From Spirochaetes bacterium ADurb.Bin133 (GTDB taxonomy: Bacteria; Spirochaetota; GWE2-31-10; MWDO01): DNA of 64,000 nt. The stretch lies in contig MWDO01000001.1 of NCBI GenBank assembly GCA_002070605.1, positions 24,886 through 88,885 on the forward strand. The letters run 5' to 3'. The translations under genes and the position numbers were made by a program. Below are positions 1 through 64,000 of this stretch, one piece after another (positions within the stretch are counted from its first letter, which is position 1; every line of letters begins with the position of its first letter). The notes beneath the pieces were generated by a model. That model saw only the letters and a program-made list of their open reading frames with translations. It made no database searches and was not told the DNA's origin.

Positions 1-1011
1 ATCTTTTTTTATTATGCCATCATATTTAATACTGTATGATATTGGGATTGCCGGTACATTTGTAGAAAATGATGAAATTGATGGATGCATCCTTCCCGTT
101 ATAGTAAAAAATCCATTCTTAATTATTTCTCTTGCTTCTGAAGCTAACAAATGATCTTTAATGTAAATTATTCTGTCAGATTTAATATAATCAGAAATTA
201 CATTTATAATATTTAAATCACTTTCCGATAAAGGCTTACACACATGTGGGAATAAAACAATTTTGCAATCGTGAATATTTTGTAAGTTTAATAAATTATT
301 TATTAAAAGTTTCCAATTTTCTAAATATAATTCTTTATACTTACAATATTGTTTCCATGAACCGGATGGTATTATTGTTATGTATTTCTTTTTAATTTTA
401 TATTTACTTAAAACATATTTTTTATTTTCTTCGTTAGGAAGTTCTAAAAATGCCAAATCACTGCTAACAATAAAATTACTAATTTTTAACTCATTAATTA
501 GGTACTCTTTGTTTTTTGAATCTCTTAACGTTATATAACAGTTTTGAAAACATCTTTTCGCGCAATTTTTTCTCCAAGAGTAAAACGGACCTATAGTTTG
601 ACCTATTAGATAAACATTTGTAAATTTACTTAATTTTCTAATTATTAATAAATCTGTTATTATTGTCCACTTTTTATAATACTCGCTTAAGCCATCGCCG
701 CCCAAAAAAACTATTTTATCAAATTTTTCATTTTTTATTTGATTTATATGATTTAAAAGTTTGTTTTTAACTCCTATAATTTTATCAATTAAATTTTTTG
801 ATTTTATGCTTTTATTAAATTCAAATCTATTGATTTTTATCTCCGAGGGTAATTCGCTTTTTAGTCTAAATAGATCGTCTTCAGAATTTAGCGTTATGTA
901 ATAAGACAGATTACTATCCTTTTTATGGGTATAATAAACAAAATTAATTAACAGCATGAAAGCGCCATAGTTATAAGTATTCTCACCCTGTAATATCAAT
1001 ACTTTGGTCAT
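1..1011 (-). CDS. Polysaccharide pyruvyl transferase family protein, 5' part; the gene continues beyond the window start
   Basis: My own reverse-strand translation from the ATG at 1009-1011 shows no stops through to position 1. It contains the motifs LIGQTIGP and ITGRMHPSI, typical of the CsaB/WcaK pyruvyl-transferase family. The ATGA start overlaps the stop of the downstream ORF. It is not in the ORF track because it runs off the edge. Confidence 0.5.
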   Translation of the reverse strand, partial: MTKVLILQGENTYNYGAFMLLINFVYYTHKKDSNLSYYITLNSEDDLFRLKSELPSEIKINRFEFNKSIKSKNLIDKIIGVKNKLLNHINQIKNEKFDKIVFLGGDGLSEYYKKWTIITDLLIIRKLSKFTNVYLIGQTIGPFYSWRKNCAKRCFQNCYITLRDSKNKEYLINELKISNFIVSSDLAFLELPNEENKKYVLSKYKIKKKYITIIPSGSWKQYCKYKELYLENWKLLINNLLNLQNIHDCKIVLFPHVCKPLSESDLNIINVISDYIKSDRIIYIKDHLLASEAREIIKNGFFTITGRMHPSISSFSTNVPAIPISYSIKYDGIIKKD

Positions 1012-1490
1012 TTTAACATCCTTTTTAGCATTTTTTTTAGTTTATTTAATAAATATGCTGATTTTTTAATTTTTAAAAATTTATTTTCAACATATTCATA
1101 GCCATATTTAAAATAATTTCTAAAAAATAGTTTTCTTTTTCGTATTTCATAGTTTTTATATTTTCCGGAAATTATTCTTGGATTACCTTTAACAATTTCA
1201 TTAAAATATGTTGGCTTAACAAATAAACGATATTTAACTCTGTTAAAAATTGAATTTCCTTTTATTGAATATTTAAATACTTCCTTAATTATTTTTAAGT
1301 CTATATGAAATGTTTTTTCTTTTAAAAAAATTATAAATAAGATTGTTATAATAACATAATAAAAATTGTAACCTACAACCCCCCCATATATACTAAAATA
1401 TTTAACAAAAAAATATGTTAATACTATTGAAATTACGCCTCTCCAGAAAACATCAATCATCAAATGCTTGTGCTTTACTAACACTCTCAA
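1008..1490 (-). CDS. Hypothetical small membrane protein of the glycan locus
   Basis: 160 aa with two N-terminal hydrophobic helices and a Lys-rich tail. It is translationally coupled to the neighbouring genes. It contains a G7/C7 homopolymer at 1379-1385 inside the coding sequence. Confidence 0.4.
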   Translation of the reverse strand: MRVLVKHKHLMIDVFWRGVISIVLTYFFVKYFSIYGGVVGYNFYYVIITILFIIFLKEKTFHIDLKIIKEVFKYSIKGNSIFNRVKYRLFVKPTYFNEIVKGNPRIISGKYKNYEIRKRKLFFRNYFKYGYEYVENKFLKIKKSAYLLNKLKKMLKRMLK

Positions 1491-1519
1491 TCCTTACTTT
1501 TTCATCTTGAAATTAGCTA

Positions 1520-2548
1520 TTAACTTACTATCTTGGGCGCTTTTATTTTTAAAAAAATATCATCTTTTACTACTCTTTTAGATTGAACCGCTTTCCTTTT
1601 CCTTATTACCAATTTTATATTTTTAATAAACGTATAATGTCCAAAAAAAAATGTTGATATTATAAAAATATTTTTTCGTTGAATAGCCTGTTTGAGAGTT
1701 TTCAAAAAAGCAAAACCGCTAAAGCATAGTAAAGAAAAACATAAATTTTTAAATTTATAATTGACGAATATATTTGATAAGTGCGAGTATATCATATTTT
1801 TCCATTTAAAAATAAACACATCATCAGACTTACTATTATTTACGCCCAAATGAATATTCGATGATTCTGAAAATAAATAATTTTTATAACCATATAGGAT
1901 AGCCTTAATTCCTATGTCAGTATCATCGCCGCTGTAAATTAAATCATTATCATATCCTCCAATTTGTCCCCATAAATCTATATGAAAAAATAAGTTTGCG
2001 CCATGAGGAAATCCAATTTCAATCCCATTTAACTTTTTTAAATCTTCATTATTAATTTTTTTATTATAATTGATAAAAGTACTGCAAAAAAATCCGCCAT
2101 AATATCCCGATTTCGAGTATTCTTTTTCTACTAATGAAATGCTTACAAAACCCGGATTATTTAATTTCCTATAAAAATTTAACAACTTTTTTATCAAACT
2201 TGCATCTTCAATAAGCGCATCATTATCTAATAACAATATATATTCTCCGGTTGCTTTACTAATAGCAAAATTACAGGCAAAATTTTTCTCTTTAAATCTT
2301 GGACTTTGCAACAATCTAATGTTATTAAATGAACGAATATATTCTATACTTCCATCTGAAGATCCATTATCAACTACTATGACTTCTAGGTTATTGTAGT
2401 CTAATTTCATAATTCCCGGTAGCGTTGTTTCCAAATATTTTTTCCCGTTAAAATTAAGTACAACAATAGAAACTTTTGTATTCTTCAATATTTGCTCCCA
2501 TAATAATAATTTGTCCTGGTCAAGCATTTTTGTAACACTTTTTTCCAA
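1520..2548 (-). CDS. Family 2 glycosyltransferase
   Basis: VVLNFNGKKYL...VVDNGSSDGS plus a DxD motif (LLDNDA), which is the GT2 (GT-A) signature. Confidence 0.8.
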   Translation of the reverse strand: MEKSVTKMLDQDKLLLWEQILKNTKVSIVVLNFNGKKYLETTLPGIMKLDYNNLEVIVVDNGSSDGSIEYIRSFNNIRLLQSPRFKEKNFACNFAISKATGEYILLLDNDALIEDASLIKKLLNFYRKLNNPGFVSISLVEKEYSKSGYYGGFFCSTFINYNKKINNEDLKKLNGIEIGFPHGANLFFHIDLWGQIGGYDNDLIYSGDDTDIGIKAILYGYKNYLFSESSNIHLGVNNSKSDDVFIFKWKNMIYSHLSNIFVNYKFKNLCFSLLCFSGFAFLKTLKQAIQRKNIFIISTFFFGHYTFIKNIKLVIRKRKAVQSKRVVKDDIFLKIKAPKIVS

Positions 2549-2650
2549 GAATATCTATTAAAATTCTCTTTTCTCGCTTTACGCAAAAAAGCCAATACCT
2601 ACCAATAGCGCCTGAATTAGTAGCATAAGGAAATGTTATTGTTCGAATTT

Positions 2651-3510
2651 TCATGCTTTTACCTTCTTTTTCATCAAGTATTCAACCACGCCTATATCTA
2701 AATCTTTTTCTGATACAGTGTTAAGTTTAATTTTTTTCCTTGGAATATCCAAATTATATCTCCACAGTTTTTGATCCAACAATTCAAAATAATTACTAAA
2801 AAGTTGAATCCAATCGCTATGTCGAAGCCTGTTTGTATAACTTACACCTTCTTTAACTAAATATTTTTCCCAAACTTTATTTGAATATTTATAAAATAAA
2901 AATGGAGAATCGAAATTATAATGATCTCTCAAATCAATACGGCTAAAAACCAGACCTCCTTCATTCAAACAATTATACACCCCCAATATTGTCCCTTCAT
3001 AATTTTTAATATGTTCAAACACGCTTATACTTATAACTAAATCCGCCTTACAATTTAAATTTATATTACTTATATCGCCGGAAATATACTCAATTTTATC
3101 TTCTAAAAAATTTAGCCGGTCGTCTGTCTGTCTGTCTGTAAGCAAAATATTTTATCTTTATTTTTTTCTCTAAAATATGATAATTCTTCTTGAAAAAATA
3201 ATTTCTGTTTTTTATTTGTATAATTTCGCGGAAATTTATCTAATAGAATTACTTTTCTAGCTCCTGCTTGTAAAAAATTATATGCGTTTATATAAGAGTT
3301 TCCAGATCCCAATTCCATTACTACTTTATCTTTAATATCAAAATTTTGCCTACTCAAAAGTTCTTTTATATTGGGAAAGTAACTATCAATTATTTGACAA
3401 TTACTTGTATACCTTTTCCAAAAAAACAATCGATTTAATCTCATTTTTACATATAAAAATCTTATGATAAAATCAAATTTGATCAATATTAAATTAATTA
3501 ATTTTTTCAT
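2651..3510 (-). pseudogene. Class I SAM-dependent methyltransferase split into two ORFs (3112..3510 N-terminal, 2651..3145 C-terminal) at a tetranucleotide repeat; candidate phase-variable gene, currently out of frame
   Basis: The N-terminal ORF carries motif I (MELGSGNSY...ARKVILLD). The C-terminal ORF carries the post-I methyltransferase core (DLVISISVFEHI...LNEGGLVF). Both ORFs read through the same (CAGA)4 tract, translated as QTDRQT. Adding one repeat unit fuses them in frame. Confidence 0.7.
3123..3139. repeat. (TCTG)4 tetranucleotide simple-sequence repeat at the methyltransferase frameshift point
   Basis: Read directly: cgTCTGTCTGTCTGTCTGta. The only tetranucleotide microsatellite I found in the window. 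Confidence 0.9.
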
Positions 3511-4561
3511 TCAAACTCCTCCTATATAATTTATCCAATTCAACCGTATACTCATCTAACGAATACTTCTTAACATTCTCTTTTCCCGCTTCTACAAGCC
3601 GTTTTCTCAACTTTTCATCATTGTATAAGCGAGTTATCTTGTTTGCCAAATCATTTATATTCTTTGCTTCAAACATTAAACAATCAACTTGATCATTTAT
3701 AACTTCGTTTAATCCGGGAACATTAGATGCAATTACCGGAACGCCCATTGCTTGAGCTTCTAATTGAGTTAATCCCATTGGCTCAAAATGAGAAGGTATC
3801 ACAAAACAATCCAAACTATTATAAAATGATACCATATCCCTTACATTACCAAGGTATATAATGTTTGGATTATTATCTTTAGATATAAGATCATTTAATT
3901 TATTTGAGTCATTTCCATCTCCGGCAATTTTAAAAAAAATATTAGCATTGTTTTTAGCTATCAACATAGCGACATTATAAAAATCTAACCATCCTTTTCT
4001 AATTTCTAATCTGGCTGCGAATCCAACAGTAAACGTTTTCTTGCTTTCTAATTTTTCACAAATTTTTTTTTCCATGCTAAATAAAGTAATTGGATTATAA
4101 ATGATAGATATTTTATTTTTTGGTATTTTTGCATAGTTAATAAGCAATTTTTCTGTTGCTTTAGAAATAGAAATAAAAAAACTTACAAATTTATTAGAAA
4201 ATTTCAGAAATAAATTATAACTTTTTTTATTCAAGAAAATTTCTCCATGTTCATGAAATATAAGAAATAGTTTATTATTTAAAAAAATCTTTATAATTAA
4301 ACTCAATAGTTGAGATTTAAATAAGTGACAATGAATTATTTCTATTTGATTTCTTTTGATTATTTTTGAAATTTCAAATACAGATAATAAATTAAACTTT
4401 CCTCGACTTTTGGGAAATATAACATTATTTATTTGAATAATATTTGGTATTTTATTATTCAACCCTAAAAAAATATCATCGCTTCGTTTAGTTTGTATTC
4501 CTGCGATTATTCTTTGAGCGCCGCCGATACCATTATGATCAAAAATATGTAATACGTTCAT
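3494..4561 (-). CDS. Family 4 (GT-B) glycosyltransferase
   Basis: C-terminal EPMGLTQLEAQAMGVPVIASNVPGLNEVI, the GT4 EX7E-type motif. Confidence 0.8.
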   Translation of the reverse strand: MNVLHIFDHNGIGGAQRIIAGIQTKRSDDIFLGLNNKIPNIIQINNVIFPKSRGKFNLLSVFEISKIIKRNQIEIIHCHLFKSQLLSLIIKIFLNNKLFLIFHEHGEIFLNKKSYNLFLKFSNKFVSFFISISKATEKLLINYAKIPKNKISIIYNPITLFSMEKKICEKLESKKTFTVGFAARLEIRKGWLDFYNVAMLIAKNNANIFFKIAGDGNDSNKLNDLISKDNNPNIIYLGNVRDMVSFYNSLDCFVIPSHFEPMGLTQLEAQAMGVPVIASNVPGLNEVINDQVDCLMFEAKNINDLANKITRLYNDEKLRKRLVEAGKENVKKYSLDEYTVELDKLYRRSLNEKIN

Positions 4562-4637
4562 TTTCTACAACTTCCCCGAAAATTCTAAAATAAAGGCAAA
4601 AGCGCTTCGTTGTTTAACTGGCGAATTATACAATTCA

Positions 4638-6077
4638 TTATCTTTCACAATGTCCCTTCCATCCTTTAGAAGCTGCAAAATTTAAATTTAGATTTTTCCA
4701 ATCAATATTTGAATTAACTATAATCTCGTCATGGTTAAATTGGGTTAATTTAAAATATTTTTCTTTAAAACCTTCTCTGATTTTAGGAATTTTTATAAAG
4801 TTAAATCCCATTATATAACTTGCAACATAATCCACGGCAACAGGATGAAATCCTCCAATAAGAACTCCGCATTTCTTGGGGTAACCATCCATTGGTCCCT
4901 CTTTATCCATACCGATAATTCCGTCAATTATTGTCATATATTTCCTTTGCTGCGTTTCTTTCATTTCCCCATTTTTATTAGCAAAAAAGATAATATTATT
5001 CAAATCAAGAATTGTACGCCATATTGTATCGTTCCCATACCAATTTCCCTCCATAGTAGTTCCGCCATAAATAGCCCCATGTTCTTTTATTGTTTTACCC
5101 TTAAGGAAAATAATCCGAAATAGTTTTTTTAAAAGCGTATTGAAAAAATTTGGCATATACAGTTTACTATAATAATTTACGCGCCATTTTATAAATTCTT
5201 TTAGATTAAATTTCTCATATTCGTCAACTCCTCTTCGATGATGAGCAATCCATGATTTATCGCCATTTATACCGATAAGATTTTTCAAAGAAAGTGTAAC
5301 GCCTGCCTTTCTATGAGTTTTTAATTTTGGAACATTTATAAACAAATCAGCGTCAAGAATTGTTTTCGGAATTAGATATTCGTTTTTTTCATAGTTATGG
5401 CGCTTAGATACAGTTCCAATACCGTAATTGGTTATTTCAAGTTTTCTATAATCTTTAATTATTTCCTGTATATAACTCTTTTTTTTTAAGTCCACAGCCA
5501 AATAGCCTTTTGGATCTTGCGCCTTTTTTATTCTTTTATAATGGTGACCTTCCTTGTTTGATATTGCTATTTCATATCTTAAATCAAGTAAATTTATTTT
5601 AATTTTTTTTGAATCATAATACTTTACTAAATCTTTAAGTCCGTTTTGCTCTATCAAATTATCCCAATCAGCGTTTTGTAAAGGAACGTCGCAAATAGTA
5701 ATTAAACAATTATTATCTGTCGCTTTTAGCGCATAATCAATTACTGGTCTAATAATTGAGGCATGAGCGACCATAGATAAAATCCCCTCTAATCCAAATG
5801 GATGATTGTCAAAGACTAAATTGGGTTTTATAACTACATTATCGCCTTTTTCTACAATATTTTTTAATGGATTCCAGAATTTTGTATTATAATTTTCTTT
5901 ATCTAGACCTAGATTAAATAACAAGTTTCTTATTAGCGGATATATATTATTTAAGGTATCAGTCTCATATTCTAATTCTTCTAATTCAAATTCCGGATAA
6001 ATTTCAGGAGGATTAAACGGAGCTTTTGGATATTCTAAAGTTTCTGATTTTATTAACGATACTAATTTTTGATCCAA
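4638..6077 (-). CDS. DUF362 domain protein
   Basis: The C-terminal IIDGIIGMDKEGPMDGYPKKCGVLIGGFHPVAVDYVASYIMGF matches the DUF362 signature. It sits in the glycan locus. Confidence 0.5.
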   Translation of the reverse strand: MDQKLVSLIKSETLEYPKAPFNPPEIYPEFELEELEYETDTLNNIYPLIRNLLFNLGLDKENYNTKFWNPLKNIVEKGDNVVIKPNLVFDNHPFGLEGILSMVAHASIIRPVIDYALKATDNNCLITICDVPLQNADWDNLIEQNGLKDLVKYYDSKKIKINLLDLRYEIAISNKEGHHYKRIKKAQDPKGYLAVDLKKKSYIQEIIKDYRKLEITNYGIGTVSKRHNYEKNEYLIPKTILDADLFINVPKLKTHRKAGVTLSLKNLIGINGDKSWIAHHRRGVDEYEKFNLKEFIKWRVNYYSKLYMPNFFNTLLKKLFRIIFLKGKTIKEHGAIYGGTTMEGNWYGNDTIWRTILDLNNIIFFANKNGEMKETQQRKYMTIIDGIIGMDKEGPMDGYPKKCGVLIGGFHPVAVDYVASYIMGFNFIKIPKIREGFKEKYFKLTQFNHDEIIVNSNIDWKNLNLNFAASKGWKGHCER

Positions 6078-6078
6078 A

Positions 6079-7371
6079 TTAAACCTCGCTCCTTACATAT
6101 TCATACTTGCCGTTTTTCAACGGATCAATCTGATTTACTATATTCCATTTAATAAAGCAATCAGAATCTCCAAATTCAAGTTTAATCGACTTTTCAATAT
6201 TTTTCTTCTCTTTATCAAACCGATCTAAATTTTTTATAACTACATTAATCTCTAGATAATCAATTTTTTTTTGAATAACTTGAAATTTTGAAATTCCTGA
6301 GTCATTATGAACAACTCCGATAAAATGAATAAAAAATTCAGCCGGAATTATTTTGTTTAAATTAGTTCTAATTGCTGACATTTCTCTTCCTTCAACATTA
6401 GAAAAGGCTAATCCATCTGATGATAGTTTGCCGATATCTCCTATATCATATCTAATGAAAGGCATTGAGTAGTTATTTAACGCAGTTACATATATTTTGT
6501 TATCAATTACTTCTATGTAATGGTTCCAAAGAGATAATTTTAACTCCCCTGTTCCGCATGCCATATCTCCAACTTCGCGAGAGCCATACCTATTATATAC
6601 TTTGCATTTAAAAACCTCTTCGATTTTTTCTCTCATTTCAGGAAACAAAGTGCCTGCCGATGTAAGTATGCCATTTTTTGGCGAATGTATTTTCAGATTA
6701 TTATTTTCAATAAACTTTGCAAACTCAAATATTGATTGAACATAGCTTTCTACCCAGCATGGTTTATATTTATTCCACTTTTTTACATATTCAAGCATAT
6801 CTTTTTCTGACATTTTAAAAGTGTTAAACTCTTTTCTGTTATATAACCAATTTCTAAGCCGAATTGAGAGTTTTTCTCTGCCTTCAAGCAGATCTCTTTC
6901 AGATCCCCAAAATCGTAATTCCTTCATCCCCGGCTGTTGACCGGCCTTTAACTTGACATAAATCTTATTAGCAATATTCCAGTCGCTATAGTACTTATCC
7001 TGTAAAAATCTAACCGGTTCTCCCGTTGAACCGCCTGAAGTATTCTCATAAACGCCTTTTCTTTTTTCTTTAGAGTAAAGATTTGTTCCCTCTTGTCTCA
7101 TTATATCTTTTGTTAAAAAAGGTAGTTTTTTGAAATTATCAAGTTCGACTTTTCCGTTTTTTATTATGTCGCTATCATCAAATACCTTTTTGTAGTATGG
7201 TACATTTTTATATGCGTATTGTAATATATCAACAATTTTTTCTCTTTGATACTTTTTTATATCATTCTCGCTATATTTCGAAATTTTAATAATCTCTTTT
7301 ATGTTCCTATGAATATCAGAGCCTGATAAATTTAACATAGCATATATAATAGGTTTTCGCCAGTTTATCAA
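6079..7371 (-). CDS. CapK / phenylacetate-CoA ligase-like adenylate-forming enzyme (F390 synthetase family)
   Basis: YENTSGGSTGEPVRF AMP-binding P-loop. About 430 aa, typical of CapK-type capsule proteins. Confidence 0.7.
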   Translation of the reverse strand: MINWRKPIIYAMLNLSGSDIHRNIKEIIKISKYSENDIKKYQREKIVDILQYAYKNVPYYKKVFDDSDIIKNGKVELDNFKKLPFLTKDIMRQEGTNLYSKEKRKGVYENTSGGSTGEPVRFLQDKYYSDWNIANKIYVKLKAGQQPGMKELRFWGSERDLLEGREKLSIRLRNWLYNRKEFNTFKMSEKDMLEYVKKWNKYKPCWVESYVQSIFEFAKFIENNNLKIHSPKNGILTSAGTLFPEMREKIEEVFKCKVYNRYGSREVGDMACGTGELKLSLWNHYIEVIDNKIYVTALNNYSMPFIRYDIGDIGKLSSDGLAFSNVEGREMSAIRTNLNKIIPAEFFIHFIGVVHNDSGISKFQVIQKKIDYLEINVVIKNLDRFDKEKKNIEKSIKLEFGDSDCFIKWNIVNQIDPLKNGKYEYVRSEV

Positions 7372-8507
7372 TTTTTAACGCCTCCGTATGTTTCTATGTA
7401 TTTTTCGGCGCATTTCTTCCAACTCATCGTTTCAGCTTTAAGTCTACTATTATAACCCATTTTGGTTAATAAGTCTCTGTTATTATACAACAAATTAAGA
7501 CTATCTGTTATTGCCTTTTTTGATTCTTTTTGAATAATTATTCCATTTGATTCGTCAATTAGTTCTTTTGTTCCGCCCGTATCGGTTGCAAGTATAGCAA
7601 GTCCTGACGCCATAGCTTCTAATAATGCGTTGCTCATCCCTTCGTTTAGAGAGGGTAAGCAAAAAACATCGGAACTCTGATAATGTTTAGGAAGATTATC
7701 ATGATTTATCTTCCCAAGAAACTCTATTTTATCCTTTTCGCCGTTTTCACTTACAAGACTAATCAATTCTTCCTTTTGATTTCCATCTCCTATTACTATT
7801 AGTTTAACGTCATTTTTTCCTTTTGCAAATTCAATAAATCCGTCTATGAGATATTGAATTCCCTTTCTTTTAATCAATCTGGAAGTCGATATTACTGTAA
7901 AAATATTGCTCTCAATAACTCGAGGCTTAAATTCTTCTATATCTACGCCGTTATAAATAACTGAAATTATTTGATCGGGAGCAGTCTGTAAAGCCAGATT
8001 TTTCAAACCTTCCGAGTTTGTTATTACCGCATTTGATTTTTTCCATATCTTTATACTAAGTTTTTTAAAAAGTAATACATCTAAAAGTTTAAATCTTTTA
8101 TTATAAAAAGGTACATCGCTACCTCTTAGCGACACAATATAAGGCATTCCTAATTTCATTGCTATATAACCGCATGGAATGCCAAAAAAGGCATGAACAA
8201 GATCATATTTGTTGTTTTTCTTAAGATTTTTGCAAAAACTAAGGGCTTTAAAACTATAGGTTAATAAGTCTTTGTTCGATTGATAATGTATATTATCTTT
8301 TTTTCCAATATCTAAAAAATAAATTTTAATTTTATTAGAAAAAGATTCTTCGCGATAAGTATTTGTAGAGGATGTTACGAAGTCAACGGATATATTATCA
8401 TTTTTTGATAATTCTTTTAATATATATTTTGTAGCGTTAGCCGCCCCTCCCCCCAACGGCGGAAACTCGTAGTTTAGCATGAGTATTTTTAGTTTTTTAT
8501 TAGTCAT
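7368..8507 (-). CDS. Family 4 glycosyltransferase
   Basis: EGMSNALLEAMASGLAILATDTGGTKELI, a GT4 motif. Confidence 0.8.
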   Translation of the reverse strand: MTNKKLKILMLNYEFPPLGGGAANATKYILKELSKNDNISVDFVTSSTNTYREESFSNKIKIYFLDIGKKDNIHYQSNKDLLTYSFKALSFCKNLKKNNKYDLVHAFFGIPCGYIAMKLGMPYIVSLRGSDVPFYNKRFKLLDVLLFKKLSIKIWKKSNAVITNSEGLKNLALQTAPDQIISVIYNGVDIEEFKPRVIESNIFTVISTSRLIKRKGIQYLIDGFIEFAKGKNDVKLIVIGDGNQKEELISLVSENGEKDKIEFLGKINHDNLPKHYQSSDVFCLPSLNEGMSNALLEAMASGLAILATDTGGTKELIDESNGIIIQKESKKAITDSLNLLYNNRDLLTKMGYNSRLKAETMSWKKCAEKYIETYGGVKN

Positions 8508-8650
8508 AATGTTTGCCTAAATTTAATAATAATGGGTCAGATATAGTATCTGAAGAGTTATAAATAGTTTCAGGGTCTATATCTATACAGTTATAAGATA
8601 ATATTAGCGCGCTTTTCGATTTTATTCAAGGTTTTTTGTTTATTTCCGTA

Positions 8651-8700
8651 ACCCGTCGATTTTTTGGGGAAACAAATTGACACATATGCGTCGAATTTAT
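8651..8700 (+). repeat. Solo left end of the MITE-like CATATG repeat family
   Basis: cccgtcgattttttggggaaacaaattgacacatatgcgtcgaattt matches the left terminal repeat of the full 21775-22012 element. Confidence 0.6.
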
Positions 8701-8732
8701 TTCCTTCCCCCCAAAATACCGACGGAGATCTT

Positions 8733-9662
8733 TCAATTCTCCACAATCTCCTTGACGCTGTACGACGAGTCGTTTGTCGTTTCGTAATAGCTTTTTGACA
8801 GCATATCGGCGATAAGTCCCGAAGTAAACAGTTGTATGCCGGTTAATCCCAGGAATACGGTCAAAATAGGCCACGCCGAGTCGGACATACTGACTCCTCG
8901 AAAGAATTGTACTACGGTAGCGCAGCCGGATAAGGCTCCAAGGAGTATAAAAAATATACCGATACCGCCGAGCAGATGAAGCGGTCTGACCGCGTATTTA
9001 TTCCAAAACCAGACGGATATCATATCGATAAAGCCTTTTACCGTTCTTTTCCAGTTGTATTTGGTCTTTCCCGCGGTCCTAGGGCGGTGATTAACCTCGA
9101 TTTCTCCGACCCTAAACCCTTTTATTTCAAGGATCGCGGGTATAAATCTGTGCATCTCGCCGTATAAACTTATAGACTCAAAGCACTCCTTTTTATAAAT
9201 TTTTAGAGAACAGCCGCTGTCGTGTATTCCGTCGTTAATAATTATTTTTCGTAAAAAATTCGCGCCGCGCGACGTAAACTTTTTGATTATAGTATCTTTT
9301 CTTCGTCTTCTCCAGCCCGACACTACGTCCAGATCGTTTGATTCTAGATGTTTGATAAGATTAGGAATATCGTTCGGATCGTTTTGTCTGTCTCCGTCTA
9401 TCGTAACTATATATTTATACTTTGCCTCTTTTATTCCGGCGTCCATCGCGGCGGTTTGACCGAAGTTTCTCCTAAGACGAATATATTTTATCGGAGAGAG
9501 ATTCTTCGCTATCTGATAAGTTCCGTCTGTCGAACCGTCGTCGACAAATATTATTTCATAAGTATATCTATTAGCTTCGCAGGTCTCCTTTATTTCTCTA
9601 TGAAGTTCAGCGACGTTGTCTTTTTCGTTAAAAATTGGCGCTACTATCGATATTTCCGGCAT
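8733..9662 (-). CDS. GT2 polyprenyl-phosphate sugar transferase (GtrB/ArnC/DPM1-like) with C-terminal TM helices
   Basis: ISIVAPIFNE...FVDDGSTDGT...DGDRQNDP, followed by two C-terminal hydrophobic helices. Confidence 0.8.
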   Translation of the reverse strand: MPEISIVAPIFNEKDNVAELHREIKETCEANRYTYEIIFVDDGSTDGTYQIAKNLSPIKYIRLRRNFGQTAAMDAGIKEAKYKYIVTIDGDRQNDPNDIPNLIKHLESNDLDVVSGWRRRRKDTIIKKFTSRGANFLRKIIINDGIHDSGCSLKIYKKECFESISLYGEMHRFIPAILEIKGFRVGEIEVNHRPRTAGKTKYNWKRTVKGFIDMISVWFWNKYAVRPLHLLGGIGIFFILLGALSGCATVVQFFRGVSMSDSAWPILTVFLGLTGIQLFTSGLIADMLSKSYYETTNDSSYSVKEIVEN

Positions 9663-9818
9663 ATTTTATCCTGTAAATTTTCTAAAATTATCGTAAATAT
9701 AGCGCATAACGGTAAAATAATCAAAATTTTTAAATACGGATTACTAAATAATAAAAAAATAACTTTGCGTTTTTTGTTTTTTTATATATAATTAAGAAAA
9801 AATTTTTGGAGCTTATTT

Positions 9819-12284
9819 ATGGTCAAGGAAAAAAATTTGTTAAACAGAGATATAGTTGAAAAAATAAAAAAGTCTTTTTTGCATCATCGAAAATATTCTC
9901 TAGCTACCGACGAATATTCGGCAACGCCAAACGACGATTTTTTTTGTCTTGCTTATACGGTAAGAGATATGTTGATTGAAAGGTGGATCGGCACGCAACA
10001 AGCGTATTATGCAGGCGACGTTAAAAGAGTATACTATCTTTCTCTCGAGTTTCTTATGGGCAGATCGCTCGGAAATAGTCTTATAAATCTAAAAATATTC
10101 GACGAATGCGAAGTCGCTTTAAAAGAGCTCGGATTGGACTTGGATACTATAAGAGAAGAGGAGAAAGACGCGGGACTCGGAAACGGGGGGCTTGGAAGAT
10201 TAGCGGCTTGTTTCTTAGATTCGTTAGCTACGTTGCAATACCCCGCTTACGGATACGGCATCAGATACGATTATGGTATTTTCAACCAAAAAATTGTAGA
10301 CGGTTATCAAGTGGAAGAGCCGGATAACTGGTTGAAATTGGGCTGTCCATGGGAGATCGAACGCCCGGAACACGAAGTGAGAATTCAATTTTACGGAAAT
10401 GTAACGAGTTATAAAGACAAACAGGATAGAACGCGCTTTAGATGGGAAAATACGCAAGACGTTTTTGCAATACCTCACGACGTTCCGATACCGGGGTATA
10501 ACGTCAATAACGTTAATACTTTTAAATTGTGGAAAGCTCATGCGACAAACGAGTTTGATCTGCGCGAATTTAACTTAGGGAACTACGTCGAAGCGGTTCA
10601 GGAAAAAAACAAGTCTGAAAATATTTCAAAAGTATTGTATCCTAACGACAACACTGAGACCGGTAAAATATTGAGATTAAAACAGCAGTATTTCTTTGTT
10701 TCCGCTTCATTAAAAGATATTATCAGAAGATTTTTAAAATACCGCAAAGATTTTAAAGAATTCCCGAATAAAGTCGCGATTCAGTTAAACGATACTCACC
10801 CGGCTATAGCTATTCCGGAACTTATGAGATTGTTGGTAGACGAACACGACGTACAATGGAAAGACGCTTGGGATATAACCGTCAAAACTTTTGGTTATAC
10901 CAATCACACATTGCTGCCGGAAGCTCTCGAAAAGTGGGCAGTCCCGATGTTTGAGAAACTTTTACCGAGACACTTACAGATTATTTATCAGATAAATTAC
11001 GAATTTTTGAGCGCCGTTTCGATGAAATATCCGGGCGACGTCGGCAGATTAAGAAGAATGTCTATTATCGACGAATCCGGCGAGAGATACGTTAGAATGG
11101 CTTACCTTTCTATAATAGGCAGTCATTCGGTTAACGGAGTCGCCCGTTTGCATTCGGAGCTATTAAAGACGGAATTGTTGAAGGATTTTTCGGAATTTTA
11201 TGAAGATAAATTTAACAACAAAACAAACGGTATTACTCAACGAAGATGGTTGTTAAAGTCAAATCCAAGTCTCTCAAAGTTGATTACAGATAAAATCGGA
11301 GATAAATGGGTAACGGATTTATATCAACTTAAACAACTTGAAAAATACGCCGACGATATGAATTTTATAAAGAGCTGGCAAAATATAAAACTGGAAAATA
11401 AGAAAGTTTTAGCCAAGATAATTAAAGAGGAATTGGACGTAATGGTCGACATAAATTCAATTTTCGACGTTCAAGTAAAGCGATTGCACGAATACAAAAG
11501 ACAGCTGCTTAACGTATTAAATATTATCAGTATGTACATTGATATTAAGAGTAATCCGGAAATTGATTTTGTCCCGAGGACTTTTATCTTTGGAGCAAAG
11601 GCGGCGCCGGGATATTATATGGCAAAATTAATTATTAAGCTAATTAATAACGTCGGCTCTATAATAAACAACGATCCGGACATAAAAGGAAAAATCAAGG
11701 TTCTGTTTTTACCGAATTATAGAGTATCGCTTGCCGAAAAGATTTTTCCCGCTTCCGACGTATCGGAACAAATTTCTACCGCCGGAAAAGAAGCGAGCGG
11801 CACCGGAAATATGAAATTTCAACTAAACGGGGCTCTGACTGTCGGCACGTTGGACGGCGCAAACATTGAGATCGCGGAAGAGGTCGGCGATAAAAACATA
11901 TTTATATTCGGGCTAAAAGTAGAAGAGGTAAAAGATTTATCGGCAAAAGGTTATAATCCCCGAGAATACTATGAAAAGAACGTGAGACTAAAAAAAGTTA
12001 TCGATCTTATTTCATGCGGATATTTTTCAACCGAGTCGCCCTCTTTATTTCAGCCGATAATCGACAGTCTCTTAAACGGCGACCAATATTTTCTTCTTGC
12101 GGACTTTCAGTCTTATTACGACTGTCAACAGAGAGTGTCGCAAGAGTATAAAAGCTACGATAACTGGACTAAAAAATCTATAATTAATGTGGCTAATACC
12201 GGTAAATTCTCAACAGACCGAACTATCAGAGAGTATGCCGAAGATATTTGGAATATCAAACCCTGCGACTTTGATATGAAATAA
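9819..12284 (+). CDS. glgP: Glycogen/maltodextrin phosphorylase
   Basis: 821 aa with EASGTGNMKFQLNGALTVGTLDGANIEI, the pyridoxal-phosphate Lys region of GT35 phosphorylases. Confidence 0.95.
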   Translation: MVKEKNLLNRDIVEKIKKSFLHHRKYSLATDEYSATPNDDFFCLAYTVRDMLIERWIGTQQAYYAGDVKRVYYLSLEFLMGRSLGNSLINLKIFDECEVALKELGLDLDTIREEEKDAGLGNGGLGRLAACFLDSLATLQYPAYGYGIRYDYGIFNQKIVDGYQVEEPDNWLKLGCPWEIERPEHEVRIQFYGNVTSYKDKQDRTRFRWENTQDVFAIPHDVPIPGYNVNNVNTFKLWKAHATNEFDLREFNLGNYVEAVQEKNKSENISKVLYPNDNTETGKILRLKQQYFFVSASLKDIIRRFLKYRKDFKEFPNKVAIQLNDTHPAIAIPELMRLLVDEHDVQWKDAWDITVKTFGYTNHTLLPEALEKWAVPMFEKLLPRHLQIIYQINYEFLSAVSMKYPGDVGRLRRMSIIDESGERYVRMAYLSIIGSHSVNGVARLHSELLKTELLKDFSEFYEDKFNNKTNGITQRRWLLKSNPSLSKLITDKIGDKWVTDLYQLKQLEKYADDMNFIKSWQNIKLENKKVLAKIIKEELDVMVDINSIFDVQVKRLHEYKRQLLNVLNIISMYIDIKSNPEIDFVPRTFIFGAKAAPGYYMAKLIIKLINNVGSIINNDPDIKGKIKVLFLPNYRVSLAEKIFPASDVSEQISTAGKEASGTGNMKFQLNGALTVGTLDGANIEIAEEVGDKNIFIFGLKVEEVKDLSAKGYNPREYYEKNVRLKKVIDLISCGYFSTESPSLFQPIIDSLLNGDQYFLLADFQSYYDCQQRVSQEYKSYDNWTKKSIINVANTGKFSTDRTIREYAEDIWNIKPCDFDMK

Positions 12285-12302
12285 TTTTATTTATTAAATT
12301 CC

Positions 12303-12343
12303 CGGATAAATAGATCGTAACGGCTATTTATCCGATTTTATAT
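12303..12343 (+). terminator. Rho-independent terminator of glgP
   Basis: Perfect 11-bp stem cggataaatag / ctatttatccg followed by attttat. Confidence 0.7.
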
Positions 12344-12382
12344 CCGCGTAGCGGAATTACAAAGTAATTACGAGGAAGTATT

Positions 12383-12736
12383 ATGAAAAAATTGAGTCTT
12401 ATTTTTATTCTTCTAGCCGCTTTATCGTTTAGCGCCGTAGCCGAAGACGCCGCCGATTCTACGACTACAAATCCGGATTATACTGAAAAAAGTATGGAAA
12501 GTACGGAAAGTACGAAAAAGAGCTCAGAAAAAAGTTTTTTTGCAGAGTTGGAGAATTACATCGGTAAAAATATAGTCGTGTATATATCCGACGTAGACGT
12601 TACCGTCAGAGGGGAGTTATTAGAGATATTTTCAGAAGGTTTGTATATAAGAAATATTTTTAAAGTTTCAGTATTTGTTTCAAAAAGCTCTATCTCATAC
12701 ATAGAACTTAGAAATACCGATGCTAAAAAAAATTAG
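12383..12736 (+). CDS. Small secreted hypothetical protein
   Basis: N-terminal signal peptide MKKLSLIFILLAALSFSAVA. No recognisable domain. Confidence 0.4.
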   Translation: MKKLSLIFILLAALSFSAVAEDAADSTTTNPDYTEKSMESTESTKKSSEKSFFAELENYIGKNIVVYISDVDVTVRGELLEIFSEGLYIRNIFKVSVFVSKSSISYIELRNTDAKKN

Positions 12737-13409
12737 GATTTTTTTTTTATTTATAATTTTAATTTCGTGCCAATCAAAAAGTATTATCGACGAATATTCC
12801 GTTAAAGAGGCTAAAAACTACGGAAAATACGTTGATACTTATGATAAATATATATATAATAATGAAACCATAGCCTTTAGCGTAGAATTTGATTATAATT
12901 GGGAAATTAAGGTAAATTACGATAAATTTAATGATTTTGAAAAAAAGTATGCGGATTATATAACGACAGATTACGGCGAAGTCTTGTTTATAGGCTATAA
13001 CGATCTTAAGAAAATAGGCGTTCGATGCGTCTCGGAAGATTTAAATATTAGCAACGAGCAGTATCTTAAAGACTTTAAAAATAGCCTTTCAAGGGAGACG
13101 GTCTCTTACAAAATAGAGGTAGTCTCCGAGAAAAAGGTAGACTTCAAAAATTATACGGCGTTAAATTTCGTATATACGGCTAAAATTAGCCGTAATAATC
13201 TATTTTACTTCGATTCAATTCTCTTTAGAAACGGCAAATACAACATAAAACTGGATTTCTGGACAAACAAAGATTATTTAGAGACAAATAAAGAGGAAAT
13301 TCTAAAGATATACGACTCTCTCGAATTCCAAAGCGTTTACGCCGACGTATCCGCAGACCAATCCGACGACGCGACGTCCGATAAAACTGAAGAGATTCCT
13401 GATGAATAG
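12720..13409 (+). CDS. Hypothetical lipoprotein
   Basis: Signal peptide plus lipobox (ILISCQS) and an acidic C-terminal tail. Confidence 0.45.
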   Translation: MLKKIRIFFLFIILISCQSKSIIDEYSVKEAKNYGKYVDTYDKYIYNNETIAFSVEFDYNWEIKVNYDKFNDFEKKYADYITTDYGEVLFIGYNDLKKIGVRCVSEDLNISNEQYLKDFKNSLSRETVSYKIEVVSEKKVDFKNYTALNFVYTAKISRNNLFYFDSILFRNGKYNIKLDFWTNKDYLETNKEEILKIYDSLEFQSVYADVSADQSDDATSDKTEEIPDE

Positions 13410-14280
13410 CGATAATATCTTCAAAAAAGCCAAAGGGGCTTATCTATACGACATAAAAAGCGAAAAATTCTTCGATTTCAGATTTAATAGCGCCATTTTT
13501 GGATATTCATACAAAAAAATATCAACCCGTCTAAAAAACAGTATTTCAAACGCTATGAGCGTCGTCGGCGACTCCGTATATAGCCGAAGGTTATTAAAAA
13601 TATTCGCCAAAGATTTCTCGGAAGAATACGAGCCTTTTTTCATAAGTTCTCTCGAAGAGTTTATTTTAAAACTGGAAAATTTTGCAATTAATAATAACTA
13701 CAAACTTGCATACTTTGGCGAAAGATTTGTAAAATTCATAAGCCGCTTATTGGCGAAAAAAAAAATAAATTCCGACAACCCGGATATACGCGTTATCGAC
13801 GCGGCGCAGTATTATCTGGATGAGAAACAAATACTGGTATTTGAAGATAAAATAAATATAATAAATTACTACTATTATCCTGAATACGCCCCGGATACTT
13901 TTGGAGCGGATTTAATTATTCTACCCGAGTTTATGTCGGGCGGACTAAAAAATATTTATCTAATGATAAAAAAAAAATCCGTTTTAAAAAATATTTTTTC
14001 TCAAACTGTTTTTGAACTCCCCTCTTTTTACATAGAGATCGCTTTAAATTATTACAGGGTTATAAAATCGCCCGAATACCGTTTGCTTAACGTTCCAAAA
14101 TTAAAATGGAAAGACGTAGTTCAAAAAGGCAGAATTTTTAGTTTTACAAACGAGGACGACGAACTGGTAAACAAATTTAAACAAAACAACATACTTATTA
14201 ATCCGTTCCCCGATTATAATTACTTGCCATTAATTCTCGAAGATTATCAAAAGGAACGCCTGTTAAAAATTAACGTTTAA
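13402..14280 (+). CDS. Hypothetical protein whose N-terminus resembles a degenerate class-III aminotransferase
   Basis: AKGAYLYDIKSEKFFDFRFNSAIFGYSYKKI resembles the aminotransferase-III N-terminal pattern but lacks the GH motif. It overlaps the upstream gene by 8 nt, consistent with translational coupling. Confidence 0.35.
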   Translation: MNSDNIFKKAKGAYLYDIKSEKFFDFRFNSAIFGYSYKKISTRLKNSISNAMSVVGDSVYSRRLLKIFAKDFSEEYEPFFISSLEEFILKLENFAINNNYKLAYFGERFVKFISRLLAKKKINSDNPDIRVIDAAQYYLDEKQILVFEDKINIINYYYYPEYAPDTFGADLIILPEFMSGGLKNIYLMIKKKSVLKNIFSQTVFELPSFYIEIALNYYRVIKSPEYRLLNVPKLKWKDVVQKGRIFSFTNEDDELVNKFKQNNILINPFPDYNYLPLILEDYQKERLLKINV

Positions 14281-14424
14281 TCGTTTCATAAAATAGGATA
14301 AACTATACGCTCGATTTATAAAAATTCGGCAAAATGAAAAAAACAGAGAATTCTAAAAATAATCTAAATTTATTACCGATAATAATATTGAAATTACAAC
14401 AAAGCGTCCTAAGGAAAAATTATT

Positions 14425-14745
14425 ATGATGGAACTAATAATAAATTTGAAAGATATAGTAAAGAGCGAACTGTTTTTTATTATTTTAGACGTTATTTTAT
14501 GCAGTCTTATGGCTATAAGCGGAATACTAGTCTACGGGAAGGCAAAAAAAGTATCCCGCCTTATTTTAGTGATGGTCGCGCTATTTCTTTATATCGGCAT
14601 GATATTCAGAGTCTTGGAATATCTGGAAGTATTTTCAATAAAAGATTATAAGATCGACAACATACCGATTTATTATATGGCTATAAACTATTTAACCTCT
14701 TTGCTGATGTTATTCTCGTTTATAGCCATAACTAGAGAGAAGTAG
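14425..14745 (+). CDS. Small integral membrane protein
   Basis: Three hydrophobic helices in 106 aa. Confidence 0.4.
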   Translation: MMELIINLKDIVKSELFFIILDVILCSLMAISGILVYGKAKKVSRLILVMVALFLYIGMIFRVLEYLEVFSIKDYKIDNIPIYYMAINYLTSLLMLFSFIAITREK

Positions 14746-14918
14746 ATTACTCTTTATTCTCGACCTTATGCGATCCTTCGAGCTTATCTTTTTCAATAAT
14801 ACCGTTGTCAAATTTATCGACAAGGAGGTTTAAGGTCTTAATTGCCTTTTTTATCTGTTTAAAGAGTTTTACCTTCTTTTTTTTCTTGTTTTTTGTTGTT
14901 TTTTTTGATTTTTTTTTC
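14745..14918 (-). CDS. Possible small Lys-rich protein (57 aa), not in the ORF track
   Basis: My own translation: MKKKSKKTTKNKKKKKVKLFKQIKKAIKTLNLLVDKFDNGIIEKDKLEGSHKVENKE. It may be spurious in AT-rich DNA. Confidence 0.2.
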
Positions 14919-14956
14919 ATAAAATATCCTCAACTCCCCTCTTATTTTTTTTCCTC

Positions 14957-17326
14957 TTATTTTTTTATCAATATCATCCCTTCCGCCGGATTAATCGTTA
15001 TATTTCCGCCGGAAATTTCTTTTATCGCTTTGATCCCCGCCGTTTTACCGTCGACTACTACTTTATACGCGCCTTCGGGTATTGAGTATTCGGCGCTTTT
15101 TTCTACGTCCGAATTTACAAATCCGAAAATTTTATCGCCGATAATTACCCCTAAAGAATTTTTATTATCGTTAGTTAAAATTTTAACCTCTTCGGGCTTG
15201 GCGTTTCCGAGAAGTTTTTCGGATTTTCTAAGCTGAATCAACCCTTTGTAATAGTCAAATAACTCTTGATTTAACGAAATATTATCAAAATTTATAAAAT
15301 TTGTATCGTTATCCGCAGAGTACGAGTTGGGAGTAGGGGTAAGATAGATAAGATTATCGGAAGATTTGCCAAATTCCCCTTTGTTTGTAACTTCCGGGAT
15401 TTTGCCGGTCAGATCCGGAGTTATTTTACCCCTAGCCCACTCTTGCCCCAGATGCATCATTATAGGACCTTGACAAAGGAACAGAGCCAAAGCTCCGACT
15501 TTGGAAGCGTTCATTAGTCTTGGAGACAACTTGAGATACTGTTTTATATCGGTAATCCTGTTTATCTCCCCTTTTTCGTTTGTTATCTTATATTCTCCCG
15601 ATGAAAATCTTATGTTATCGCCGAGAGACGTATCGTCGTGAGACTCGATGTAGTTTACCGATTGATAAGAGCTCCCGCCGGAAGTCCCTTTCCAGTAGTC
15701 TGACAATTTAATTGCGTTATAAGCGTTGCCGAGCATAAACGACTTTGATTCTTTTATCGGTCGATTATCTCCTCTTACCGTTCCTCTTATACCGTCGTTC
15801 CAGTACGACCAACCGTTTTTTATGAAGTCGGTCTTGGTCGAAACGGATTTACCGGCAGTCCACGGCTCGGCGATTATAAAAGCCTTTGGATTGATTTTCA
15901 GCATCTCCTCTTTAATCAGCTTGATTGTCTCAACGTCGTGGCAACCGGCAAGATCAAACCTAAATCCGTCGATCTTATACTCGGTCATCCAGTATTTAAC
16001 GCTGTCCAATATCAATCTTCTAGCCATCGGACGTCGGCTCTCAATTTCGTTACCGCAACCGGTATTTACCTCTTTTTTGAAGTAAAAATCATAATCGGTA
16101 TATTTGAGCGAATTTTCGTCATATTGCGATACGTGGTTATAAACTACGTCTAATATTACCGCTATGCCGTTTTTATGAAGTTCTCTAACGAGCGTTTTAA
16201 ATTCGTCTACCGCTTTTCCCGACGTTCCGCTCCATTTAGACGGATCGATATTGCCGTCGGTCGCGTAATACGATTCGGGAGAGAAAAAATTAGAGGTCAT
16301 ATATCCCCAATAGTTTTGGGCGTACGCATTCCAGCTGTTTTTAGCGTAGTAAGGTTTGCCCTCTTTATTTTTTACGACTTCGTTGAAAGGCGCCTCAATA
16401 TTACAGAAATCCTGTATCGGAAGAAATTCAACGGCGTTTACGCCTAATTTTTTCAAATAGTTTATCCCTCCTACTTCGGCGTCTATCATTCCCAGATATT
16501 TTCCGGGATTTTTAGATTTGGAAGAGGCGTGGGCGGATATATCCTTTAGGTGCGTCTCCATTATTACCGCGTCTCTTATATCAATATCAATATGATTTGT
16601 CCCTTGCCAATCAAATTTTGTAGTATCGATTATTACGCTTCTACTTTTTTGCGGAAAAACGTTGCTCTGGACGATAGCCTTCGAGTACGGATCGGATACT
16701 ACTATGTCCGAGTCGATAAGCGGTTGAACGGGGTTAAACGCGTAGTTTCTCTCTACGATCTTATATCCATAATATTTCCCCCACAACTCCCCGTCGATAC
16801 TGCATTCAAACGTTTGATCTCCCGTATTGGTCATCTCGTACTCTTTACCGGACGCGTCGTCGTATTTATCAAAAATTACCAAAACGACCTTTTTACCTCT
16901 GGGAACAAAATATCTGAATATAGATTTGCCGTTTTCGTAGAAATACCCTAACGGTTTATCGCTATAAATAGTATTAAATTTCTCTTGAAGCAGAATAGCT
17001 TTGTCTATAACTACTTTACCGCTCTCTTTAGTAGATTTGCTTAAAAAAGTAAAATAGTAGTCTTTTTCTATATCGAAATTTTCTTTCGTTTTTATCTCTA
17101 TATAAGGTCCCTTTTTCTCAATTTTCTCTATCGCCATTTTTGGTTCGATAGAAAAAACTATTTTCTTAATATTTTGAGGCAATCCGGAAAAGTTCGCAAG
17201 AACAATTTGAGAGCTTTTTAACTCTGCAGATTTAATTACGATAGGTTTAACGTTTTTTTTCGGATAAATTAGAGTTATTGATAATAACGCTAATAAAATT
17301 AGTAAAATATTCCTTTTAAAATTCAT
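14957..17326 (-). CDS. Pullulanase-type alpha-1,6-glucan debranching enzyme (GH13) with signal peptide
   Basis: GH13 regions I (ILDVVYNHV), II (GFRFDLAG), III (AEPWT) and IV (YIESHDD). N-terminal signal anchor. Adjacent to glgP. Confidence 0.85.
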   Translation of the reverse strand: MNFKRNILLILLALLSITLIYPKKNVKPIVIKSAELKSSQIVLANFSGLPQNIKKIVFSIEPKMAIEKIEKKGPYIEIKTKENFDIEKDYYFTFLSKSTKESGKVVIDKAILLQEKFNTIYSDKPLGYFYENGKSIFRYFVPRGKKVVLVIFDKYDDASGKEYEMTNTGDQTFECSIDGELWGKYYGYKIVERNYAFNPVQPLIDSDIVVSDPYSKAIVQSNVFPQKSRSVIIDTTKFDWQGTNHIDIDIRDAVIMETHLKDISAHASSKSKNPGKYLGMIDAEVGGINYLKKLGVNAVEFLPIQDFCNIEAPFNEVVKNKEGKPYYAKNSWNAYAQNYWGYMTSNFFSPESYYATDGNIDPSKWSGTSGKAVDEFKTLVRELHKNGIAVILDVVYNHVSQYDENSLKYTDYDFYFKKEVNTGCGNEIESRRPMARRLILDSVKYWMTEYKIDGFRFDLAGCHDVETIKLIKEEMLKINPKAFIIAEPWTAGKSVSTKTDFIKNGWSYWNDGIRGTVRGDNRPIKESKSFMLGNAYNAIKLSDYWKGTSGGSSYQSVNYIESHDDTSLGDNIRFSSGEYKITNEKGEINRITDIKQYLKLSPRLMNASKVGALALFLCQGPIMMHLGQEWARGKITPDLTGKIPEVTNKGEFGKSSDNLIYLTPTPNSYSADNDTNFINFDNISLNQELFDYYKGLIQLRKSEKLLGNAKPEEVKILTNDNKNSLGVIIGDKIFGFVNSDVEKSAEYSIPEGAYKVVVDGKTAGIKAIKEISGGNITINPAEGMILIKK

Positions 17327-17445
17327 AAAAAACTCCTTCGTTAAATATTAATTTAGGATAAATAATTTACCGCTATTAGTCAATTATTTATTTGACAAAA
17401 TCGGGATAATTATATATTTTTTATAAAATTGCGGGATAGTAAAAT

Positions 17446-18432
17446 ATGCTGGCGTATAAATTCTCTTTAGAAACTTTAGAACGACTATATGTTAATCAAG
17501 TTCCTATCAAAATGTCGAATTTTGAAAATTTTATAAACGATTATCCGTTTGATAGCGAAGAAAAATTAATTTCAAGATTGTCAAAATATGAAATCGTCCG
17601 GATCAATTGGGGCGATATTGAAAAAACGATAGATAAATTTGATAAAGAATCTATCGAAACCTATTTCGAAAAAATAAACGCCGCCGCTAAAAACGGCTCA
17701 AAGGTAATCGCGGCGCTTGCCGATTCCGGTTATCCGGAGTGGTTCGACAATATGGGCGGCTGGGAAAATCCCGAATCCCCGCCGTTATTTGATAAATTCG
17801 TAGATTACGTTTCGGCAAATTTGATAGGCTTAGTTTCAAATTGGATAACTTTTTTAGAGCCGAATCTAAAATTAATTAATAAGTATTATGATTTTGAAAA
17901 AGGGACGTTTGCCGCAAAAGGGAAAGAAAAAGGAAAAGAAAAATATCTGAAGTCGGCGGCAAACGTCGTACGGGCGCATATCGGGTCTTACGGAAAAATT
18001 CACGAAGCGGCTCTGAATAAAAATATCGAAGACGCAAACGTAGGGATAGTCCTTAACTTCGGCGGGTTTTATTCAATCAAAGAGAATATTATTACAAAAT
18101 ATTTTAGGAATAGTATAAAGAGCATTTTTTTAGATAATTTTATATCCGGAATGATCGGCGGAACAGATTTTATTGCGAGTAAAAAAGATAGCCGTTCGGA
18201 ATCGGGAAGATATTCGGATTTCCTCGGCTTTACGTATAGAGAGCCTTACTACGTCGATTTTAGAGCGTCCCCTTTCGACGGTTTTAACGTCATTCGACAG
18301 AAAAAAGACGTAATCGACTATATTAAGCCAAAACATTCAAATAATAGCAATATAGACAATATTTTAATTGAATTGTATCGTAAATACGATATTCCTATAA
18401 TGGCTATTACGAAAGATAAAACCGGGGTATAA
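17446..18432 (+). CDS. Hypothetical protein, possibly a glycosidase-like TIM barrel
   Basis: No strong motif. It sits between the pullulanase gene and rluA. Confidence 0.3.
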   Translation: MLAYKFSLETLERLYVNQVPIKMSNFENFINDYPFDSEEKLISRLSKYEIVRINWGDIEKTIDKFDKESIETYFEKINAAAKNGSKVIAALADSGYPEWFDNMGGWENPESPPLFDKFVDYVSANLIGLVSNWITFLEPNLKLINKYYDFEKGTFAAKGKEKGKEKYLKSAANVVRAHIGSYGKIHEAALNKNIEDANVGIVLNFGGFYSIKENIITKYFRNSIKSIFLDNFISGMIGGTDFIASKKDSRSESGRYSDFLGFTYREPYYVDFRASPFDGFNVIRQKKDVIDYIKPKHSNNSNIDNILIELYRKYDIPIMAITKDKTGV

Positions 18433-18480
18433 GGGAAACCGTCCGGATCCAAAACGATTCAAATTTAGCGAAGGGAAAAA

Positions 18481-19092
18481 ATGCCGGAAGTTATTTATGA
18501 AGACGAATATATAATAGTAATTAATAAACCGGCGGGGATTTTGACCGTTCCGACCGATAAAGACAAAAAGAACGATCTTACGGCGAAACTAAACGGCGAA
18601 CTTGAGGCGAGAGGAGAAGTTTATAAAGCGCATCCTTGCCATCGGCTCGATAGGGAGACGAGCGGAGCGATAATCTACGCAAAGGGGAAGAGAAACCAGC
18701 AGATAATGATGAAACTTTTTCATAAAAATGAGATCAAGAAAACTTATATTGCGTTGGTTTCCGGCGTTCCCAATAAAAAAGAGGGGGTAATAAATTTTAA
18801 AATAGGCGGTAAGGAGGCGCTTTCGGGATATACCGTTATAGCGGAGAAAAAAGGATATTCCATTGTCGAAGTAGAGTTATTTACCGGAAGAACCAATCAG
18901 ATCAGAATTCATTTTAAAATGATAGGGCATCCGCTTTTAGGCGAAACTAAATACGCTTTTCGTAAAGATTTTGATATAAAATTTAAACGAACCGCCCTGC
19001 ATTCATATTCGCTCGAATTTGCGCATCCTATAACCGGCGCGCAATTAAATATAACCGCCGAGGTCCCAAACGATATAAAAAAAATGTTTTAA
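18481..19092 (+). CDS. RluA-family pseudouridine synthase
   Basis: HRLDRETSGAIIYAKG catalytic Asp motif. It lacks an S4 domain, so it is RluA/TruC-like. Confidence 0.85.
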   Translation: MPEVIYEDEYIIVINKPAGILTVPTDKDKKNDLTAKLNGELEARGEVYKAHPCHRLDRETSGAIIYAKGKRNQQIMMKLFHKNEIKKTYIALVSGVPNKKEGVINFKIGGKEALSGYTVIAEKKGYSIVEVELFTGRTNQIRIHFKMIGHPLLGETKYAFRKDFDIKFKRTALHSYSLEFAHPITGAQLNITAEVPNDIKKMF

Positions 19093-19239
19093 TAACTCCA
19101 GCGAATGAAATTTGTTGAAAAAATTAGTTATTAGTCGTATAATGAATTTTACGGTCTTTTATATAAAAAAAGTGTAATTATAATGCGTTTGTAATAAATT
19201 TGAAGTATTTTATTAGTATAGAAAATATTTGGAGTAAGA

Positions 19240-20379
19240 ATGAGCAGTAGTAAAAATACCGAAGGGGAAGTTTCAAAGGAGAAAATTGAAAAGAATTTGG
19301 CTTACGGAGGTCAGGCTCTTATCGAAGGTGTTATGATGAGAGGTCAAAACGGATACAGTTATGTGATAAAAAAACCGGACGGGTCTTTTCATAAAGAAAA
19401 GAAAGTTCATAAATCTCTTGCAAAAAGATATAAAATACTGGGGCTTCCGTTTATAAGAGGAGTCGCCGGTTTTATTGAAAATATGATACTGGGGCTCAGT
19501 ATTATAAACAAATCCGCCGAGATAGCGATGCCGGAGGAGATTGATAAAAGCGGCAAAAAAAAGGAGACGTCGAACGTCGCGCTTTTTTTTACTTTTTTAT
19601 TGGCGATGGTATTCGCCATGGGGCTTTTCGTCGTTCTGCCTTATTTTACAGCTTCTATATTCAAAATTAAACACAACGAAGAGCCGTTTATGTATAACCT
19701 TATCGCCGGTATAATAAGAATGGTATTTTTTTTCGTATATCTTCTTTTGATCTCGTTAATGAAAGATACGAAACGTCTGTTTGGATATCACGGCGCCGAA
19801 CACAAAACTATACATACTTACGAAGCAAATAAGGAGCTTACGATAGATAACGTAAGTAAATCCTCTCGGTTGCACCCCAGATGCGGGACTTCTTTTATTT
19901 TTATCGTATTTTTGATAACGCTTTTGGTTTTTCCGTTTATAAACAAGCTTTTCATCGATCAACAGTGGTATCAAAGTTTATCGTCGCTAGATAAACTTGG
20001 CGGAATTATTCAAAAACTAATAATCATCCTATCTCATATAGTAATCGGTATGCCCATCGTATCTTCGATAAGTTACGAAATTCTAAAATTGTCGGGCAAA
20101 TTTTATAAAAACTTCTTGATTAAAATACTTGTTTCGCTGGGGCTTTTTTTTCAATTGTTTACGACAAGAGAGCCGGAAGATAACATGATAAAGGTCGGAA
20201 TTTTGAGTTTGAATTTACTGTTAGGCGTAGAGAGTCTCGATACCCCAAGGACGGTAAACGACGACGTCTTTCCGGTAAAAAAGAGCGAAATAATCGCCGC
20301 AACGATATTGACCGCGCCGGCGATTATCGCAAATATGATTTTTGATTCTAAAAATTTTTATAACTATGAGAAGGATTGA
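19240..20379 (+). CDS. DUF1385 (YqhQ-like) membrane protein
   Basis: YGGQALIEGVMMRG and HGAEHKTIH signatures, with multiple TM helices. Confidence 0.7.
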   Translation: MSSSKNTEGEVSKEKIEKNLAYGGQALIEGVMMRGQNGYSYVIKKPDGSFHKEKKVHKSLAKRYKILGLPFIRGVAGFIENMILGLSIINKSAEIAMPEEIDKSGKKKETSNVALFFTFLLAMVFAMGLFVVLPYFTASIFKIKHNEEPFMYNLIAGIIRMVFFFVYLLLISLMKDTKRLFGYHGAEHKTIHTYEANKELTIDNVSKSSRLHPRCGTSFIFIVFLITLLVFPFINKLFIDQQWYQSLSSLDKLGGIIQKLIIILSHIVIGMPIVSSISYEILKLSGKFYKNFLIKILVSLGLFFQLFTTREPEDNMIKVGILSLNLLLGVESLDTPRTVNDDVFPVKKSEIIAATILTAPAIIANMIFDSKNFYNYEKD

Positions 20380-20951
20380 TGAAAAAGAAAAAAAAACTGT
20401 TATTGTCCGTAAAGAAAACCGCGGGATTGTATATTTTTATTTTGGGAATTATCTTTTTCTTAAAAATATTTTTCCCGGAAGAGTTGCGTTTAATTTATAT
20501 TTTACTTATTTTAATATCCGTAATTTCGCTGGATTTGATAATCAGGGCTTTTTATAATAAAAAGCGGGTTAAATTGCTTATTCCGGGGTTTATATTTTTA
20601 CCTACGGCAATATTTTTCCTGATTTACCTGATTTTTTTAGGCGAGGGCAAATCAAACATTAAGTTTATTTGGCCGATTATCGGTATATTTCCGGGATTAT
20701 CGCTTATTATTTACTATTTAAAATCGGAAAAGAGAAGCCCGTCGATAATAATTCCGGGGATATTTTTAATTGTTTTTTCCGGCGCTCTTCTTTTGTTTAA
20801 TCTGAAAATTTTTAATTTTAGTTTTCAATTCTTTTTAATAATGCTCGCTCCGACGGTTTTAACTCTATCGGGACTGTATCTGTTGTTTTCAAAAGAATTT
20901 AATTATTTAAAAAAAAATATAAATAAGAAAAAAAATAAAAATGAACGCTAA
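20376..20951 (+). CDS. Hypothetical polytopic membrane protein
   Basis: About six hydrophobic segments. Coupled to the upstream gene by an ATGA overlap. Confidence 0.4.
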   Translation: MMKKKKKLLLSVKKTAGLYIFILGIIFFLKIFFPEELRLIYILLILISVISLDLIIRAFYNKKRVKLLIPGFIFLPTAIFFLIYLIFLGEGKSNIKFIWPIIGIFPGLSLIIYYLKSEKRSPSIIIPGIFLIVFSGALLLFNLKIFNFSFQFFLIMLAPTVLTLSGLYLLFSKEFNYLKKNINKKKNKNER

Positions 20952-21768
20952 AATTGTTTTTAAATTAATTATGTTTTTTTCATTAATGATCGTTTCAAAA
21001 CCGGCGTTCCCGGAAAATTTATTATTAAAAAACGGTCAGATATTTAGGGGCGACTTAGCGTCGATAGAAAAAGATAAGATATCGATGATAATCGAAGGGG
21101 AACTTTACGACTTTTATTTTAAAGATATCGAATATTTGATAGCCGGTTCTAATCAGCCGAATTACTCTAATATTTTAATAAAAAGAAAAAACGGAGTTGA
21201 AGAGAACGCCAGCTTGATAAAAATGACCGACTCCGCTTTATACTTTAAACATACCGATCAAAATGAGTTGAAGATTCTCCGAATGACTGAGATTGACAAC
21301 ATAAAGGTCAAAACTTCAATTTTTATCGCGACCGAGCAAAAAAACACGGTCGTTATCGACTCCGACGTAGGCGAAATTAACGAAGACTTGGATAAAATAA
21401 TTGCTAGAATTGTTAATAATAAAATAGGGAAAAATATTACTAAAGAAGCGGTAAAAGACGCGGATAAAACTAGCGCTTTGGAAAATATAATCAAAATTGA
21501 TTCTGCGGATTTTTACGATAAATTTTGGTTAAAAATAAACAAATATTTAGATAATAATTCGACAAATTTATTATGGAATCTTTTAGAAAACTACTCTGAA
21601 AAAGAGAAGTTATTAAATATTATTTATAACGAAAAATTAACGGCGATATCAAAAAACAAATCCTCAAATGCGGAATTTGTAACGGCCGAACTAAAAAATA
21701 AGATCAGAGACTTAAGAAACGACTTTTATAAAAGGGCAAAAAAAATAATTCTTTCCGCGGGACAATAG
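20941..21768 (+). CDS. Hypothetical secreted protein
   Basis: Signal peptide MFFSLMIVSKPAFP. No known domain. Confidence 0.4.
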   Translation: MNAKIVFKLIMFFSLMIVSKPAFPENLLLKNGQIFRGDLASIEKDKISMIIEGELYDFYFKDIEYLIAGSNQPNYSNILIKRKNGVEENASLIKMTDSALYFKHTDQNELKILRMTEIDNIKVKTSIFIATEQKNTVVIDSDVGEINEDLDKIIARIVNNKIGKNITKEAVKDADKTSALENIIKIDSADFYDKFWLKINKYLDNNSTNLLWNLLENYSEKEKLLNIIYNEKLTAISKNKSSNAEFVTAELKNKIRDLRNDFYKRAKKIILSAGQ

Positions 21769-21774
21769 CGTAAA

Positions 21775-22012
21775 GTTCGTCGGTTTTTTTGACACATATG
21801 CGTCGATTTCTATCGCAGGGCAATTTAACGCATATGTTGCGTTTTTTCATCGGGGAGCGACGCGGCGGCTATGAGGCGCATATGCGTCGATTTCTATCAG
21901 GGAGCGCCGCGTCGCATATGCGTATTTGGGGGCGGCTTCTTAAAATGACACATATGGAGCTAAAAATAAAATTCGACGCATATGGGATGTCGTCAAATCC
22001 CAAAAAACCGAC
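21775..22012. mobile_element. Full-length MITE-like element of the CATATG-palindrome family, with imperfect terminal inverted repeats of about 35 bp
   Basis: Left end cgtcggtttttttgacacatatgcgtcgatttc. Right end tcgacgcatatggg...caaatcccaaaaaaccgacggg. Five internal CATATG palindromic units. It lies between convergent genes. The track ORF 21789..22049 is an artefact of this element. Confidence 0.6.
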
Positions 22013-22013
22013 G

Positions 22014-22068
22014 GGTACTAAAAAAATAGCGACGAGAAATCCCGCTTAACGCGAGGCGCTCGTCGCTA
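22014..22068 (-). terminator. Rho-independent terminator of pfp
   Basis: 10-bp stem tagcgacgag / ctcgtcgcta, with the plus-strand A-run aaaaaaa forming the minus-strand U-tract after the stem. Confidence 0.55.
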
Positions 22069-22090
22069 TAACAAAAATATTCAACAATAG

Positions 22091-23749
22091 TTACTCAGAC
22101 TCTAGTATTAATGTTTTGGTCGGTCTGTCGCACACTTCGGCCGGTCCGTAATATTGAACCGCGCCCGGATAAATAAAGGAGGTTTTGATCGCGCATTCTT
22201 CTCTTTGTTCGGCAAATTTCTTAAACGGTTTGCCGTCTAACTCTACCAGCGCTTTTTTTATAACGGGCTTGAGTTTGCCGCGTCTTTGTTCCATAGTCAT
22301 CATCATTGTTAACGGTATGCCTCCCGCCGCCCAATTGGTATGCGGTTGAGCCAAATTGGAAACGGACGACATATACCCGGTAAGTCCGTTGGCGATCAGA
22401 ATAAAAGCCGTATAACCCAAAGAGTAGCAATAATCCGAATCAAAATTTGACGGGGCGGCGCATCTCCCTTCGTATCCGAAGAAATGATTTTGAGCGGAAA
22501 ATTTACCTTTGAATTTACCGTTATTTTTCATTTCAGTCAATTTATCCTGAACTAAATCGATAATAAGCTTTTCTGTTTCAATTCTCGATACCTGAACGTT
22601 TCCGTGAGGATCTCTATCCATAAGAAGTTGTTTTTGAATATCGAACGGTAGAGATGAAAAAACGAAAGAGGAATCTCTACTTAAATTTTTATTTATCCAT
22701 TGCGTTTGTTCCGCAAAACTATTGAGCGTTTCAAAATGCGTAACGTTATTTGCAAGCAAATCGTTGAGTTCCGATATAAGGAGCTTCATTTCGGGAATAA
22801 ACTCTATTAATCCTTCGGGTATCAACGCAACGCCAAAATCCTCTTTGTTTTCGGAACGCGTGATAATTATTCTGACTATATCGTCTACTATCTCGACAAG
22901 CGTGATATGCTCTTTTTCTACCTCTTCGGAAATAATTGCTACGTTTGGCTGAGTCTGAAGAGCGCACTCCAAACCTATGTGAGAGGCGGATCGTCCCATA
23001 AGTTTGATAAAGTGCCAATATTTCTTCGCAGAATTTGCGTCTCTACAGATATTGCCGATTAATTCCGAATAGACTTTGGTCGCCGTATCAAAACCAAACG
23101 AAGTCTCTATATATTTGTTTTTAAGGTCGCCGTCGATAGTTTTTGGAACGCCTATTACCTGAACTCCGGTATTATTCTTTTTCAAATATTCCGCTAAAAG
23201 AGCCGCGTTAGTATTGGAGTCGTCTCCCCCGACGATAATCAAAGCCGATATTTGTCTTTTTTTGAAAACCTCGATACATTTTATAAACTGCTCTTCGCTC
23301 TCCAATTTTGTTCTTCCTGAACCGATCATATCAAAACCGCCGGTATTCCTGAAATTAAACGCAAATTCCGGAGTTATTTCTATCGCTTTATCTTCCAAAA
23401 TTCCGGACGGACCGCCTAAAAAACCGAAAAGTTTTGAATCTTTATTCGCTTTTTTCAACGCGTCCAATACCCCTATAATTACGTTATGCCCGCCGGGAGC
23501 CTGACCGCCCGAAAGAACTATACCGACGTTGACTTTATTGTTTGCGTTTGGGTTTGAGCCTTTTTTAAATTTAACGACGGGCAGTCCGTAAACGTTGGCA
23601 AACAGCTCTTTAATCTCCTCTTTAAAAGACGCAGGCTCCGTTACGCCGCTTTCTTCCGCTATAATGTTGGATATATCTCCCTTTATCATATCCGGAGTCT
23701 TTGGCTGATACTCCAATCGGGCTTTCTGCAACGCTGACAATTTTTCCAT
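22091..23749 (-). CDS. pfp: Pyrophosphate-dependent 6-phosphofructokinase, long (about 550 aa) type
   Basis: [10 protein letters not shown] (Asp rather than Gly, indicating PPi-dependence) and [10 protein letters not shown] motifs. 552 aa. Confidence 0.9.
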
Positions 23750-23854
23750 ATATGTCTCCTTACAAATTCTGATTTTATTTACATAATAAAATATTTTCTC
23801 GACTATATACTATAATAATTTGAGTTGTTTGTAAAATATTAAGTTAAAAAATTT

Positions 23855-23886
23855 TAAAAAAAGAGGCTGCCTTTTGGGACAGCCTC
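23855..23886 (-). terminator. Rho-independent terminator of the PEGA-domain gene
   Basis: On the minus strand: GAGGCTGTCCCAAAAGGCAGCCTC followed by TTTTTTT. Confidence 0.75.
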
Positions 23887-23903
23887 GTTATAAAATCAAT
23901 AAG

Positions 23904-25085
23904 CTATTTATCAAAAAGAGACAATCTCAACTCTTTTATTTTATTATTAAACTCAATGTTCATAGGACCGGTAATAAGGTTTTTGTATCTTATTTCAATC
24001 AAATCGGTTCTGCCGGTTTCAGAATATATTTTAAACTCTTTATACTTTTCTCTCTTATCGTTAGTATCTGTTTTGACGTTGTCAAATTTATTATCGTCCT
24101 TGATATTGCCCCAATTTAGATGATACGCTTTACCGTTGAGCCATAGCTTAGTCCCAACCGGCAACGAGAGAATAATATATTTTTGAGCGGTTAGCGGAGC
24201 GGTAATATTTTGATTTGAAGTTAAATTAATGTTTGTTCTATAGTCTAAGTACCCCTCGGACTTTACGGTTACGCTATACGCCGCCGGTTGCAATGATACG
24301 TTTAAAGGGGTTTTGCCGTATAACTTATTATTTATATACACGTCCGCTCCGGCGATATTAGACGACACGGAGAGAGTATAACTGCTGGGAGTCAAGTTTG
24401 CATTAATATTTTGGTTAGAATTGAGAGTAACGTTCGACGCAAAATCGGTATATCCGGCAAGTTTTACAGTTACATTATAATTAGCCGACGGCAAAGAGAC
24501 GTTGAGCGGAGTCTTTCCGTATGGTTGGTTATTTATATATACGTCCGCGCCGGAGATATTAGACGACACGGAGAGATTATAACTAATAGGAGCGAAATTT
24601 GCGTTAATATTTTGGTTAGAATTTAGAGTAACGTTCGATACAAAATCGGTATATCCGGCAAGTTTTACAGTTACGTTATAACTAGCCGACGGCAAAGAGA
24701 CGTTGAGCGGAGTCTTTCCGTATGGTTGATTATTTATATATACGTCCGCGCCGGCGATATTAGACGACACGGAGAGATTATAATTAATTTGAGGCGCGGC
24801 TAGCGGTTCGAGAGTTACATTTAAATCTCCGGTACCGGCTTTATAACTAATAGTTTTTGATTGATAGCCGTCTTTAGTAAAAACAAAAACATACGTTCTA
24901 TTTCTTAATAACGGAATGGTAACCGGCGTAGGACCGAATTTATTGACTTTGTCGCTTTCCGTAGAAAAGTAAATCCCCGAAGGATTTGTAACGACTTTAA
25001 CGTAAACCGTGCTTGCGCTTCTCTGAGCAAACAGATTAGACGATAGCAAAAAAGCAATAAACAGCAAATAGTAAATTTTTTTCAT
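23904..25085 (-). CDS. Secreted protein with four tandem PEGA domains
   Basis: The unit AGADVYINNQPYGKTPLNVSLPSASYNVTVKLAGYTDF (PEGA signature) is repeated. Three of the units are nearly identical at DNA level, forming about 204-bp tandem repeats across 24190-24790. Signal peptide present. Confidence 0.75.
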   Translation of the reverse strand: MKKIYYLLFIAFLLSSNLFAQRSASTVYVKVVTNPSGIYFSTESDKVNKFGPTPVTIPLLRNRTYVFVFTKDGYQSKTISYKAGTGDLNVTLEPLAAPQINYNLSVSSNIAGADVYINNQPYGKTPLNVSLPSASYNVTVKLAGYTDFVSNVTLNSNQNINANFAPISYNLSVSSNISGADVYINNQPYGKTPLNVSLPSANYNVTVKLAGYTDFASNVTLNSNQNINANLTPSSYTLSVSSNIAGADVYINNKLYGKTPLNVSLQPAAYSVTVKSEGYLDYRTNINLTSNQNITAPLTAQKYIILSLPVGTKLWLNGKAYHLNWGNIKDDNKFDNVKTDTNDKREKYKEFKIYSETGRTDLIEIRYKNLITGPMNIEFNNKIKELRLSLFDK

Positions 25086-25103
25086 TTATAAATCCTTATA
25101 ATA

Positions 25104-25586
25104 TTATTTTTTTTTAGAGATAGTTATGTTCCACTCCGTATCCGACGCATCTTGAATCTGTACGGAAAAAGCTAAATACTTTGAGTTATCGGCGTTTTGA
25201 ACTCTTATCCACACGACCGCGTCGGTATATGATACGCCCTTTTCAATAAAATTTATCTGAGGAACAACTTCGACTAACCCCGGAGCGGCCTGTAAATTTT
25301 TAGAAACGCTAATAGTATCCCAATCCGGTTCGATTTCTTTATCATAGTCGTTGGGATTGTCGTGTAAGAATATTTTATATTTAACCGATAAAGGTTCTCC
25401 TAACGTATTCTTAATCTTTATAGAATCAGGAGCCGCGCTACTTTCAAACGAATCCAGACTCGCCGTCCATCCAAATCCGTAATACGTATCGCCTCCTCCT
25501 CCCCCGACTAACATAATACAACCGGTCGGTATCAATAAAACCGTCAGTACCGTTAACGCCGCCAATAATTTAAACGCTTTTTTCAT
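25104..25586 (-). CDS. Hypothetical lipoprotein
   Basis: Signal peptide and lipobox (LLIPTGC). Confidence 0.45.
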   Translation of the reverse strand: MKKAFKLLAALTVLTVLLIPTGCIMLVGGGGGDTYYGFGWTASLDSFESSAAPDSIKIKNTLGEPLSVKYKIFLHDNPNDYDKEIEPDWDTISVSKNLQAAPGLVEVVPQINFIEKGVSYTDAVVWIRVQNADNSKYLAFSVQIQDASDTEWNITISKKK

Positions 25587-25851
25587 AAATATGCCCCCGT
25601 ATTATTTTTTTGTTTCACTCAACAAAACAATTATAAGGCGCATCTTCAAAAAAGCAATAAAAATATTTATAATTTTACAATTATGAAATTTGTCAAAATA
25701 TATTAAAATCTTCTTTATATCTCATCGCTTTATGGTATATTTATAGAAGCCGTTTAAATTACTTCAGATAAAATTCAAAGCAAAATCGGCTAAATATAAA
25801 AAATCGATTAATTAATCGATCCGAAAAGGATTATAAGAAAAGGATTATAAA

Positions 25852-26715
25852 TTGAAAAGAAGTTTGGCTGTTATTTTTTTTGTTGTCTCCCTATTTTCGT
25901 TGAAATCGCTGGATTTTAACGATTTGAGCGACGATTTTTTATTAGTCAAAGTCGGTAAATACGACATAACGGTTTTAGACTTTAAGTTGTACATTTTAGG
26001 GTACGGTTCTATCGACCGCTGGGATATTTATTCGGTTGAGGACGTATTAAATACTATGATTATGGATTTGCTGTTTTATAACGCCTGCGAAGAGGAAAAA
26101 ATAACCGTTTCCGAAGACGAAATAGCGCGTTACGCCGAGAAATATTTTACGGATAGAAGCGTGGCTTACGACAATCCTCAAGCGCTTCAATTGTATTTCG
26201 ATATGAACGATCCTTACAGTTCTATAGAAGATTTTTATATGAAAACAACTTACAATCTTATGAAAATAAAATATTTAGCGAAGCGCAATCACATAAAACA
26301 GGTAAAAAGCTGTTCGATATTCTTTTCGACGGAAAAGTTATCCAAAAAAGATATAGCGCTAAAAAAAGAAGCGGCGGTAAATTTGGCTAATAAAATATAT
26401 TCCGGTCAGGAGTCTTTTTTTAGCGCAGTCAAACTCTTTAGCGAAGATTCAATATCTAAAGAAAAAAACGGCGATATAGGAACGGTGTCCGACGGCAAAG
26501 AATCAAAAAAAATATTTAAGTCTGTTGAAATTAAAAAAATCTTACAAGCCGGTCTGTTTTTTCCGATTTTTATCGAAGGAACAAAGGGGTATCATATCGT
26601 TATGAATTACGACTACGTATTTCCGGACGACGAAAAGTACGTTTCGGATATTCTATTGGAACTATCAGATAAATACAAAGTTATAAAAATGGTCGATATT
26701 AATCCCAAGAAATAA
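25852..26715 (+). CDS. SurA/PrsA-like periplasmic chaperone with a degenerate parvulin PPIase domain
   Basis: Signal peptide. GDIGTVSDG...GYHIVMNYD resembles parvulin hallmarks (GDLGWF...GYHII). Confidence 0.4.
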   Translation: MKRSLAVIFFVVSLFSLKSLDFNDLSDDFLLVKVGKYDITVLDFKLYILGYGSIDRWDIYSVEDVLNTMIMDLLFYNACEEEKITVSEDEIARYAEKYFTDRSVAYDNPQALQLYFDMNDPYSSIEDFYMKTTYNLMKIKYLAKRNHIKQVKSCSIFFSTEKLSKKDIALKKEAAVNLANKIYSGQESFFSAVKLFSEDSISKEKNGDIGTVSDGKESKKIFKSVEIKKILQAGLFFPIFIEGTKGYHIVMNYDYVFPDDEKYVSDILLELSDKYKVIKMVDINPKK

Positions 26716-26730
26716 CATAAAATCTTGACG

Positions 26731-27483
26731 TTAAACGTCCCGCAGATTGATAATATTATCTAAAGTTGAAAGCTTCGCGTCAAATAAATTTGATAATATT
26801 TTTACTAATATTCTAAGTATCTCGTCAAATTTTCTACTATCTACGGTAACATTTTTCAGTTCGGAATATTTTAATTTTAAGAAATCTCTGAATATTTTTA
26901 CCGATTCCGCCGATATTCGATTGTTAAAATTTGCGGCGCATTTAGAACAAAAAACGCCCCCTCTTATAAAATCGTAAAAATAGTCCGGCGAAGAGTTTTG
27001 ACACTTGAGACACGATTCGAGAGCCGGATTAACTCCCGATAAATATAAAAACTTGCAGATAAAAAAAAGCAGAGCGTTTTTAAGCGCATCGCCGTTATGA
27101 AGCAATTCTAACGAATATTGCATTAGATAAAAGAATTTTTTATACTCTTCGGGATTAATATAAGTTTTCTGTATAATTTCAGAGAAAAAAGCGGCAATAT
27201 AAATCTTTCTTATATCATTTTTAATAAATTCAGAGCTTTCCGGTTCCGAAATATCCTTCAATTCAAAATATTCCGTTTTAGGATTTTTATAAAGATACAG
27301 CTTCAGTTTTACAAAAGGTTGTATTGTCGAACAATATCTGCTTTTATATTTACACGCCCCAAAGGCGACCGTTCTATTAACGCCGACCTCCTTTGAGATA
27401 AAGGTAAAACTTCTATCAATCTCTCTAGAGACGCCGACGTTTAAAATAATCGAATCCGTTACGATATGTCTTTTGTAACTCAT
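26731..27483 (-). CDS. recO: DNA repair protein RecO
   Basis: 250 aa with an N-terminal OB-fold region and a C4 zinc finger CLKCQNS...CSKC. Confidence 0.65.
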   Translation of the reverse strand: MSYKRHIVTDSIILNVGVSREIDRSFTFISKEVGVNRTVAFGACKYKSRYCSTIQPFVKLKLYLYKNPKTEYFELKDISEPESSEFIKNDIRKIYIAAFFSEIIQKTYINPEEYKKFFYLMQYSLELLHNGDALKNALLFFICKFLYLSGVNPALESCLKCQNSSPDYFYDFIRGGVFCSKCAANFNNRISAESVKIFRDFLKLKYSELKNVTVDSRKFDEILRILVKILSNLFDAKLSTLDNIINLRDV

Positions 27484-27490
27484 AACATAA

Positions 27491-28270
27491 TTAATCGCTA
27501 TACGTAATATTAAAAGCCCTTAAGCTATTATTGTAAAGAATTTCGCAAAGTTCTTCCGCCGGAATACCTCTCAATTCGGATAAGAAATTAGCGGTTTCTA
27601 CCAAGTAAGCCGGCTGATTTCTCTTTCCTCTATACGTATGAGGGGTAAGAAACGGGCTATCCGTCTCGATTAGTATAGACTCAATCGGCAATTTTAAAGC
27701 GACCTCGTGAAGGTTTTTGGCGTTTCTATAAGTAAGATTGCCGGCAAAGGATATATATAGCCCCAAATCGATCATATCTTTAGCAAATTGATAGTTTTCG
27801 CTAAAACAGTGTAAAATACCGCCGTTATGAGGAGTCTTTGACTTTAATATATTTTTCATATCTTCTCCGGCTTCCCTGTTGTGAATAACTACCGGAAGAT
27901 TATAGTTTGAAGCTATTTCTAACTGCCTAATAAAAAATTCTATCTGAGAATTTCGATCCCCGTATTTATGAAAATAGTCTAATCCTATCTCTCCTACGGC
28001 GACTACGTTTGGATAAGACAATCCCTCTTTCAAATCCAACTCCCAATCTCTCCCGGGGTTGTCTACTTCGGAAGGACTCAGACCTATGGTATGATAAATA
28101 TTTTGAATATTTTTTATATTTTTATAACTTGAGAAAAAGTCGGGAAGGTTAGTATTAACGCTAATAATAACTTCCACCCCAGCTCTTCTTGCGTCGTCGA
28201 TTACTTTTATCTGTTCGATAGGGTCTTGATACAGTAGCGCTATATGGCAGTGTGTGTCGCATAATTTCAT
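27491..28270 (-). CDS. tatD: TatD-family metal-dependent DNase/hydrolase
   Basis: N-terminal MKLCDTHCHI, plus EIGLDY and HCFS motifs. Confidence 0.85.
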   Translation of the reverse strand: MKLCDTHCHIALLYQDPIEQIKVIDDARRAGVEVIISVNTNLPDFFSSYKNIKNIQNIYHTIGLSPSEVDNPGRDWELDLKEGLSYPNVVAVGEIGLDYFHKYGDRNSQIEFFIRQLEIASNYNLPVVIHNREAGEDMKNILKSKTPHNGGILHCFSENYQFAKDMIDLGLYISFAGNLTYRNAKNLHEVALKLPIESILIETDSPFLTPHTYRGKRNQPAYLVETANFLSELRGIPAEELCEILYNNSLRAFNITYSD

Positions 28271-28497
28271 AATGAAGTCCTTACAATTTTTTTCAGATTT
28301 TTTTTTCGAAATATTCTGGGGCTCTCCGTAATATTAACTCTATCTGTTTTAAAAGTCAATAAAAATCGCTTAAAAATATAAAAAATATATAAAAAAAGCC
28401 GTTAATATGTATATATATGTTTTTTTTATTACAGAAAAATTTGACTAATAATATTAAATATGTTAGAATTCGAAAAAATTTTTATAACGGTGACTAA

Positions 28498-29514
28498 ATG
28501 AATCGTACAAATAACTTTAAAAAGGTAGAAAAAAGCGTTTTTGTTTACATTGTAAACGTTTTATCGTTAATAAAAAAGTTCCTCTCTTCGATTGTCGGCT
28601 TCTTTATTAACTCCGGGAGTCAGAAAATAACCATTATGATGATCCCTCATAATGAGAAGAGAGTTTTTAATTTTAAATTAAACGTTTTCGCTCTATTTAT
28701 CATATTTCTTTTTACGTCCAGCGGTCTTGGTATAATACTGTTTCTAACCGTCGCCAACTTTAACACTTCCCTCAAGTATAAAGACGCCAGTATCAAAACC
28801 CAGATAAATGAAAAACGCTCCAGAGAGTATGAAGAGTTGCTTAACGAAATTTTGGATAATCACAACATTTTTAAGGGAAAACTAAACGTTTTGATGTCGA
28901 AGTTGAGTTCAAATTCGTTACAGAATATTATGGACGACGAATATTTTAAAAACCAGGGGGGAGCGCCGAATCTTGTAGATTTTTCCGGATTAGACGAATT
29001 TGAACGCGAAAGAGCGGAGGTCGACAGACTTTTGGGAGATTACAGAAAATCGATAATAGCTTTTAGCGAAATCAATAAAATGGCGGACAACTATAATAAA
29101 ATACTCAAAGATATGCCGTACGGATGCCCGGTAAAAGGATTTTATACAATTACCTCCACATTCGGTTTTAGAATTCATCCTATTCATAAAGTATTGGATA
29201 TGCATACCGGATTGGACATGGCGTATCAAGCCGGTACCCCTATCGTATCGACGGCTCCCGGTATAGTGGATAAAGTCGATTTTGACGCCGGAGGGTACGG
29301 ATGGTATATAAAAATCTCTCACACTAAAGGGTTCTCGACTTTATACGCCCATATGAGATCCCAACCTATTGTTAGTCCCGGAGACAAAGTAAAGAAGGGA
29401 CAGATCATAGGCTATATGGGGTCTACGGGTTCTTCAACCGGAACTCACGTTCATTACGAAGTTAAACTTGGCAACGTTTTGCTCGATCCTTGGCAATTTG
29501 TGTCTAACAACTAA
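28498..29514 (+). CDS. M23 (LytM-type) peptidoglycan endopeptidase, membrane anchored
   Basis: HTGLDMA...GTPIVSTAPGIV...GSTGSSTGTHVHYEV (the HxxxD and HxH motifs). Confidence 0.85.
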   Translation: MNRTNNFKKVEKSVFVYIVNVLSLIKKFLSSIVGFFINSGSQKITIMMIPHNEKRVFNFKLNVFALFIIFLFTSSGLGIILFLTVANFNTSLKYKDASIKTQINEKRSREYEELLNEILDNHNIFKGKLNVLMSKLSSNSLQNIMDDEYFKNQGGAPNLVDFSGLDEFERERAEVDRLLGDYRKSIIAFSEINKMADNYNKILKDMPYGCPVKGFYTITSTFGFRIHPIHKVLDMHTGLDMAYQAGTPIVSTAPGIVDKVDFDAGGYGWYIKISHTKGFSTLYAHMRSQPIVSPGDKVKKGQIIGYMGSTGSSTGTHVHYEVKLGNVLLDPWQFVSNN

Positions 29515-29536
29515 CGCGTCTTGGGATATTTTATAG

Positions 29537-29941
29537 ATGAATAAAAAAATACCGTCTAATAACGATTTTACGATCAACTCGCTGATTGGAGAGGGAACCG
29601 AGTTTCGCGGAGAATTTAACATATCGGGTCCTCTGAGGATTGACGGGAATTTTAACGGCAAAATAAATTCGAGCGGCAAGGTCTATATCGGTAAAAAAGG
29701 GAAAGCCGGCAATCTCATTATCGCTAAAACGGTAGTGATTGGCGGGTTGGTAAAGGGCGACGTCTATGCGGAAGAAAATATATTGATTTTAAAAACGGCC
29801 GAAGTTCTCGGCAATCTTTATTCCGCCTCGGTAAATATGGAGTCCGGCGTCATTTTTGATGGAGATTGCCGGATTTTTTCAAAATCGGATATTATGGATT
29901 TGATAAATACAAAAAGGAAAGATAAATTCCTATTTTTGTAA
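29537..29941 (+). CDS. Bactofilin (CcmA-like polymer-forming cytoskeletal protein)
   Basis: DUF583-type beta-helical repeats: FRGEFNISGPLRIDGNFNGKINSSGKVYIGKKGKAGNLIIAKTVVIGGLVKGDVYA. Confidence 0.8.
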   Translation: MNKKIPSNNDFTINSLIGEGTEFRGEFNISGPLRIDGNFNGKINSSGKVYIGKKGKAGNLIIAKTVVIGGLVKGDVYAEENILILKTAEVLGNLYSASVNMESGVIFDGDCRIFSKSDIMDLINTKRKDKFLFL

Positions 29942-29966
29942 GTTTTTAGATAAAAAGCGAACTATT

Positions 29967-30470
29967 ATGTCAAGAATCGACGATAACAATTTATTATTCA
30001 ATCCAGGTTCAGTTTTTGCCCCCAAACAGATAAAAAAAAAATCAAATCTCAAAACAAAAAAAACAACCTCCGAAAAAAAATCTCTTTTCGCCGAAGCGTT
30101 TGAAGAACAAAACGATGAAATTTTGGTAAACGATAGTATAAATAACGAAACCTCTCTTGAAGAATCTTTAAAACAAATAGGTCTGCTTGGGGAAAAACTG
30201 AAAAGAAGTAAAAGTTTACAAGATCTTGACGATTACAAAAAAAGTATTAAAAGATATATAGATCAAATAATTGACAAAACAGTTAAATGCGAGACAAAAT
30301 ATGTTTGGAGCAGAGCAAAAAAAGAGAAAATACCTAAAATCCACCTTAAAATCATAGATAAAGAGCTTGAAGAACTGACAAAAATATTTTTCGACGAACA
30401 AAAAAACGTATTTCTTATAGCTTCAAAAATAGATAAAATAGAAGGCATGCTTGTCGATCTATCGTCCTGA
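29967..30470 (+). CDS. Hypothetical Lys-rich protein
   Basis: No recognisable domain. The coding sequence contains A8-A10 homopolymers. Confidence 0.35.
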   Translation: MSRIDDNNLLFNPGSVFAPKQIKKKSNLKTKKTTSEKKSLFAEAFEEQNDEILVNDSINNETSLEESLKQIGLLGEKLKRSKSLQDLDDYKKSIKRYIDQIIDKTVKCETKYVWSRAKKEKIPKIHLKIIDKELEELTKIFFDEQKNVFLIASKIDKIEGMLVDLSS

Positions 30471-30486
30471 ATTGTCGAAAAATATT

Positions 30487-30562
30487 GTCCTACGCGGACA
30501 GCGCAAAGGCGCTTCGCCCTTGACCCGTATATTGAAATCGACGCATATGTGTCAATTTTTTA
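30487..30562. repeat. Left direct repeat (about 70 bp) bounding the TA islet; member of the CATATG repeat family
   Basis: gtcctacgcggacagcgcaaaggcgcttcgcccttgacccgtatattgaaatcgacgcatatgtgtcaa is about 94% identical to 32226-32294. Confidence 0.8.
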
Positions 30563-30605
30563 TTTTTTAGCGCGTTGTCGTCTCTTACATTACAAGTTAA
30601 CTATA

Positions 30606-31028
30606 TTAATCCCAAAATATATTTTCTACTTTATATATATTTGATAGGTAATCCCTGCATTTGCTTATTATCATATTCGCGTCATTAAAACAGCTATTAG
30701 CCTGTTCATATTTGATATTACTTTCGATATCATAATCGCAGGATTGTCTTAAACGAAATAATCTTTCTATCATCTTATTAAAGTCTTTTGGAAAAATATT
30801 GGTAAAAATATATTCCTTATTAAAAGCGCCTATTACCTGATTATGCGAAGAAAAAGTCAAATTCTTAGTAAATAAGACGGCCGATATAATGTGAAATATA
30901 GCGTAATACGACCGAGAAATTGAATCTTCATATAATTTATTATCAAGATTAACTTTGGCGGCAATTAGTTTTTCTTTTGATTTCAAAATCATCATTCTTA
31001 CAAATTTAATGTCGGGCAGAATACTCAT
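30606..31028 (-). CDS. HEPN-domain protein (toxin partner of the MNT-HEPN pair)
   Basis: 140 aa with N-terminal SRSYYAIFHIISAVL and C-terminal RLRQSCDYD...EQANSCFNDA, a HEPN-like layout. It overlaps the upstream MNT gene by 4 nt. Confidence 0.6.
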   Translation of the reverse strand: MSILPDIKFVRMMILKSKEKLIAAKVNLDNKLYEDSISRSYYAIFHIISAVLFTKNLTFSSHNQVIGAFNKEYIFTNIFPKDFNKMIERLFRLRQSCDYDIESNIKYEQANSCFNDANMIISKCRDYLSNIYKVENIFWD

Positions 31029-31342
31029 AGTTCTATTCCATACTTGATAATATTTATACCTATCGGGATTTCTTTCTTAAATTCCCACTCTTTTTCATCC
31101 CAGACTATCGGCCCAATTAATTTACTGTACTTAGTTAAAATATTTCCGCCGACGGTATCTACGATATCTTCTATTTCATCGTTTCTTTTATCAACAATTA
31201 TCGCAAAATCATAATCCGACCATTCATTAAAATTTCCTCTGGCTCTAGAACCGAAAAGTATTATTTTTTTTAGGCGATCTTTCAAGCGGCGCTTTATCTC
31301 TTTTTGATATTCATTGATTATTTTATCGCGAACAATCAACAT
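31025..31342 (-). CDS. Minimal nucleotidyltransferase (MNT antitoxin)
   Basis: ILFGSRARGNFNEWSDYDFAIIV, the GS...DxD polymerase-beta-type NTase motif. Confidence 0.8.
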   Translation of the reverse strand: MLIVRDKIINEYQKEIKRRLKDRLKKIILFGSRARGNFNEWSDYDFAIIVDKRNDEIEDIVDTVGGNILTKYSKLIGPIVWDEKEWEFKKEIPIGINIIKYGIEL

Positions 31343-31457
31343 AACTTTTCCCTTTTTTTATAGCATATTGTCGTTATATTATTGCCAATTTTAATATTAT
31401 TATTAATTTAATACTTTTAAACAAGAATATCAATAAAATTTACTCCAAAAATAGTAT

Positions 31458-31598
31458 CCCGTCAGTTTTTTGGGGAATAGAAAATATCTGTCCCATATGC
31501 GGCATTTTTATTTTTGACACATATGCGTCGGACGCGCGCGGCAATTGTCTCAGAAAATTTAACGCATATGGGCTATTTACATAAAATTTATGACAGTT
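31458..31598. repeat. CATATG-family repeat element with left terminal repeat plus internal module C
   Basis: cccgtcagttttttgggg...ttgacacatatgcgtcggacgcgcgcggcaattgtctcagaaaatttaacgcatatgggctatttacataaaatttatgacag. The module also occurs at 32295-32350 and 38556-38632. Confidence 0.7.
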
Positions 31599-31801
31599 TC
31601 CTTAATTTGATTAATTTTCTCCAAACCTTCTAAATAACATACAATAGCTTCATTAGCATTTTTTATCGCATCGTCTAAATTATCGCCTTGAGTAAAGCAT
31701 CCGTCCAAAGCCGGCGCCGTAACATTGTATCCCCCGTCTTCATCCTTTTCTAAAACAATATTAAATTTCATATTCAATACCTCGCAGTTAATATAATACA
31801 A
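31577..31801 (-). CDS. HicB-like (UPF0150) antitoxin-fold protein, with no HicA partner detectable
   Basis: FNIVLEKDEDGGYNVTAPALDGCFTQGDNLDDAIKNANEAIVCYLEGL is the classic HicB/UPF0150 motif. Its last 8 codons are encoded by the repeat element. I found no hicA-like ORF in either flank. Confidence 0.65.
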   Translation of the reverse strand: MYYINCEVLNMKFNIVLEKDEDGGYNVTAPALDGCFTQGDNLDDAIKNANEAIVCYLEGLEKINQIKETVINFM

Positions 31802-31953
31802 TATCCCAAAAAAATCAAGTTAGATATAAGATTAGCGAGAAATATAACGCGCCATTATTGTAGCGCCTGTCAAAATTTGAAATTAACGCATATGGGGTTT
31901 TTGGTAAAACGCCGGAATTGCCGGGACTAAAGCTGAAGTATCAAAAAAATAAT

Positions 31954-32169
31954 TCAAATTCTATCCTCTCTTTCGGTTATAACCTCATTAGACCATGAGT
32001 CTTTAATACCCGATAAAAGAGAGTGAATTTCATTAATAGATTTATTATTCTTTTTTTGGCTTATCTTTTTCTTGTTACTCTTTAGCAACAGTATATTTTC
32101 ATAAACCAAGGAAAGTAAATTCTCATCTAAACTATAAATCTCATTTATAATTTTTTCTTTAAGAACCAT
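31954..32169 (-). CDS. Small hypothetical protein, possibly a DUF2281-like antitoxin
   Basis: 71 aa, MVLKEKIINEIYSLDENLLSLVYENILLLKSNKK. The resemblance to DUF2281 is weak. Confidence 0.3.
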   Translation of the reverse strand: MVLKEKIINEIYSLDENLLSLVYENILLLKSNKKKISQKKNNKSINEIHSLLSGIKDSWSNEVITEREDRI

Positions 32170-32225
32170 AATTTCCCACCTCTTGCATTAATTATACCCA
32201 AAAACAAAATTAAAGTCAAGAACTT

Positions 32226-32352
32226 GTCCTACGCGGACAGCGCAAGGGCGAAACGCCCTTGACCCGTATATTGAAATCGACGCATATGTGTCAATTTTTC
32301 ATCGAGGCGCATTGCGGCAATTGTCTCAGAAAATTTGACACATATGCGTCCC
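32226..32352. repeat. Right direct repeat of the TA islet plus module C of the CATATG family
   Basis: Direct repeat gtcctacgcggacagcgcaagggcgaaacgccc...gtgtcaa, followed by tcatcgaggcgcattgcggcaattgtctcagaaaatttgacacatatgcgtcc. Confidence 0.8.
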
Positions 32353-32559
32353 CTTGTTTACAGCCACTTATCTTCAATTTGACAATGATCTTTTATCCAA
32401 CAGTATTTACATAAACGAAAAGCCTTATCCTGAGTATTTTTATTATCTTCACTTTCATCTCTTCCTTTTTAGTTTTTAAAACGTCAAATGCGTTTTTCAA
32501 ATTCTAAGTTAGCCATCTTTTCTCCTTAATAAAATATAAATATGTTTATATGCTTCCCC

Positions 32560-32596
32560 ATACCCGGAAGCGACGCTTCAGGGTATGGGGGCTATA
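32560..32596 (-). terminator. GC-rich hairpin immediately 3' of the 1168-aa lipoprotein gene (terminator-like, no clear U-tract)
   Basis: ccccatacccggaagcg-a-cgcttcagggtatgggg, a 17-bp stem with one mismatch. Confidence 0.4.
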
Positions 32597-32602
32597 TAAC
32601 CC

Positions 32603-35600
32603 TTACTTTACCTCGCCGGTCGATATATCTATCGCCGCTATTCTGCCTCTAATCTTACCCCCTATAGTAGTAAAATAACCGCCAACATAGACGTTACTTC
32701 CAGAGACAGCCAAGGTATAAACTACGCCGCTAGCGTTTGGATTCCAATCCGTCGCTAAACCGGTAGTTATATCTATAGCCGCTATTCTACTTCTCGTCTG
32801 ACCCCCTATAGTAGTAAACCAGCCGCCCACATAGACGTTACTACCCGACGCAGCCAAGGTAGAAACTGTCCCATCAGCGTTGGGATTCCAATCCGTCGCT
32901 AAACCGGTCGATATATCTATAGCCGCTATATTACTCCTACTCTTACTCCCTATCGTAGTAAAATCGCCGCCCACATAGACGTTACTACCAGATACAGCCA
33001 AGGTAATAACTTCACCATTAGCGCTTGGATTCCAATCCGTCGCCAAACCGGTAGTTATATCTATAGCCGCTATATAATTCCTACTCTGGCCCCCTATAGC
33101 AGGAAACCAGCCGCCGACATAGACGTTACTACCCGATACAGCCAAGGTATTAATTGTATAGATAGCGTTTGGATTCCAATCCGTCGCTAAACCGGTAGTT
33201 ATATCTATAGCGGCTATATAATTCCTACTCTTACCCCCTATAGCAGTAAAATCGCCGCCGACATAGACGTTACTTCCAGACACAGCCAAGGTATTAACAC
33301 TAGTATCGTGGTTGTCGCCGCTAGCGTTTGGATTCCAATCCGTCGCCAAACCGGTCGATATATCTATAGCCGCTATATTACTCCTACTCTTACCCCCTAT
33401 AGCAGTAAAATGGCCGCCGACATAGACGTTACTACCCGATACAGCCAAGGTAGAAACGCTAGCATAATCGTCGCTACTAGCGTTGGGATCCCAATCCGTC
33501 GCTAAACCGGTAGTGATATCTATAGCGGCTATATTACTCCTACTCTGGCCCCCTATCGTAATAAAACTACCGCCGACATAGACGTTACTACCAGATACAG
33601 CCAAGGTATTAACGTAAGCATGATCGCCGCTAGCGTTTGGATCCCAATCCGTCGCCAAACCGGTAGTTATATCTATAGCCGCTATATTTCTCCTACTCTT
33701 ACCCCCTATCGAGTCAAAATTACCGCCGACATAGACGTTACTTCCGGACACAGCCAAGGTATAAACGTGAGCATAATAATCGCCGCTAGCGTCGGGATTC
33801 CAATCCGTCGCTAAGCCCGTCGTTATATCTATAGCGGCTATATAATTCCTACTCTTACCCCCTATAGTAGTAAAATCTCCGCCGACATAGACGTTACTAC
33901 CCGACGCAGCCAAGGTATAAACGTAATAGCTAGCGTTTGGATTCCAATCCGTCGCCAAACCGGTAGTTATATCTATAGCCGCTATTCTATTCCTCGCCTT
34001 ACCCCCTATCGAGGTAAAATAACCGCCGACATAGACGTTACTACCCGATACAGCTAATGCCCTAACCGCCCTGTCAGCGTTTGGATTCCAATCCGTCGCC
34101 AAACCGGTAGTTATATCTATAGCCGCTATTCTATTCCTCGCCTTACCCCCTATCGAGGTAAAATAACCGCCGACATAGACGTTATTTCCGGACACAGCCA
34201 AGGTATAAACTTCGCCGTTAACGTTGGGATTCCAATCCCTAACCGAGCCGTCGGAGTTTATCCACGCTATTCTATTCCTTGTATATGCGCCGACTTGCGT
34301 AAATCCGCCTCCTATAATCCAGCCGCCGCCTCCGTCTGATATTACGCGCCTAATTGAGCCGTTAACTGCGGGGAAATTTGCATCCTCATAATCGCTCGAC
34401 ATATCGAGTAACGCGCCTTGAGTAAATCTGCCGACTCGACTAAAACTCCCCCCTATATACAATATCCCGTCTTTCTGAACCATACAATTAATATTTCCAT
34501 CCGTTCCGATACCGTCTTTGCCGATATTTACTACCGTAGGATCTGTATCCCCCTGTTTCATATCGTAACAAGCCGTATTTCCAGCCGCATCTTTTACTAT
34601 CGCGTTAAAGTAATACGACTTTTTTTCAGATAACCCCGTCATATTATAACTTGTATTGGACGACCACTCCATAGCGACTATCCCGTTTGTCTCGCAACCG
34701 GTAACATCCCAGAGATTATCCGTCGTAGAGTAGTAGAGTTTATACTGTAGCGGTCCGTTATCGTCTGTAGCTTCGCCCCAGTTTACGGTAAAACCGCTTG
34801 TCGTCGTATTTGAAAACCATATAGCGCCGCCAATAACCGGCGGAGTAGTTTCTAAAACAAATTTATTTGAAGTAGCTTTTGATTCGTTACCCTTACCGTC
34901 GATAGCGTATATATGAAGGTAATAATCGCCGTCTCCGGTAGATCGACAAAGAGTATCTCCCGACGTAAATTGCGTCCAGGTCCCTTCGGCTGGAAAAGTC
35001 GCCGATTGAGTCCACTGATATTTGGGATAGCCCTCCGCCATACCGCTCTGATCGGTTACCGTTACGTCAGTAGTTTGCTCTTTTTGAGGAGCAACATTGC
35101 CGTTTCTACCAAAGGTTATTGAAGGAGGGTCGCATTTAGCGCTCGCTTCATTACTATACGCCGAACTCCCAAAACTATTTACCGCTTTTACTCTATAGTA
35201 ATATGTCGTCCCGATTACCGCCGTCGTATCGTCAAAAGTAGTCGTATTTGCGCTTAACGGCGTTGCGTCCGTCCCGCCGAGAGCAGAATACCCGCTTCCC
35301 GAACTCTCGCTTCTCTCCACTACAAAGCCCGTCTCTACTTTAGAGTTATCCGTCCAGTCGAGGACTATCTTGTTGTATCCCTCCGCCGCAGTCAAACCCG
35401 AAGGGGCGTTCGGAGCTTTGTCAAAATCGTTAGTAGTTAAAGTTATAGTTTTCGTAGTCGAATGATAGTCGTAAATATGAACGCTTTCAATTACCGAAGA
35501 CAACATTTTACCATTTTTCATCAACTTGAATATATATTTATAAAATCCGGACGAGACCGAGCCGTTTGCGTAATTAACGCTCGACCCGCCTGTAAAAATA

Positions 35601-36109
35601 TCAATAGTCGGATCGTTATTTATCTGTAATATTACCGAATCGACAGATACTATCGGATCCCAATCGATCGTTAAATCTACGCTTCCATAGCCAATTTGTT
35701 GATAATGGAGCGCGATATTTAAATCGGTAGTCGCATTTTCTATAATAGACGCGGAAGCGCTTCCTTTTGCTATCGTATTATTATTTGAGTCTTTTCCAAG
35801 AACCGTCAGGCTCCAGCTTCCAACAAGAAGATTTTCAATCTTTTTGGTCGTTCCTAATATGTTTGCAACGTTTATCGTATTGCCGTCGGGACCGTCGCCT
35901 GTCAAATCATAATGGTCTATACTTAAAAAATCAGGCGCTATCGTTCTAGAATTCTTTGTAATATTTATGTTAAGAGAGCCGTATTTTTCTGAAGTATTTT
36001 TAGAACCGTCGGAATTACCAACCTGCGGTATAATATTTTGAAGACAGTTTAAACCTAAAAATGTAGATACAATAATTATAAGATAAATCATTTTATTTGT
36101 TTTTTTCAT
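32603..36109 (-). CDS. Large surface lipoprotein with an FN3-like domain and 12 tandem roughly 48-aa beta-propeller (DUF5122-like) repeats
   Basis: Lipobox FLGLNC. An FN3-like segment (GLTAAEGYNKIVLDWTDNSKVETGFVVERS). The C-terminal half is made of repeats of the form VYVGGxFTxIGGKSRNxIAAIDITTGLATDWNPNA. Confidence 0.7.
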   Translation of the reverse strand: MKKTNKMIYLIIIVSTFLGLNCLQNIIPQVGNSDGSKNTSEKYGSLNINITKNSRTIAPDFLSIDHYDLTGDGPDGNTINVANILGTTKKIENLLVGSWSLTVLGKDSNNNTIAKGSASASIIENATTDLNIALHYQQIGYGSVDLTIDWDPIVSVDSVILQINNDPTIDIFTGGSSVNYANGSVSSGFYKYIFKLMKNGKMLSSVIESVHIYDYHSTTKTITLTTNDFDKAPNAPSGLTAAEGYNKIVLDWTDNSKVETGFVVERSESSGSGYSALGGTDATPLSANTTTFDDTTAVIGTTYYYRVKAVNSFGSSAYSNEASAKCDPPSITFGRNGNVAPQKEQTTDVTVTDQSGMAEGYPKYQWTQSATFPAEGTWTQFTSGDTLCRSTGDGDYYLHIYAIDGKGNESKATSNKFVLETTPPVIGGAIWFSNTTTSGFTVNWGEATDDNGPLQYKLYYSTTDNLWDVTGCETNGIVAMEWSSNTSYNMTGLSEKKSYYFNAIVKDAAGNTACYDMKQGDTDPTVVNIGKDGIGTDGNINCMVQKDGILYIGGSFSRVGRFTQGALLDMSSDYEDANFPAVNGSIRRVISDGGGGWIIGGGFTQVGAYTRNRIAWINSDGSVRDWNPNVNGEVYTLAVSGNNVYVGGYFTSIGGKARNRIAAIDITTGLATDWNPNADRAVRALAVSGSNVYVGGYFTSIGGKARNRIAAIDITTGLATDWNPNASYYVYTLAASGSNVYVGGDFTTIGGKSRNYIAAIDITTGLATDWNPDASGDYYAHVYTLAVSGSNVYVGGNFDSIGGKSRRNIAAIDITTGLATDWDPNASGDHAYVNTLAVSGSNVYVGGSFITIGGQSRSNIAAIDITTGLATDWDPNASSDDYASVSTLAVSGSNVYVGGHFTAIGGKSRSNIAAIDISTGLATDWNPNASGDNHDTSVNTLAVSGSNVYVGGDFTAIGGKSRNYIAAIDITTGLATDWNPNAIYTINTLAVSGSNVYVGGWFPAIGGQSRNYIAAIDITTGLATDWNPSANGEVITLAVSGSNVYVGGDFTTIGSKSRSNIAAIDISTGLATDWNPNADGTVSTLAASGSNVYVGGWFTTIGGQTRSRIAAIDITTGLATDWNPNASGVVYTLAVSGSNVYVGGYFTTIGGKIRGRIAAIDISTGEVK
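32620..34200. repeat. Tandem array of about 144-bp units encoding the beta-propeller blades
   Basis: The block ccaatccgtcgc(t/c)aaaccggt(a/c)g(t/a)tatatctatagc(c/g)gctat recurs about every 140-160 bp. Confidence 0.8.
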
Positions 36110-36124
36110 TTTTTACTCCCTTAT

Positions 36125-37666
36125 CTAATTAATAATAGTAAAAATAATGGACGCCGAATACATAATGCCGTTTTTATATGCAAAGAGAGTCAGATTATAT
36201 ACTCCCGGCTCGTAAAGAGCGCTATTTATTACGCAAGTATTTCCGGTATTTCCCAAAGAATCTCCTTCAAGATACCACTCCCATTGAGTCGCTCCATCTA
36301 ATACGGCGGAGACATCAAGAGTCTCGCCTTGCGATTTATCTAATTGATTATCAAACTCTCCGAAATCTATTACAGGATTATCGGGAGTAACAAGTTCGAT
36401 CGTAATATTAAAGTTACCCTTATCTATATTCGTTATGGTATAACTTACCTCGCCGCTCCAGTTGCCGACCGCGTCTTGCGCCTTTGCGTAGATTGTAGTA
36501 TCTTCGCTTACCGTAAAGGGAGCGGTATACGATTGATACTCGCCCGCTCCGATTTTATAGCGCTTTACCGCCGAGTCCGCTGAAAATGTTATAGTTACCG
36601 TTACGACTCCCGTTGTCGGAGTAGTAGGGCTTATTGAAATAGTCGGATTAGCCGGCGGAGTTTTGTCAATATTAGCGACCGTCGCCGTTACGCTACCCGC
36701 ATTTCCGGCGGCGTCCTTAAACTCAAATGTGAAACTTCCGTTAACGGTAAAGGTATAACTATTTGAGCCGCCGTTGTTCGTTATGGTTACAGGCTCGTTC
36801 GGAGTTATCGTAGCGACTACGTTCCCGTTAGTCGGAGCAGTCGTCGAATACGCTACCGTCGCAGTAGGAGCAGTTTTATCAATATTAGTGACCGTCGCCG
36901 TTGCGCTACCCGCATTTCCGGCGGCGTCCTTAAACTCAAATGTGAAACTTTCGTTAGCGGTAAAGGTATAACTATTTGAGCCGCCGTTGTTCGTTATGGT
37001 TACAGGCTCGCTAGCCGTCATAGTAGCGATTACGTTCCCGTTAGTCGGAGCGGTCGTCGAATACGCTACCGTCGCAGTAGGAGCAGTCGTATCTATATTA
37101 CTTATAGTTAAACTTCTTTCGTTACTCCAGTTGCCGACCGCGTCTTGCGCCTTTGCGTAGATAGTAGTATTCTCGCTTACCGTAAAGGGAGCGGTATACG
37201 ATTGATATCCGCCCGCTCCGATTTTATAGCGCTTTACCGCCGAGTCCGCTGAAAATGTTATAGTTACCGTTACGACTCCCGTTGTCGGAGTAGTAGGGCT
37301 TATTGAAATAGTCGGATTAGCCGGCGGAGTTTTGTCAATATTAGCGACCGTCGCCGTTACGCTACCCGCATTTCCGGCGGCGTCCTTAAACTCAAATGTG
37401 AAACTTCCGTTAGCGGTAAAGGTATAACTATTTGAGCCGCCGTTGTTCGTTATGGTTACAGGCTCGCTAGCCGTCATAGTAGCGATTACGTTCCCGTTAG
37501 TCGGAGCGGTCGTCGAATACTCCACCGTCGCAGTAGGAGGAGTCGTATCAGACTCCCCGCCTCTGTCCCCGCTATATATGACTTCTTCGGAGCAGTTAAT
37601 AGAGAAAAACAGAACGCCGATTAACGATAATAAAATAAATAGTGGAAACAAATTTTTCTTAAGCAT
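36125..37666 (-). CDS. Surface lipoprotein with repeated Ig-like and CHB_HEX_C-like domains
   Basis: Lipobox FSINC. The unit TPPTATVEYSTTAPTNGNV...NIDKT occurs three times. The unit RYKIGAGGYQSYTAPFTVSENTTIYAKAQDAVGNWS (chitobiase C-terminal-like) occurs twice. DNA direct repeats of about 330 bp lie at 36460-36800 and 37130-37465. Confidence 0.65.
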   Translation of the reverse strand: MLKKNLFPLFILLSLIGVLFFSINCSEEVIYSGDRGGESDTTPPTATVEYSTTAPTNGNVIATMTASEPVTITNNGGSNSYTFTANGSFTFEFKDAAGNAGSVTATVANIDKTPPANPTISISPTTPTTGVVTVTITFSADSAVKRYKIGAGGYQSYTAPFTVSENTTIYAKAQDAVGNWSNERSLTISNIDTTAPTATVAYSTTAPTNGNVIATMTASEPVTITNNGGSNSYTFTANESFTFEFKDAAGNAGSATATVTNIDKTAPTATVAYSTTAPTNGNVVATITPNEPVTITNNGGSNSYTFTVNGSFTFEFKDAAGNAGSVTATVANIDKTPPANPTISISPTTPTTGVVTVTITFSADSAVKRYKIGAGEYQSYTAPFTVSEDTTIYAKAQDAVGNWSGEVSYTITNIDKGNFNITIELVTPDNPVIDFGEFDNQLDKSQGETLDVSAVLDGATQWEWYLEGDSLGNTGNTCVINSALYEPGVYNLTLFAYKNGIMYSASIIFTIIN

Positions 37667-37864
37667 AAAAACCCCTTGAAATAAAATGTTTTATATTTAA
37701 TTGAAGAAATTTGATCTTGATTTGTCGAAATATATAATTGGATAGTATTTTTAAAATTACGAAAAATAAATTCTCATTTAGAGCGGATAGCGGACGATTT
37801 TATCATAAATTATCCTTATAAACTATATTATATTATTAAAAAAATTTTTGTCAAATTTAATTTA

Positions 37865-37990
37865 TATAAATATTGTAACCCGTCGGTTTTTTTAATTTGA
37901 CACATATGGGGCTTTGTTTTAACGCATATGCGACGATTTGCTCTTAACATCATATGTGTCAATTTTATTTTTTCATCAGGGCGCGTCGGG
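37865..37990. repeat. CATATG-family element with left terminal repeat plus module E
   Basis: cccgtcggtttttttaatttgacacatatggggctttgttttaacgcatatgcgacgatttgctcttaacatcatatgtgtcaattttatttttt. Module E recurs at 39205-39265. Confidence 0.7.
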
Positions 37991-38084
37991 GCGTATAAAA
38001 AATACCTTGAAATCAATATTTATTTTTGATATATTTGAATTTAGAATAAGTATCGGGAGTTTTATTTTGACAACCTCAGAAATT

Positions 38085-38378
38085 ATGATAAAAATTGCTA
38101 ATTCTTTCAAAAATGAGATCTCCGATTTTAACGGTCTATACCTTTACGGTTCCAGAGCAAAACAAATGAATAGTATTCTAAGCGATTACGATGTTATTTT
38201 TCTCTCCAAAAGAAAATTATTATCAGATGAAAAAAGCGCTATATATAAAATTGTCGGTAAAATAGAATTTGAGATGGATATTTTTATCGATATTCAAATC
38301 TTAACAATGGAAGAATTACTAAAAAATAGATTTTTCTATGAAGAGGTAACTAAATATGGACAATTTTATGCAGCTTGA
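38085..38378 (+). CDS. Minimal nucleotidyltransferase (MNT), second copy
   Basis: LYLYGSRAKQMNSILSDYDVIFL NTase motif. I chose an internal ATG at 38085. The track ORF start at 37938 lies inside the repeat element. Confidence 0.65.
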   Translation: MIKIANSFKNEISDFNGLYLYGSRAKQMNSILSDYDVIFLSKRKLLSDEKSAIYKIVGKIEFEMDIFIDIQILTMEELLKNRFFYEEVTKYGQFYAA

Positions 38379-38379
38379 A

Positions 38380-38530
38380 AAGAAGCTTTTGAAAACAGAC
38401 AGGGAGCCGATTATTCGATATTCGTCAGTTTTTCAAAGGAAGAAGTTGTTAAAAATTATAATAATGCAAAATTATTTATTGAAGAAGTAGAAATCTATAT
38501 ATTGAAGAAGTTGGAAAAAAGCTCTAATTA
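38380..38530 (+). pseudogene. Truncated or frameshifted HEPN remnant downstream of the MNT gene
   Basis: In a different frame, about 50 codons read EAFENRQGADYSIFVSFSKEEVVKNYNNAKLFIEEVEIYILKK. This is a HEPN C-terminal half (R...DY) with no N-terminal half. Confidence 0.45.
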
Positions 38531-38555
38531 GAATATTCAAAACGGGAATTCCCAC

Positions 38556-38640
38556 TTTTATCGAGGCGCATTGCGGCAATTGTCTCAGAAAATTTAACGC
38601 ATATGCGCTATTTGCATAAAATTTATGACAGTCTCCCAAT
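38556..38640. repeat. Module C copy of the CATATG family
   Basis: atcgaggcgcattgcggcaattgtctcagaaaatttaacgcatatgcgctatttgcataaaatttatgacagt. Confidence 0.8.
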
Positions 38641-38667
38641 ACGTTGTTATTATCTTATTTTTATTAT

Positions 38668-38937
38668 TTAAACGCTTTTATAAATATTTCCCCGAAAGTC
38701 AATATCAACAATTATTAATTCTTCGCCTTTTTGAGAAATAACAAAAAGAACTCTTATTTTTCCAATTCTTACTCTATAAGTATCGTCCTCGCCGATAATC
38801 TTTATAATATCAAGATTACAATCCGGAAAATCAACTAACAATTTTAATTTTAATTTGATTTTCTCTCTTTTAACGCTATCGATTTTCTTTAGAAATTTTT
38901 CAGCTTTATTTGATAGTAAAATATTAAACATCGTCAA
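38668..38937 (-). CDS. RelE/ParE-family type II toxin
   Basis: C-terminal TYRVRIGKIRVLFVISQKGEELIIVDIDFRGNIY, a RelE/ParE signature. Confidence 0.7.
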   Translation of the reverse strand: MTMFNILLSNKAEKFLKKIDSVKREKIKLKLKLLVDFPDCNLDIIKIIGEDDTYRVRIGKIRVLFVISQKGEELIIVDIDFRGNIYKSV

Positions 38938-39097
38938 TACTTTTTAATATTTTAGTTTTATCTTCAACTATCAATTTTTTTATTTTTTTTACTTCAAGAT
39001 ATTCATTTTTAGTGAGAATTGAATCGTTCAATAAATTTATTACAAAATCTAACTTTTTATTTATATCTGAAATTTCGGCGTTCATAAATTTCTCCAT
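38924..39097 (-). CDS. Putative cognate antitoxin (58 aa), unannotated and overlapping the toxin start by about 14 nt
   Basis: My own translation: MEKFMNAEISDINKKLDFVINLLNDSILTKNEYLEVKKIKKLIVEDKTKILKSIDDV. It is below the 60-aa ORF-track cutoff. Its position and overlap are classic for type II antitoxins. Confidence 0.45.
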   Translation of the reverse strand: MEKFMNAEISDINKKLDFVINLLNDSILTKNEYLEVKKIKKLIVEDKTKILKSIDDV

Positions 39098-39204
39098 AAA
39101 GACTGCTATTTCACAAATATAATATTTTTTTATCCAATATTCAATAAGTTTGTATAAATTTTCAAATTACCATTTACGAGGGGTAAATGGATAACATAAG
39201 CGTT

Positions 39205-39405
39205 GTTTTAACGCATATGCGACGATTCGCTCTTAACATCATATGTGTCAATTTTATTTTTTTGACACATATGGGCTATTCTTTTATCAGGGAGCGGCTT
39301 ACATGCAGCTCCATATGTGTCAAATTTTTAAAGCAGTAGAGCGCGCCCCGCTGTTTGTCGGTATCATATGTGTCAAATTTTTATTCCCAAAAAACCGGCG
39401 GGATA
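39205..39405. repeat. Composite CATATG-family element (module E, three TTGACACATATG units and a right terminal repeat)
   Basis: Six CATATG cores in about 190 bp. It ends in ttcccaaaaaaccggcggg, the reverse complement of the left terminal repeat cccgccggttttttggg. Confidence 0.75.
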
Positions 39406-39477
39406 CTTTCAAATCAGATTATTTAGTTGAAAATTAAAATTTTTTCTGTTATAAACATTCTAAAAAAAGGGGGCGCT

Positions 39478-40089
39478 ATGACTGTCGCATGTCTTGATCT
39501 GGAAGGGGTGTTATTGCCTGAAATATGGATAGGGGTGTCAAAAAAAACAGGAATAGAGAAATTATCTTTAACTACCAGAGATATAAGCGACTACGACGAG
39601 TTAATGCGCTTAAGGCTCGGGATTTTAAGAGAAAATAACATAAAAATGAAAGATATAAAGGAGGTCATAGCTACGTTATCGCCGCTTGAGGGGGCGTACG
39701 ACTTCTTAAAGCGACTGCAAAAAGTTTTTCAAGTTATTATTTTGTCGGACACGTATTATGAATTTGCTATGCCTCTTATGGAAAAGCTCGGTTCTCCTAC
39801 GCTTTTTTGTCATAAACTGGAGATAGACGACGAAGGATTTATAGCGGATTATAAGATAAGGTTGAAAGATTCGAAGAGAGAAGCCGTAATGAGGTTGAAA
39901 GAGCTGAATTTTAAGATAATAGCCAGCGGCGATAGTTATAACGACATTTCGATGCTTGGCGCCGCCGCCGCGGGTATACTATTTTGTCCGCCGGACAACG
40001 TTATCAAAGAATTTCCGCAATTCCCGGTTTGTCTTAATTACGACGAGCTATACGACGCTTTTATAGAGGCGGACGCTCGGACGTCGTAA
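39478..40089 (+). CDS. thrH: ThrH-type HAD phosphoserine phosphatase / homoserine phosphotransferase
   Basis: MTVACLDLEGVLLPEIWI...ATTRDI.DYD...ILSDTYYEF...GDSYND matches ThrH nearly residue for residue. I chose the ATG at 39478 with an aaaggggg RBS. Confidence 0.85.
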   Translation: MTVACLDLEGVLLPEIWIGVSKKTGIEKLSLTTRDISDYDELMRLRLGILRENNIKMKDIKEVIATLSPLEGAYDFLKRLQKVFQVIILSDTYYEFAMPLMEKLGSPTLFCHKLEIDDEGFIADYKIRLKDSKREAVMRLKELNFKIIASGDSYNDISMLGAAAAGILFCPPDNVIKEFPQFPVCLNYDELYDAFIEADARTS

Positions 40090-40238
40090 AGGCGTTTAGA
40101 GTATTAAAAATATTCGATTTCTCTTACGATTCGGCATAAATTTATGCGGCGCGTTACGATAGATTTGAGCGATAAAATTGGAGCGGTTTTTTCAAATTTT
40201 AGTTGCAAATTATAATTAATTTAATATAATCGGAACGG

Positions 40239-40970
40239 ATGTTCGTCTTTCGTGATAAGATTTATATAGAAGAAATAGATTCGACAAACTCATATCTAAA
40301 GAGTTTGAACGCCGTTGACGGGACTCTGCTCTATACTTTCAATCAGACTAAGGGAAGAGGGAGAGAAAATAGAGAGTGGTTGAATTTTAAGGATAAGGAC
40401 TTGGCTTTATCCGTATTATTTGTTCCGCAATATCCCGTTGAAAATTTTCTGTGGCACATAGCGGTTTTTTCTTTGTCTCTTATCGACATGCTAAAGGAAG
40501 AAGGGGTAGAAAACGGCTGGATTAAGTGGCCCAACGACGTTTATGTCGGCGATGGGAAAATAGCGGGTGTATTAGCGGAGTCCGTCTGGAACGGCGGCGT
40601 TATGGAGAAACTCATAGTAGGAATAGGGATAAATATAAACTCGGATAGAGACGATCTTTCCGCTATTGATAAAAAGACTACCTCGGTATATATTGAGACT
40701 AACAAATTTTTATCGCTAAATAGCTTTGCGGAGAGATACGTAGAAAAATTGGAGAGGTATTTCGGCGTTTTTTTTAGCGACGGCGGCAAAAAAGAGATAC
40801 GTAAGAGATGGATCGACAACAATAAATTGTTAGGTAAGAGAGTCGAGTGGATTGTTTGCGATAAGAAATATATAGGGACGATCGTCGATATAGACGACGA
40901 CGGGTATCCGACGTTAGACGACGGAGTAGAAACAAGGAGAGTTATATCGGGAGATATATTTTTGATATAG
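40239..40970 (+). CDS. birA: Biotin--[acetyl-CoA-carboxylase] ligase (group I, no HTH)
   Basis: KGRGRENREW and GWIKWPNDVYVGDGKIAGVLAE motifs. It lies upstream of the biotin-dependent oad operon. Confidence 0.85.
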   Translation: MFVFRDKIYIEEIDSTNSYLKSLNAVDGTLLYTFNQTKGRGRENREWLNFKDKDLALSVLFVPQYPVENFLWHIAVFSLSLIDMLKEEGVENGWIKWPNDVYVGDGKIAGVLAESVWNGGVMEKLIVGIGININSDRDDLSAIDKKTTSVYIETNKFLSLNSFAERYVEKLERYFGVFFSDGGKKEIRKRWIDNNKLLGKRVEWIVCDKKYIGTIVDIDDDGYPTLDDGVETRRVISGDIFLI

Positions 40971-41026
40971 CGCATAAAATAAACGGTCTATTTTAAGAAC
41001 ATATTTTAAGAACAAAGGAGGAGAGG

Positions 41027-41257
41027 ATGTCTGACGTAAGCAGAATTATTGGCGAGGCGGCGATAGTTATGGTTATAGGAATGGGAGTAGTTTTTGTATT
41101 CCTGATCATTCTGGTTTTTTTAGTTAATATTGTCGGCAAGTTGATAAAATTATCGGGCGCAGATAAAGTCGTCGAGGTAAAGTCGCCGTCTAAAGAAAGA
41201 GACGATTATCAGGCGACGATAGCGGCTATATCTTTTGCGTTTAAGCAAAGAATGTAA
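41027..41257 (+). CDS. oadG: Oxaloacetate decarboxylase gamma subunit
   Basis: 76 aa with a single TM helix, in the position typical of OadG. Confidence 0.7.
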   Translation: MSDVSRIIGEAAIVMVIGMGVVFVFLIILVFLVNIVGKLIKLSGADKVVEVKSPSKERDDYQATIAAISFAFKQRM

Positions 41258-41309
41258 AACAAGAACAGTATTTGAAAACAAAACGTTATATAATTAAGGA
41301 GAAAAAAAT

Positions 41310-43070
41310 ATGGCTAAAATTAAGGTTACGGACTTAGCGCTTAGAGACGCTCATCAGTCTCTTTTAGCAACCCGAATGGTTACTTCGGATATGTTGCCGA
41401 TAGCGGAAAAATTAAATAAAGTTGGATTCTGGTCCATGGAGACATGGGGCGGAGCGACTTTCGATTCATGTATAAGGTTTTTGAACGAAGACCCATGGGA
41501 GAGAATAAGAAAACTTAAAGCGGCTCATCCGAATACTCAGATGCAGATGCTTTTAAGAGGACAGAATTTGCTGGGATATAGAAATTACGCCGACGACGTT
41601 GTGGATAAATTTGTCGAGAGAGCGGCTATAAACGGAGTAGACGTATTTAGAATATTCGACGCTCTCAACGATACGAGAAATCTCGATAGATCGATAAAAG
41701 CGGTAAAAAAAGCGAAAAAACACGCTCAAGGGACTATAAGTTACGCGACGACTCCTTATCATACGGTAGAAAAGTATGTGGAGTTGGCTGAACAATTGGT
41801 AAAACTGGGCGTGGATTCTATATGTATCAAAGATATGGCGGGACTTCTCAAACCTTACGACGCGTTTAATTTAATAAAAGCTCTTAAGGGAAAAATCGGC
41901 GTTCCAATCAGCGTACATTCTCACTCTACTACCGGTATGTCCGTCGCAACTTTAGTTAAAGCGGTTGAAGCCGGAGCGGAGATGATTGATACCGCCATAT
42001 CGTCGATGGGTATGGGGACAAGTCATTCGCCTACGGAGACTATGGTCGAAATTCTTCAAAATACGGAGTGGGATACCGGTCTGGACGTAAAACTTTTGGT
42101 AGAGATCGCCGGTTACTTTAGAGAGATCAGAAAGAAATATAAGCAGTTTGAGTCCTCTTTCTTGGGGGCGGATACGAGAATTCTTATCGCGCAAGTTCCG
42201 GGCGGAATGTTGTCAAATCTCGAAAGCCAGCTGAAGGAGCAAAACGCGTCGGAAAAAATTGACGACGTTTTAAAAGAAATCGCCGTTGTTCAAAAAGATT
42301 TTGGATATCCTCCGTTGGTTACCCCAACTTCTCAGATAGTCGGAACTCAATCCGTATTTAACGTTATTTTTGGAAGATACAATAGGCTTACCGCGGAGTC
42401 CAAGAATCTATTAGTCGGCAACTATGGTAAAACTCCGGCAAAACCGAACGAAGAATTGGTTAAAAAAGCTATGAGCGAGCTAAATATCCAAAAGGTAACG
42501 GAAAACAGACCGGCCGATAATATTCCTAACGAATTTGACAAAATAGCCGCCGAGCTTAAAGAAAAAATGGGCGGTAAAGAGGTTCATGTAGACGACGTTC
42601 TTACGTACGCTCTATTCCCGCAAATTGCCGTAAATTTCCTTAACAATAGAGATAAAGGTCCGGTTGTATTTGAAGCTCCGGTAGAAGACGCGAAGAAAGC
42701 GGCTTCAAAATACGTTCTTAACGTTAACGGTAAAGAATACAACGTAGAATTTAAGGGCGACAATTCCGTAAGCGTCGACGGAAAAACCTATGAAGTAAAA
42801 TTCGGCGAAGGGGTCGCTAATACCGAATCGCGCCATGATAAGAAGATCGAAAAAGGCGCAAAAGTTATAGAGTCTCCCGTTGCGGGAACCGTTTTGAGAT
42901 ATAACTATAAGGACGGCGATTCTATAAAAGAAGGCGATACGTTGCTGATATTAGAGTCGATGAAAATGGAGCTTGAAATTAAGTCGACGGCTGCCGGTAA
43001 GATCGAGTATCTTGTAGATTTGGGAGACAAGGTTAGCGCCGGTCAACCTATAGTCGAAGTCTTATCTTAA
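41310..43070 (+). CDS. oadA: Oxaloacetate decarboxylase alpha subunit (carboxyltransferase plus biotinyl domain)
   Basis: N-terminal KVTDLALRDAHQSL and C-terminal biotinylation site LESMKMELEI. Confidence 0.9.
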   Translation: MAKIKVTDLALRDAHQSLLATRMVTSDMLPIAEKLNKVGFWSMETWGGATFDSCIRFLNEDPWERIRKLKAAHPNTQMQMLLRGQNLLGYRNYADDVVDKFVERAAINGVDVFRIFDALNDTRNLDRSIKAVKKAKKHAQGTISYATTPYHTVEKYVELAEQLVKLGVDSICIKDMAGLLKPYDAFNLIKALKGKIGVPISVHSHSTTGMSVATLVKAVEAGAEMIDTAISSMGMGTSHSPTETMVEILQNTEWDTGLDVKLLVEIAGYFREIRKKYKQFESSFLGADTRILIAQVPGGMLSNLESQLKEQNASEKIDDVLKEIAVVQKDFGYPPLVTPTSQIVGTQSVFNVIFGRYNRLTAESKNLLVGNYGKTPAKPNEELVKKAMSELNIQKVTENRPADNIPNEFDKIAAELKEKMGGKEVHVDDVLTYALFPQIAVNFLNNRDKGPVVFEAPVEDAKKAASKYVLNVNGKEYNVEFKGDNSVSVDGKTYEVKFGEGVANTESRHDKKIEKGAKVIESPVAGTVLRYNYKDGDSIKEGDTLLILESMKMELEIKSTAAGKIEYLVDLGDKVSAGQPIVEVLS

Positions 43071-43085
43071 AGAAAGGAGTTTTTA

Positions 43086-44558
43086 ATGATTAAGAATAAA
43101 AAAATTCCGTCGATATTTGTCAAGACTTTGGGAATGATAGGATGCGCGATAATTCTATCTTTTATATTCTCAAAGGTTGTAGACGGCAGACTGACGGGAA
43201 AAAATAGTATTAATAAAACGGAAGTTCTTTCGTTGGAAAAAAAGGAGCTGAAAGAGTTAGACAGTCCGATTATTGCGTCGCAATCTCCGGATTCGATAGA
43301 GGTTGTTACTACTAAGGCGGAAGATAAAGATAACGAGACGGAAGCTATAAATATGGGCTCTTTCTTTGTGAATTTAATCAGAAATACGGGCGTTTACGCG
43401 TTTTTTAACTACAAAGAAGAGACTATAAATCCGGCGGGCGAACCTACTACCGTTTTTGGTTGGCAAAATTTTATAATGATATTGGTGGCGTTGGTCGTTA
43501 TATATCTCGGCGCGGCTAAAAATTTTGAACCGTTACTGCTTATTCCTATAGGTTTTGGAGCGGTGTTTGTTAATATCCCGCTTGGGGGAACGTGGATCGA
43601 TCCTTCTACGGGGCATCCCGGATTTTTAAAGATCATTTACGACGCGGGGGTTGGAAACGAATTTTTCCCGCTGATAATTTTCATGGGCATAGGAGCTTTA
43701 ACGGATTTTGGTCCGCTTATCGCCAACCCTAAAACGGCGCTTTTAGGAGCCGCCGCTCAATTTGGAGTATTTACGACTCTTTTTGGAGCGGTATTGCTAA
43801 ATGCAATTCCGGGCGTGAGTTATTCGTTAAAAGAAGCCTGCGCTATATCGATTATAGGGGGAGCGGACGGTCCGACGACGATTTATATAGCGGCTAAACT
43901 AGCGCCGCACTTAATGGGGTCGGTTGCCGTAGCGGCGTATTCTTATATGGCGCTGGTGCCGATAATTCAGCCGCCGATTATGAGACTATTGACGACTAAA
44001 AAAGAGAAACTTATCAGAATGAAACAATTGAGACACGTAGGAAAAGTTGAGAAGGTCCTATTTCCTATGGTTGTATTTGGGCTCACCATATTACTGTTAC
44101 CCGCGGCGGCTCCTTTGTTGGGCGCGCTTTGCTTTGGTAATTTTGTTAGAGAGTCGGGAGTGGTCGAGAGATTATCGCAAACTCTGCAAAACGAACTTTT
44201 AAATATTATAACAATATTTTTAGGTTTGGGGGTAGGTTCTCAGATGAGCGCCGACAAATTTATGCAAGTATCGACGATAGGGATAGTGTTGTTGGGTCTG
44301 TTGGCGTTTTGTATCGCTACCGCCTCCGGCGTGCTGGTAGCAAAAGTGATGAATTTATTCTTGAAGGAGAAAATTAATCCTCTTATAGGTTCGGCCGGGG
44401 TATCGGCTGTGCCGATGGCGGCGAGAGTATCTAACAAGGTTGGGCAAGAATACGACCCGGGTAATTTCTTGATAATGCACGCCATGGGGCCTAACGTTGC
44501 GGGAGTTATCGGAACGGCGGTAGCGGCGGGCGTTATGATAGCGGCTTTTATGAAATAA
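43086..44558 (+). CDS. oadB: Sodium-translocating decarboxylase beta subunit
   Basis: Polytopic membrane protein with [11 protein letters not shown] and other OadB/GcdB-like segments. Confidence 0.85.
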
Positions 44559-44603
44559 TTAGTATTAAATTTTGGGACGAATGTTCTCGACCTATTTAGT
44601 CGA

Positions 44604-44657
44604 CGGATGCGTTTTAGAATAGTTTTAGAAATAAAATAAAAAACGCATCCGTTTTTG
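44604..44657 (+). terminator. Terminator-like hairpin after oadB
   Basis: cggatgcgtttt...aaaacgcatccg followed by tttttg. The loop is large. Confidence 0.5.
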
Positions 44658-44742
44658 ATTGATTTTTAGCGTTTTTAATATATAATTAATATAGAAGGAT
44701 TTTAAAAAAGGGTTTAAAAAGAGGGACTTTAAAGAGAGATAT

Positions 44743-45258
44743 TTGAAGGAGTTTTTTATGACAAATAAAACAGTTAAAGCGGCGCTATGTATTTCCATAT
44801 TTAGCTTGGTTTTTCTTATATCAAGTTGCGCCGTTCCTTTTGATATTACAAGCTCGAAAATAACGATCGAACTGCAAAACACTTGCGGATTATATGTCGA
44901 AAGCGAAATAAAAATACCGGAAGAGGTATTAAAGAGCAATGTTTCATTTTCCGAGATTGTGTTGTATTATACCGTAAGGAAAAACGGCTCGTTTGTTGCC
45001 AAAGTAGAGATGTATGCGTCTACAGATCAAAAGGCGGATAATTTGAAAGGCGGTAACGATGAGAAACTGATAGGCGTAGAACTGGGTTTGTCAGAAAATA
45101 AAAAAAGCGGGGAGGTCGTTTCAAATAAAATAAGAGAAGTCTTAAATAGTAAATTGCCAAAATTTGTCGTCGGCGGAGAAAACCTGTCGGCAAACCCCTT
45201 GTCTTCAATATTTATTGATTTGGAAGTAAGATTCGTCGGAACTTATTCCGCTTTCTAA
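44743..45258 (+). CDS. Hypothetical lipoprotein
   Basis: Signal peptide plus lipobox (LISSCA). Confidence 0.45.
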   Translation: MKEFFMTNKTVKAALCISIFSLVFLISSCAVPFDITSSKITIELQNTCGLYVESEIKIPEEVLKSNVSFSEIVLYYTVRKNGSFVAKVEMYASTDQKADNLKGGNDEKLIGVELGLSENKKSGEVVSNKIREVLNSKLPKFVVGGENLSANPLSSIFIDLEVRFVGTYSAF

Positions 45259-45301
45259 CGGAGCGGAATAATAAAGAAAAAAAGTCCAAGATTTAACTTT
45301 A

Positions 45302-45385
45302 TATGATCTGGAATTTGACGCATCGTTTGATATGAATGTTTATATTTCATTTTTGAATGGGAAAACGGTAAAAGCTATGAGATAA
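45302..45385 (+). pseudogene. Silent internal fragment (about 27 codons) of the 330-aa lipoprotein family
   Basis: YDLEFDASFDMNVYISFLNGKTVKAMR*. Compare IYDMEYDASFDTNPYIVLLNGKAIKL in 48259..49251 and YDASFDLNPYLLINNKLLKF in 51677..52663. Confidence 0.6.
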
Positions 45386-45411
45386 TAAATTAAATTTTTA
45401 CGGAGGTTATA

Positions 45412-45798
45412 ATGAATAAGATATACTTTATTCTTATTATTTGTTTAGTTTGCGGTTTAATCGGTTGTCCCTATATATTCGACGACTCTCTTGTCGGAGC
45501 ATGGGGCATTGAAGTTAGCGGCAATGTTTACAAAAGCGTTGAGTTTACCGTCGACGGCAATATGTCGCTTTACGACGTTACGTATTACTCTTCGGATAAT
45601 ACTACGGACTACGGTTTTCCCTTTGCGAATACCGGATATTCGACTTTGAGCGCGACTTTAAAATGCTTTTCTTACTGCGGCAAACTCGATTATTGGAGCG
45701 AAAATAACTATTCAGGGAAAATCACGGTCAATTATTTTATTTCAGGGGGGAGATTATCTATTCCGGAAATGTCGTTGAACGATCTTGTTAAAATGTGA
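45412..45798 (+). CDS. Small hypothetical lipoprotein
   Basis: Signal peptide plus lipobox (LIGCPY). Confidence 0.45.
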   Translation: MNKIYFILIICLVCGLIGCPYIFDDSLVGAWGIEVSGNVYKSVEFTVDGNMSLYDVTYYSSDNTTDYGFPFANTGYSTLSATLKCFSYCGKLDYWSENNYSGKITVNYFISGGRLSIPEMSLNDLVKM

Positions 45799-45817
45799 GA
45801 GAACTCAACGCGGCGCG

Positions 45818-45878
45818 CATGCGGTTATATAAGTTTTGGGCTCGAATATCGCATAGGGAGTATAAAATAAGTTGTCGG
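45818..45878 (+). pseudogene. Silent 3' fragment of the OMP-like partner gene family
   Basis: It encodes ...ACGYISFGLEYRIGSIK*. Compare the C-termini of 49248..49955 (GVEYRVGSIK*) and 52683..53324 (YGYISFGIEYRIGYCLDK*). Confidence 0.65.
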
Positions 45879-45991
45879 CAATATCGCGAAAATTTTTAAA
45901 TTGAAAATACAAGATTTTTGTTGTATATTATCCCAGCGACAAAGAATGACCGCCATCCTTTGTAATCATAAAACAATAAAGCGGAGATTTT

Positions 45992-46774
45992 ATGAATTAT
46001 TGGACTAAATTAAGTATAGATTTTGCGAATCAACGAAATTACTTAGATGAACTTTTTCAAATTTATCCAACTATTCCAGAAGGCATTCGAGATATAGATA
46101 AAGAAATTTGGAATAAAATTGAAAAGAGTTTTGAGAAAAAAGACAATATCGAGTTAATAAAAATGTTACTGGGCTTAAATTTATTTCCAATTAAAGATTC
46201 TTATGTTGCATATCTTAAAAGAGACCTGTCTTCAATAGAAAGAAATCCAAATACTATTAATAGACTTTGTGGAAGATTATACGAGATGGGTTTAGATAAA
46301 ATTTATGAAAAATGTTCAGAACCAAAGGAAACAAATCGTCAAATTGGACCATTATTTAAAAGATGGTTAAAAAAAGGTTCTTTAGGAATTGCCCCGGTAA
46401 ATATTTTTGATTTTGAAAAATCTAAAAACAATGCTATACTCGACGCTAGCGATGCAGAAATGCAATCTTGGTGTAAAAAAAACCTTAATTATAACAGAGA
46501 TAAAGGGTTAGATTTTGTTGGAAGATTTAATGGAAAGTATATAATTGGCGAAGCAAAATTTTTAACAGATTTTGGCGGACATCAAAATACGCAGTTTGCA
46601 GATGCAATAAGTACAATAAAATCTAAAAATGTTAAAGCAATAAAAATTGCTATTCTCGATGGAGTTTTATATATCAAGGGTGGTAATAAAATGTATCGAG
46701 ATGTAACAGAGACTTACAAAGAAGAAAACATATTAAGCGCCTTACTTTTAAGGGATTTCATATACTCAATATAA
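45992..46774 (+). CDS. Putative type II restriction endonuclease (cognate of the downstream methyltransferase)
   Basis: PD-(D/E)xK-like DFVGRFNGKYIIGEAKF. Its stop is 6 nt before the methyltransferase start. AT-rich and CpG-poor compared with the backbone. Confidence 0.45.
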   Translation: MNYWTKLSIDFANQRNYLDELFQIYPTIPEGIRDIDKEIWNKIEKSFEKKDNIELIKMLLGLNLFPIKDSYVAYLKRDLSSIERNPNTINRLCGRLYEMGLDKIYEKCSEPKETNRQIGPLFKRWLKKGSLGIAPVNIFDFEKSKNNAILDASDAEMQSWCKKNLNYNRDKGLDFVGRFNGKYIIGEAKFLTDFGGHQNTQFADAISTIKSKNVKAIKIAILDGVLYIKGGNKMYRDVTETYKEENILSALLLRDFIYSI

Positions 46775-46786
46775 GGAGATTTGATT

Positions 46787-47971
46787 ATGGAACTTAATTA
46801 TAAGGGTAAAAAAGATATAAATGATATAGTTAATAATACTCCGCCTGCCTTTTTAGAAGGAATTTGGAATGAATCGTCAAACAAATTAATAAAAGGAAAT
46901 AATTTACACACATTAAAAGCATTAATAACTAATTATAACTTAAAAGGAAAAATTGACTTAATTTATATTGACCCGCCATTTTCGACAAATACCGTATTTA
47001 CAATTGGAGAAGAAAGAGTAAGTACTATCAGTTCAAAAAAAGATGATGAAATTGCATATTCTGATAATTTAAAGGGAAACGAATTCCTCGAGTTTTTACG
47101 GGAACGATTAATATTAGCAAGAGAATTGATGTCAGACAAATCTTCTATATATTTACATATTGATTATAAAATCGGTCATTATGTTAAAATTATTATGGAT
47201 GAGATATTTGGAGTTGAAAATTTTAGAAATGATATTACAAGAATAAAATGTAATCCTAAAAATTTTGACCGTAAAGCTTATGGGAATATAAAAGATTTAA
47301 TTTTATTTTATTCAAAAACAAAAGATTTGATTTGGAATGACCCAAAAACAATTTTTACTGAAGATGATATTAATAGATTATTCAAGAAAGTTGATGAAAA
47401 TGGACGTCGTTATACTACAATTCCTTTACATGCGCCAGGCGAAACAAAAAATGGCGTTACATCGCAAGAATTTAGAGGTATTAAACCTCCAGCAGGCAGG
47501 CATTGGAGATGTGATCCTAAAATTTTAGAAGAACTTGATTTACAAGGATTAATTGAATGGTCAAGTAACGGCGTTCCTAGAAAAAAAATATTTGCAGATG
47601 AGCAAGATGGTAAAAAACTTCAAGATATATGGGATTTTAAAGATTATCAATATCCTGTTTATCCGACTGAAAAGAATTTAGATTTATTAAAAACTATTAT
47701 TTCAGCATCTTCTAATGAAAAAAGTATTGTTATGGATTTTTTTTGCGGCTCCGGTACTACATTAATTGCAAGCCAAGAACTTGGTCGTACTTGGATTGGT
47801 ATTGATCAATCAGAAAAGGCAATTGAAGTTACTAAAAAAAAGATTAATGCAATTCCTAATAGTCTTTTTTCATCAGTTAATTATGATTATTTATATGAAA
47901 AAAATATTGAGGAATATACGCCCACGCCTTCCTTGGCTTCGGCTTTAAATATCGCTAGGGTTGGAAATTAA
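46787..47971 (+). CDS. Type II N4/N6 DNA methyltransferase (beta-class)
   Basis: Motif IV DLIYIDPPFSTN lies near the N-terminus and motif I FFCGSGTT near the C-terminus. Confidence 0.8.
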   Translation: MELNYKGKKDINDIVNNTPPAFLEGIWNESSNKLIKGNNLHTLKALITNYNLKGKIDLIYIDPPFSTNTVFTIGEERVSTISSKKDDEIAYSDNLKGNEFLEFLRERLILARELMSDKSSIYLHIDYKIGHYVKIIMDEIFGVENFRNDITRIKCNPKNFDRKAYGNIKDLILFYSKTKDLIWNDPKTIFTEDDINRLFKKVDENGRRYTTIPLHAPGETKNGVTSQEFRGIKPPAGRHWRCDPKILEELDLQGLIEWSSNGVPRKKIFADEQDGKKLQDIWDFKDYQYPVYPTEKNLDLLKTIISASSNEKSIVMDFFCGSGTTLIASQELGRTWIGIDQSEKAIEVTKKKINAIPNSLFSSVNYDYLYEKNIEEYTPTPSLASALNIARVGN

Positions 47972-47984
47972 GAATTGCGCGATA

Positions 47985-48080
47985 CAACCGACGTCTATTC
48001 AATAATGAAACCCGCATGCGGTTATATAAGTTTTGGGATCGAATATCGCATAGGGTATTGTCCGGATAAGTAAGAGATAA
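47985..48080 (+). pseudogene. Silent 3' fragment (about 32 codons) of the OMP-like gene family
   Basis: It encodes ...TTDVYSIMKPACGYISFGIEYRIGYCPDK*, nearly identical to the C-terminus of 52683..53324 (KYTTDVYSIMRPAYGYISFGIEYRIGYCLDK*). Confidence 0.7.
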
Positions 48081-48258
48081 AATTGTAAGATTGTTTAATA
48101 AATGATAGGATTGTTTAATAAACAAGTAAAAATTATTTGAAATTATGCGATATTATAGATTGCGCTTCGGATATGTTTATCGAGAGAGCGAAAGAACTTA
48201 AAAATGCAACTCTCCGTTTCAAAAAAGCGGGGACTTCTTTTTTATTTAAGGAAAAGTT

Positions 48259-49251
48259 ATGAAAATAAAACTTTTTTTGCCTGCGATATTAATTTTTGTA
48301 TTGTGTTGCTGTTCCTGTTCCAACGAAATTGATCCGAATTATTTACCGTCGTTTGACGGCATAGAGGTAGATGAAAATACTATTTTCTTATCTAACATAA
48401 AAGACGATAAAAAACATATCATATATGCGGTTGATACGAGCAATGATAAAATATTGTATAAATACGAATTTAAAAATTTGATAATTTACGACATGGAATA
48501 CGACGCGTCGTTTGATACGAATCCTTATATTGTATTGCTCAATGGAAAAGCGATAAAATTAAATACAAAAACAGGGTTATGCGAGAAGTTTAGTATTAAT
48601 TTTACTCCCGAGCGCGTTGAAGTTGTTGGCGACAAACTCTGGATAACTCCAACAGGCGTTGGATTTGAAGGATCGCCTAAAGAATACTATATTTATGACT
48701 CTAAAACAAATAATACTGAATATATTACATTACCGGAAGGTTTGTTTCGTGGCGATTGGACATTTATTAATAACTGTTACTACTTAGCTCTTTCAATTAG
48801 TTCTTATGGCGACATATTATATAATTTAACTGAAAAAAAGAATATAGGCGGGAATTTTTTTAATAGAAATCATTCATTTTATAAATTGTCTGGAAATTAT
48901 TTGCAAGATTCATTTATCTCATCAGCGTCTGATTATGAAGAGGTATATTATATAAATTCTTTTGAACCTTTTAATTATAAATCTCTTTATAAAAGCGATA
49001 AATATTTGTTGTTAATTAATGTTTTTGAAAAAAATAATTATTCATATTTTGTTGAAATAGGAAATAATTATTTAAATATTACAAAAAGGGATATAATAAA
49101 CAACTATATAGAACTAAAGAATATACAAATATATGATTCTTGGAATTATCTTACCTATTGCAAAAACGGTTATATCTGGTGCGTAAGCGAAGATAACGAC
49201 GGGGCGTATAAGGTCGATATGGACGATTTGAGCTATGAGATAATAAATTGA
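48259..49251 (+). CDS. Variable surface lipoprotein, cassette copy 1
   Basis: The lipoprotein signal MKIKLFLPAILIFVLCCCSCSNE is identical to copy 2. The C-terminus YCKNGYIWCVSEDNDGAYKVDMDDLSYEIIN is also identical. The middle is divergent. About 45 bp of the 5' UTR match copy 2. Confidence 0.6.
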   Translation: MKIKLFLPAILIFVLCCCSCSNEIDPNYLPSFDGIEVDENTIFLSNIKDDKKHIIYAVDTSNDKILYKYEFKNLIIYDMEYDASFDTNPYIVLLNGKAIKLNTKTGLCEKFSINFTPERVEVVGDKLWITPTGVGFEGSPKEYYIYDSKTNNTEYITLPEGLFRGDWTFINNCYYLALSISSYGDILYNLTEKKNIGGNFFNRNHSFYKLSGNYLQDSFISSASDYEEVYYINSFEPFNYKSLYKSDKYLLLINVFEKNNYSYFVEIGNNYLNITKRDIINNYIELKNIQIYDSWNYLTYCKNGYIWCVSEDNDGAYKVDMDDLSYEIIN

Positions 49252-49955
49252 AAAAAACAATGTTTTTTTTTATTACATTTTTAATTTTTATTAATAACAA
49301 TAAAATAACTTCAAGCGGTATTACTCAGAATTTTAGCTTCGCTTCAGGGTTGTCTCTTAATTCTTTATTGATTCTTGAACCAAGTTATCAGGAGCCAAAA
49401 TATATAGAATATCATGTTTTGGTACATTTAACGATAAAATTTGACTATTTGTTTTTTAAAGAAGTCAGGAATAATTATAAAATCGGATTCGGTCTGGCGC
49501 TTGGAGACTCAATTAATGTATCGGCTATGGGGGGATACGGAGGAATCGGAACATATATAACTTCGGCGATTTTACTAAGCGGGCTGCTACCGGGATTTAT
49601 TTATACATTTTTTCAACAACGTTGTTTTATGAATAGACTATTTCAGAAAATTACATTTGTAAATTTGATAGGCAGCGATTATGAAAATAAATATGCTCTA
49701 ATTGAAGTTGGTCTTAATGCGGAATTTGTTTTCTTTTTTTATGAATTTCAGTTTTTTATCTCCCCCAATTTTTTTATAGGATTTTTGAAATATACGACTT
49801 CGTGGATGTTTTTAAACGTTAAAGGCGAAATTATAAATATCAGTCATATTATCGGCGGTTTTTTTGAGTTTGGTATAAATGTAACGCCTTATAGAAATTA
49901 TGACAATTTTTTTATAAATATTGGCGTTGAATATCGCGTAGGGAGTATAAAATAA
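49248..49955 (+). CDS. Cassette partner, copy 1: secreted beta-rich protein, possibly a small OMP
   Basis: Signal peptide. Translationally coupled to the upstream gene. Paralogous to 52683..53324 (shared motifs FSFA, YALIEVGL and EYRVG). Confidence 0.5.
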   Translation: MKKTMFFFITFLIFINNNKITSSGITQNFSFASGLSLNSLLILEPSYQEPKYIEYHVLVHLTIKFDYLFFKEVRNNYKIGFGLALGDSINVSAMGGYGGIGTYITSAILLSGLLPGFIYTFFQQRCFMNRLFQKITFVNLIGSDYENKYALIEVGLNAEFVFFFYEFQFFISPNFFIGFLKYTTSWMFLNVKGEIINISHIIGGFFEFGINVTPYRNYDNFFINIGVEYRVGSIK

Positions 49956-50052
49956 GAGATAGAAATTATAGATATTATAGATTATAAATAAAAACTATTG
50001 ACAAAATTAAATTTTTATTATATAATTTGATTAAATTATTAGGAGGTAAATT

Positions 50053-51618
50053 ATGATTCAAAAAGTGTCAGTAGTCTTTGCTCTTTTGCTATTATTGGGA
50101 TGTAGCAACCCCGCTTTGCTGGTTGACGTAAAAAATGATAGCGCCGTTGGTATATTAAAAATGAGGAATATACCGAAAAGGTCGGAAGTTATAAAAGATG
50201 AAAAAAATGTCGTAAGCGACAGGAAAGCGGTTTTAACCGGAGCGGATCTCTATCTTAATTCGAAATTTGTCAGATCTATAGTTCCCGCGTCGAGATTTCC
50301 CGGGATTACAAGAGGGAACGACGTTACTGAAGAGGGCGGAGAGTCTCTTGAGTATGTTGACGACGTTATGATAGACTCGTTTGTCGAGGAGATTTTTACT
50401 AAAGCGACCGATGAAGAAAAAGAGTATTTTATGGAAAATATCGACGAAATCTCGTTGGAATTTAATATAGTTGTCAAATACGACTCGACGGACGACGCTT
50501 CGGATGATATGTTTATCGAGGGAGCGAAAGAGCTTAACGCGGCTCAGGACGAGTTGTACAACAGTTTGCAGTTAAACGAGGTTGCGATTAAAGAAGAAAC
50601 GAACAGAAGCGGCTATGGCGCGACTCTGAATCCTCAAAAATACAGAGCGCTTAACAAACATAACAGATACAGAAATTCAAACGAAAGAGTCGTAAAAGCG
50701 TGGGAACTGGCAAATTATTTTTTAATGAACGGCGATATTGAAGAAGTTGAAAATATAGCTGAGATGTTTGGAGTAGATATAGATATGGATAAATTAAAAG
50801 CTCTAAACATACAGAGGAGCAAAAGTAGAAGCGGAACTCCGTGGTTCGCGTATAAAAGCGAATTACCCGGAGCTGTTGAATGGTTTAAGAAATATGGGCA
50901 AAATGGCGACATAGTATCAAGGTGCTTAGAGTGGGCATGTATATATGGATGGTTTGATCATACTGGAATGTTTAGTAGAGATAGATTTTACAATGTGAGA
51001 GATAGCAACCGACTTTCAACTGCTTCCAGATGTATTCTCGCTTCATATCCTACGATGGCATACCCAATACAGGAGGATAGAAAAGGCGAGAGAGCTGAAT
51101 ACGCCTCTTACGAACCGCTTGCTAATTTTACCGACGCTTACAGGATTACCGTAAACAGAGCGAGCAAAGATAAAGGGCAAAAAGCGCTTGATAAAGCTGA
51201 GTCTCATTTTTACGGGGACGGAAGTAAGCGGGATTATCATAAATGGTGCGACGGAACATATACGTACTGGATAGGGTGGTATAGTTTTACGGGCTATTAC
51301 AATTGCGTATCTGAAACGTTGCGAACCACCGATAGGTCAAATAAAGACCCTCAAAATGTAAATTACTGTAGTTATATAGCGTGGTATGGCTATAAATACG
51401 GAGCGGATATAGACCTCGACTCGGACAATTATTCAAGAAAAAGTACCGGTAATATGAAAGTTCCGGACGATATTGTTAACTCGAAAAATGATCAATACGC
51501 TGACTGTTGGGTGTGGGTAAAGAAAAACGGCGCATGCGGAGAGTATACCGCGTTGAGTTACGTAAGTAAGAAGGTATATAGCGCTAAGACTATATCTGTT
51601 TTTTCGGCTACAAAGTGA
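50053..51618 (+). CDS. Large hypothetical lipoprotein with an acidic N-terminal half and a Cys/Trp/Tyr-rich C-terminal half
   Basis: Lipobox LLGCS. The C-terminal region reads WCDGTYTYWIGWYSFTGYYNC...CWVWVKKNGACGEY. No known domain. Confidence 0.5.
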   Translation: MIQKVSVVFALLLLLGCSNPALLVDVKNDSAVGILKMRNIPKRSEVIKDEKNVVSDRKAVLTGADLYLNSKFVRSIVPASRFPGITRGNDVTEEGGESLEYVDDVMIDSFVEEIFTKATDEEKEYFMENIDEISLEFNIVVKYDSTDDASDDMFIEGAKELNAAQDELYNSLQLNEVAIKEETNRSGYGATLNPQKYRALNKHNRYRNSNERVVKAWELANYFLMNGDIEEVENIAEMFGVDIDMDKLKALNIQRSKSRSGTPWFAYKSELPGAVEWFKKYGQNGDIVSRCLEWACIYGWFDHTGMFSRDRFYNVRDSNRLSTASRCILASYPTMAYPIQEDRKGERAEYASYEPLANFTDAYRITVNRASKDKGQKALDKAESHFYGDGSKRDYHKWCDGTYTYWIGWYSFTGYYNCVSETLRTTDRSNKDPQNVNYCSYIAWYGYKYGADIDLDSDNYSRKSTGNMKVPDDIVNSKNDQYADCWVWVKKNGACGEYTALSYVSKKVYSAKTISVFSATK

Positions 51619-51676
51619 TAAATGTAAGTCCTCGTTTCAAAAAAACGGGGACTTCTTTTTTATTTAAGGAAAAGTT

Positions 51677-52663
51677 ATGAAAATAAAACTTTTTTTGCCT
51701 GCGATATTAATTTTTGTATTGTGTTGTTGTTCCTGTTCCAATGAAGTCGATCCCGATTATCTGCCGAGTTTTGACGGGATTGAAGCTAACAAGGACAATA
51801 TATTTTTTTTGGATAGGGAAAGTAAATGCAATAAAATATATGTGATTAATACGAAAGAAAACAAGAAGATAAATACTTATGAGTTTAACAATATTTATAT
51901 TGACTATTTGGTATACGATGCATCGTTTGATTTAAACCCGTACTTATTGATAAACAATAAATTGTTAAAATTTGATGTTGAATTTGGTCGTCTTATTGAA
52001 ATAGGACTAGATTATACTCCCGACTATTTAGAAATAGTTGAAGATAAATTGTGGGTAATACCGATGAGCGTTGGATATAAAAATGTTCCTAAGAGATATT
52101 TAACATACGACGCATCGATAGACAAGACGGAATATATTATAATCCCGGAGGGGCTTTTTATAGGATCGTATTTTATCTTCAATGGTAATACATATTTGCC
52201 AATTGTATTTCAATCCGATGCGCCGAAGATTTATAATTTAACTACTAATAAAATCATTAGTAATTTATTTACTAATGATAAAAGTTATTATGATTATTAT
52301 TTAATAAAAAGTTATTTATTTTCTGCATATTATAATAACGATAATAAATTAGTTTACGATGTTTATTTTGTGAACTCTTTTGAGCCGACGTTTAATTATA
52401 ACTACCTTTTTACGACTGACGAAGAATATCTTTTTGGCGCAATATATGAGAACGAAAATTATCTTTATTATATGGATAGGGATTACATAATGCTTATGGA
52501 TAAAAAAGATAATTATACCGTTAAAAGTTTTAAAGAGTTAAACGGGGATTCAAGAAATTTTGTTACCTATTGTAGAAACGGCTATATTTGGCTTGTAAGC
52601 GACAATAACGACGGGGCGTATAAGGTCGATATGGACGATTTGAGCTATGAGATAATAAATTGA
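51677..52663 (+). CDS. Variable surface lipoprotein, cassette copy 2
   Basis: Same signal peptide and C-terminal 30 aa as 48259..49251, with a divergent middle. Confidence 0.6.
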   Translation: MKIKLFLPAILIFVLCCCSCSNEVDPDYLPSFDGIEANKDNIFFLDRESKCNKIYVINTKENKKINTYEFNNIYIDYLVYDASFDLNPYLLINNKLLKFDVEFGRLIEIGLDYTPDYLEIVEDKLWVIPMSVGYKNVPKRYLTYDASIDKTEYIIIPEGLFIGSYFIFNGNTYLPIVFQSDAPKIYNLTTNKIISNLFTNDKSYYDYYLIKSYLFSAYYNNDNKLVYDVYFVNSFEPTFNYNYLFTTDEEYLFGAIYENENYLYYMDRDYIMLMDKKDNYTVKSFKELNGDSRNFVTYCRNGYIWLVSDNNDGAYKVDMDDLSYEIIN

Positions 52664-52682
52664 AATATTTTAAGAGATTAAA

Positions 52683-53324
52683 ATGAATAAAAAAAAGGTC
52701 TTAACGTTTTTTGTATTGATATTTTTAATATCGACAAATCTCTTTTCAAATGACGCCGAAAATGTAGGCGTACGCCAAAATTTTAGTTTTGCCGCTTCAA
52801 GCGGGGTTTGCTTGATTCCTTTTGAGTTTGATACGCTCGATTTTTATGAATTTGGCTTTAAGTTTGATTATCAGTTTTTTAAGGAGATCGGCGGTTATGT
52901 AAAACTCGGATTTGGCTTATCCTTTGGAGATTCAATCAATATAGGCGGCTTTATGACTTTGCTGATATATAGATATTTTACTTTCAACTTTTTTAACGAG
53001 CTCTCTCAGAAAATATCGTTTAACGCTCTCGTCGGCAACGATTGGAATAATAAATACGCTCTTTTTGAGTTAGGCGCTGTTTTTTCGTTTACCGCTTTTT
53101 TTTCTTCGTATTATGAATATTATTATTTGACCCTGTTTGTTTCCCCGTATCTTTTTATAGGTTTTGTAAATATAAGTTCGTCAAGCCACATATTCGGAGG
53201 TTTTTTCGAATACTCTTTTGACGTAGGAAAATATACAACCGACGTCTATTCAATAATGAGACCCGCATACGGTTATATAAGTTTTGGGATCGAATATCGC
53301 ATAGGGTATTGCTTGGATAAATAG
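52683..53324 (+). CDS. Cassette partner, copy 2
   Basis: Paralog of 49248..49955. Its 3' end is the template-like sequence for the fragments at 45818 and 47985. Confidence 0.5.
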   Translation: MNKKKVLTFFVLIFLISTNLFSNDAENVGVRQNFSFAASSGVCLIPFEFDTLDFYEFGFKFDYQFFKEIGGYVKLGFGLSFGDSINIGGFMTLLIYRYFTFNFFNELSQKISFNALVGNDWNNKYALFELGAVFSFTAFFSSYYEYYYLTLFVSPYLFIGFVNISSSSHIFGGFFEYSFDVGKYTTDVYSIMRPAYGYISFGIEYRIGYCLDK

Positions 53325-53327
53325 AGG

Positions 53328-54794
53328 TTGAAAAATATACTTTTTGTTTTATTTTGTCCCCTATTGTTTTATTGTTGCTCTGTTCCCATCGATCAAACCG
53401 AGGAGGATGATTCGGATAGAATTAGCGTAGATTGGACTATGATGTTTTATCTCGGAGCGGATAACAATTTGGAGTACGATTTGTTAAGGAACGTCAAAGC
53501 TATTAAAGGGGCTTATCAAGGGGGATGCAACGTTATAATATTCATAGACAGAAGTGCCTTTTATTCTATAAATTCTACCATTTTTGGCGAAAATTTCTCC
53601 GGATGTAGAATTTATAGAGTCAAAAGAGATAATCGGATAGAACTGTTAGAAAAAGAAGATTATTTTTATGATACAACGCCGGATAGCGGGGGTTATAACT
53701 TTAATTCGGCGGATATCCTTGTTTTAAAGAAATTTATTGAATATTGCAAAAATAACTTTCCGGCTCGCTATTACTCTTTAATTATCGGTTCGCATGGCGG
53801 CGGAGCGAGAAGCGCTAACGGCAGTAGAAACATAGTATACGACGAGGCGTATGACGAGTGGATATATACAGGCCAATGGACAGACTATTTATCTAAAGAG
53901 TATTCTGTCGATATATTGGGTTTAGACGCCTGTTTTATGGGAAATATTGAGTTTTTATATCAAATAAGGAGAAATAACGGTAGATTTAGCGCCGATTATG
54001 TTATTGCGTCGCCTCCTACGGAATGAGGGTACGGATGGAATTATTCGGGTATATTTCAAAGGATTACAGAAAACGAGGCGGTTGTTGTAGAAAATAAAAT
54101 GAACGATATTACGGGAGAGAAAAGATCAATTTATCCGTCCAATTTATTGGCTCCGGAGGATTTAGGGAGGATAATTATTGAGGAGCAGTATGATTATACT
54201 TCTTTGGAAACCGACGATCAAGCTCTAGCTCTTTACAATACTGAAAAATGCGTAGACCTAAAATATTCTCTTGACGCTTTATTTGTAGCTTTAAAGGATA
54301 ACTTAGCGGATATTGAGATTATTCGAGGGAAAGGGGAAATTAATCAGGCGGACGCGCTTTTTTATTTTGATAGTTCGTCGGTAGACGAATGGATTGATTA
54401 TTGCTATTTTGATATTTACGATATATGTAAAAAAATAATTTTATCAAACAAATTTTCTCAATATATAAATAATATGGCGGCGGAAGTTCAGGAAAAAATA
54501 AACGAGGTTATATTATACTCCTTTTCCGGTAAATATTTTCAACGATTTCAGAATAATGTCAACGGTTTGTCGTTTTTTTTCCCTGATGGAAATGCTCTTT
54601 ACGAAGGAGATAAAGTTTACCGGTATCAAAGCTGGTATAACGCGATAGAGGACGAAGATTCTTATGGCAAACTCTCTTTTTGTTCTGATAACGCTTTGAT
54701 GGGGAACGGCGTCGTAGAAAATTATTTTGAAGTATTAGACTACTGGTTTGATAATCAAAACGAAAACGGCGGTTTTAACGGTTATGGATATTAA
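53328..54794 (+). pseudogene. Clostripain-like (C11) cysteine peptidase lipoprotein interrupted by a single in-frame TGA at 54024-54026
   Basis: His-Gly (GSHGGGAR) and Cys (LGLDACFMGN) catalytic motifs. ORFs 53328..54026 and 54099..54794 are in the same frame. The C11-conserved GYGWNY follows the TGA immediately (compare clostripain ASEETEPGIGWDY). Confidence 0.6.
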
Positions 54795-55503
54795 TTTTTT
54801 TTCTGCAAAAAGTTCAAGTTTTTTTAAAACCTTTTCCGCGATTCATATATTAGCGCTTATGTCGATAGCTATTTTATCAATAAGTTTACTATATATCTTA
54901 AAAAACAAGTCCGATAGAGATAAAAAGATTTTTAGACTAATATTGGGGTGTTTTGCCTTAATTCTTCAAATATCCTACGATATTTGGCTTATTGTAAACG
55001 AAAACTTTACTATAAAAGAATCTTTACCTTTAAATATATGTTCTGTATCATTAATTTTGGTATTTATTTTATTTTTAACAAAAAACAGAATAGTCTTTAG
55101 CGTTCAATACTTCTGGGGGATAATCGGGAGTTCTTATGCTTTAATTTTTCCGAATATTATACATAATTTCCCTCATTTTAGATTTGTTGAATATTTTCTT
55201 GCCCATGGAGTAATACTTTTTTCCGTTTTTTATTTTTTGTTTATAGAAAAATATACCATAACTATAAAAAGCGCCGTTGCGGCGTATATTTTTTCGGTTT
55301 TTTATCTGGGTATTGTTTTTGTTATAAATCTGATAATCGGGTCTAATTACTTGTTTTTGATGAAAAAACCGCAATTTGCTAGTTTTCTTGATTTATTTGG
55401 AGATTATTATAGATTTGGACTTTTATTAGTAATTTTGATTATGTTCATTGTTTTATACATTCCCTTTATATTACGGGGAATATATATGAGAAATAGAAAG
55501 TAG
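54784..55503 (+). CDS. Hypothetical polytopic membrane protein
   Basis: About seven hydrophobic helices. I chose the ATG at 54784, which overlaps the peptidase stop by 11 nt. The track's earlier start lies inside the upstream gene. Confidence 0.4.
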   Translation: MDINFFSAKSSSFFKTFSAIHILALMSIAILSISLLYILKNKSDRDKKIFRLILGCFALILQISYDIWLIVNENFTIKESLPLNICSVSLILVFILFLTKNRIVFSVQYFWGIIGSSYALIFPNIIHNFPHFRFVEYFLAHGVILFSVFYFLFIEKYTITIKSAVAAYIFSVFYLGIVFVINLIIGSNYLFLMKKPQFASFLDLFGDYYRFGLLLVILIMFIVLYIPFILRGIYMRNRK

Positions 55504-55746
55504 AAATTTAAATTTACTAAAACGGCAACGTTCGCTTTTTTATATTATATATTTATCACAAAGCGCGACAATCCCTCGATTTTTTGCGCGATTTTAATCA
55601 TAAAAAATTCACAAATAATAATATTTATGATAGTATGTAAGTTCTTGATAAGATCGGATAAATGAGATTAACATTTTTCTGCGAATTTTTAAAAAAATAT
55701 AGAGTAGTTGGGCGCGAGCCGTAAATAGGACAAGGAGCGCAATATT

Positions 55747-57543
55747 TTGGACAGGATCAGAAATTTCAGCATCATAGCTCATATTGACCACGGTAAGTCT
55801 ACTTTGGCGGACCGTCTTATCGAGTTTAGTAATATTATATCCCAAAGAGAGTATAAGGATCAGATATTAGACAATCTTGATATCGAGAGGGAGCGGGGCA
55901 TTACCATAAAGAGCAACGCCGTTAGACTTCCTTATACCGCTAAGGACGGCAATCAGTATAGTTTGAATCTCATCGATACGCCCGGGCACGTCGATTTCAC
56001 TTACGAAGTCTCCAGGTCTCTCAAAGCGTGCGAGGGCGCGTTATTGCTCATCGACGCGACTCAAGGAGTCGAGGCTCAGACTTTAGCCAATTTATATTTA
56101 GCTTTGGAGTTGAACCTCGAGATTATCATAGTTATTAATAAGATAGACCTTCCTTCGGCAAACGTCGAAGAGGTAAAGAAACAGATAAAAACCGAACTTG
56201 GATTAGATCCGAAAAACGCTATATTAGCGTCGGGAAAAGAGGGCATAGGAATCGCCGATATATTTGAAGCTATCGTTAACGTCATACCCCCTCCGGAAGG
56301 AAAGACTGACAGTCCGCTAAAATCTCTGATATTCGATAGTCATTACGACGAATATAGAGGGGTAGTTATTCATACGAGAGTTTTTGACGGCGAGATCAAG
56401 GCGGGAGACGAGATACTTCTTATGCAGACCGGGACAAATTATGTTGTGGAGGAGACGGGGTATTTTAAACTTAGGATGGATAAGTCGGATAAGTTATCGC
56501 CCGGCGACGTGGGGTACGTAATAGCCGGAATTAAAAATATAGCGGACGTTCTAATCGGCGATACTATTACAAACCTGAAAAACCCCGCGCCGCAACCGTT
56601 AGCCGGATTTAAAGAGATAAAACCGGTCGTTTTTTCGTCAATATATCCGGTATCTTCCGACGATTATCAAGATTTAGCGGACGCGTTGTTAAAGTTAAAG
56701 TTAAACGATTCTTCTCTTATATATGCGAAGGACTTTTCATCGGCGTTGGGGTTTGGATTTAGATGCGGATTTTTGGGGCTACTTCATCTTGAGGTCGTAC
56801 AGGAACGTTTAGAGAGGGAATTTGACGTTTCGTTAATTTTAACGGCGCCTTCGGTTCAGTATAATATTTTTTTAAAGTCCGGCGATAGCGTATTCCTTGA
56901 CAATCCGTTAAATTATCCCGACGAGACGGAAATCGATTATATTGAAGAGCCTTATATAAAGGCGACAATTATTTTACCTCAAGAATATCTTGGCTCTATT
57001 ATGAATTTGTGTATTGAAAAAAGAGGTTCTCAGACGAATTTTAGGTATCTCGACGAAAAGAGAGTAGAACTTCAATACGATTTGCCTTTGGCGGAGATTA
57101 TTTACGATTTTTACGATAAATTAAAATCAATGAGCAAAGGATATGCCTCTTTTGATTACGAGATAACCGATATGAAAAGAACGGATTTGGCTAAAGTCGA
57201 TATTCTGGTGTCGGGCAAACCCGTAGACGCTTTGTCGTTTTTGGTTCATAAAGAGAGCGCAAGAAACAGAGCGAAGAAAATTTGCGAAAAACTAACGGAG
57301 CATATTCCGAGACAGCAATTTAAGATCCCTATACAGGCGGCTATCGGAAATAATATTATCGCGCGAGAAAACATAAACGCGTATAGAAAAGACGTAATTG
57401 CAAAGTGTTACGGCGGAGATATTTCTCGAAAAAGAAAGTTGTTAGAGAAACAGAAAGAGGGAAAGAAAAGAATGAAGATGGTCGGGAATGTCGAGATACC
57501 TCAATCCGCCTTTATGGCGATTTTGAAAACCGACGACGTTTAA
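55747..57543 (+). CDS. lepA: Elongation factor 4 (LepA), TTG start
   Basis: [23 protein letters not shown] (G1), DTPGHVDF and NKIDL motifs, plus the LepA-specific C-terminal domain. Confidence 0.95.
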
Positions 57544-57608
57544 TAAAATATCTTCAAATTTTATTGAAAATATAAAAAAAAAAGTTATAATGGCAAAGTT
57601 GTTTTTTA

Positions 57609-57682
57609 CGGGGCATAGCGCAGCCTGGTAGCGCGTTCGGTTCGGGACCGAGAGGCCGGAGGTTCGAATCCTCTTGCCCCGA
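57609..57682 (+). tRNA. tRNA-Pro (anticodon CGG)
   Basis: I folded the cloverleaf manually: acceptor stem CGGGGCA/TGCCCCG, U8 A9, D-stem GCGC/GCGC, anticodon loop TTCGGGA, T-arm GGAGG-TTCGAAT-CCTCT, discriminator A. No CCA is encoded. Confidence 0.8.
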
Positions 57683-57714
57683 TTTTTTTTCCGTAGCAGT
57701 TTGGAGAATTTTGG

Positions 57715-60700
57715 ATGCCGTTATATAAAGATATTAAAAAGGCGCTGGTTATCGGATCGGGACCGATTGTTATAGGGCAGGCTGCGGAGTTTGATTACGC
57801 CGGAACTCAAGCTTGCAAGTCTCTTAGAGAAGAGGGGCTTGAAGTTGTTCTTGTCAATTCTAACCCGGCTACAATAATGACAGATCTAAATATGGCGGAT
57901 AAGGTCTATCTGGAACCGTTGACAATCGATTCGGTTGAGAGGATCATCGCAAAAGAGAGACCCGACGGGTTATTGCCGACGCTTGGAGGTCAGACGGGAT
58001 TAAATCTTGCCGTCGAGCTTAGCGAGAACGGCGTTCTTGATAAATACAACGTTAGACTTTTAGGAACTCCCTTAATGGCGATTAAAAAAGCGGAAGATAG
58101 AGAGTTGTTTAAAAATCTGATGATAGAGATAAACGAGCCCATTCCTCCAAGCGCTATTGTTAATACCGTAAAAGGCGCCGTCGATTTTGCCGAGGAGATA
58201 GGATATCCCGTAATAGTAAGACCCGCTTACACGATGGGCGGATTGGGCGGCGGTATTGCCGACAATAGAGAAGATCTTGTTAATATTTCAATGAAAGGTA
58301 TAAAAAATTCCAGAATAGGGCAGTTGTTAATCGAAAGATCGGTAGCCGGATGGAAAGAGATAGAGTTCGAGGTTATGAGAGATTCCGGCGACGCTTGTAT
58401 TACTATTTGTAGTATGGAAAACGTCGATCCTGTCGGAATACATACGGGAGACAGCCTGGTAGTCGCTCCGTGTCAGACTTTGGCTGATAGAGAGTATCGG
58501 ATGTTGAGAGCGGCTTCGTTAAAGATAATAAGGGCTTTGGGGATAGAAGGGGGATGCAACATACAGTTTGCGCTTGACCCCTACTCTTTTGAATATATAG
58601 TAATAGAAGTCAACCCCAGAGTGTCTCGTTCTTCAGCGTTGGCGTCTAAGGCGACGGGATATCCGATAGCCAAAGTAGCTTCGAAAATTGCGATAGGATT
58701 GCGGCTCGACGAGATAGAAAATTCGGTAACAAAAAAGACGTTGGCAAGTTTTGAGCCCGCCATAGATTACGTTGTAACAAAGGCGCCCAGATGGCCCTTT
58801 GATAAATTTGTTTCCGCAGATAGAAGTCTCGGCGCGCAGATGAAAGCGACCGGCGAAGTTATGGCTATTGATAGATCTTTGGAAGGGTCGCTTATGAAGG
58901 CTATAAGATCGCTTGAGATGCGCGTCGACGGACCTTATTTAAAATCGATAGCCGATTGGGACGACGCAAAATTGGTCGAGTATCTTAAATTAGTCGACGA
59001 TAGAAGAATGTTTGTTATATTTGAGCTTCTTAGAAGAGGATATCCGATTGGTAAGATAGCAAGCGATACTAAAATAGATATGTTTTTTCTCAAGAAGTTT
59101 GAAAATATTATACTGCTTGAAAAAGAGATTAAAAATTATTTTACTAAAGAGACGGTTTTATCGGGTAAAAAACCGGAAGAAAAGGTAATAGCGTTTTTAA
59201 GGAAAATAAAAGATAGAGGATTTGCGGATACGTATATTGCGAGGATGATAGGAACGACTCACCTTGAGTTTAGAGCTTTTAGAAAGTTATGCGGCGTTAT
59301 ACCGGTTTACAAAATGGTAGATACTTGCGCCGCCGAATTTGAAGCTCATACGCCGTATTATTATTCGACATACGAGGAAGAAGACGAAGTAGTTGTAAAC
59401 GATAAAAGGAAGATATTGGTTTTAGGATCCGGTCCGATAAGAATTGGTCAGGGGATAGAGTTTGATTATTGTTCCGTACACTCCGTATGGGGGCTTGCCG
59501 AAGAGGGAATCGAGTCGATCATTATCAATAATAATCCCGAAACGGTATCGACAGATTTTGACGCGTCGGACAAACTGTATTTTGAACCGCTAAATATCGA
59601 AGATATTTTGAACGTTATAGATAAAGAGAATCCCGAGGGGGTTATCGTTCAGTTTGGAGGGCAAACTGCGATAAATTTGGTTAAACCGCTTTACGACGCG
59701 GGTATAAAAATATTGGGAACTTCAATAGACAGCATCGATATAGCGGAGGATAGAAAAAGATTTAACGATCTGCTTCATTCTTTGGGAGCGTTACAACCTG
59801 AAGGGAAGAGCGTAGTTTCTTTTGACGAAGCTCTTGGGGTGGCGAACAGATTGGGCTATCCGTTGTTAGTCAGACCGTCGTACGTAATAGGCGGTCACGC
59901 TATGGAGATAGTAAATAACGACGACGATCTTTTTCAATATATGAGGTTTGCCACAGACATTAGTCCCGAACATCCCGTATTAGTAGATAGATACGTTCTT
60001 GGTAAAGAGGCTGAAGTCGACGTTATTTGCGACGGAGAGGACGTGTTTATTCCGGGAATATTTGAACAGATCGAACGGGCCGGAGTGCATTCCGGGGATT
60101 CTATGGCGGTATTTCCTCCTTTCAATCTTACCGAAGACGAAAAGAGTACCATCATAAAAAATACGGTAGCTATAGGACGCGCGTTGAAAGTCGTAGGTTT
60201 AATGAATATTCAATACGTTATCAAAGGGGGCAAGGTTTATTGTATAGAGGTCAATCCGCGAGCCAGCCGAACAGTTCCTATAATCAGTAAAGTAACCGGT
60301 ATTGGAATGGTTAGTATAGCTACTAGAATTATGACCGGTAAAAAATTAAAGGATTTTGGTTACTCGACCGGACTATTAACTCCGCCGGATTTTTATACTA
60401 TAAAAGCTCCGGTATTCTCTTTTGATAAATTGAAATTAGTCGAGACCAGTCTAGGACCTGAAATGAAATCTACCGGAGAGGTTTTGGGGCTCGGATTTAA
60501 AAAAGTCAACGCGCTTTTTAAAGCTATGAGCGCTTCGGGGATTAATATTCCAAAAGCCGGAAACGCTCTTATCTCTATAGCCAATAGAGATAAAGAGGAG
60601 CTTTTTGATTTAGCTCAAAGATTATTAAATCTTGGATATAAGCTTTATGGAACGAAGGAAACTTATAAGTTTTTAGCCGATAAAGGGATTGAAATTAATC

Positions 60701-60984
60701 CGGCTTATTTGCCCGGAGACGGCGTTCCGAACGTTATAGAATTGATGAAGGATAATGTTATAGATTTGATTATAAACACGCCGACTAAAGGCAAAAACCC
60801 CGGAAAATTGGGATTCAAAATACGAAGACTTGCCGTCGAACTTCGGACGCCCTGTATAACTTCGTTAGATACGGCTATTAGCGCCATAACCGTGTTGGAA
60901 GAAGAAAAAAAAGGCAACGATTTGCGCGCGAATTCGCTTAACGATCTATTGGAAACGTACAAAGACAAGTCTATTATTTATTGA
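57715..60984 (+). CDS. carB: Carbamoyl-phosphate synthase large subunit
   Basis: 1089 aa with two ATP-grasp halves and a C-terminal MGS-like domain. N-terminus [28 protein letters not shown]. No carA in the window. Confidence 0.95.
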
Positions 60985-61045
60985 TTACCGACTAAGCGTC
61001 GTTTAACGTTTTATTGCGTTTGACGAAATAGGCTTCGATTATAGT

Positions 61046-61873
61046 TTAAATTTCTATAACGTCTTCTTCGCGCGCGCCGGATAGGGTCGTTAATCTTCCG
61101 GAGCGGGATATTTTTTCTGCAATGATATTTTCAAAATCGTCAATTTGATCGTCCGTTCTCTCCGGGTCGTGATGCGTAAAAAAGCCCGTTTGAATTTGCG
61201 ATTCTATTAATAAATCGCAAACGTCTTGTATAGAGGAGTGTCCCCAGCCTTTTTTATTTTTCATTTCAGCGTCTAAATATTGAGCGTCGTGAGCCAAAAT
61301 TGTTGAATTTGAGCAAAATTTTACAAAATTATCGTAGGTTTTTCTCTCTTTCATAATGCTTATCTCATTATCGGTTGAAAACGTGAATATTTTGTTTTTA
61401 TTAACAATTTTGATGGCGGAAGATCCGCCCGGATGAGCGTTTTCAAAAACTTCAACATATAGATTTGAGTCGATCTCGTATTTTTCTTCTATTTTAATAA
61501 ATTTAATATCGCAAGGAAGACTGTCAAACTGAATCGGAAAACTTTTGCCCGACATCTGTTTAAGCAGATCGGATTTTATTCCGTCGTAATAGCGGGCGTT
61601 TAGTAATATTTCGATTCTAGCGTCGGGGTTGAAAATTTGATTGAAAAAAGGCAAGCCTTGCAGATGATCCCAATGAGAGTGGGAAAAGAAAAGCAATATT
61701 TTGTCGTTAAATTGGGTTCGATTTATTTTTCTTATTCCGGTGCCGGCGTCGATTATAATCCTTTGTCCTTCGTCGGATACAAATTCGACGCAACTGGTAT
61801 TGCCGCCGTATTTGATAGTATCTATCCCGGGAGCGGGTATCGAACCTCTTGAGCCGTGAAATTTTATCTGCAT
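61046..61873 (-). CDS. MBL-fold metallo-hydrolase
   Basis: HSHWDHLQGLP (HxHxDH) motif. Confidence 0.75.
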   Translation of the reverse strand: MQIKFHGSRGSIPAPGIDTIKYGGNTSCVEFVSDEGQRIIIDAGTGIRKINRTQFNDKILLFFSHSHWDHLQGLPFFNQIFNPDARIEILLNARYYDGIKSDLLKQMSGKSFPIQFDSLPCDIKFIKIEEKYEIDSNLYVEVFENAHPGGSSAIKIVNKNKIFTFSTDNEISIMKERKTYDNFVKFCSNSTILAHDAQYLDAEMKNKKGWGHSSIQDVCDLLIESQIQTGFFTHHDPERTDDQIDDFENIIAEKISRSGRLTTLSGAREEDVIEI

Positions 61874-61901
61874 AAAAATATTCCCAAAATGTTAAAAATG
61901 G

Positions 61902-63134
61902 TTATTTTTTAAAAACCCCTTTTATGTATAAATCGTTCCTTTTGCTAAGATCGATTATTTCCCCTTCCGTCGCGCCGCTTGAATTTAAGATAATCGTTCT
62001 AACGATAGGTCTCATCGCTACTCCGGAGGTGCCTATGACCTTAGCCGGAATACCGTTTGACAGTCGGATCAGACTGCCAACCGGGTAAAAAGAAATATTT
62101 TTAACAAGCTCTCTCAATATGGCCGGGTCGTAAGCGGTGCCTCCGCTTTTTAATAGATCCTGCACGGCGTCTTTTGCGTGTAAAGGATCCTTAAAAGGTT
62201 TATCGGCGATTGCGGAGCAATAAGCGTCGACTACCGCTATAATTTTGGCTATTTCGGTGATCTTATCCGCCGAGACTCTGTTAGGATATCCTTTGCCGTC
62301 GACCCTTTCATGATGCTGAAGCGATCCGGACGCTATTATAACGGAATAATTTATCTCTTTTAAATACTTAAATCCGATTATTGTGTGATTTTGAACGACC
62401 GTTAACTCTTCTTTTGTTAAGGGACCGGTTTTTTGCAATATTGGCTTAGGAATTTTTATCATACCGAGATCGTGAAATAAGGTCGCTATCGCTAGATTTG
62501 AAACGGCGTAGTCGACTAAATTCATTGATTCGGCTAAAATAAAAGATAAAATTGTGGTTTCTATTGTTTTTGTGTAAATATAGGATATTCCTTCAATAGG
62601 TCTGCCGAACATCATAAGCGCGTCGTTTTTGTTAAAGGATATAGTCTGCTTAATCTCTTTTAAAAGTCCCAAAACTTTTTCTTTATCGAGAGTTTTTTTT
62701 GAGACTATATCGTTAAAAAAATTTACCGTCATCAAAATCCATTTTTTGTAAGCGTCTTTAAACGGTTCGTTAACGTTTGTTACAATCGATTCGCTTTTAG
62801 CGGAGGATTTTACTTCCGGATTTGAAGAATTAATTTTGCTTTTCTCGCCGGCTTTATTAACGTTCTCAGGAGCTTTTTCCGGACTTTCGTTTTCGTCGTT
62901 ATCAAACAAATCCTCAAGAAGTTTATTTGCCCCTTCCTTAGGAATTTCATCTTTTTCAGCTTTAAGGAGATTGCCGTTTGTGAATACGTTTTCTACGTTC
63001 CAATTTTTCAAAATATTAATGTGGGATTCGGAAACCGGCAGATTTTTCGGATAAAAAAACAAATTTTCGAAAATGAATATATCTTCCGTCGAATAAGAGC
63101 CGGAATTTAAATTTGTAATCGAAACGGCGTTCAT
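61902..63134 (-). CDS. HD-GYP domain protein (putative c-di-GMP phosphodiesterase)
   Basis: HD and HHERVDGKGYP motifs in the C-terminal half. Confidence 0.8.
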   Translation of the reverse strand: MNAVSITNLNSGSYSTEDIFIFENLFFYPKNLPVSESHINILKNWNVENVFTNGNLLKAEKDEIPKEGANKLLEDLFDNDENESPEKAPENVNKAGEKSKINSSNPEVKSSAKSESIVTNVNEPFKDAYKKWILMTVNFFNDIVSKKTLDKEKVLGLLKEIKQTISFNKNDALMMFGRPIEGISYIYTKTIETTILSFILAESMNLVDYAVSNLAIATLFHDLGMIKIPKPILQKTGPLTKEELTVVQNHTIIGFKYLKEINYSVIIASGSLQHHERVDGKGYPNRVSADKITEIAKIIAVVDAYCSAIADKPFKDPLHAKDAVQDLLKSGGTAYDPAILRELVKNISFYPVGSLIRLSNGIPAKVIGTSGVAMRPIVRTIILNSSGATEGEIIDLSKRNDLYIKGVFKK

Positions 63135-63522
63135 AAGCTCTCCTCCATTCCTCTATCGATAACTTCGGAAATTATATTTAATAAATTTAAAATTTAACTA
63201 TAAATATAATACAATTTAGTAAAAAAAGGAAAATATTAAGTAAATAAAATTTTAAAAATGGATATTATTGAAATTTTTTACTAAAAAAATATACTATAAA
63301 GAGAAGTATATTGAAGATATTTAAAGATATTACGAGATAATGGTCTTTAAAACAAAAATATGGTTATAATAAATATATATAAATATCTTTATCCAAAATA
63401 ATACCCTAAATCAAAAAATATATAAAAAATATTATTTTTTTTTTCAATATTTTGTTGACATTTTTATAAATAGAGGTATAATGAACTATATAGTTTATTA
63501 AAAATAGTAAGGAGAATAGGAT

Positions 63523-63657
63523 ATGAAGAAAATTAAGAATCTTCTTATAGTATTGCCGGTGGTAATTGTTATCGCTATCATGAGCTTAGTCGCTTGTCCA
63601 GTTGACCCTGTAGATACTACTTATAATAGTAATGTTAATATTGAGACTGTAGCTTAA
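63523..63657 (+). CDS. Small putative lipoprotein (44 aa), not in the ORF track
   Basis: Strong RBS (aaggagaatagg). MKKIKNLLIVLPVVIVIAIMSLVAC... It is followed by a perfect terminator. Confidence 0.5.
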   Translation: MKKIKNLLIVLPVVIVIAIMSLVACPVDPVDTTYNSNVNIETVA

Positions 63658-63678
63658 TTATCCGGTAATAGGAAAAAT

Positions 63679-63708
63679 AACACCTTGTCAGTCAAGGTGT
63701 TTTTTTTT
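63679..63708 (+). terminator. Rho-independent terminator
   Basis: aacaccttg-tcagtc-aaggtgtt followed by ttttttttt. Confidence 0.8.
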
Positions 63709-63720
63709 AAACAAAATTTA

Positions 63721-64000
63721 ATGCAAAATATCAAGTTAAATAAATTCTTAAAGTATTTTATTCCTTCGACTGTTTTTGTAATAGTAAACGTTATTAATAT
63801 ATCTATTTTGAATTTTTCTTTCAACAAAATAACCGTTAAAACAGAGTCCGGACCGCTGGAATATTTTGATAAAGACGGCAGTTTTTATTTCGAAGAAGGC
63901 AAATTAGTAATCGATTGCGCTTGCGAATTACAAAATTTCAGCAATGATAAAAAAAGTGTCTCCGGAATAGAAGATCTGTTTTTTTTAGAAAATTCTGATA
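63721..64000 (+). CDS. Hypothetical membrane-anchored protein, 5' part (runs off the window end)
   Basis: My own translation from the ATG at 63721 is open to the window end. There is an N-terminal hydrophobic segment. Confidence 0.35.
   Translation, partial: MQNIKLNKFLKYFIPSTVFVIVNVINISILNFSFNKITVKTESGPLEYFDKDGSFYFEEGKLVIDCACELQNFSNDKKSVSGIEDLFFLENSD

What the first reader, a model, noticed from the sequence alone, without database searches (positions are those of the whole stretch)
3112..3145. (TCTG)4 tetranucleotide tract splits a glycan-locus SAM methyltransferase: candidate phase-variable ON/OFF switch
The N-terminal methyltransferase ORF (3112..3510) and the C-terminal ORF (2651..3145) both translate the same (CAGA)4 tract as QTDRQT, but in different frames. 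I checked the arithmetic on the sequence. Inserting one more TCTG unit (5 units), or deleting two, gives a continuous methyltransferase reading ...DKIFCLQTDRQTDDRLNFLEDKIEYISGDIS... Tetranucleotide slipped-strand tracts inside surface-glycan modification genes are the classic phase-variation mechanism in Haemophilus and Neisseria. This is the only such microsatellite I found in the window. It lies in a compositionally foreign glycan locus, which suggests reversible O-methylation of a surface polysaccharide.
Basis: partly seen in the sequence, partly recalled or inferred. Interest (0 to 1): 0.72.

Follow-up and report, generated by a model that had tools for sequence, protein, structure and literature searches.

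The report
Repeat-tract on/off switch in glycan methyltransferase
A four-letter DNA repeat inside a sugar-coat methyltransferase gene of an uncultured spirochaete occurs as 4, 5 or 6 copies in otherwise identical public assemblies, and only 5 copies give an intact gene, so it behaves like the slippage switches known from pathogens.

Summary
A pure (CAGA)4 tract (sense strand; window 3122-3139) frameshifts a 287-aa class I SAM methyltransferase into 132-aa and 164-aa ORFs. Alleles with 2, 5 or 8 units restore one frame.

Among 23 contigs of the same species (22 public contigs plus the window), 15 carry 4 units (OFF), 2 carry 5 (ON) and 6 carry 6 (OFF). The ON product is exactly the predicted 287-aa protein. 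Flanks are almost identical. One 4-versus-5 pair has 0 mismatches in 7.4 kb, and one 4-versus-6 pair has 0 in 4.6 kb. The tract is the only indel in up to 16.8 kb, and lengths 4 and 6 both occur on two SNP backgrounds.

The repeat encodes a predicted disordered loop that varies in length among homologues, and no homologue carries a repeat there. The gene belongs to a widely spread GT2-GT4-methyltransferase-CapK-like glycan module.

Best reading: a slipped-strand ON/OFF switch of a polysaccharide-modifying methyltransferase, mostly OFF in the sampled assemblies. Switching rate, mixtures within one sample, substrate and phenotype are not shown. It is a new member of a known kind (compare C. jejuni cj1426 and H. 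influenzae lgtC).

The parts
3122..3139 (-). Pure tetranucleotide tract. It reads (CAGA)4 plus AC on the sense strand and GTCT x4.5 on the + strand. This is the slippage-prone switch element, with 4 units here (OFF).
   Evidence: The same site has 5 or 6 units in other contigs.
2651..3510 (-). Complete class I SAM-dependent methyltransferase gene (Methyltransf_23). It is frameshifted in this allele and would encode 287 aa with 5 units.
   Evidence: arithmetic. (Pfam PF13489, 37.1 bits against cut-off 27, for the joined protein). (homologues of about 280 aa are continuous across the junction). (natural 287-aa allele P0129).
3112..3510 (-). OFF-state N-terminal product, 132 aa. It holds predicted strands 1-2 and the SAM-binding motif I (ELGSGNS), then ends 2 codons after the tract.
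2651..3145 (-). C-terminal reading frame, 164 aa from a TTG inside or next to the tract. It holds the rest of the Rossmann fold. I saw no Shine-Dalgarno sequence upstream, so it is probably not translated on its own.
   Evidence: In 6-unit alleles gene callers find only a 123-aa remnant.
3494..4561 (-). GT4 glycosyltransferase directly upstream. Its end overlaps the methyltransferase start by 17 nt, which suggests one operon and translational coupling.
1520..2548 (-). GT2 glycosyltransferase directly downstream. It could be affected by polarity when the methyltransferase is OFF (inference).
1..9662 (-). Low-GC polysaccharide biosynthesis locus on one strand. The gene order is GT2, GT4, CapK-like ligase, DUF362, GT4, methyltransferase, GT2, small membrane protein. 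It continues beyond the window start with a pyruvyl transferase, a TPP enzyme, an SDR and a protein with only a faint MatE match (possibly a flippase).

Best explanation
The (CAGA)n tract is a slipped-strand-mispairing hotspot inside a SAM-dependent methyltransferase gene of a polysaccharide biosynthesis operon. It works as a translational ON/OFF switch of the contingency-locus type.

Gain or loss of one 4-nt unit during replication moves the downstream two thirds of the gene in or out of frame. Five units (also 2 or 8) give the full 287-aa enzyme. Four or six units give a 132- or 140-aa stub that has the SAM-binding motif I but lacks the rest of the Rossmann fold, so no activity is expected.

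In every frame the repeat encodes (Q-T-D-R)n. It lies in a disordered, length-tolerant surface loop, so ON alleles of different length should stay functional.

The likely consequence is presence or absence of a methyl group on a cell-envelope glycan made by this locus, giving heritable but reversible surface heterogeneity. The most plausible selective agents are phages or grazers in the mixed communities sampled.

Shown here: the tract, the frame logic, natural 4/5/6-unit alleles on near-identical backgrounds, the methyltransferase fold and the glycan-locus association.

Inferred: slippage as the mutational mechanism, reversibility at a useful rate, the substrate, the phenotype and the selective agent.
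For: 1. Frame logic was verified.

2. Natural alleles: the 132-aa (4 units), 287-aa (5 units) and 140-aa (6 units) products are all present in one 90%-identity cluster, with exactly the predicted sequences. At DNA level 23 contigs carry 15x 4, 2x 5 and 6x 6 units.

3. Localised hypermutability.
- L002 (5 units) against the window (4 units): 7,447 bp, 0 mismatches, one 4-nt gap.
- L005 (6 units) against L013 (4 units): 4,582 bp, 0 mismatches, one 8-nt gap.
- L003 against L001: 16.8 kb, 6 mismatches, one 4-nt gap.
- Only 5 genuine SNP sites occur in 6.3 kb across all contigs.
- In a control stretch of 21 kb between two of the same strains there are 12 mismatches and 0 indels. The A10, T10 and C7 runs do not vary.

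4. Homoplasy. Lengths 4 and 6 each occur on both alleles of the SNP at -260 (Cys38/Tyr38). Across the four haplotypes formed with the SNP at +1413 the lengths are G,C: 4 and 5; G,T: 6; A,C: 4 and 6; A,T: 4.

5. Tolerant position. Residues 124-130 fall in the pLDDT<50 segment 125-134 of a model with mean pLDDT 83. Homologues vary in length there.

6. The tract is lineage-specific. No repeat occurs in the methyltransferase gene of any of the 28 homologue loci.

7. Glycan role. The gene overlaps a GT4 and sits among GT2, GT4, CapK-like and pyruvyl transferase genes. Relatives of the same GT2, GT4 and CapK-like genes (43-60% identity) flank homologues in CPR bacteria, archaea and Gammaproteobacteria, most often in the order GT2-GT4-methyltransferase-CapK-like.

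8. Precedent. A phase-variable capsule 6-O-methyltransferase, cj1426, alters phage sensitivity in C. jejuni (PMC3417653). (GACA)n, a circular permutation of CAGA, drives lgtC in H. influenzae (PMC3938747).
Against: - Only 4-6 units were seen. The window allele is below the cut-off of 5 or more units commonly used for tetranucleotides, and mutation rates of such short tracts may be too low for efficient switching.
- 21 of 23 contigs are OFF.
- The two retrieved ON contigs, plus a JGI contig that was listed but not retrieved, may come from one biological sample. Several other contigs are probably re-assemblies of the same reads, so the number of independent samples is below 23.
- No allele with 2, 3, 7 or 8 units exists in the 15-billion-protein collection.
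- No read-level data were available, so mixtures within one sample are not shown.
- All four combinations of the two flanking SNPs occur, so recombination could explain part of the apparent homoplasy.
- No second such locus lies in the 64-kb window, so there is no sign of a wider set of phase-variable genes.
- Substrate specificity is unknown. There is no PDB sequence hit, only generic class I methyltransferase folds and a weak BioC match.
Confidence: 0.6

Rival explanations
1. Incidental mutational hotspot with gene loss. The 5-unit allele is ancestral and functional. The repeat is a chance microsatellite at which -1 and +1 unit slips have repeatedly inactivated a gene that is dispensable or costly in these habitats. 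There is no adaptive back-and-forth switching, only convergent pseudogenisation.
For: - 21 of 23 contigs are OFF, and the 4- and 6-unit alleles are each one step from 5.
- The tract is short.
- No other such locus lies in the window.
- The ON allele may come from only one biological sample.
Against: - A pure 16-nt tetranucleotide run with 50% GC in a region of about 28% GC is expected about 0.01-0.03 times per 64 kb.
- OFF alleles carry no secondary damage. The 4-unit window is identical to an ON contig over 7.4 kb, and the 6-unit contigs differ from the 4- and 5-unit contigs by at most a few SNPs, so every OFF allele is one slip from ON.
- The tract lies in a disordered loop where in-frame length change is tolerated, as expected if ON states of various lengths must work.
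- The mechanism is intrinsically reversible.
- The data cannot separate this rival from true phase variation without read-level or rate data.
Confidence: 0.3
2. Sequencing or assembly artefact. The gene is really intact and the length differences are errors.
For: All data are metagenome assemblies. Repeats can in general be mis-assembled.
Against: - The tract (16-24 nt) is far shorter than a read or a typical assembly k-mer.
- Each length was recovered in several contigs from different sources (JGI, ENA, Logan, NCBI).
- Differences are always whole 4-nt units, and nothing else differs.
- Homopolymers nearby, which are more error-prone, do not vary.
Confidence: 0.03
3. The 4-unit allele is expressed anyway, either by programmed -1 ribosomal frameshifting or transcriptional slippage, or as two separately translated halves that assemble.
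For: The two ORFs overlap by 34 nt, and a TTG opens the second ORF at the tract. An A-AAA-AAT heptamer lies 30 nt upstream.
Against: - A -1 slip at A-AAA-AAT runs straight into TAA in the new frame.
- The only productive shift window is about 40 nt around the tract, and it has no X-XXY-YYZ site (read directly).
- RNA-polymerase slippage is known for long homopolymers, not for tetranucleotide units (my own knowledge).
- No Shine-Dalgarno sequence precedes the TTG.
- The split cuts the Rossmann fold between strands 2 and 3.
- In 6-unit alleles the TTG is out of frame, so gene callers find only a 123-aa remnant.
Confidence: 0.03
4. It is a phase-variable DNA methyltransferase (a phasevarion, like mod of Haemophilus or Neisseria), not a glycan-modifying enzyme.
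For: The mod genes also carry tetranucleotide repeats within the coding sequence (PMC2667262, listed).
Against: - Pfam matches only small-molecule-type class I families (Methyltransf_23, 11, 12 and 31) and no DNA methyltransferase family.
- Structural neighbours are NNMT, BioC, OvoM and similar small-molecule enzymes.
- The called genes of the locus show no restriction enzyme or helicase domain.
- The gene is embedded in glycosyltransferase genes, and this context is conserved across phyla.
Confidence: 0.02

Closest known systems
Campylobacter jejuni cj1426, the phase-variable capsule 6-O-methyltransferase, and other phase-variable SAM methyltransferases in Campylobacter glycan loci
   Same: A SAM-dependent methyltransferase inside a surface-polysaccharide locus is switched ON/OFF by length change of an intragenic simple repeat. 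The OFF state is a premature stop just after the tract. In C. jejuni the methyl group changes phage susceptibility (PMC3417653; PMC6321876).
   Different: There the repeat is a poly-G run of 8-11 bases, and here it is a tetranucleotide of 4-6 units. The proteins were not compared here and need not be homologous. That organism is a cultured gut pathogen with about 30 such loci. Here it is an uncultured spirochaete known only from metagenome assemblies, with one locus seen in 64 kb. Switching and phenotype are measured there and only inferred here.
Haemophilus influenzae LOS contingency loci with tetranucleotide repeats (lgtC with GACA; lic1A, lic2A and lic3A; lex2 and oafA with GCAA)
   Same: Tetranucleotide slippage inside glycan biosynthesis or decoration genes acts as a three-phase translational switch. 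The lgtC unit GACA is a circular permutation of the CAGA unit here (PMC3938747).
   Different: Haemophilus tracts are much longer (for example 43 GACA units in one strain), with measured, length-dependent rates (De Bolle 2000, cited). They usually lie near the 5' end (my own knowledge). Here the tract has 4-6 units at codons 124-130 of 287. The enzymes differ: glycosyl-, sialyl-, phosphocholine- and acetyltransferases there, a methyltransferase here.
Short intragenic repeats causing frequent reversible loss of function in Staphylococcus aureus
   Same: Short coding-sequence repeats, below classical contingency-locus lengths, produce recurrent, convergent and reversible frameshifts that can be detected by comparing many genomes (bioRxiv 10.1101/2025.07.08.663602).
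   Different: The reporter assays there used adenine homopolymers of 5-9 bases in a cultured pathogen, with measured rates. Here the repeat is a tetranucleotide and the evidence comes only from comparing assemblies.
Phase-variable type III mod DNA methyltransferases (phasevarions)
   Same: A methyltransferase gene carries a tetranucleotide repeat inside the coding sequence.
   Different: The substrate class and fold family differ. No DNA methyltransferase family was matched and no restriction partner was seen. The context here is glycosyltransferases.

Membership tests
Repeat-mediated phase-variable (contingency) locus | A simple sequence repeat lies inside the reading frame (or promoter) of one gene. 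| tested here: met
   (CAGA)4 at codons 124-130 of the methyltransferase gene.
Repeat-mediated phase-variable (contingency) locus | Change in unit number toggles between a full-length and a truncated product. | tested here: met
   2, 5 or 8 units give 283, 287 or 291 aa. 1, 3, 4, 6 or 7 units give stops at aa 128-140. The natural products of 132, 287 and 140 aa match exactly.
Repeat-mediated phase-variable (contingency) locus | Tract length is polymorphic among very closely related genomes while the flanks are conserved (localised hypermutation). | tested here: met
   4, 5 or 6 units in 23 contigs. Flanks have 0-2 genuine SNPs per 6.3 kb and no other indel in up to 16.8 kb. Two pairs have 0 mismatches and differ only in the tract.
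Repeat-mediated phase-variable (contingency) locus | Repeat number is above what composition predicts and above empirical hypermutability cut-offs (5 or more units for tetranucleotides in PhasomeIt). | tested here: inconclusive
   The tract exceeds chance (0.01-0.03 expected per 64 kb). The window allele (4 units) is below the cut-off, and the 5- and 6-unit alleles reach it.
Repeat-mediated phase-variable (contingency) locus | High-frequency reversible switching within a clonal population (roughly 1e-5 or more per generation). | not testable with these tools
   No reads or cultures were available. The only indirect hint is recurrence of lengths 4 and 6 on two SNP backgrounds.
Repeat-mediated phase-variable (contingency) locus | The gene product affects a surface or interaction phenotype. 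| not testable with these tools
   Context only: a glycosyltransferase operon and a conserved GT2-GT4-methyltransferase-CapK-like module.
Class I SAM-dependent methyltransferase (Pfam Methyltransf_23 and 11) | The sequence matches the family profile above the curated threshold. | tested here: met
   PF13489 at 37.1 bits (cut-off 27) and PF08241 at 25.0 bits (cut-off 21.2) for the joined protein.
Class I SAM-dependent methyltransferase (Pfam Methyltransf_23 and 11) | Rossmann-like alternating strand-helix fold with a glycine-rich motif I after strand 1 and an acidic residue after strand 2. | tested here: met
   AlphaFold2 model with pLDDT 83 and pTM 0.85, showing strands at 63-67, 86-91, 141-145, 157-163 and 183-194. 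E66-L-G-S-G-N-S and D91 align with nearly invariant columns. Foldseek gave E about 1e-10 to NNMT, BioC, OvoM and other class I methyltransferases.
Sugar or polysaccharide O-methyltransferase | Demonstrated methyl transfer to a glycan hydroxyl, or close homology to a characterised enzyme of that kind. | tested here: not met
   No PDB sequence hit. NCBIfam gave only weak sub-threshold BioC, UbiG and CmoB matches. Structural neighbours are small-molecule methyltransferases with 10-16% identity. The glycan target rests on gene neighbourhood alone, and the chemistry (O-, N- or carboxyl-methylation) is open.
Phasevarion-type DNA methyltransferase (mod) | DNA methyltransferase motifs, a target-recognition domain and a partner res gene. 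| tested here: not met
   No DNA methyltransferase Pfam family was matched. Neighbours are glycosyltransferases.

The most novel reading that the evidence does not exclude
A true contingency locus works in an uncultured spirochaete that is not a known pathogen, using only 4-6 tetranucleotide units. It toggles a core enzyme of a glycan module that is shared by horizontal transfer among CPR bacteria, archaea (including Pacearchaeota, Nanoarchaeia and Altiarchaeales), Spirochaetota and Proteobacteria. If so, stochastic surface switching, presumably against phages, would not be a speciality of host-adapted pathogens, and it could be discovered and quantified directly from public metagenome assemblies and reads.
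Probability: 0.4. Interest if true: 0.6.

Novelty: new member of a known kind. Interest (0 to 1): 0.5.

Why it matters
Repeat-driven phase variation has been studied almost only in cultured, host-adapted pathogens. A 2025 review discusses where it has not yet been looked for (PMC11868660). Here a tool-free prediction from one sequence was confirmed by natural allelic variation in public assemblies of an uncultured spirochaete (NCBI names: Spirochaetes bacterium ADurb.Bin133 / Spirochaetota bacterium MAGs).

If switching is confirmed at read level, three things follow:
- There would be a concrete, trackable marker of surface heterogeneity, and probably of phage-host dynamics, in this uncultured organism.
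- It would show that very short tetranucleotide tracts can act as switches.
- It would give a functional handle on an uncharacterised glycan module (GT2-GT4-methyltransferase-CapK-like) that recurs in CPR bacteria and several archaeal lineages.

For annotation, the two 'hypothetical proteins' (OQB69910.1 and OQB69909.1) are one phase-OFF gene.

Tried and rejected
- DNA pattern scans. Two scans of the JGI metagenome-contig collection, one gapped across the tract and one with the 28-nt exact flank, returned nothing, although JGI contigs with the locus exist. The collection evidently does not hold these records. I used exact-protein look-ups instead.\n- Other alleles. Exact look-ups of the predicted products for 1, 2, 3, 7 and 8 units, and for the 5-unit allele on the Tyr38 background, found none in the collection.\n- Functional assignment. 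The PDB sequence search gave 0 hits. NCBIfam gave only sub-threshold BioC, UbiG and CmoB matches. Foldseek against the PDB gave generic class I methyltransferases. No specific substrate assignment is possible.\n- Sister species. The genome-contig scan with the family alignment did not return this species itself, probably because motif I here is GSG rather than GPG. It returned only relatives with 48% identity or less, so tract state in sister species could not be examined. No close sister lineage is visible in any database searched.\n- Simulation. The first Markov simulation timed out and was redone in a faster form.\n- Literature. A search for 'ADurb.Bin133' found no paper. A search for 'ADurb.Bin' returned 79 papers, and none of the 6 listed looked relevant.\n- Considered and rejected: programmed frameshifting, transcriptional slippage, a functional split enzyme, a DNA methyltransferase phasevarion, and assembly artefact (see the rival explanations).\n- Contig ends. 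Several contigs end 100-400 nt from the tract. This could hint at co-existing alleles within a sample, but the distances do not fit simple assembly-graph bubble geometry, so I left it as inconclusive.
Full report
**1. What is in the sequence**

On the + strand the window reads ...GCCGGTCG TCTG TCTG TCTG TCTG TAAGC.... Tandem Repeats Finder reports GTCT x4.5 at 3122-3139 with 100% matches. A regular-expression scan places (TCTG)4 at 3123-3138.

The gene is on the minus strand, where the tract reads TTA (CAGA)4 CGACC. Two overlapping ORFs meet there:
- 3112..3510(-), 132 aa, ending ...KDKIFCLQTDRQTTG*
- 2651..3145(-), 164 aa, starting at a TTG with MLTDRQTDDRLNFLEDKIEY...

I rebuilt the gene with 1 to 8 units. 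Alleles with 2, 5 or 8 units give one ORF of 283, 287 or 291 aa. All other lengths stop at aa 128-140.

This is the only tetranucleotide run of 4 or more units in the 64 kb. The expected number is about 0.01 under an independent-base model and 0.0275 in 400 first-order Markov simulations.

The locus has lower GC (24-31%) than most of the window (29-44%).

**2. The split gene is one methyltransferase**

The joined protein matches Pfam Methyltransf_23 (37.1 bits, cut-off 27) and Methyltransf_11.

A search of 5.8 billion protein clusters found 180 relatives. Nearly all of the 120 listed are 270-300 aa, share 38-51% identity and cover about 95-98% of the joined protein as one polypeptide. In the alignment they run straight across the junction.

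An AlphaFold2 model (mean pLDDT 83.3, pTM 0.85) shows a Rossmann-like alternation of strands and helices. Foldseek finds class I SAM methyltransferases (NNMT, BioC, OvoM and uncharacterised bacterial enzymes) at E about 1e-10, but with only 10-16% identity.

There is no PDB sequence hit and no NCBIfam equivalog. The fold is therefore certain and the substrate is not.

The OFF product (132 aa) keeps strands 1-2, motif I (ELGSGNS) and D91, and loses everything from strand 3 onward. It should be inactive.

**3. The tract varies in nature, and almost nothing else does**

The 90%-identity cluster of the window's two ORFs has ten members:
- the 132-aa product, in a Cys38 and a Tyr38 version
- a 140-aa product ending ...QTDRQTDRRPAKFFRR, in both versions, which is exactly my 6-unit prediction
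- a 287-aa protein (P0129) identical to my 5-unit prediction
- five C-terminal fragments (164-aa L- and M-start versions, 123-aa V- and M-start versions, and one 169-aa version)

NCBI names for members are 'Spirochaetes bacterium ADurb.Bin133' (OQB69910.1 and OQB69909.1) and 'Spirochaetota bacterium' MAGs.

I fetched the DNA of the carrying contigs and counted units. Among 23 distinct contigs, including the window:
- 15 have 4 units.
- 2 have 5 units (ERZ27257458 k141_153993 and SRR4236662_9160).
- 6 have 6 units (ERZ27249275, JGI 3300036949, JGI 3300036963, SRR11808517, SRR11810703, ERZ27249270).

Aligned without gaps over 3.3 kb upstream and 3.0 kb downstream, each contig differs from the window at 0-2 genuine SNP positions and has no other indel. 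One contig also has a mismatched end, which I treat as a contig-end artefact. Only five genuine SNP sites exist in the whole set.

Direct comparisons:

| Comparison | Length aligned | Mismatches | Gaps |
|---|---|---|---|
| L002 (5 units) vs window (4 units) | 7,447 bp | 0 | one of 4 nt |
| L005 (6 units) vs L013 (4 units) | 4,582 bp | 0 | one of 8 nt |
| L001 (5 units) vs window (4 units) | 13.5 kb | 3 | one of 4 nt |
| L003 (6 units) vs L001 (5 units) | 16.8 kb | 6 | one of 4 nt |

As a control I fetched contigs covering window 18.5-39.5 kb. The strain from JGI sample 3300036949, which carries 6 units, aligns over 21,017 bp with 12 mismatches and no gap. In other strains indels occur only in a long tandem-repeat array of a surface-protein gene, plus two small intergenic indels in a lineage that is 0.5% diverged. 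The A10, T10 and C7 homopolymers do not vary.

The tract is therefore the one short-repeat indel hotspot in roughly 30-40 kb compared.

As a rough estimate (inference), at least 2-4 length changes at one site, against 5 substitutions over 6,300 sites, implies a per-site rate about three orders of magnitude above the substitution rate.

**4. Recurrence**

Two informative SNPs are G/A at -260 (Cys38Tyr) and C/T at +1413. The haplotypes carry these tract lengths:

| Haplotype (-260, +1413) | Tract lengths seen |
|---|---|
| G,C | 4 and 5 |
| G,T | 6 |
| A,C | 4 and 6 |
| A,T | 4 |

Lengths 4 and 6 therefore each occur on both alleles of the -260 SNP. All four SNP combinations exist, so some recombination (or recurrent mutation) has occurred and could explain part of this pattern. 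Even so, at least two length changes are required, and more likely three or more.

Caveat: several contigs are probably independent assemblies of the same reads. The two retrieved ON contigs, plus a JGI contig listed for P0129 but not retrieved, may be one sample. A conservative unit is the distinct sequence type, and there are nine, over which the three tract lengths are spread.

Alleles with 1, 2, 3, 7 or 8 units are absent from the collection.

**5. Where the repeat sits in the protein**

(CAGA)n encodes a Q-T-D-R repeat in all three frames. Residues 124-130 fall within or next to the only long low-confidence segment of the model (125-134, pLDDT<50). This segment lies between helix 100-116 and the helix-strand pair 133-145.

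In the family alignment this stretch is the most length-variable part. Three homologues have deletions there, and the window protein has a 6-residue insertion (DDRLNF) just after the tract.

None of the 28 homologue loci (about 220 kb) has a repeat in the methyltransferase gene. The tract is therefore a lineage-specific acquisition in an insertion-tolerant loop. That position lets ON alleles of different length remain functional.

**6. What the enzyme probably does**

The gene start overlaps the end of a GT4 glycosyltransferase by 17 nt. It is followed by a GT2, a small membrane protein and a polysaccharide pyruvyl transferase. Upstream lie a DUF362 protein, a CapK-like adenylate-forming enzyme, a second GT4 and a GT2.

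Relatives of the window's GT2 (8733), GT4 (7368) and CapK-like (6079) genes, at 43-60% identity, flank the methyltransferase homologue in many of the 28 loci. The most common order is GT2, GT4, methyltransferase, CapK-like. These loci come from Patescibacteria (Magasanikbacteria and an unnamed member), Altiarchaeales and unclassified archaeal MAGs, Gammaproteobacteria and unclassified metagenome contigs. In the window the same genes are present in a rearranged order.

The methyltransferase is thus a regular member of a horizontally spread glycan module. A glycan, or a glycan-linked substituent, is the most likely substrate. This rests on gene neighbourhood only. One distant homologue (P0082) sits in a non-glycan context.

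**7. Mechanism and rivals**

The best reading is a slipped-strand translational switch, as in classical contingency loci. Rivals:
- Incidental hotspot driving convergent gene loss. This cannot be excluded without read-level or rate data. The main arguments for it are that OFF alleles dominate (21 of 23) and that the tract is short.
- Artefact. This is excluded by recovery of each length in contigs from different sources, by whole-unit differences and by invariant homopolymers nearby.
- Programmed frameshifting. The only slippery heptamer nearby (A-AAA-AAT) leads straight to a stop in the -1 frame, and the 40-nt productive window has no slippery site.
- Split enzyme. This is unlikely, because no Shine-Dalgarno sequence precedes the TTG and the cut falls inside the Rossmann fold.
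- DNA methyltransferase phasevarion. No DNA methyltransferase family was matched, and the context is glycosyltransferases.

A possible extra effect (inference) is that premature termination in OFF cells lowers expression of the downstream GT2 and pyruvyl transferase through polarity.

**8. Comparison with known systems**

The closest functional analogue is C. jejuni cj1426. It is a capsule 6-O-methyltransferase switched by a poly-G tract, and its ON/OFF state changes phage susceptibility in chickens (PMC3417653). Several other SAM methyltransferases in Campylobacter glycan loci are also phase-variable (PMC6321876).

The closest mechanistic analogues are the H. influenzae LOS genes with tetranucleotide repeats. 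These include lgtC, whose GACA unit is a circular permutation of CAGA (PMC3938747).

Differences here are the very short tract (4-6 units, against the cut-off of 5 or more used by PhasomeIt and dozens of units in Haemophilus), its mid-gene position, and an uncultured host known only from metagenome assemblies. Short coding repeats acting as reversible loss-of-function switches have recently been reported on a large scale in S. aureus (bioRxiv 10.1101/2025.07.08.663602), which makes short tracts more plausible as switches.

**9. Verdict**

- Observation: confirmed.
- Interpretation: supported in its testable core, namely the frame logic, length polymorphism across strains, existence of the predicted ON allele and the glycan-locus context.
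- Not shown: switching rate, mixtures within one sample, the chemistry and the phenotype.
- Novelty: a new member of a known kind.
- Interest: moderate. The mechanism is textbook, but the organism and habitat, the very short tract and the confirmation from public assemblies alone make it a useful, directly testable case.

Noticed in passing
window 32603-36109 (-), tandem array 32616-34238; also loci L060-L065: A 1168-aa protein with DUF5122 beta-propeller repeats and fn3 domains contains about 11 copies of a 144/156-bp tandem repeat. Its length differs among strains of the same species (865, 1120, 1168 and 1215 aa). This is a second strain-variable region, driven by repeat copy number. I presume it is a surface protein.
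   Followed up: partly
window 36125-37666 (-), tandem repeat 36659-37550 (213 bp x4): The neighbouring 513-aa protein (weak BiPBP_C match) also carries long tandem repeats. The gene or genes called in its place in other strains are 227-513 aa.
   Followed up: partly
window 1379-1385 (+), inside ORF 1008..1490 (-): A C7 run (G7 on the sense strand) lies in a 24%-GC region, inside a 160-aa putative membrane protein of the same glycan locus. It reaches the poly-G/C cut-off used for Campylobacter, but it is invariant in all 15 contigs that cover it.
   Followed up: yes
loci L032, L038-L040, L042, L043, L045, L049; window 2651-9662: A conserved glycan gene module (GT2, GT4, Methyltransf_23 methyltransferase, CapK-like adenylate-forming enzyme) has 43-60% protein identity across CPR bacteria, archaea, Gammaproteobacteria and the window's spirochaete. 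Its product is uncharacterised. The pattern suggests inter-domain horizontal transfer.
   Followed up: partly
loci L010, L016, L017, L022-L024 (about 1.2 kb downstream of the tract, which corresponds to roughly window 1925-1940 inside GT2 gene 1520..2548): Three distinct public contigs, seen under six locus ids, end within about 15 nt of each other inside the downstream GT2 gene. This suggests a strain-variable junction or recombination breakpoint in the glycan locus.
   Followed up: no
window 30.5-32.4 kb and 37.7-39.5 kb (L060 12109-13274 and 17859-18834): Small toxin-antitoxin-like genes (a HEPN and nucleotidyltransferase pair, a HicB-like antitoxin, a ParE-like toxin) flank the variable repeat-protein genes.
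   Followed up: no
window 18.5-32.3 kb versus L060, L061 and L066: A second lineage of the species, about 0.5% diverged (75 mismatches in 13.8 kb), exists in JGI 3300010344, JGI 3300010342 and ERZ27257436. None of these samples appeared among the contigs carrying the methyltransferase, so that lineage may carry a different glycan locus.
   Followed up: no
window 23904-25085 (-), tandem repeat 24327-24788 (201 bp x2.3): A 393-aa protein with three PEGA domains accounts for the 201-bp tandem repeat. Its length is conserved (393 aa) in all strains examined.
   Followed up: partly

Follow-up and report, generated by a model that had tools for sequence, protein, structure and literature searches.

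A 64,000-nucleotide stretch of the genome of Spirochaetes bacterium ADurb.Bin133 (the whole of the DNA analysed here, called the window below; G+C about 35%) contains, at 21.8 kb, a short intergenic element with inverted ends and an interior of CATATG palindromes. A first-pass annotation, made from the sequence alone, took this element for one of at least nine loci of a novel MITE-like repeat family. The locus raises three questions: whether the repeats form a family that reaches beyond this stretch of DNA, whether its copies were spread by transposition, and what could have moved them.

Repeat patches in the window

The flagged element measures 240 bp end to end (21776-22015; 21772-22019 including a 4-nt outer extension). 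Its left end is slightly degenerate (TTCGTCGGTTTTTTT), its right end is canonical (CCCAAAAAACCGACGGG), and the 12-nt arms at 21778-21789 and 22002-22013 are 100% complementary. Inside are six CATATG sites, instead of the five units described at first pass. The open reading frame (ORF) at 21789..22049, which had been called artefactual, contains nothing but sequence of the element and of the terminator next to it and is in all likelihood spurious. Across the window, CATATG was observed 24 times versus 8.4 times expected (at least 24 in 0/100 shuffles), and 23 of the 24 sites lie within nine intergenic patches (Table 1) that total 1132 bp, or 1.77% of the window; the hexamer is thus concentrated in the patches and depleted elsewhere. 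The oriented 12-nt box TTRACRCATATG has 18 matches in the window (0.03 expected) and the end motif CCCGYCRRTTTTTT has five exact matches (0.02 expected). This enrichment of hexamer, box and ends bears out the repeat family within the window, and all eight further loci that had been listed for it (8651, 30487, 31458, 31866, 32226, 37865, 38556 and 39205) are present when the sequence is read.

Table 1. Family sequences and their parts in the window (positions count from its first nucleotide).
Feature	Position	Strand	Content and surroundings
Minimal complete element	8648..8730	+	75 bp end to end (8652-8726) plus a 4-nt extension per side; left end, one palindromic box TTGACACATATGCGTCGA, right end
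Flagged element	21772..22019	+	Six CATATG boxes; a 275-aa gene stops on one side (21768), and on the other lies the PPi-phosphofructokinase terminator hairpin (22026-22069)
Full 47-bp internal unit	21849..21895	-	Box and GC-rich spacer; nhmmer E = 1.3e-6
Half unit	21896-21919		Adjoins the 21849-21895 unit; nhmmer E = 5.5e-3
Local 79-bp repeat ('R70')	30485..30563	+	Ends in palindromic box TCGACGCATATGTGTCAA
Solo left end	31454..31575	+	CCCG from 31458; three boxes and local module C
Solo box	31866..31900	+	AAATTAACGCATATGGGG; between two small genes
Second copy of local 79-bp repeat	32224..32350	+	Own palindromic box, then module C, then another box
Left end	37875..37997	+	CCCG from 37879; three boxes, local module E, half unit 37975-37997
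Palindromic module	38530..38636	+	ATATTCAAAACGGGAATTCCC, then module C with box, then remnant of HicB-like 3' end
Right-end region	39200..39406	+	Module E, five boxes, right end closing at 39402 plus 4-nt extension
Full 47-bp unit in right-end region	39286-39328	-	E = 9e-9

A complete element of the family has inverted ends of about 22 bp, (G-Y-R-N)CCCGTCGGTTTTTTGGGG, around one to many copies of the oriented 12-nt box, which often lies within a ~47-bp unit that also has a GC-rich spacer. Full palindromes are two boxes with one common CATATG; many boxes, lacking a palindromic partner, are half-sites. In L003, a 3.2-kb contig from another digester MAG, the 47-bp unit (AAAAATTGACACATATGGAGCTATATGCGCCGCGTCGCTCCCTGATA) is repeated 24 times in tandem, and a profile of the L003 unit identified full units in the window both within the flagged element, where the homology was found with nhmmer, and within the right-end region (Table 1). 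When folded, the ends form long hairpins (z-scores of -4 to -6): the RNA hairpin of the element at 8648..8730 has z-scores of -4.1 (+ strand) and -6.2 (- strand), and the single-strand fold of the element at 21772..22019 has a z-score of -5.2. Transcribed copies may therefore affect RNA ends. The TTGACA hexamers of the boxes, which had been proposed as promoter-like, have a -10 hexamer (at least 4/6 matches) 16-18 nt downstream in 30% of cases versus 24% at random positions, and given this lack of excess, we reject them as promoters.

The patches are found among ordinary genes, one of them downstream of a glycosyltransferase gene and one between the 275-aa gene and the phosphofructokinase terminator; patches also surround small toxin-antitoxin genes (HEPN/nucleotidyltransferase, HicB-like, ParE) beside two large surface-protein genes. 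Direct repeats of family sequence bracket the toxin-antitoxin islets (30485/32224 and 37911/39200). The 79-bp repeat at 30485..30563 and its 94%-identical counterpart at 32224-32302 stand as direct repeats to the left and right of a 1.7-kb toxin-antitoxin island. The left end at 37875..37997 has its partner in the right end at 39402, and the 1.5 kb between these ends contains toxin-antitoxin genes (a nucleotidyltransferase, ParE and its partner). The flanks of the latter pair show no target-site duplication (4/9), and the pair may therefore represent two separate ends and not one composite element. A duplication is also not recognisable in the flanks of the minimal element (5/9). Because no target duplication is visible at any of the copies in the window, we read these copies as old or rearranged.

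The first-pass annotation had the family supply the last codons of the HicB-like gene, whose 3' end abuts the patch at 31454..31575. A 64-bp repeat (31538-31601 and 38573-38636) does span the last seven codons and the stop of this gene. The copy at 38573-38636 is a remnant of the HicB-like gene with a mutated stop (...ETVINFMQ versus ...ETVINFM and stop), and the repeat is therefore a duplicated junction of gene end and element; it is not clearly an element that supplies coding sequence.

Dispersal and marks of transposition

The repeats of the window could, in principle, be the outcome of a few duplications within one variable region, with no family behind them. Modules R70, C and E fit this account, as they occur only in the window, where direct repeats flank the toxin-antitoxin islets, and are absent from the 273 kb of other loci; these modules, which had been taken for reusable parts of the family, are local duplications only. 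For the family as a whole, the account is already refuted and has next to no probability, since 39 independent loci elsewhere have the same ends and boxes, and since the copies at 8.6 kb and 21.8 kb fall outside the variable region of the window.

The 39 loci (273 kb in total, about 25 of them non-redundant) were found in a metagenome collection with a pattern that consists of CCCGTCGGTTTTTTGG, 0-25 nt, and then TTRACRCATATG, and to which the window itself gives no match. They come from many contigs of digester and sludge metagenomes, several from samples that also contain the window's species, and none overlaps the window, to which the family is therefore not confined. Among the 76 distinct ends that we collected, CCCGTCGGTTTTTTGG is almost invariant, with positions 1-16 conserved at 87-100%, and positions -4 to -2 are enriched for G-T-A (or G-C-G), which places the true tip 4 nt outside CCCG. 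Pairing of the ends gave 25 distinct elements, with lengths of 72-320 bp apart from five of 0.9-2.1 kb and one span of 9.4 kb, which must represent two ends that are unrelated. The cargo between the larger end pairs includes VapBC (in L055), a YitT membrane protein and an alpha/beta hydrolase.

To look for target duplications, we compared the 9-bp flanks flush with the 4-nt-extended ends of 25 end pairs, with mismatched flank pairs as a control. Direct repeats of 9 bp flank four of the 25 pairs at 8-9 of 9 matches: the duplications in L028 and L043 (782-884) match at 9/9 (ATAGTTATC and TAAATTAAA), and those in L043 (537-651) and L034 (4140-4242) at 8/9, versus 0/600 at 8/9 or better among the mismatched controls. 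By eye, we additionally identified an 8-bp repeat (GGAGTAAA) in L023 and a 7-bp repeat (ACAGAGG) in L059. Pairs with target duplications are thus a minority (4-6 of 25). Some copies are nested in others: in L034, the element at 4140-4242 lies inside that at 4102-4373, where it splits a box and duplicates (A/G)ATTCGACG, and in L023, 129-233 lies inside 48-268. Duplications and nesting are marks of staggered-cut transposition. Together with the conserved terminal inverted repeats, the 7-9 bp duplications and the insertions into other copies uphold the MITE reading of the first-pass annotation.

These observations also bear on a relationship with REP/BIME sequences, that is, imperfect extragenic palindromes of 20-40 bp spread as single-stranded hairpins by a Y1/HUH transposase (RAYT) and built into mosaics. 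Like REP/BIME sequences, the family forms mosaic intergenic patches of short palindromes, with palindromic boxes in both orientations and strong folding, and in a more distant relative (L018) a Y1_Tnp gene adjoins the phosphofructokinase gene. However, HUH transposition does not produce long inverted ends flanked by 7-9 bp duplications, the half-site boxes mentioned above have no palindromic partner, L018 itself has no boxes, and no Y1 gene was found near any family locus. The defining stem/loop/tail pattern is also missing: the GTAG/CGTC tag, 8-9 bp stems, 4-5 nt loops and CCA tail are absent (PMC3733652). CGTC-tagged REPs lack a dedicated transposase (PMC3733652); membership in this group was rejected on the same features. 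We consider the REP/BIME reading already largely refuted and very improbable.

Most copies outside the window are situated between ordinary housekeeping genes. The clustering of the elements around toxin-antitoxin genes, as described at first pass, is real in the window and in L055, in which VapBC lies between two ends, but it does not extend to most other copies. An integron-like array, in which the repeats would be attC-type sites flanking promoterless toxin-antitoxin cassettes, would explain the islets bracketed by direct repeats in the window, and one variant of the box, ATTTAAC / GTTAAAT, agrees with the consensus of the attC core, RYYYAAC / GTTRRRY. The commoner TTGACA variant does not fit this core, however, and the cassettes are in mixed orientation, no integrase is encoded in the window, and the loci elsewhere mostly flank housekeeping genes and not cassettes. 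The ends and target duplications, moreover, point to transposition, and we regard an integron origin as extremely unlikely.

Comparisons at the same genomic site show how elements change once in place. In two strains, one site is occupied by an element of 72 bp (L059) or of 224 bp (L024), and the 152-bp difference is bounded by CATATGYGTCAATTT; at another shared site, L057 and L061 differ by exactly one 46-bp unit. These pairs show that recombination between boxes lengthens and shortens the array of boxes and units in place. The same-site differences, the nesting and the homology of the units thus make the patches mosaics formed by transposition, nesting and unequal recombination between boxes.

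The comparison with close relatives points to recent change. In L017, whose phosphofructokinase is 95% identical, the gene order is the same, and the 275-aa gene and the phosphofructokinase gene are separated by a spacer of 176 bp, versus 322 bp in the window; by eye (a MAFFT global alignment across the spacer was uninformative), the features of the L017 spacer are limited to a solo end-like stretch (CCCGTCGGTTTTT) and a repeat module of another kind, and CATATG is absent from 15 kb of this locus. More generally, relatives at 91-95% protein identity have 0-1 CATATG per 15 kb, and boxes are absent from the orthologous sites. In L020-L022 (ThrH 91% identical), the genes upstream of thrH differ from those of the window, and homology to the window resumes about 20 bp right of the element end at 39402. 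The patches are therefore recent and changeable and occupy variable points in the genome; the copies in the window mark strain-variable spots, namely toxin-antitoxin islets, surface-protein genes and a synteny break. Strains with the same phosphofructokinase protein as the window have DNA that is more than 99.8% identical to that of the window, with identical elements and no element polymorphism, and a clean empty site opposite a filled one was not recovered in the strain comparisons. Contigs more than 99.8% identical to the window occur in many anaerobic-digester metagenomes.

Searches of sequence collections and of the literature agree with the first-pass statement that no named element matches. 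In a two-box pattern scan of a genome collection, among the matches listed, L003 is truly homologous and L010 possibly related; L002 and L004-L009 were rejected as family members because they look like unrelated tandem repeats that have the 12-mer in common by chance. Scans of viral contigs gave one chance match in a tail-fibre coding repeat and then none. Rfam identified only tRNAs in the window and in L003 and L010, and BLAST of a 251-bp element against plasmid and phage collections gave no match, so that no described family was matched in these collections. In the literature on spirochaete MITEs, a description of the family was not found, and searches with sequence strings returned primer lists only. 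We conclude that this MITE family, which belongs to an uncultured spirochaete, had not been described before.

A long form with a predicted DNA-binding protein

In an all-against-all comparison of the ORFs in the new loci, one multi-copy protein stood out, with a length of 171 aa and 82-93% identity among nine loci. Its ORF lies between family ends in L023, L025, L033, L035/L044, L037, L041 and L049. This long form (0.8-0.9 kb) starts with a left end and two to five inward-pointing boxes; a conserved AT-rich leader then precedes the ORF, whose stop codon is immediately followed by the right end. The boxes upstream of the ORF are all co-oriented. The copy in L023 is 891 bp long and has the 8-bp duplication given above. 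Short elements join the sequence that precedes the leader to the right end, as an internal deletion would, and are probably internal-deletion derivatives of the 0.9-kb form.

The 171-aa protein belongs to an orphan family of about 100 clusters, every one of them from Spirochaetota MAGs. The 'ADurb.Bin133' MAG alone encodes at least nine paralogues, and only 26 matches were obtained among 1.84 billion representative proteins; the protein matches no Pfam or NCBIfam family. Between copies, dS is 0.3-0.5 and dN/dS is 0.09-0.22 (0.16), which indicates that the protein is kept by purifying selection. An AlphaFold model (mean pLDDT of 73, above 85 in the repeats) consists of two beta-alpha-alpha repeats (strands 5-13 and 72-80, each followed by two helices) and a helical tail. 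Among the PDB structures, the best Foldseek matches are to the single-chain ribbon-helix-helix (RHH) proteins TraY (chains E-G of the F relaxosome), VirC2 and AcaB; these matches are non-significant (E of 0.3-4), and that to TraY (E of 0.3-1.5) has a TM-score normalised to the target of up to 0.61. Additionally, a distant member of the 171-aa family matches the PHROG 'Arc-like repressor' (E = 4e-6). With moderate confidence, these fold matches and the PHROG match lead us to take the protein as a predicted single-chain double RHH DNA-binding protein and not an enzyme. Separately, the ThrH protein of the window and two proteins of the 171-aa family are each listed with a longest contig of 206,535 bp, which suggests a common contig.

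In F TraY, a single chain contains the complete RHH dimer fold, and TraY molecules bind direct and inverted sites as a train (PMC12117103). With its two predicted beta-alpha-alpha repeats in one chain, the 171-aa protein resembles TraY in what is a weak structural match, and the short direct and inverted sites of the family, like those of oriT, lie beside the point where a DNA-processing enzyme must act. In contrast to the TraY system, the family is without a relaxase, oriT or conjugation genes, and the 171-aa protein has an extra helical tail of ~70 aa.

Because the long form encodes a predicted RHH protein next to an array of boxes, it is plausible that the CATATG boxes are protein-binding sites, as the first-pass annotation suggested. 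Judging by the position of its gene, the 171-aa protein may be what binds them (candidate DNA sites TTGACACATATG and TCGACGCATATG). It would then regulate its own gene, or shape the left end for a transposase, or both; by analogy, such shaping could resemble that of oriT by a train of TraY molecules for the relaxase of the F plasmid.

The boxes might instead be operators or centromere-like iterons for a host RHH protein (compare ParR/parC, omega or SopB/sopC), dispersed because of their function in regulation or chromosome organisation. The 12-nt box is sharply conserved, the 24 tandem 47-bp units of L003 resemble a plasmid centromere, and the predicted RHH protein is encoded next to box arrays; the patches of the window, moreover, lie at a switch in gene-strand bias, and ParAB occurs near thrH in a relative. 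Against such a role, boxes are absent at the orthologous sites of relatives with 91-95% protein identity, are found between convergent genes as well as in promoter regions, and travel with inverted ends, target duplications and nesting. Furthermore, neither ParA nor ParM is adjacent to the RHH gene, and a scan of the window found neither a canonical parS nor a cluster of DnaA boxes. We therefore think it improbable that the boxes are host sites of this kind. An origin or centromere within the window was rejected on the same scan and on GC skew, which tracks gene strand, including at the skew change at 36-39 kb.

The connection between the 171-aa gene and the element is itself open to another interpretation. 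A 48%-identical homologue from another lineage (L062) has neither family ends nor CATATG boxes around it, and the element may therefore have captured the gene as a passenger, in which case the gene would not encode a factor of its own. In L018, a 25%-identical homologue has 45-nt inverted repeats of its own on either side.

Source of the transposase and relation to known elements

No transposase or integrase domain was detected by Pfam in the ORFs of the window. The roughly 30 ORFs beside the ends in other loci are, by Pfam, plain housekeeping genes without a transposase, and none of the about 50 ORFs examined, in about 340 kb in total, has a transposase domain. The autonomous partner that defines a MITE is therefore missing from the sampled DNA. 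Elsewhere in the genome there may be a master copy that bears the transposase; alternatively, the family may depend on an enzyme encoded at an unlinked site.

Taken jointly, the evidence makes it probable that this is a dispersed MITE family whose short copies are deletion-derived from the RHH-gene-bearing 0.9-kb form and which is moved in trans. Movement would be by a DDE-type transposase of the cut-or-copy-and-paste kind that makes 9-bp staggered cuts; as such an enzyme was not found, it would have to act in trans from elsewhere. A different reading of the same data takes the 0.9-kb form to be the complete element, whose sole gene encodes a box-recognising RHH protein that recruits a host or unlinked nuclease or transposase. 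We consider this unlikely, and within it, a new catalytic activity of the small protein itself is far less likely. If true, the complete-element reading would describe a minimal 'specificity-factor-only' transposon, a kind not described so far.

In its build, the family is closest to bacterial MITEs, pneumococcal BOX elements and, for the gene-bearing forms, mobile insertion cassettes (MICs). The Correia elements of Neisseria and the RUP elements of Streptococcus pneumoniae are bacterial MITEs that duplicate TA and are linked to known transposase families. The family shares with them small size, lack of coding sequence, intergenic location, inverted repeats, target duplication, many dispersed copies, strong hairpin potential and an ability to occupy terminator or promoter regions. 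It differs in that its duplication is 7-9 bp long, no transposase was found for it in the sampled DNA, and its interior is a variable array of a 12-nt box that resembles a protein site.

Pneumococcal BOX elements consist of boxA, a variable number of boxB units and boxC. The likeness to these is one of build: two complementary end modules surround a variable number of ~45-bp internal units, the copy number of which differs between strains at the same site. Unlike BOX, the family has clear target duplications and a longer, gene-bearing form; BOX, to our knowledge, has no associated protein gene.

MICs (e.g. MIC231 of the Bacillus cereus group) are inverted repeats of an insertion sequence around passenger genes, without a transposase; the cognate insertion sequence mobilises them in trans. 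The end pairs of the family likewise enclose non-transposase genes (the 171-aa gene in L023, VapBC in L055, and the nucleotidyltransferase and ParE genes in the window), whereas for MIC231 the donor, IS231, and its transposase are known. Among the gene-enclosing end pairs, a duplication was seen only for the 171-aa form (the 8-bp repeat in L023), and the toxin-antitoxin 'cassettes' may therefore be two neighbouring solo ends.

MITEs as a kind of element are already known; new here are this family and its RHH-gene-bearing long form. The long form is unusual: it has inverted ends and a target duplication, together with an array of short sites that are identical and a conserved, multi-copy gene, kept under selection, for a predicted small DNA-binding protein, yet it lacks a transposase. 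If the 171-aa protein is needed for movement, the family would be a non-autonomous element that carries its own site-recognition or architectural factor and borrows catalysis. The elements provide a ready-made strain marker, since internal units vary in number while the sites stay fixed. In a spirochaete lineage common in anaerobic digesters, the family also accounts for intergenic repeats that were puzzling, for ORF calls that are spurious and for breaks in assemblies.

Other repeats and paralogous genes in the window

A second repeat family, unrelated to the CATATG elements and characterized by the sequence ...CCCGCATRCGGTTATATAAGTTTTGGGMTCGAATATCGCATAGGG..., is present in the window. Its copies are interspersed with a block that encodes a Tsp45I-like restriction enzyme and a DNA methylase, as well as two paralogous gene pairs of unknown function, and this block has the appearance of a duplicated defence or variable island. 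A palindromic module, ATATTCAAAACGGGAATTCCCGTTTTGAATAT, was found whole or as a half in the window and in 14 of the fetched loci, 15 sequences in total, with copies located both within and outside of the CATATG elements. The module looks like either a bidirectional hairpin of the terminator type or a small repeat family in its own right.

The large surface-protein genes and a PEGA-domain gene carry long tandem repeats of 144/156 bp, 213 bp, and 201 bp, all in frame. Because one surface protein has 1215 amino acids in a contig of the same species versus 1168 amino acids in the window, these genes likely differ in length between strains.

Coordinates of the repeats and paralogous genes
Feature	Window	Other loci	Genes
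CCCGCATRCGGTTATATAAGTTTTGGGMTCGAATATCGCATAGGG-type repeats	45807-45871; 47982-48072; 49910-49956; 53233-53323		
Paired stretches listed with the CCCGCATRCGGTTATATAAGTTTTGGGMTCGAATATCGCATAGGG family	48195-48365/51613-51783; 49135-49253/52547-52665		
Paralogous gene pair 1, CCCGCATRCGGTTATATAAGTTTTGGGMTCGAATATCGCATAGGG-repeat block	48259-49251 with 51677-52663		
Paralogous gene pair 2, CCCGCATRCGGTTATATAAGTTTTGGGMTCGAATATCGCATAGGG-repeat block	49248-49955 with 52683-53324		
Palindromic module ATATTCAAAACGGGAATTCCCGTTTTGAATAT	38533-38553	L017 (relative with a 95%-identical phosphofructokinase) 5123; L024 (another fetched locus) 4959-4990; 12 other loci	
In-frame tandem repeats	32616-34238; 36659-37550; 24327-24788		Large surface-protein genes, PEGA-domain gene

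Gene orientation and neighbouring loci in relatives

Within the 30-40 kb interval of the window, both gene orientation and GC skew change sign near 36-39 kb, and in a related species with a 91%-identical ThrH, parB-parA is situated 7 kb upstream of thrH (L021 1473-3111). The interval could be an origin-proximal region, but searches for a DnaA-box cluster and for parS found neither.

In a relative of 26% G+C whose phosphofructokinase is 80% identical (L018), a Y1 (IS200-like) transposase gene lies immediately upstream of the phosphofructokinase gene (9335-9826). Separately from it, the same locus encodes a homologue (4240-5035) with 25% identity to the 171-aa protein of the longer element form, a predicted ribbon-helix-helix protein; 45-nt inverted repeats, in which the conserved leader TTTGTAAAGGATTTTCT is contained, flank this homologue. 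Two near-identical strains are distinguished by a 1.6-kb insertion/deletion (L057 3792-5371 versus L061 about 571-586) with the near-repeat AATGTTGTC / AATGTCGTC at its boundaries; this difference has no relation to the family ends.

CATATG boxes in other bins and avoidance of the site

Boxes and box-containing units also occur without the family's inverted ends. At the end of one contig, from the bin 'Firmicutes bacterium ADurb.Bin193', the 47-bp unit is repeated 24 times in tandem (L003 1997-3148), and this array begins with a leader resembling module C of the window (GCGGCGACTGTCTTGAAAAATTGACACATATGG); either the contig was wrongly binned or the unit was transferred to another organism. In another digester Spirochaetes bin (L010; 32% G+C), three boxes with a 22-bp spacing (TTTAACGCATATG, TTTGACACATATG, and TTTGACGCATATATG; 180-245) directly adjoin a tRNA gene.

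Outside of the elements, CATATG is strongly avoided, with one site in ~63 kb of the window versus ~8 expected; the related species with close phosphofructokinase or ThrH homologues (L017 and L020-L022) have 0-1 sites per 15 kb. The elements concentrate a site that is otherwise avoided, and the avoidance is a possible sign that the lineage has an NdeI-type restriction system.

Follow-up and report, generated by a model that had tools for sequence, protein, structure and literature searches.

Chromosomal integron arrays and CALINs include the VCR arrays of Vibrio, which are rich in toxin–antitoxin (TA) cassettes. The locus described here, which lies in a 64-kb window (the whole stretch of DNA that was analyzed, 64,000 nucleotides in length), resembles these arrays in that small cassettes of the same orientation, many of them TA, are parted by similar repeats of 35–160 nt and in that the order of the cassettes differs between relatives. 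Unlike in integron arrays, however, a crude pattern scan of both islets of the window, of the sister-species locus L136 and of locus L038 found no attC-like sites (R'' RYYYAAC ... R' GTTRRRY with paired L boxes), none of the genes called in the window encodes an IntI, the cassettes bear their own promoters and the repeats occur genome-wide and also form gene-less tandem arrays. The host is an uncultured anaerobic-digester spirochaete, represented by Spirochaetota MAGs such as ADurb.Bin133.

The pdif (XerC/D) modules of Acinetobacter (PMC6449649, PMC13141974) are small, often encode TA systems, are bounded by short palindromes centred on 6 bp and are shuffled, features that recur here; the palindrome AAATYGACR-CATATG-YGTCRATTT has the dif-like 11-6-11 layout. 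By contrast, the orientation of the sites at the present locus does not alternate, their sequence is unlike that of known dif sites, and they are chromosomal and exist in hundreds of copies. There is also a likeness to the NIME/dRS3 repeats and minimal mobile elements of Neisseria (PMC1797815, PMC3898611), to the REP/BIME of E. coli and to MITEs, all of which share with the repeats found here that they are abundant, modular and intergenic, form arrays, mark sites where genes are present or absent between strains and break assemblies. The sequences are different, however; the repeats here have an invariant 12-mer head and copies of 125–265 nt bounded by terminal inverted repeats (TIRs), and a lineage-specific, multi-copy 171-aa ORF stands in the place of a known transposase.

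Table 1 Features of the TA islet, its surroundings and the second islet (window positions).
Feature	Position	Strand	Remarks
Direct repeat R1	30485..30563	.	79 nt, 94% identical to R2; terminator-like on both strands
HEPN putative toxin, 140 aa, UPF0332/PF05168 type	30606..31028	-	PF05168, E 1.2e-18
MNT nucleotidyltransferase, putative antitoxin, 105 aa	31025..31342	-	PF01909, E 4.6e-11; PF18765, 1.9e-09
Solo left end of MITE-like repeat GTATCCCGTCAGTTTTTTGGGGAATAGAAAATATCTGTCCCATATG	31453..31500	+	Upstream of the MNT-HEPN operon
Repeat modules at the proposed hicB deletion scar	31514..31601	+	Palindromic head TTGACACATATGCGTCG plus 64-nt module
HicB-like antitoxin	31577..31801	-	PF15919, E 1.6e-13, 51.3 bits vs cut-off of 27
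Spacer between cassettes	31802..31925	-	Terminator-like module CCCGGCAATTCCGG (~31905-31925) plus TTAACGCATATG unit (31883)
PIN (VapC-like) toxin gene stub	31926..31957	-	11 codons left (NYFFDTSALV); translation compared with L136 PIN
ORF71, 71-aa putative antitoxin of a PIN toxin probably lost	31954..32169	-	Homologues syntenic with PIN genes
Promoter-like site TTGACT-17-TATAAT for the ORF71 cassette	32191..32219	-	11/12 positions match; conserved in L136
Direct repeat R2	32224..32302	.	Repeat head plus native leader of the ORF71/PIN cassette
72-nt hairpin of two inverted heads	32279..32350	.	-36 kcal/mol, z -7.6
Decayed non-coding stretch	32351..32602	-	Stops in all frames; lipoprotein terminator hairpin at 32556-32590
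Second TA islet	37879..39402	.	Inside inverted terminal repeats CCCGTCGGTTTTTTT... and ...AAAAAACCGGCGGG of the same repeat family
60-nt direct repeats of the second islet	37914-37973 and 39203-39262		98% identical
Solo MNT, second islet	38067-38378	+	
ParE toxin, second islet	38668-38937	-	57-aa ORF upstream at 38924-39097 (-)

Our analysis indicates that the 1.8-kb segment is probably an array of three small TA cassettes that is fixed and has partly decayed, situated at a variable spot directly 3′ of a DUF327 gene (Table 1). The MNT-HEPN cassette is whole and the hicB and ORF71 cassettes are toxin-less. The original prediction of a TA islet is supported, and the islet lies at a break in synteny: the backbone homology to the sister species (86.5% nucleotide identity) stops at 30472, 2 nt past the DUF327 stop codon, and this breakpoint is occupied in the sister species by a copy of a repeat-associated 167-aa gene in place of the islet. 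At the other end, the decayed stretch indicates that variable DNA continues past R2. Repeats of the family had been seen interspersed among the islet genes, and the 12-mer TTGACACATATG indeed occurs 12 times in the window versus 0 expected. Within the spacer, the module CCCGGCAATTCCGG matches AAACCGGCAATTCCCGTTTTGAATAT sites that lie between cassettes in L136. An Rfam search over 29.5–40 kb returned nothing meaningful.

Cassette 1 resembles the HEPN/MNT systems (HepT/MntA, type VII; PMC7641770, PMC11586414, PMC2701414) in forming an MNT-then-HEPN operon with a 4-nt overlap. That the pair is complete, as had been predicted, is supported by significant HMM matches of both proteins (PF05168 and PF01909), and the GS-x10-DxD motif of MNT proteins can be read in the translation (G31-S32-x10-D43-x-D45). 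There are, however, differences from the type VII systems: the islet HEPN is of the PF05168/UPF0332 type and its motif region, R94-Q-S-C-D-Y99, has R-x4-Y for the canonical Rx4-6H RNase motif, while the islet MNT scores 34.6 bits against the MntA equivalog NF047752, under the cut-off of 60. The same R-x4-Y/F is found in the closest solved HEPN homologues, PDB 9xbd and 9xbc (3.5e-20), and the HEPN also matches PDB 2hsb (AF0298). Judging by domains and gene order, cassette 1 most likely works in an HEPN/MNT-like manner, whereby the HEPN RNase would be held inactive by its nucleotidyltransferase partner. The GTATCCCGTCAGTTTTTTGGGGAATAGAAAATATCTGTCCCATATG module upstream of this operon begins complete TIR-bounded copies of the repeat elsewhere (L031 9932, L132 3226) and is also present upstream of another TA operon (L038 9075).

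In cassette 2, the gene that had been assigned a HicB fold retains the HicB N-terminal fold in an HMM search (PF15919); the start used by gene callers gives a 64-aa product. The sister-species locus L136, which has the order terminator module, hicB-hicA, terminator module, ORF71-PIN, terminator module, contains the intact pair, with hicB (616-831) and hicA (828-1043; PF07927) overlapping by 4 nt. Homology to this pair halts inside hicB at 31601, exactly where a repeat module begins, and the islet contains no hicA ORF, in agreement with the original prediction. The islet hicB is without the last 15 codons of its 71-aa L136 homologue. The C-terminus had been thought to be encoded by a repeat, and the 64-nt module (31538-31601; 95% identical to 38573-38636) does contribute the final 8 codons of the truncated gene, the last 25 nt of hicB lying inside it. 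Cassette 2 would thus have begun as hicB-hicA and would have lost the 3′ end of hicB and the whole of hicA by deletion, with the repeat module at the scar. Unlike in HicAB systems, the islet hicB is an orphan and truncated antitoxin gene, its hicA apparently deleted; the C-terminal DNA-binding domain is absent from the islet and sister-species HicB proteins alike.

Synteny supports the antitoxin-like character proposed for ORF71, in cassette 3. A homologue of 82% identity has a 4-nt overlap with a PIN gene, homologues at 41–48% identity also stand before PIN ORFs, and a PIN gene follows the ORF71 homologue in all three contexts (intact in L136, L142 and L140). The DUF2281-like label given to ORF71 had to be dropped: no DUF2281 match, nor a match to any other Pfam or NCBIfam model, was obtained for ORF71 (Pfam E ≤ 10) or for 24 members of its family. 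This family is uncharacterized and has a conserved C-terminal W-S-x-x-[VI]-x3-R-E-D-R. The PIN protein of L136 matches PF01850 at 9.9e-11, and the homology between the two ORF71/PIN cassettes halts at 31926, after 11 PIN codons. Cassette 3 would thus have begun as ORF71-PIN and would have lost the PIN gene beyond codon 11 by an internal deletion. Cassette 3 is like VapBC in that, in relatives, a small upstream antitoxin overlaps the PIN gene by 4 nt, and unlike VapBC in that the ORF71 family has no Pfam model and the PIN gene of the window is cut to 11 codons.

The L136 cassettes are 89–92% identical to those of the window at the nucleotide level and differ from them in order and genomic context. 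Comparison of the sequences argues that the orphan hicB and ORF71 were left behind when parts of complete hicBA and antitoxin-PIN cassettes were deleted. An ancestral state without the toxins is conceivable, but the 11-codon PIN stub and the truncated hicB favour deletion. Taken alone the islet matters little, as clusters of TA genes, antitoxins without a toxin and variable spots flanked by repeats are all frequent; it is an ordinary sort of locus, and it is the repeat family surrounding it that is undescribed. The islet nevertheless illustrates toxin loss cleanly, in that two cassettes seem to have kept the antitoxin and lost the toxin, and, we infer, it fits the idea that orphan antitoxins are retained as protection against related toxins. 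Paralogous HicA and PIN toxins occur in the same genome, examples being the L064 hicA and the L100 PIN.

The direct repeats that bracket the islet, originally given as about 70 bp, proved slightly longer, and R1 meets the backbone 14 nt downstream of the DUF327 stop codon. As had been noticed, R1 and R2 differ mainly by a flipped hairpin, the 19-nt hairpin region being 89% complementary between the copies. Each 79-nt repeat is a composite of ~30 nt of the genome-wide repeat head and ~45 nt of the ORF71/PIN cassette leader; on the minus strand, the head TTGACACATATGCGTCGATTTCAATATAC of R1 precedes ~45 nt in which there are two small GC hairpins. When 841 kb of repeat-bearing contigs were compared, the genome-wide family matched R1 at positions 42-79 only and the left ~45 nt was not found; the 22-nt left part of the repeat has 2 copies in the window versus 0 expected. 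Positions 1-43 of R1 match L136 1162-1204, the ORF71 leader, at 84%, and window positions 32266-31926 match L136 1162-1502 at 88.9%. In the sister species the ORF71/PIN leader stands without the head. Because R1 and R2, unlike the sister species, share the head–leader junction, the copies appear to have arisen by one duplication in this lineage and not by two independent insertions of an interspersed repeat. R1 and R2 each join a copy of the ubiquitous head to the leader of a single cassette and are not a dedicated att site. The palindrome in the repeats, AAATCGACG-CATATG-TGTCAATTT, is laid out as in a tyrosine recombinase core site. Adjoining R2, the 41-nt spacer of the 72-nt hairpin is replaced by 9 nt in strains L001, L002 and L007.

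Cassettes elsewhere in the population show similar surroundings. The second islet of the window, when collapsed on its direct repeat, gives a TIR-bounded sequence of 235 nt, a typical size for the family; a full-length match to this collapsed sequence was not found, and that the islet is an insertion into a MITE is unproven. Other TA cassettes of the same population are bounded by direct repeats of 160, 135 and 37 nt. The cassette with the 135-nt repeats is absent in one sample, where a single repeat copy is left (L066 versus L088); this difference is mosaic, with no clean one-step event. Whole units between heads are replaced from strain to strain. No further cassette arrangements were seen in L137-L139.

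The repeat family itself is noteworthy in that it is very abundant, has an unusually invariant 12-mer head, forms tandem arrays and breaks MAG assemblies. The head, TTGACACATATG, is invariant across hundreds of copies whose bodies vary, and the motif has 749 sites in the 841 kb of related repeat-bearing contigs. Units in the tandem arrays recur every 26, 38 or 47 nt, and terminal inverted repeats were found as ten adjacent pairs spanning 125–265 nt and additionally around window positions 37879-39402. A search for an autonomous element, with long inverted ends around an ORF, yielded no convincing pair. Tied to the repeats is a multi-copy 171-aa protein of the lineage, which had no match in Pfam or PDB, and no recognizable transposase for the family emerged from these comparisons. 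The model of the protein is all-helical with a pLDDT of 53, which is too poor for a fold search, and hence no catalytic fold is claimed. If this protein does mobilize the repeats, they would represent a new kind of small mobile element. The 12-mer TTGACACATATG had no mention in the literature; the 17-mer head gave 8 single chance matches in a genome contig collection, in unrelated taxa only, indicating that the species is absent from that collection. Two candidate roles for modules were considered and rejected. The GAATTCC module is found behind many housekeeping genes and has the look of a general terminator, which speaks against a TA-specific boundary. The head, in which TTGACA might serve as the -35 element of a sigma-70 promoter, lacks a conserved -10 element at suitable spacing, the 26–27-nt units being a possible exception.

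The direct repeats had been taken as a sign of an inserted or excisable cassette. The repeats are indeed true duplicates and the segment lies at a synteny break, while no empty site, recombinase, attC or dedicated att site was found. The islet is present in all 23 contigs read that have an identical DUF327 gene, leaving none with the empty site that had been suggested as a check in related genomes, and the sister species has no synteny there; in the seven contigs compared in detail, the islet is 100% identical over 30471-32294. It is fixed in the sampled population and was not seen to excise. It is therefore unlikely that the 1.74-kb segment as a whole is a single mobile cassette, integrated by site-specific recombination at a 79-bp att-like site and excisable via R1 × R2 by a recombinase encoded elsewhere. 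Such a cassette would suit the near-identical direct repeats, which stem from one composite sequence, and the placement of the segment exactly at the synteny break, but the interior consists of three independent cassettes in unequal decay with family repeats between them, the sister species has these cassettes at a different place and in a different order, and decayed variable DNA runs on past R2. The CATATG palindrome resembles the layout of a tyrosine recombinase core site, yet no integrase, transposase or other recombinase domain was found among the called genes of the 64-kb window, and the islet had no match in plasmid and phage collections. The second islet likewise has its own direct-repeat pair, and empty-site polymorphism was seen for another repeat-flanked TA cassette; repeat-flanked polymorphism elsewhere makes the cassette idea plausible in general, though not established for this islet. 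The segment is more probably a decaying array than one unit.

It is very unlikely that R1 and R2 are simply ordinary members of the interspersed family which flank the TA genes by chance and have nothing to do with them. The right 30 nt of each consists of the ubiquitous head module, repeat clusters fill many intergenic regions beside all kinds of genes, and the 60-nt direct repeat of islet 2 has the usual family architecture (80–87% identical to many loci), but the left 45 nt lie outside the family in the 841 kb and constitute the ORF71 cassette leader, and the junction between head and leader, common to both copies and absent from the sister species, marks them as mutual duplicates. We find it highly improbable, too, that the islets form part of a specialized cassette system like integron arrays or Acinetobacter dif modules, with the head/palindrome or the GAATTCC module as recombination site. 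The invariance of the head over hundreds of variable bodies and the strain differences in whole units between heads would agree with such a system, as would a cassette order that varies between species with the same module between cassettes; against this, site orientations around cassettes follow no rule, the junctions of the polymorphic locus are mosaic and the GAATTCC module, with its generic-terminator look, lies behind many housekeeping genes. Islet 2 is within a TIR-bounded element and a multi-copy 171-aa protein of unassigned family is linked to the repeats, yet the pattern scan found no attC-like R''/R' pairs and the protein is modelled, at low confidence, as all-helical. We regard as quite unlikely the broader possibility that a lineage-specific repeat system, comprising the 12-nt head TTGACACATATG, the TIRs CCCGTCGGTTTTTTGGGG and the 171-aa protein, captures, shuffles and loses TA and other small cassettes as a platform comparable to integrons and dif but unrelated to them, with the 79-nt repeats as its recombination products. 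For the decayed array that we favour, the most likely origin of the present arrangement would be recombination between boundary modules that cassettes and repeats have in common. Such recombination, homologous or based on short homology, may have involved circle integration, unequal exchange and deletion, and the same process would shuffle, add and remove cassettes elsewhere in the genome.

A further difference between related contigs concerns the repeat on its own: one of L030 and L074 has a 118-nt copy, with, in this single case, a possible 10-bp target-site duplication containing 1 mismatch.

Four genes, all on the minus strand, lie between the direct repeats R1 and R2 and make up a ~1.8-kb toxin–antitoxin (TA) islet, which is flanked on the left by an M23 peptidase, bactofilin and DUF327 backbone and on the right by repeat-rich lipoprotein genes of 1168 and 513 aa. 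The bracketing repeats, the overlapping HEPN-MNT pair and the HicB-like gene with a C-terminus supplied by a repeat module had been described in the original prediction, and domain searches bore out the gene assignments. Its DUF2281 label for the 71-aa ORF (ORF71) was not recovered, while its other factual statements held.

Coordinates of islet features, the second islet and copies of the 167–171-aa ORF
Feature	Position	Strand	Details
Direct repeat R1	30485–30563		79 nt, 94% identical to R2
HEPN	30606–31028	-	PF05168, 1.2e-18
MNT	31025–31342	-	PF01909, 4.6e-11; 4-nt overlap with HEPN
HicB-like gene	31577–31801	-	PF15919, 1.6e-13
ORF71	31954–32169	-	no Pfam/NCBIfam match
Direct repeat R2	32224–32302		79 nt, 94% identical to R1
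Second TA islet	37879–39402		between inverted pair of repeat-family ends
167–171-aa ORF copies	L035 4275–4790; L055 10152–10667; L070 4708–5223; L086 1069–1584; others
167–171-aa ORF copies in L008	10569–11072; 1388–1891

ORF71 has a single close relative, P0012 (82% identity), in the sister-species locus L136, where the P0012 gene follows a complete hicB-hicA pair and shares a 4-nt overlap with a 146-aa PIN gene (PF01850, 9.9e-11). A full HMMER scan defined a family of ~71-aa proteins that conserve W-S-x-x-[VI]-x3-R-E-D-R at the C-terminus; none of the members matches DUF2281 or another Pfam family, and two distant ones likewise have PIN-like ORFs downstream. Because P0012 overlaps a PIN gene and these distant relatives precede PIN-like ORFs, ORF71 would be the antitoxin to a PIN toxin, in keeping with the antitoxin-like character first proposed for it. 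The match between window 32266–31926 and L136 1162–1502 (88.9%) stops 28 nt inside the PIN gene, leaving the codons NYFFDTSALV followed directly by a terminator-like module. Similarly, window 31850–31601 matches L136 536–786 (91.6%) and stops 45 nt short of the hicB stop codon, at the exact start of the 64-nt repeat module (31538–31601). Since the L136 matches break off at these points, hicA and the PIN gene appear to have been lost by deletion and hicB to have been truncated, with a new tail from the repeat. The islet comprises three cassettes, with MNT-HEPN alone intact. This pair probably works like HEPN/MNT systems (PMC7641770): the window MNT carries the MNT motif, although it scores under the MntA equivalog cut-off and, unlike in those systems, the HEPN carries R-x4-Y.

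On the gene strand, R1 and R2 read TTGACACATATGCGTCGATTTCAATATAC then GGGTCAAGGGCG...GGACAA. The first part is the head, the conserved start of a genome-wide repeat (the CATATG family), and the second is the ORF71/PIN cassette leader of L136 (1162–1204), located directly upstream of a conserved promoter, TTGACT-17-TATAAT. The leader was not found in 841 kb of other repeat-bearing DNA and in L136 it is present without the head; the left 22 nt of R1/R2 occur only in these two copies in the whole window. As the head–leader junction is common to both, R1 and R2 are duplicates of a single composite sequence that arose in the window's lineage. R1 stops precisely at the would-be promoter start and adjoins the backbone 14 nt past the DUF327 stop codon, and backbone homology to L008, a second sister-species locus (86.5% nt), stops at 30472. 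The repeats differ, as predicted, mainly in a small GC hairpin that is nearer to the reverse complement of the other copy's hairpin.

Many metagenome contigs from digesters and sludge, as well as Spirochaetota MAGs (GCA_029567835.1, GCA_022704815.1), encode an identical DUF327 protein. The islet was present in 23 of 23 contigs read, none of which has an empty site. Across seven compared loci the DNA of 30471–32294 is 100% identical; they differ solely in the spacer of the hairpin to the right of R2, which measures either 41 or 9 nt, and in a few changes beyond it. Searches of plasmid and phage collections returned nothing matching the islet.

The second TA islet, with 60-nt direct repeats of its own that are 98% identical, encodes a ParE with a small upstream ORF and a solo MNT; the latter is followed by a 44-aa overlapping ORF alone, with no recognisable HEPN partner. 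In metagenome loci, ParE/Unstab_antitox, DUF6290/RelE-like, HicB/HicA, RelB/ParE and PIN pairs lie between repeat clusters, and several of these cassettes have direct repeats (160, 135 or 37 nt) on both sides. A 1.2-kb ParE cassette in L088 is missing from L066, where one 135-nt repeat copy remains; the junctions are mosaic. Separately, a variable spot adjoining a PIN gene and tRNA-like sequence (L042 450–3250, L047 5400–6450) holds MNT, 220-aa and 188-aa ORFs in one sample and a 76-aa antitoxin-like ORF in the other.

The original prediction of an inserted or excisable cassette is partly supported. The duplicate repeats and the absence of another cassette from L066 speak for it; the lack of an empty site in the contigs read, and of an integrase or transposase in the 64-kb window, speaks against it. 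The evidence fits recombination through shared modules at a variable intergenic spot, whereby cassettes and repeats would recombine, duplicating a boundary sequence, reshuffling cassettes, deleting toxins and turning over units. Less likely is a dedicated site-specific system: the head is palindromic around CATATG and units are replaced between heads, but no attC-like sites, orientation rule or recombinase were found.

The repeat family and its associated protein are more unusual than the islet. The window has 12 copies of the TTGACACATATG head where 0 are expected (at 8677 and 21789, inside both islets and at islet edges), and a metagenome scan for the head yielded at least 111 stretches, the 841 kb analysed, with 749 motif sites. 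The head is invariant and the following body variable. Tandem arrays have units of ~26, 38 or 47 nt in up to 18 copies, while short copies of 125–265 nt have inverted ends, (GTAT)CCCGTCGGTTTTTTGGGG and CCCCAAAAAACCGACGGG(ATAC). Samples differ in whether they carry one 118-nt copy, a single case that may involve a 10-bp duplication. Arrays at L107 8984–9770, L038 6973–7630 and L056 2908–3448 (up to 18 units, period ~47 nt) differ in copy number between samples, each unit being the invariant head plus a GC-rich variable body ending GATGAAAA. Gene-less TIR-bounded copies lie at window 21778–22015 (~238 nt) and 8652–8730 (~80 nt); the former falls at a contig break in MAG GCA_022704815.1, where JAKJFQ010000002.1 terminates within the adjacent PFK gene. 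The association with TA genes is not exclusive, as many ordinary genes, too, have repeat clusters and a GAATTCC terminator-like module alongside them.

A multi-copy 167–171-aa ORF (MKNKKHLFHFIVSES...) always lies between the head, ~127 nt ahead of its ATG, and the CCCCAAAAAACCGACGGG right end. Clustering at 90% identity divides its copies into >100 groups, several to a MAG and none from outside this Spirochaetota lineage. Neither Pfam nor PDB searches gave a match to the protein, which is predicted with low confidence to be all-helical. The window has no copy; L008 carries a 167-aa homologue at the exact site of the islet between R1 and R2. The protein could be the mover of the repeats, or cargo.

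Elsewhere in the window, the lipoprotein genes (32603–36109 and 36125–37666) contain 144-nt and 213/669-nt internal repeats, and their called lengths vary strongly by sample: the first is 865, 1120, 1168 or 1215 aa long, and the second ranges from 227 to 513 aa. Either the copy number truly varies or the assemblies have collapsed. A restriction-modification pair (45992–47971; Tsp45I-like endonuclease, PF06300, and N6/N4 methyltransferase) occupies a low-GC stretch past oxaloacetate decarboxylase genes. Paralogous gene sets with no assigned function (48195–49955 and 51613–53324) share 88% identity over parts, and a separate 50–90-nt repeat (TTATATAAGTTTTGGGATCGAATATCGCATAGGG), unrelated to the CATATG family, occurs at 45807, 48004, 49910 and 53255. 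The C11 peptidase gene at 53328–54794 is broken into ORFs of 232 and 231 aa, probably by a frameshift or strain difference, as a 206-kb JGI contig (L024) has a single 451-aa gene.
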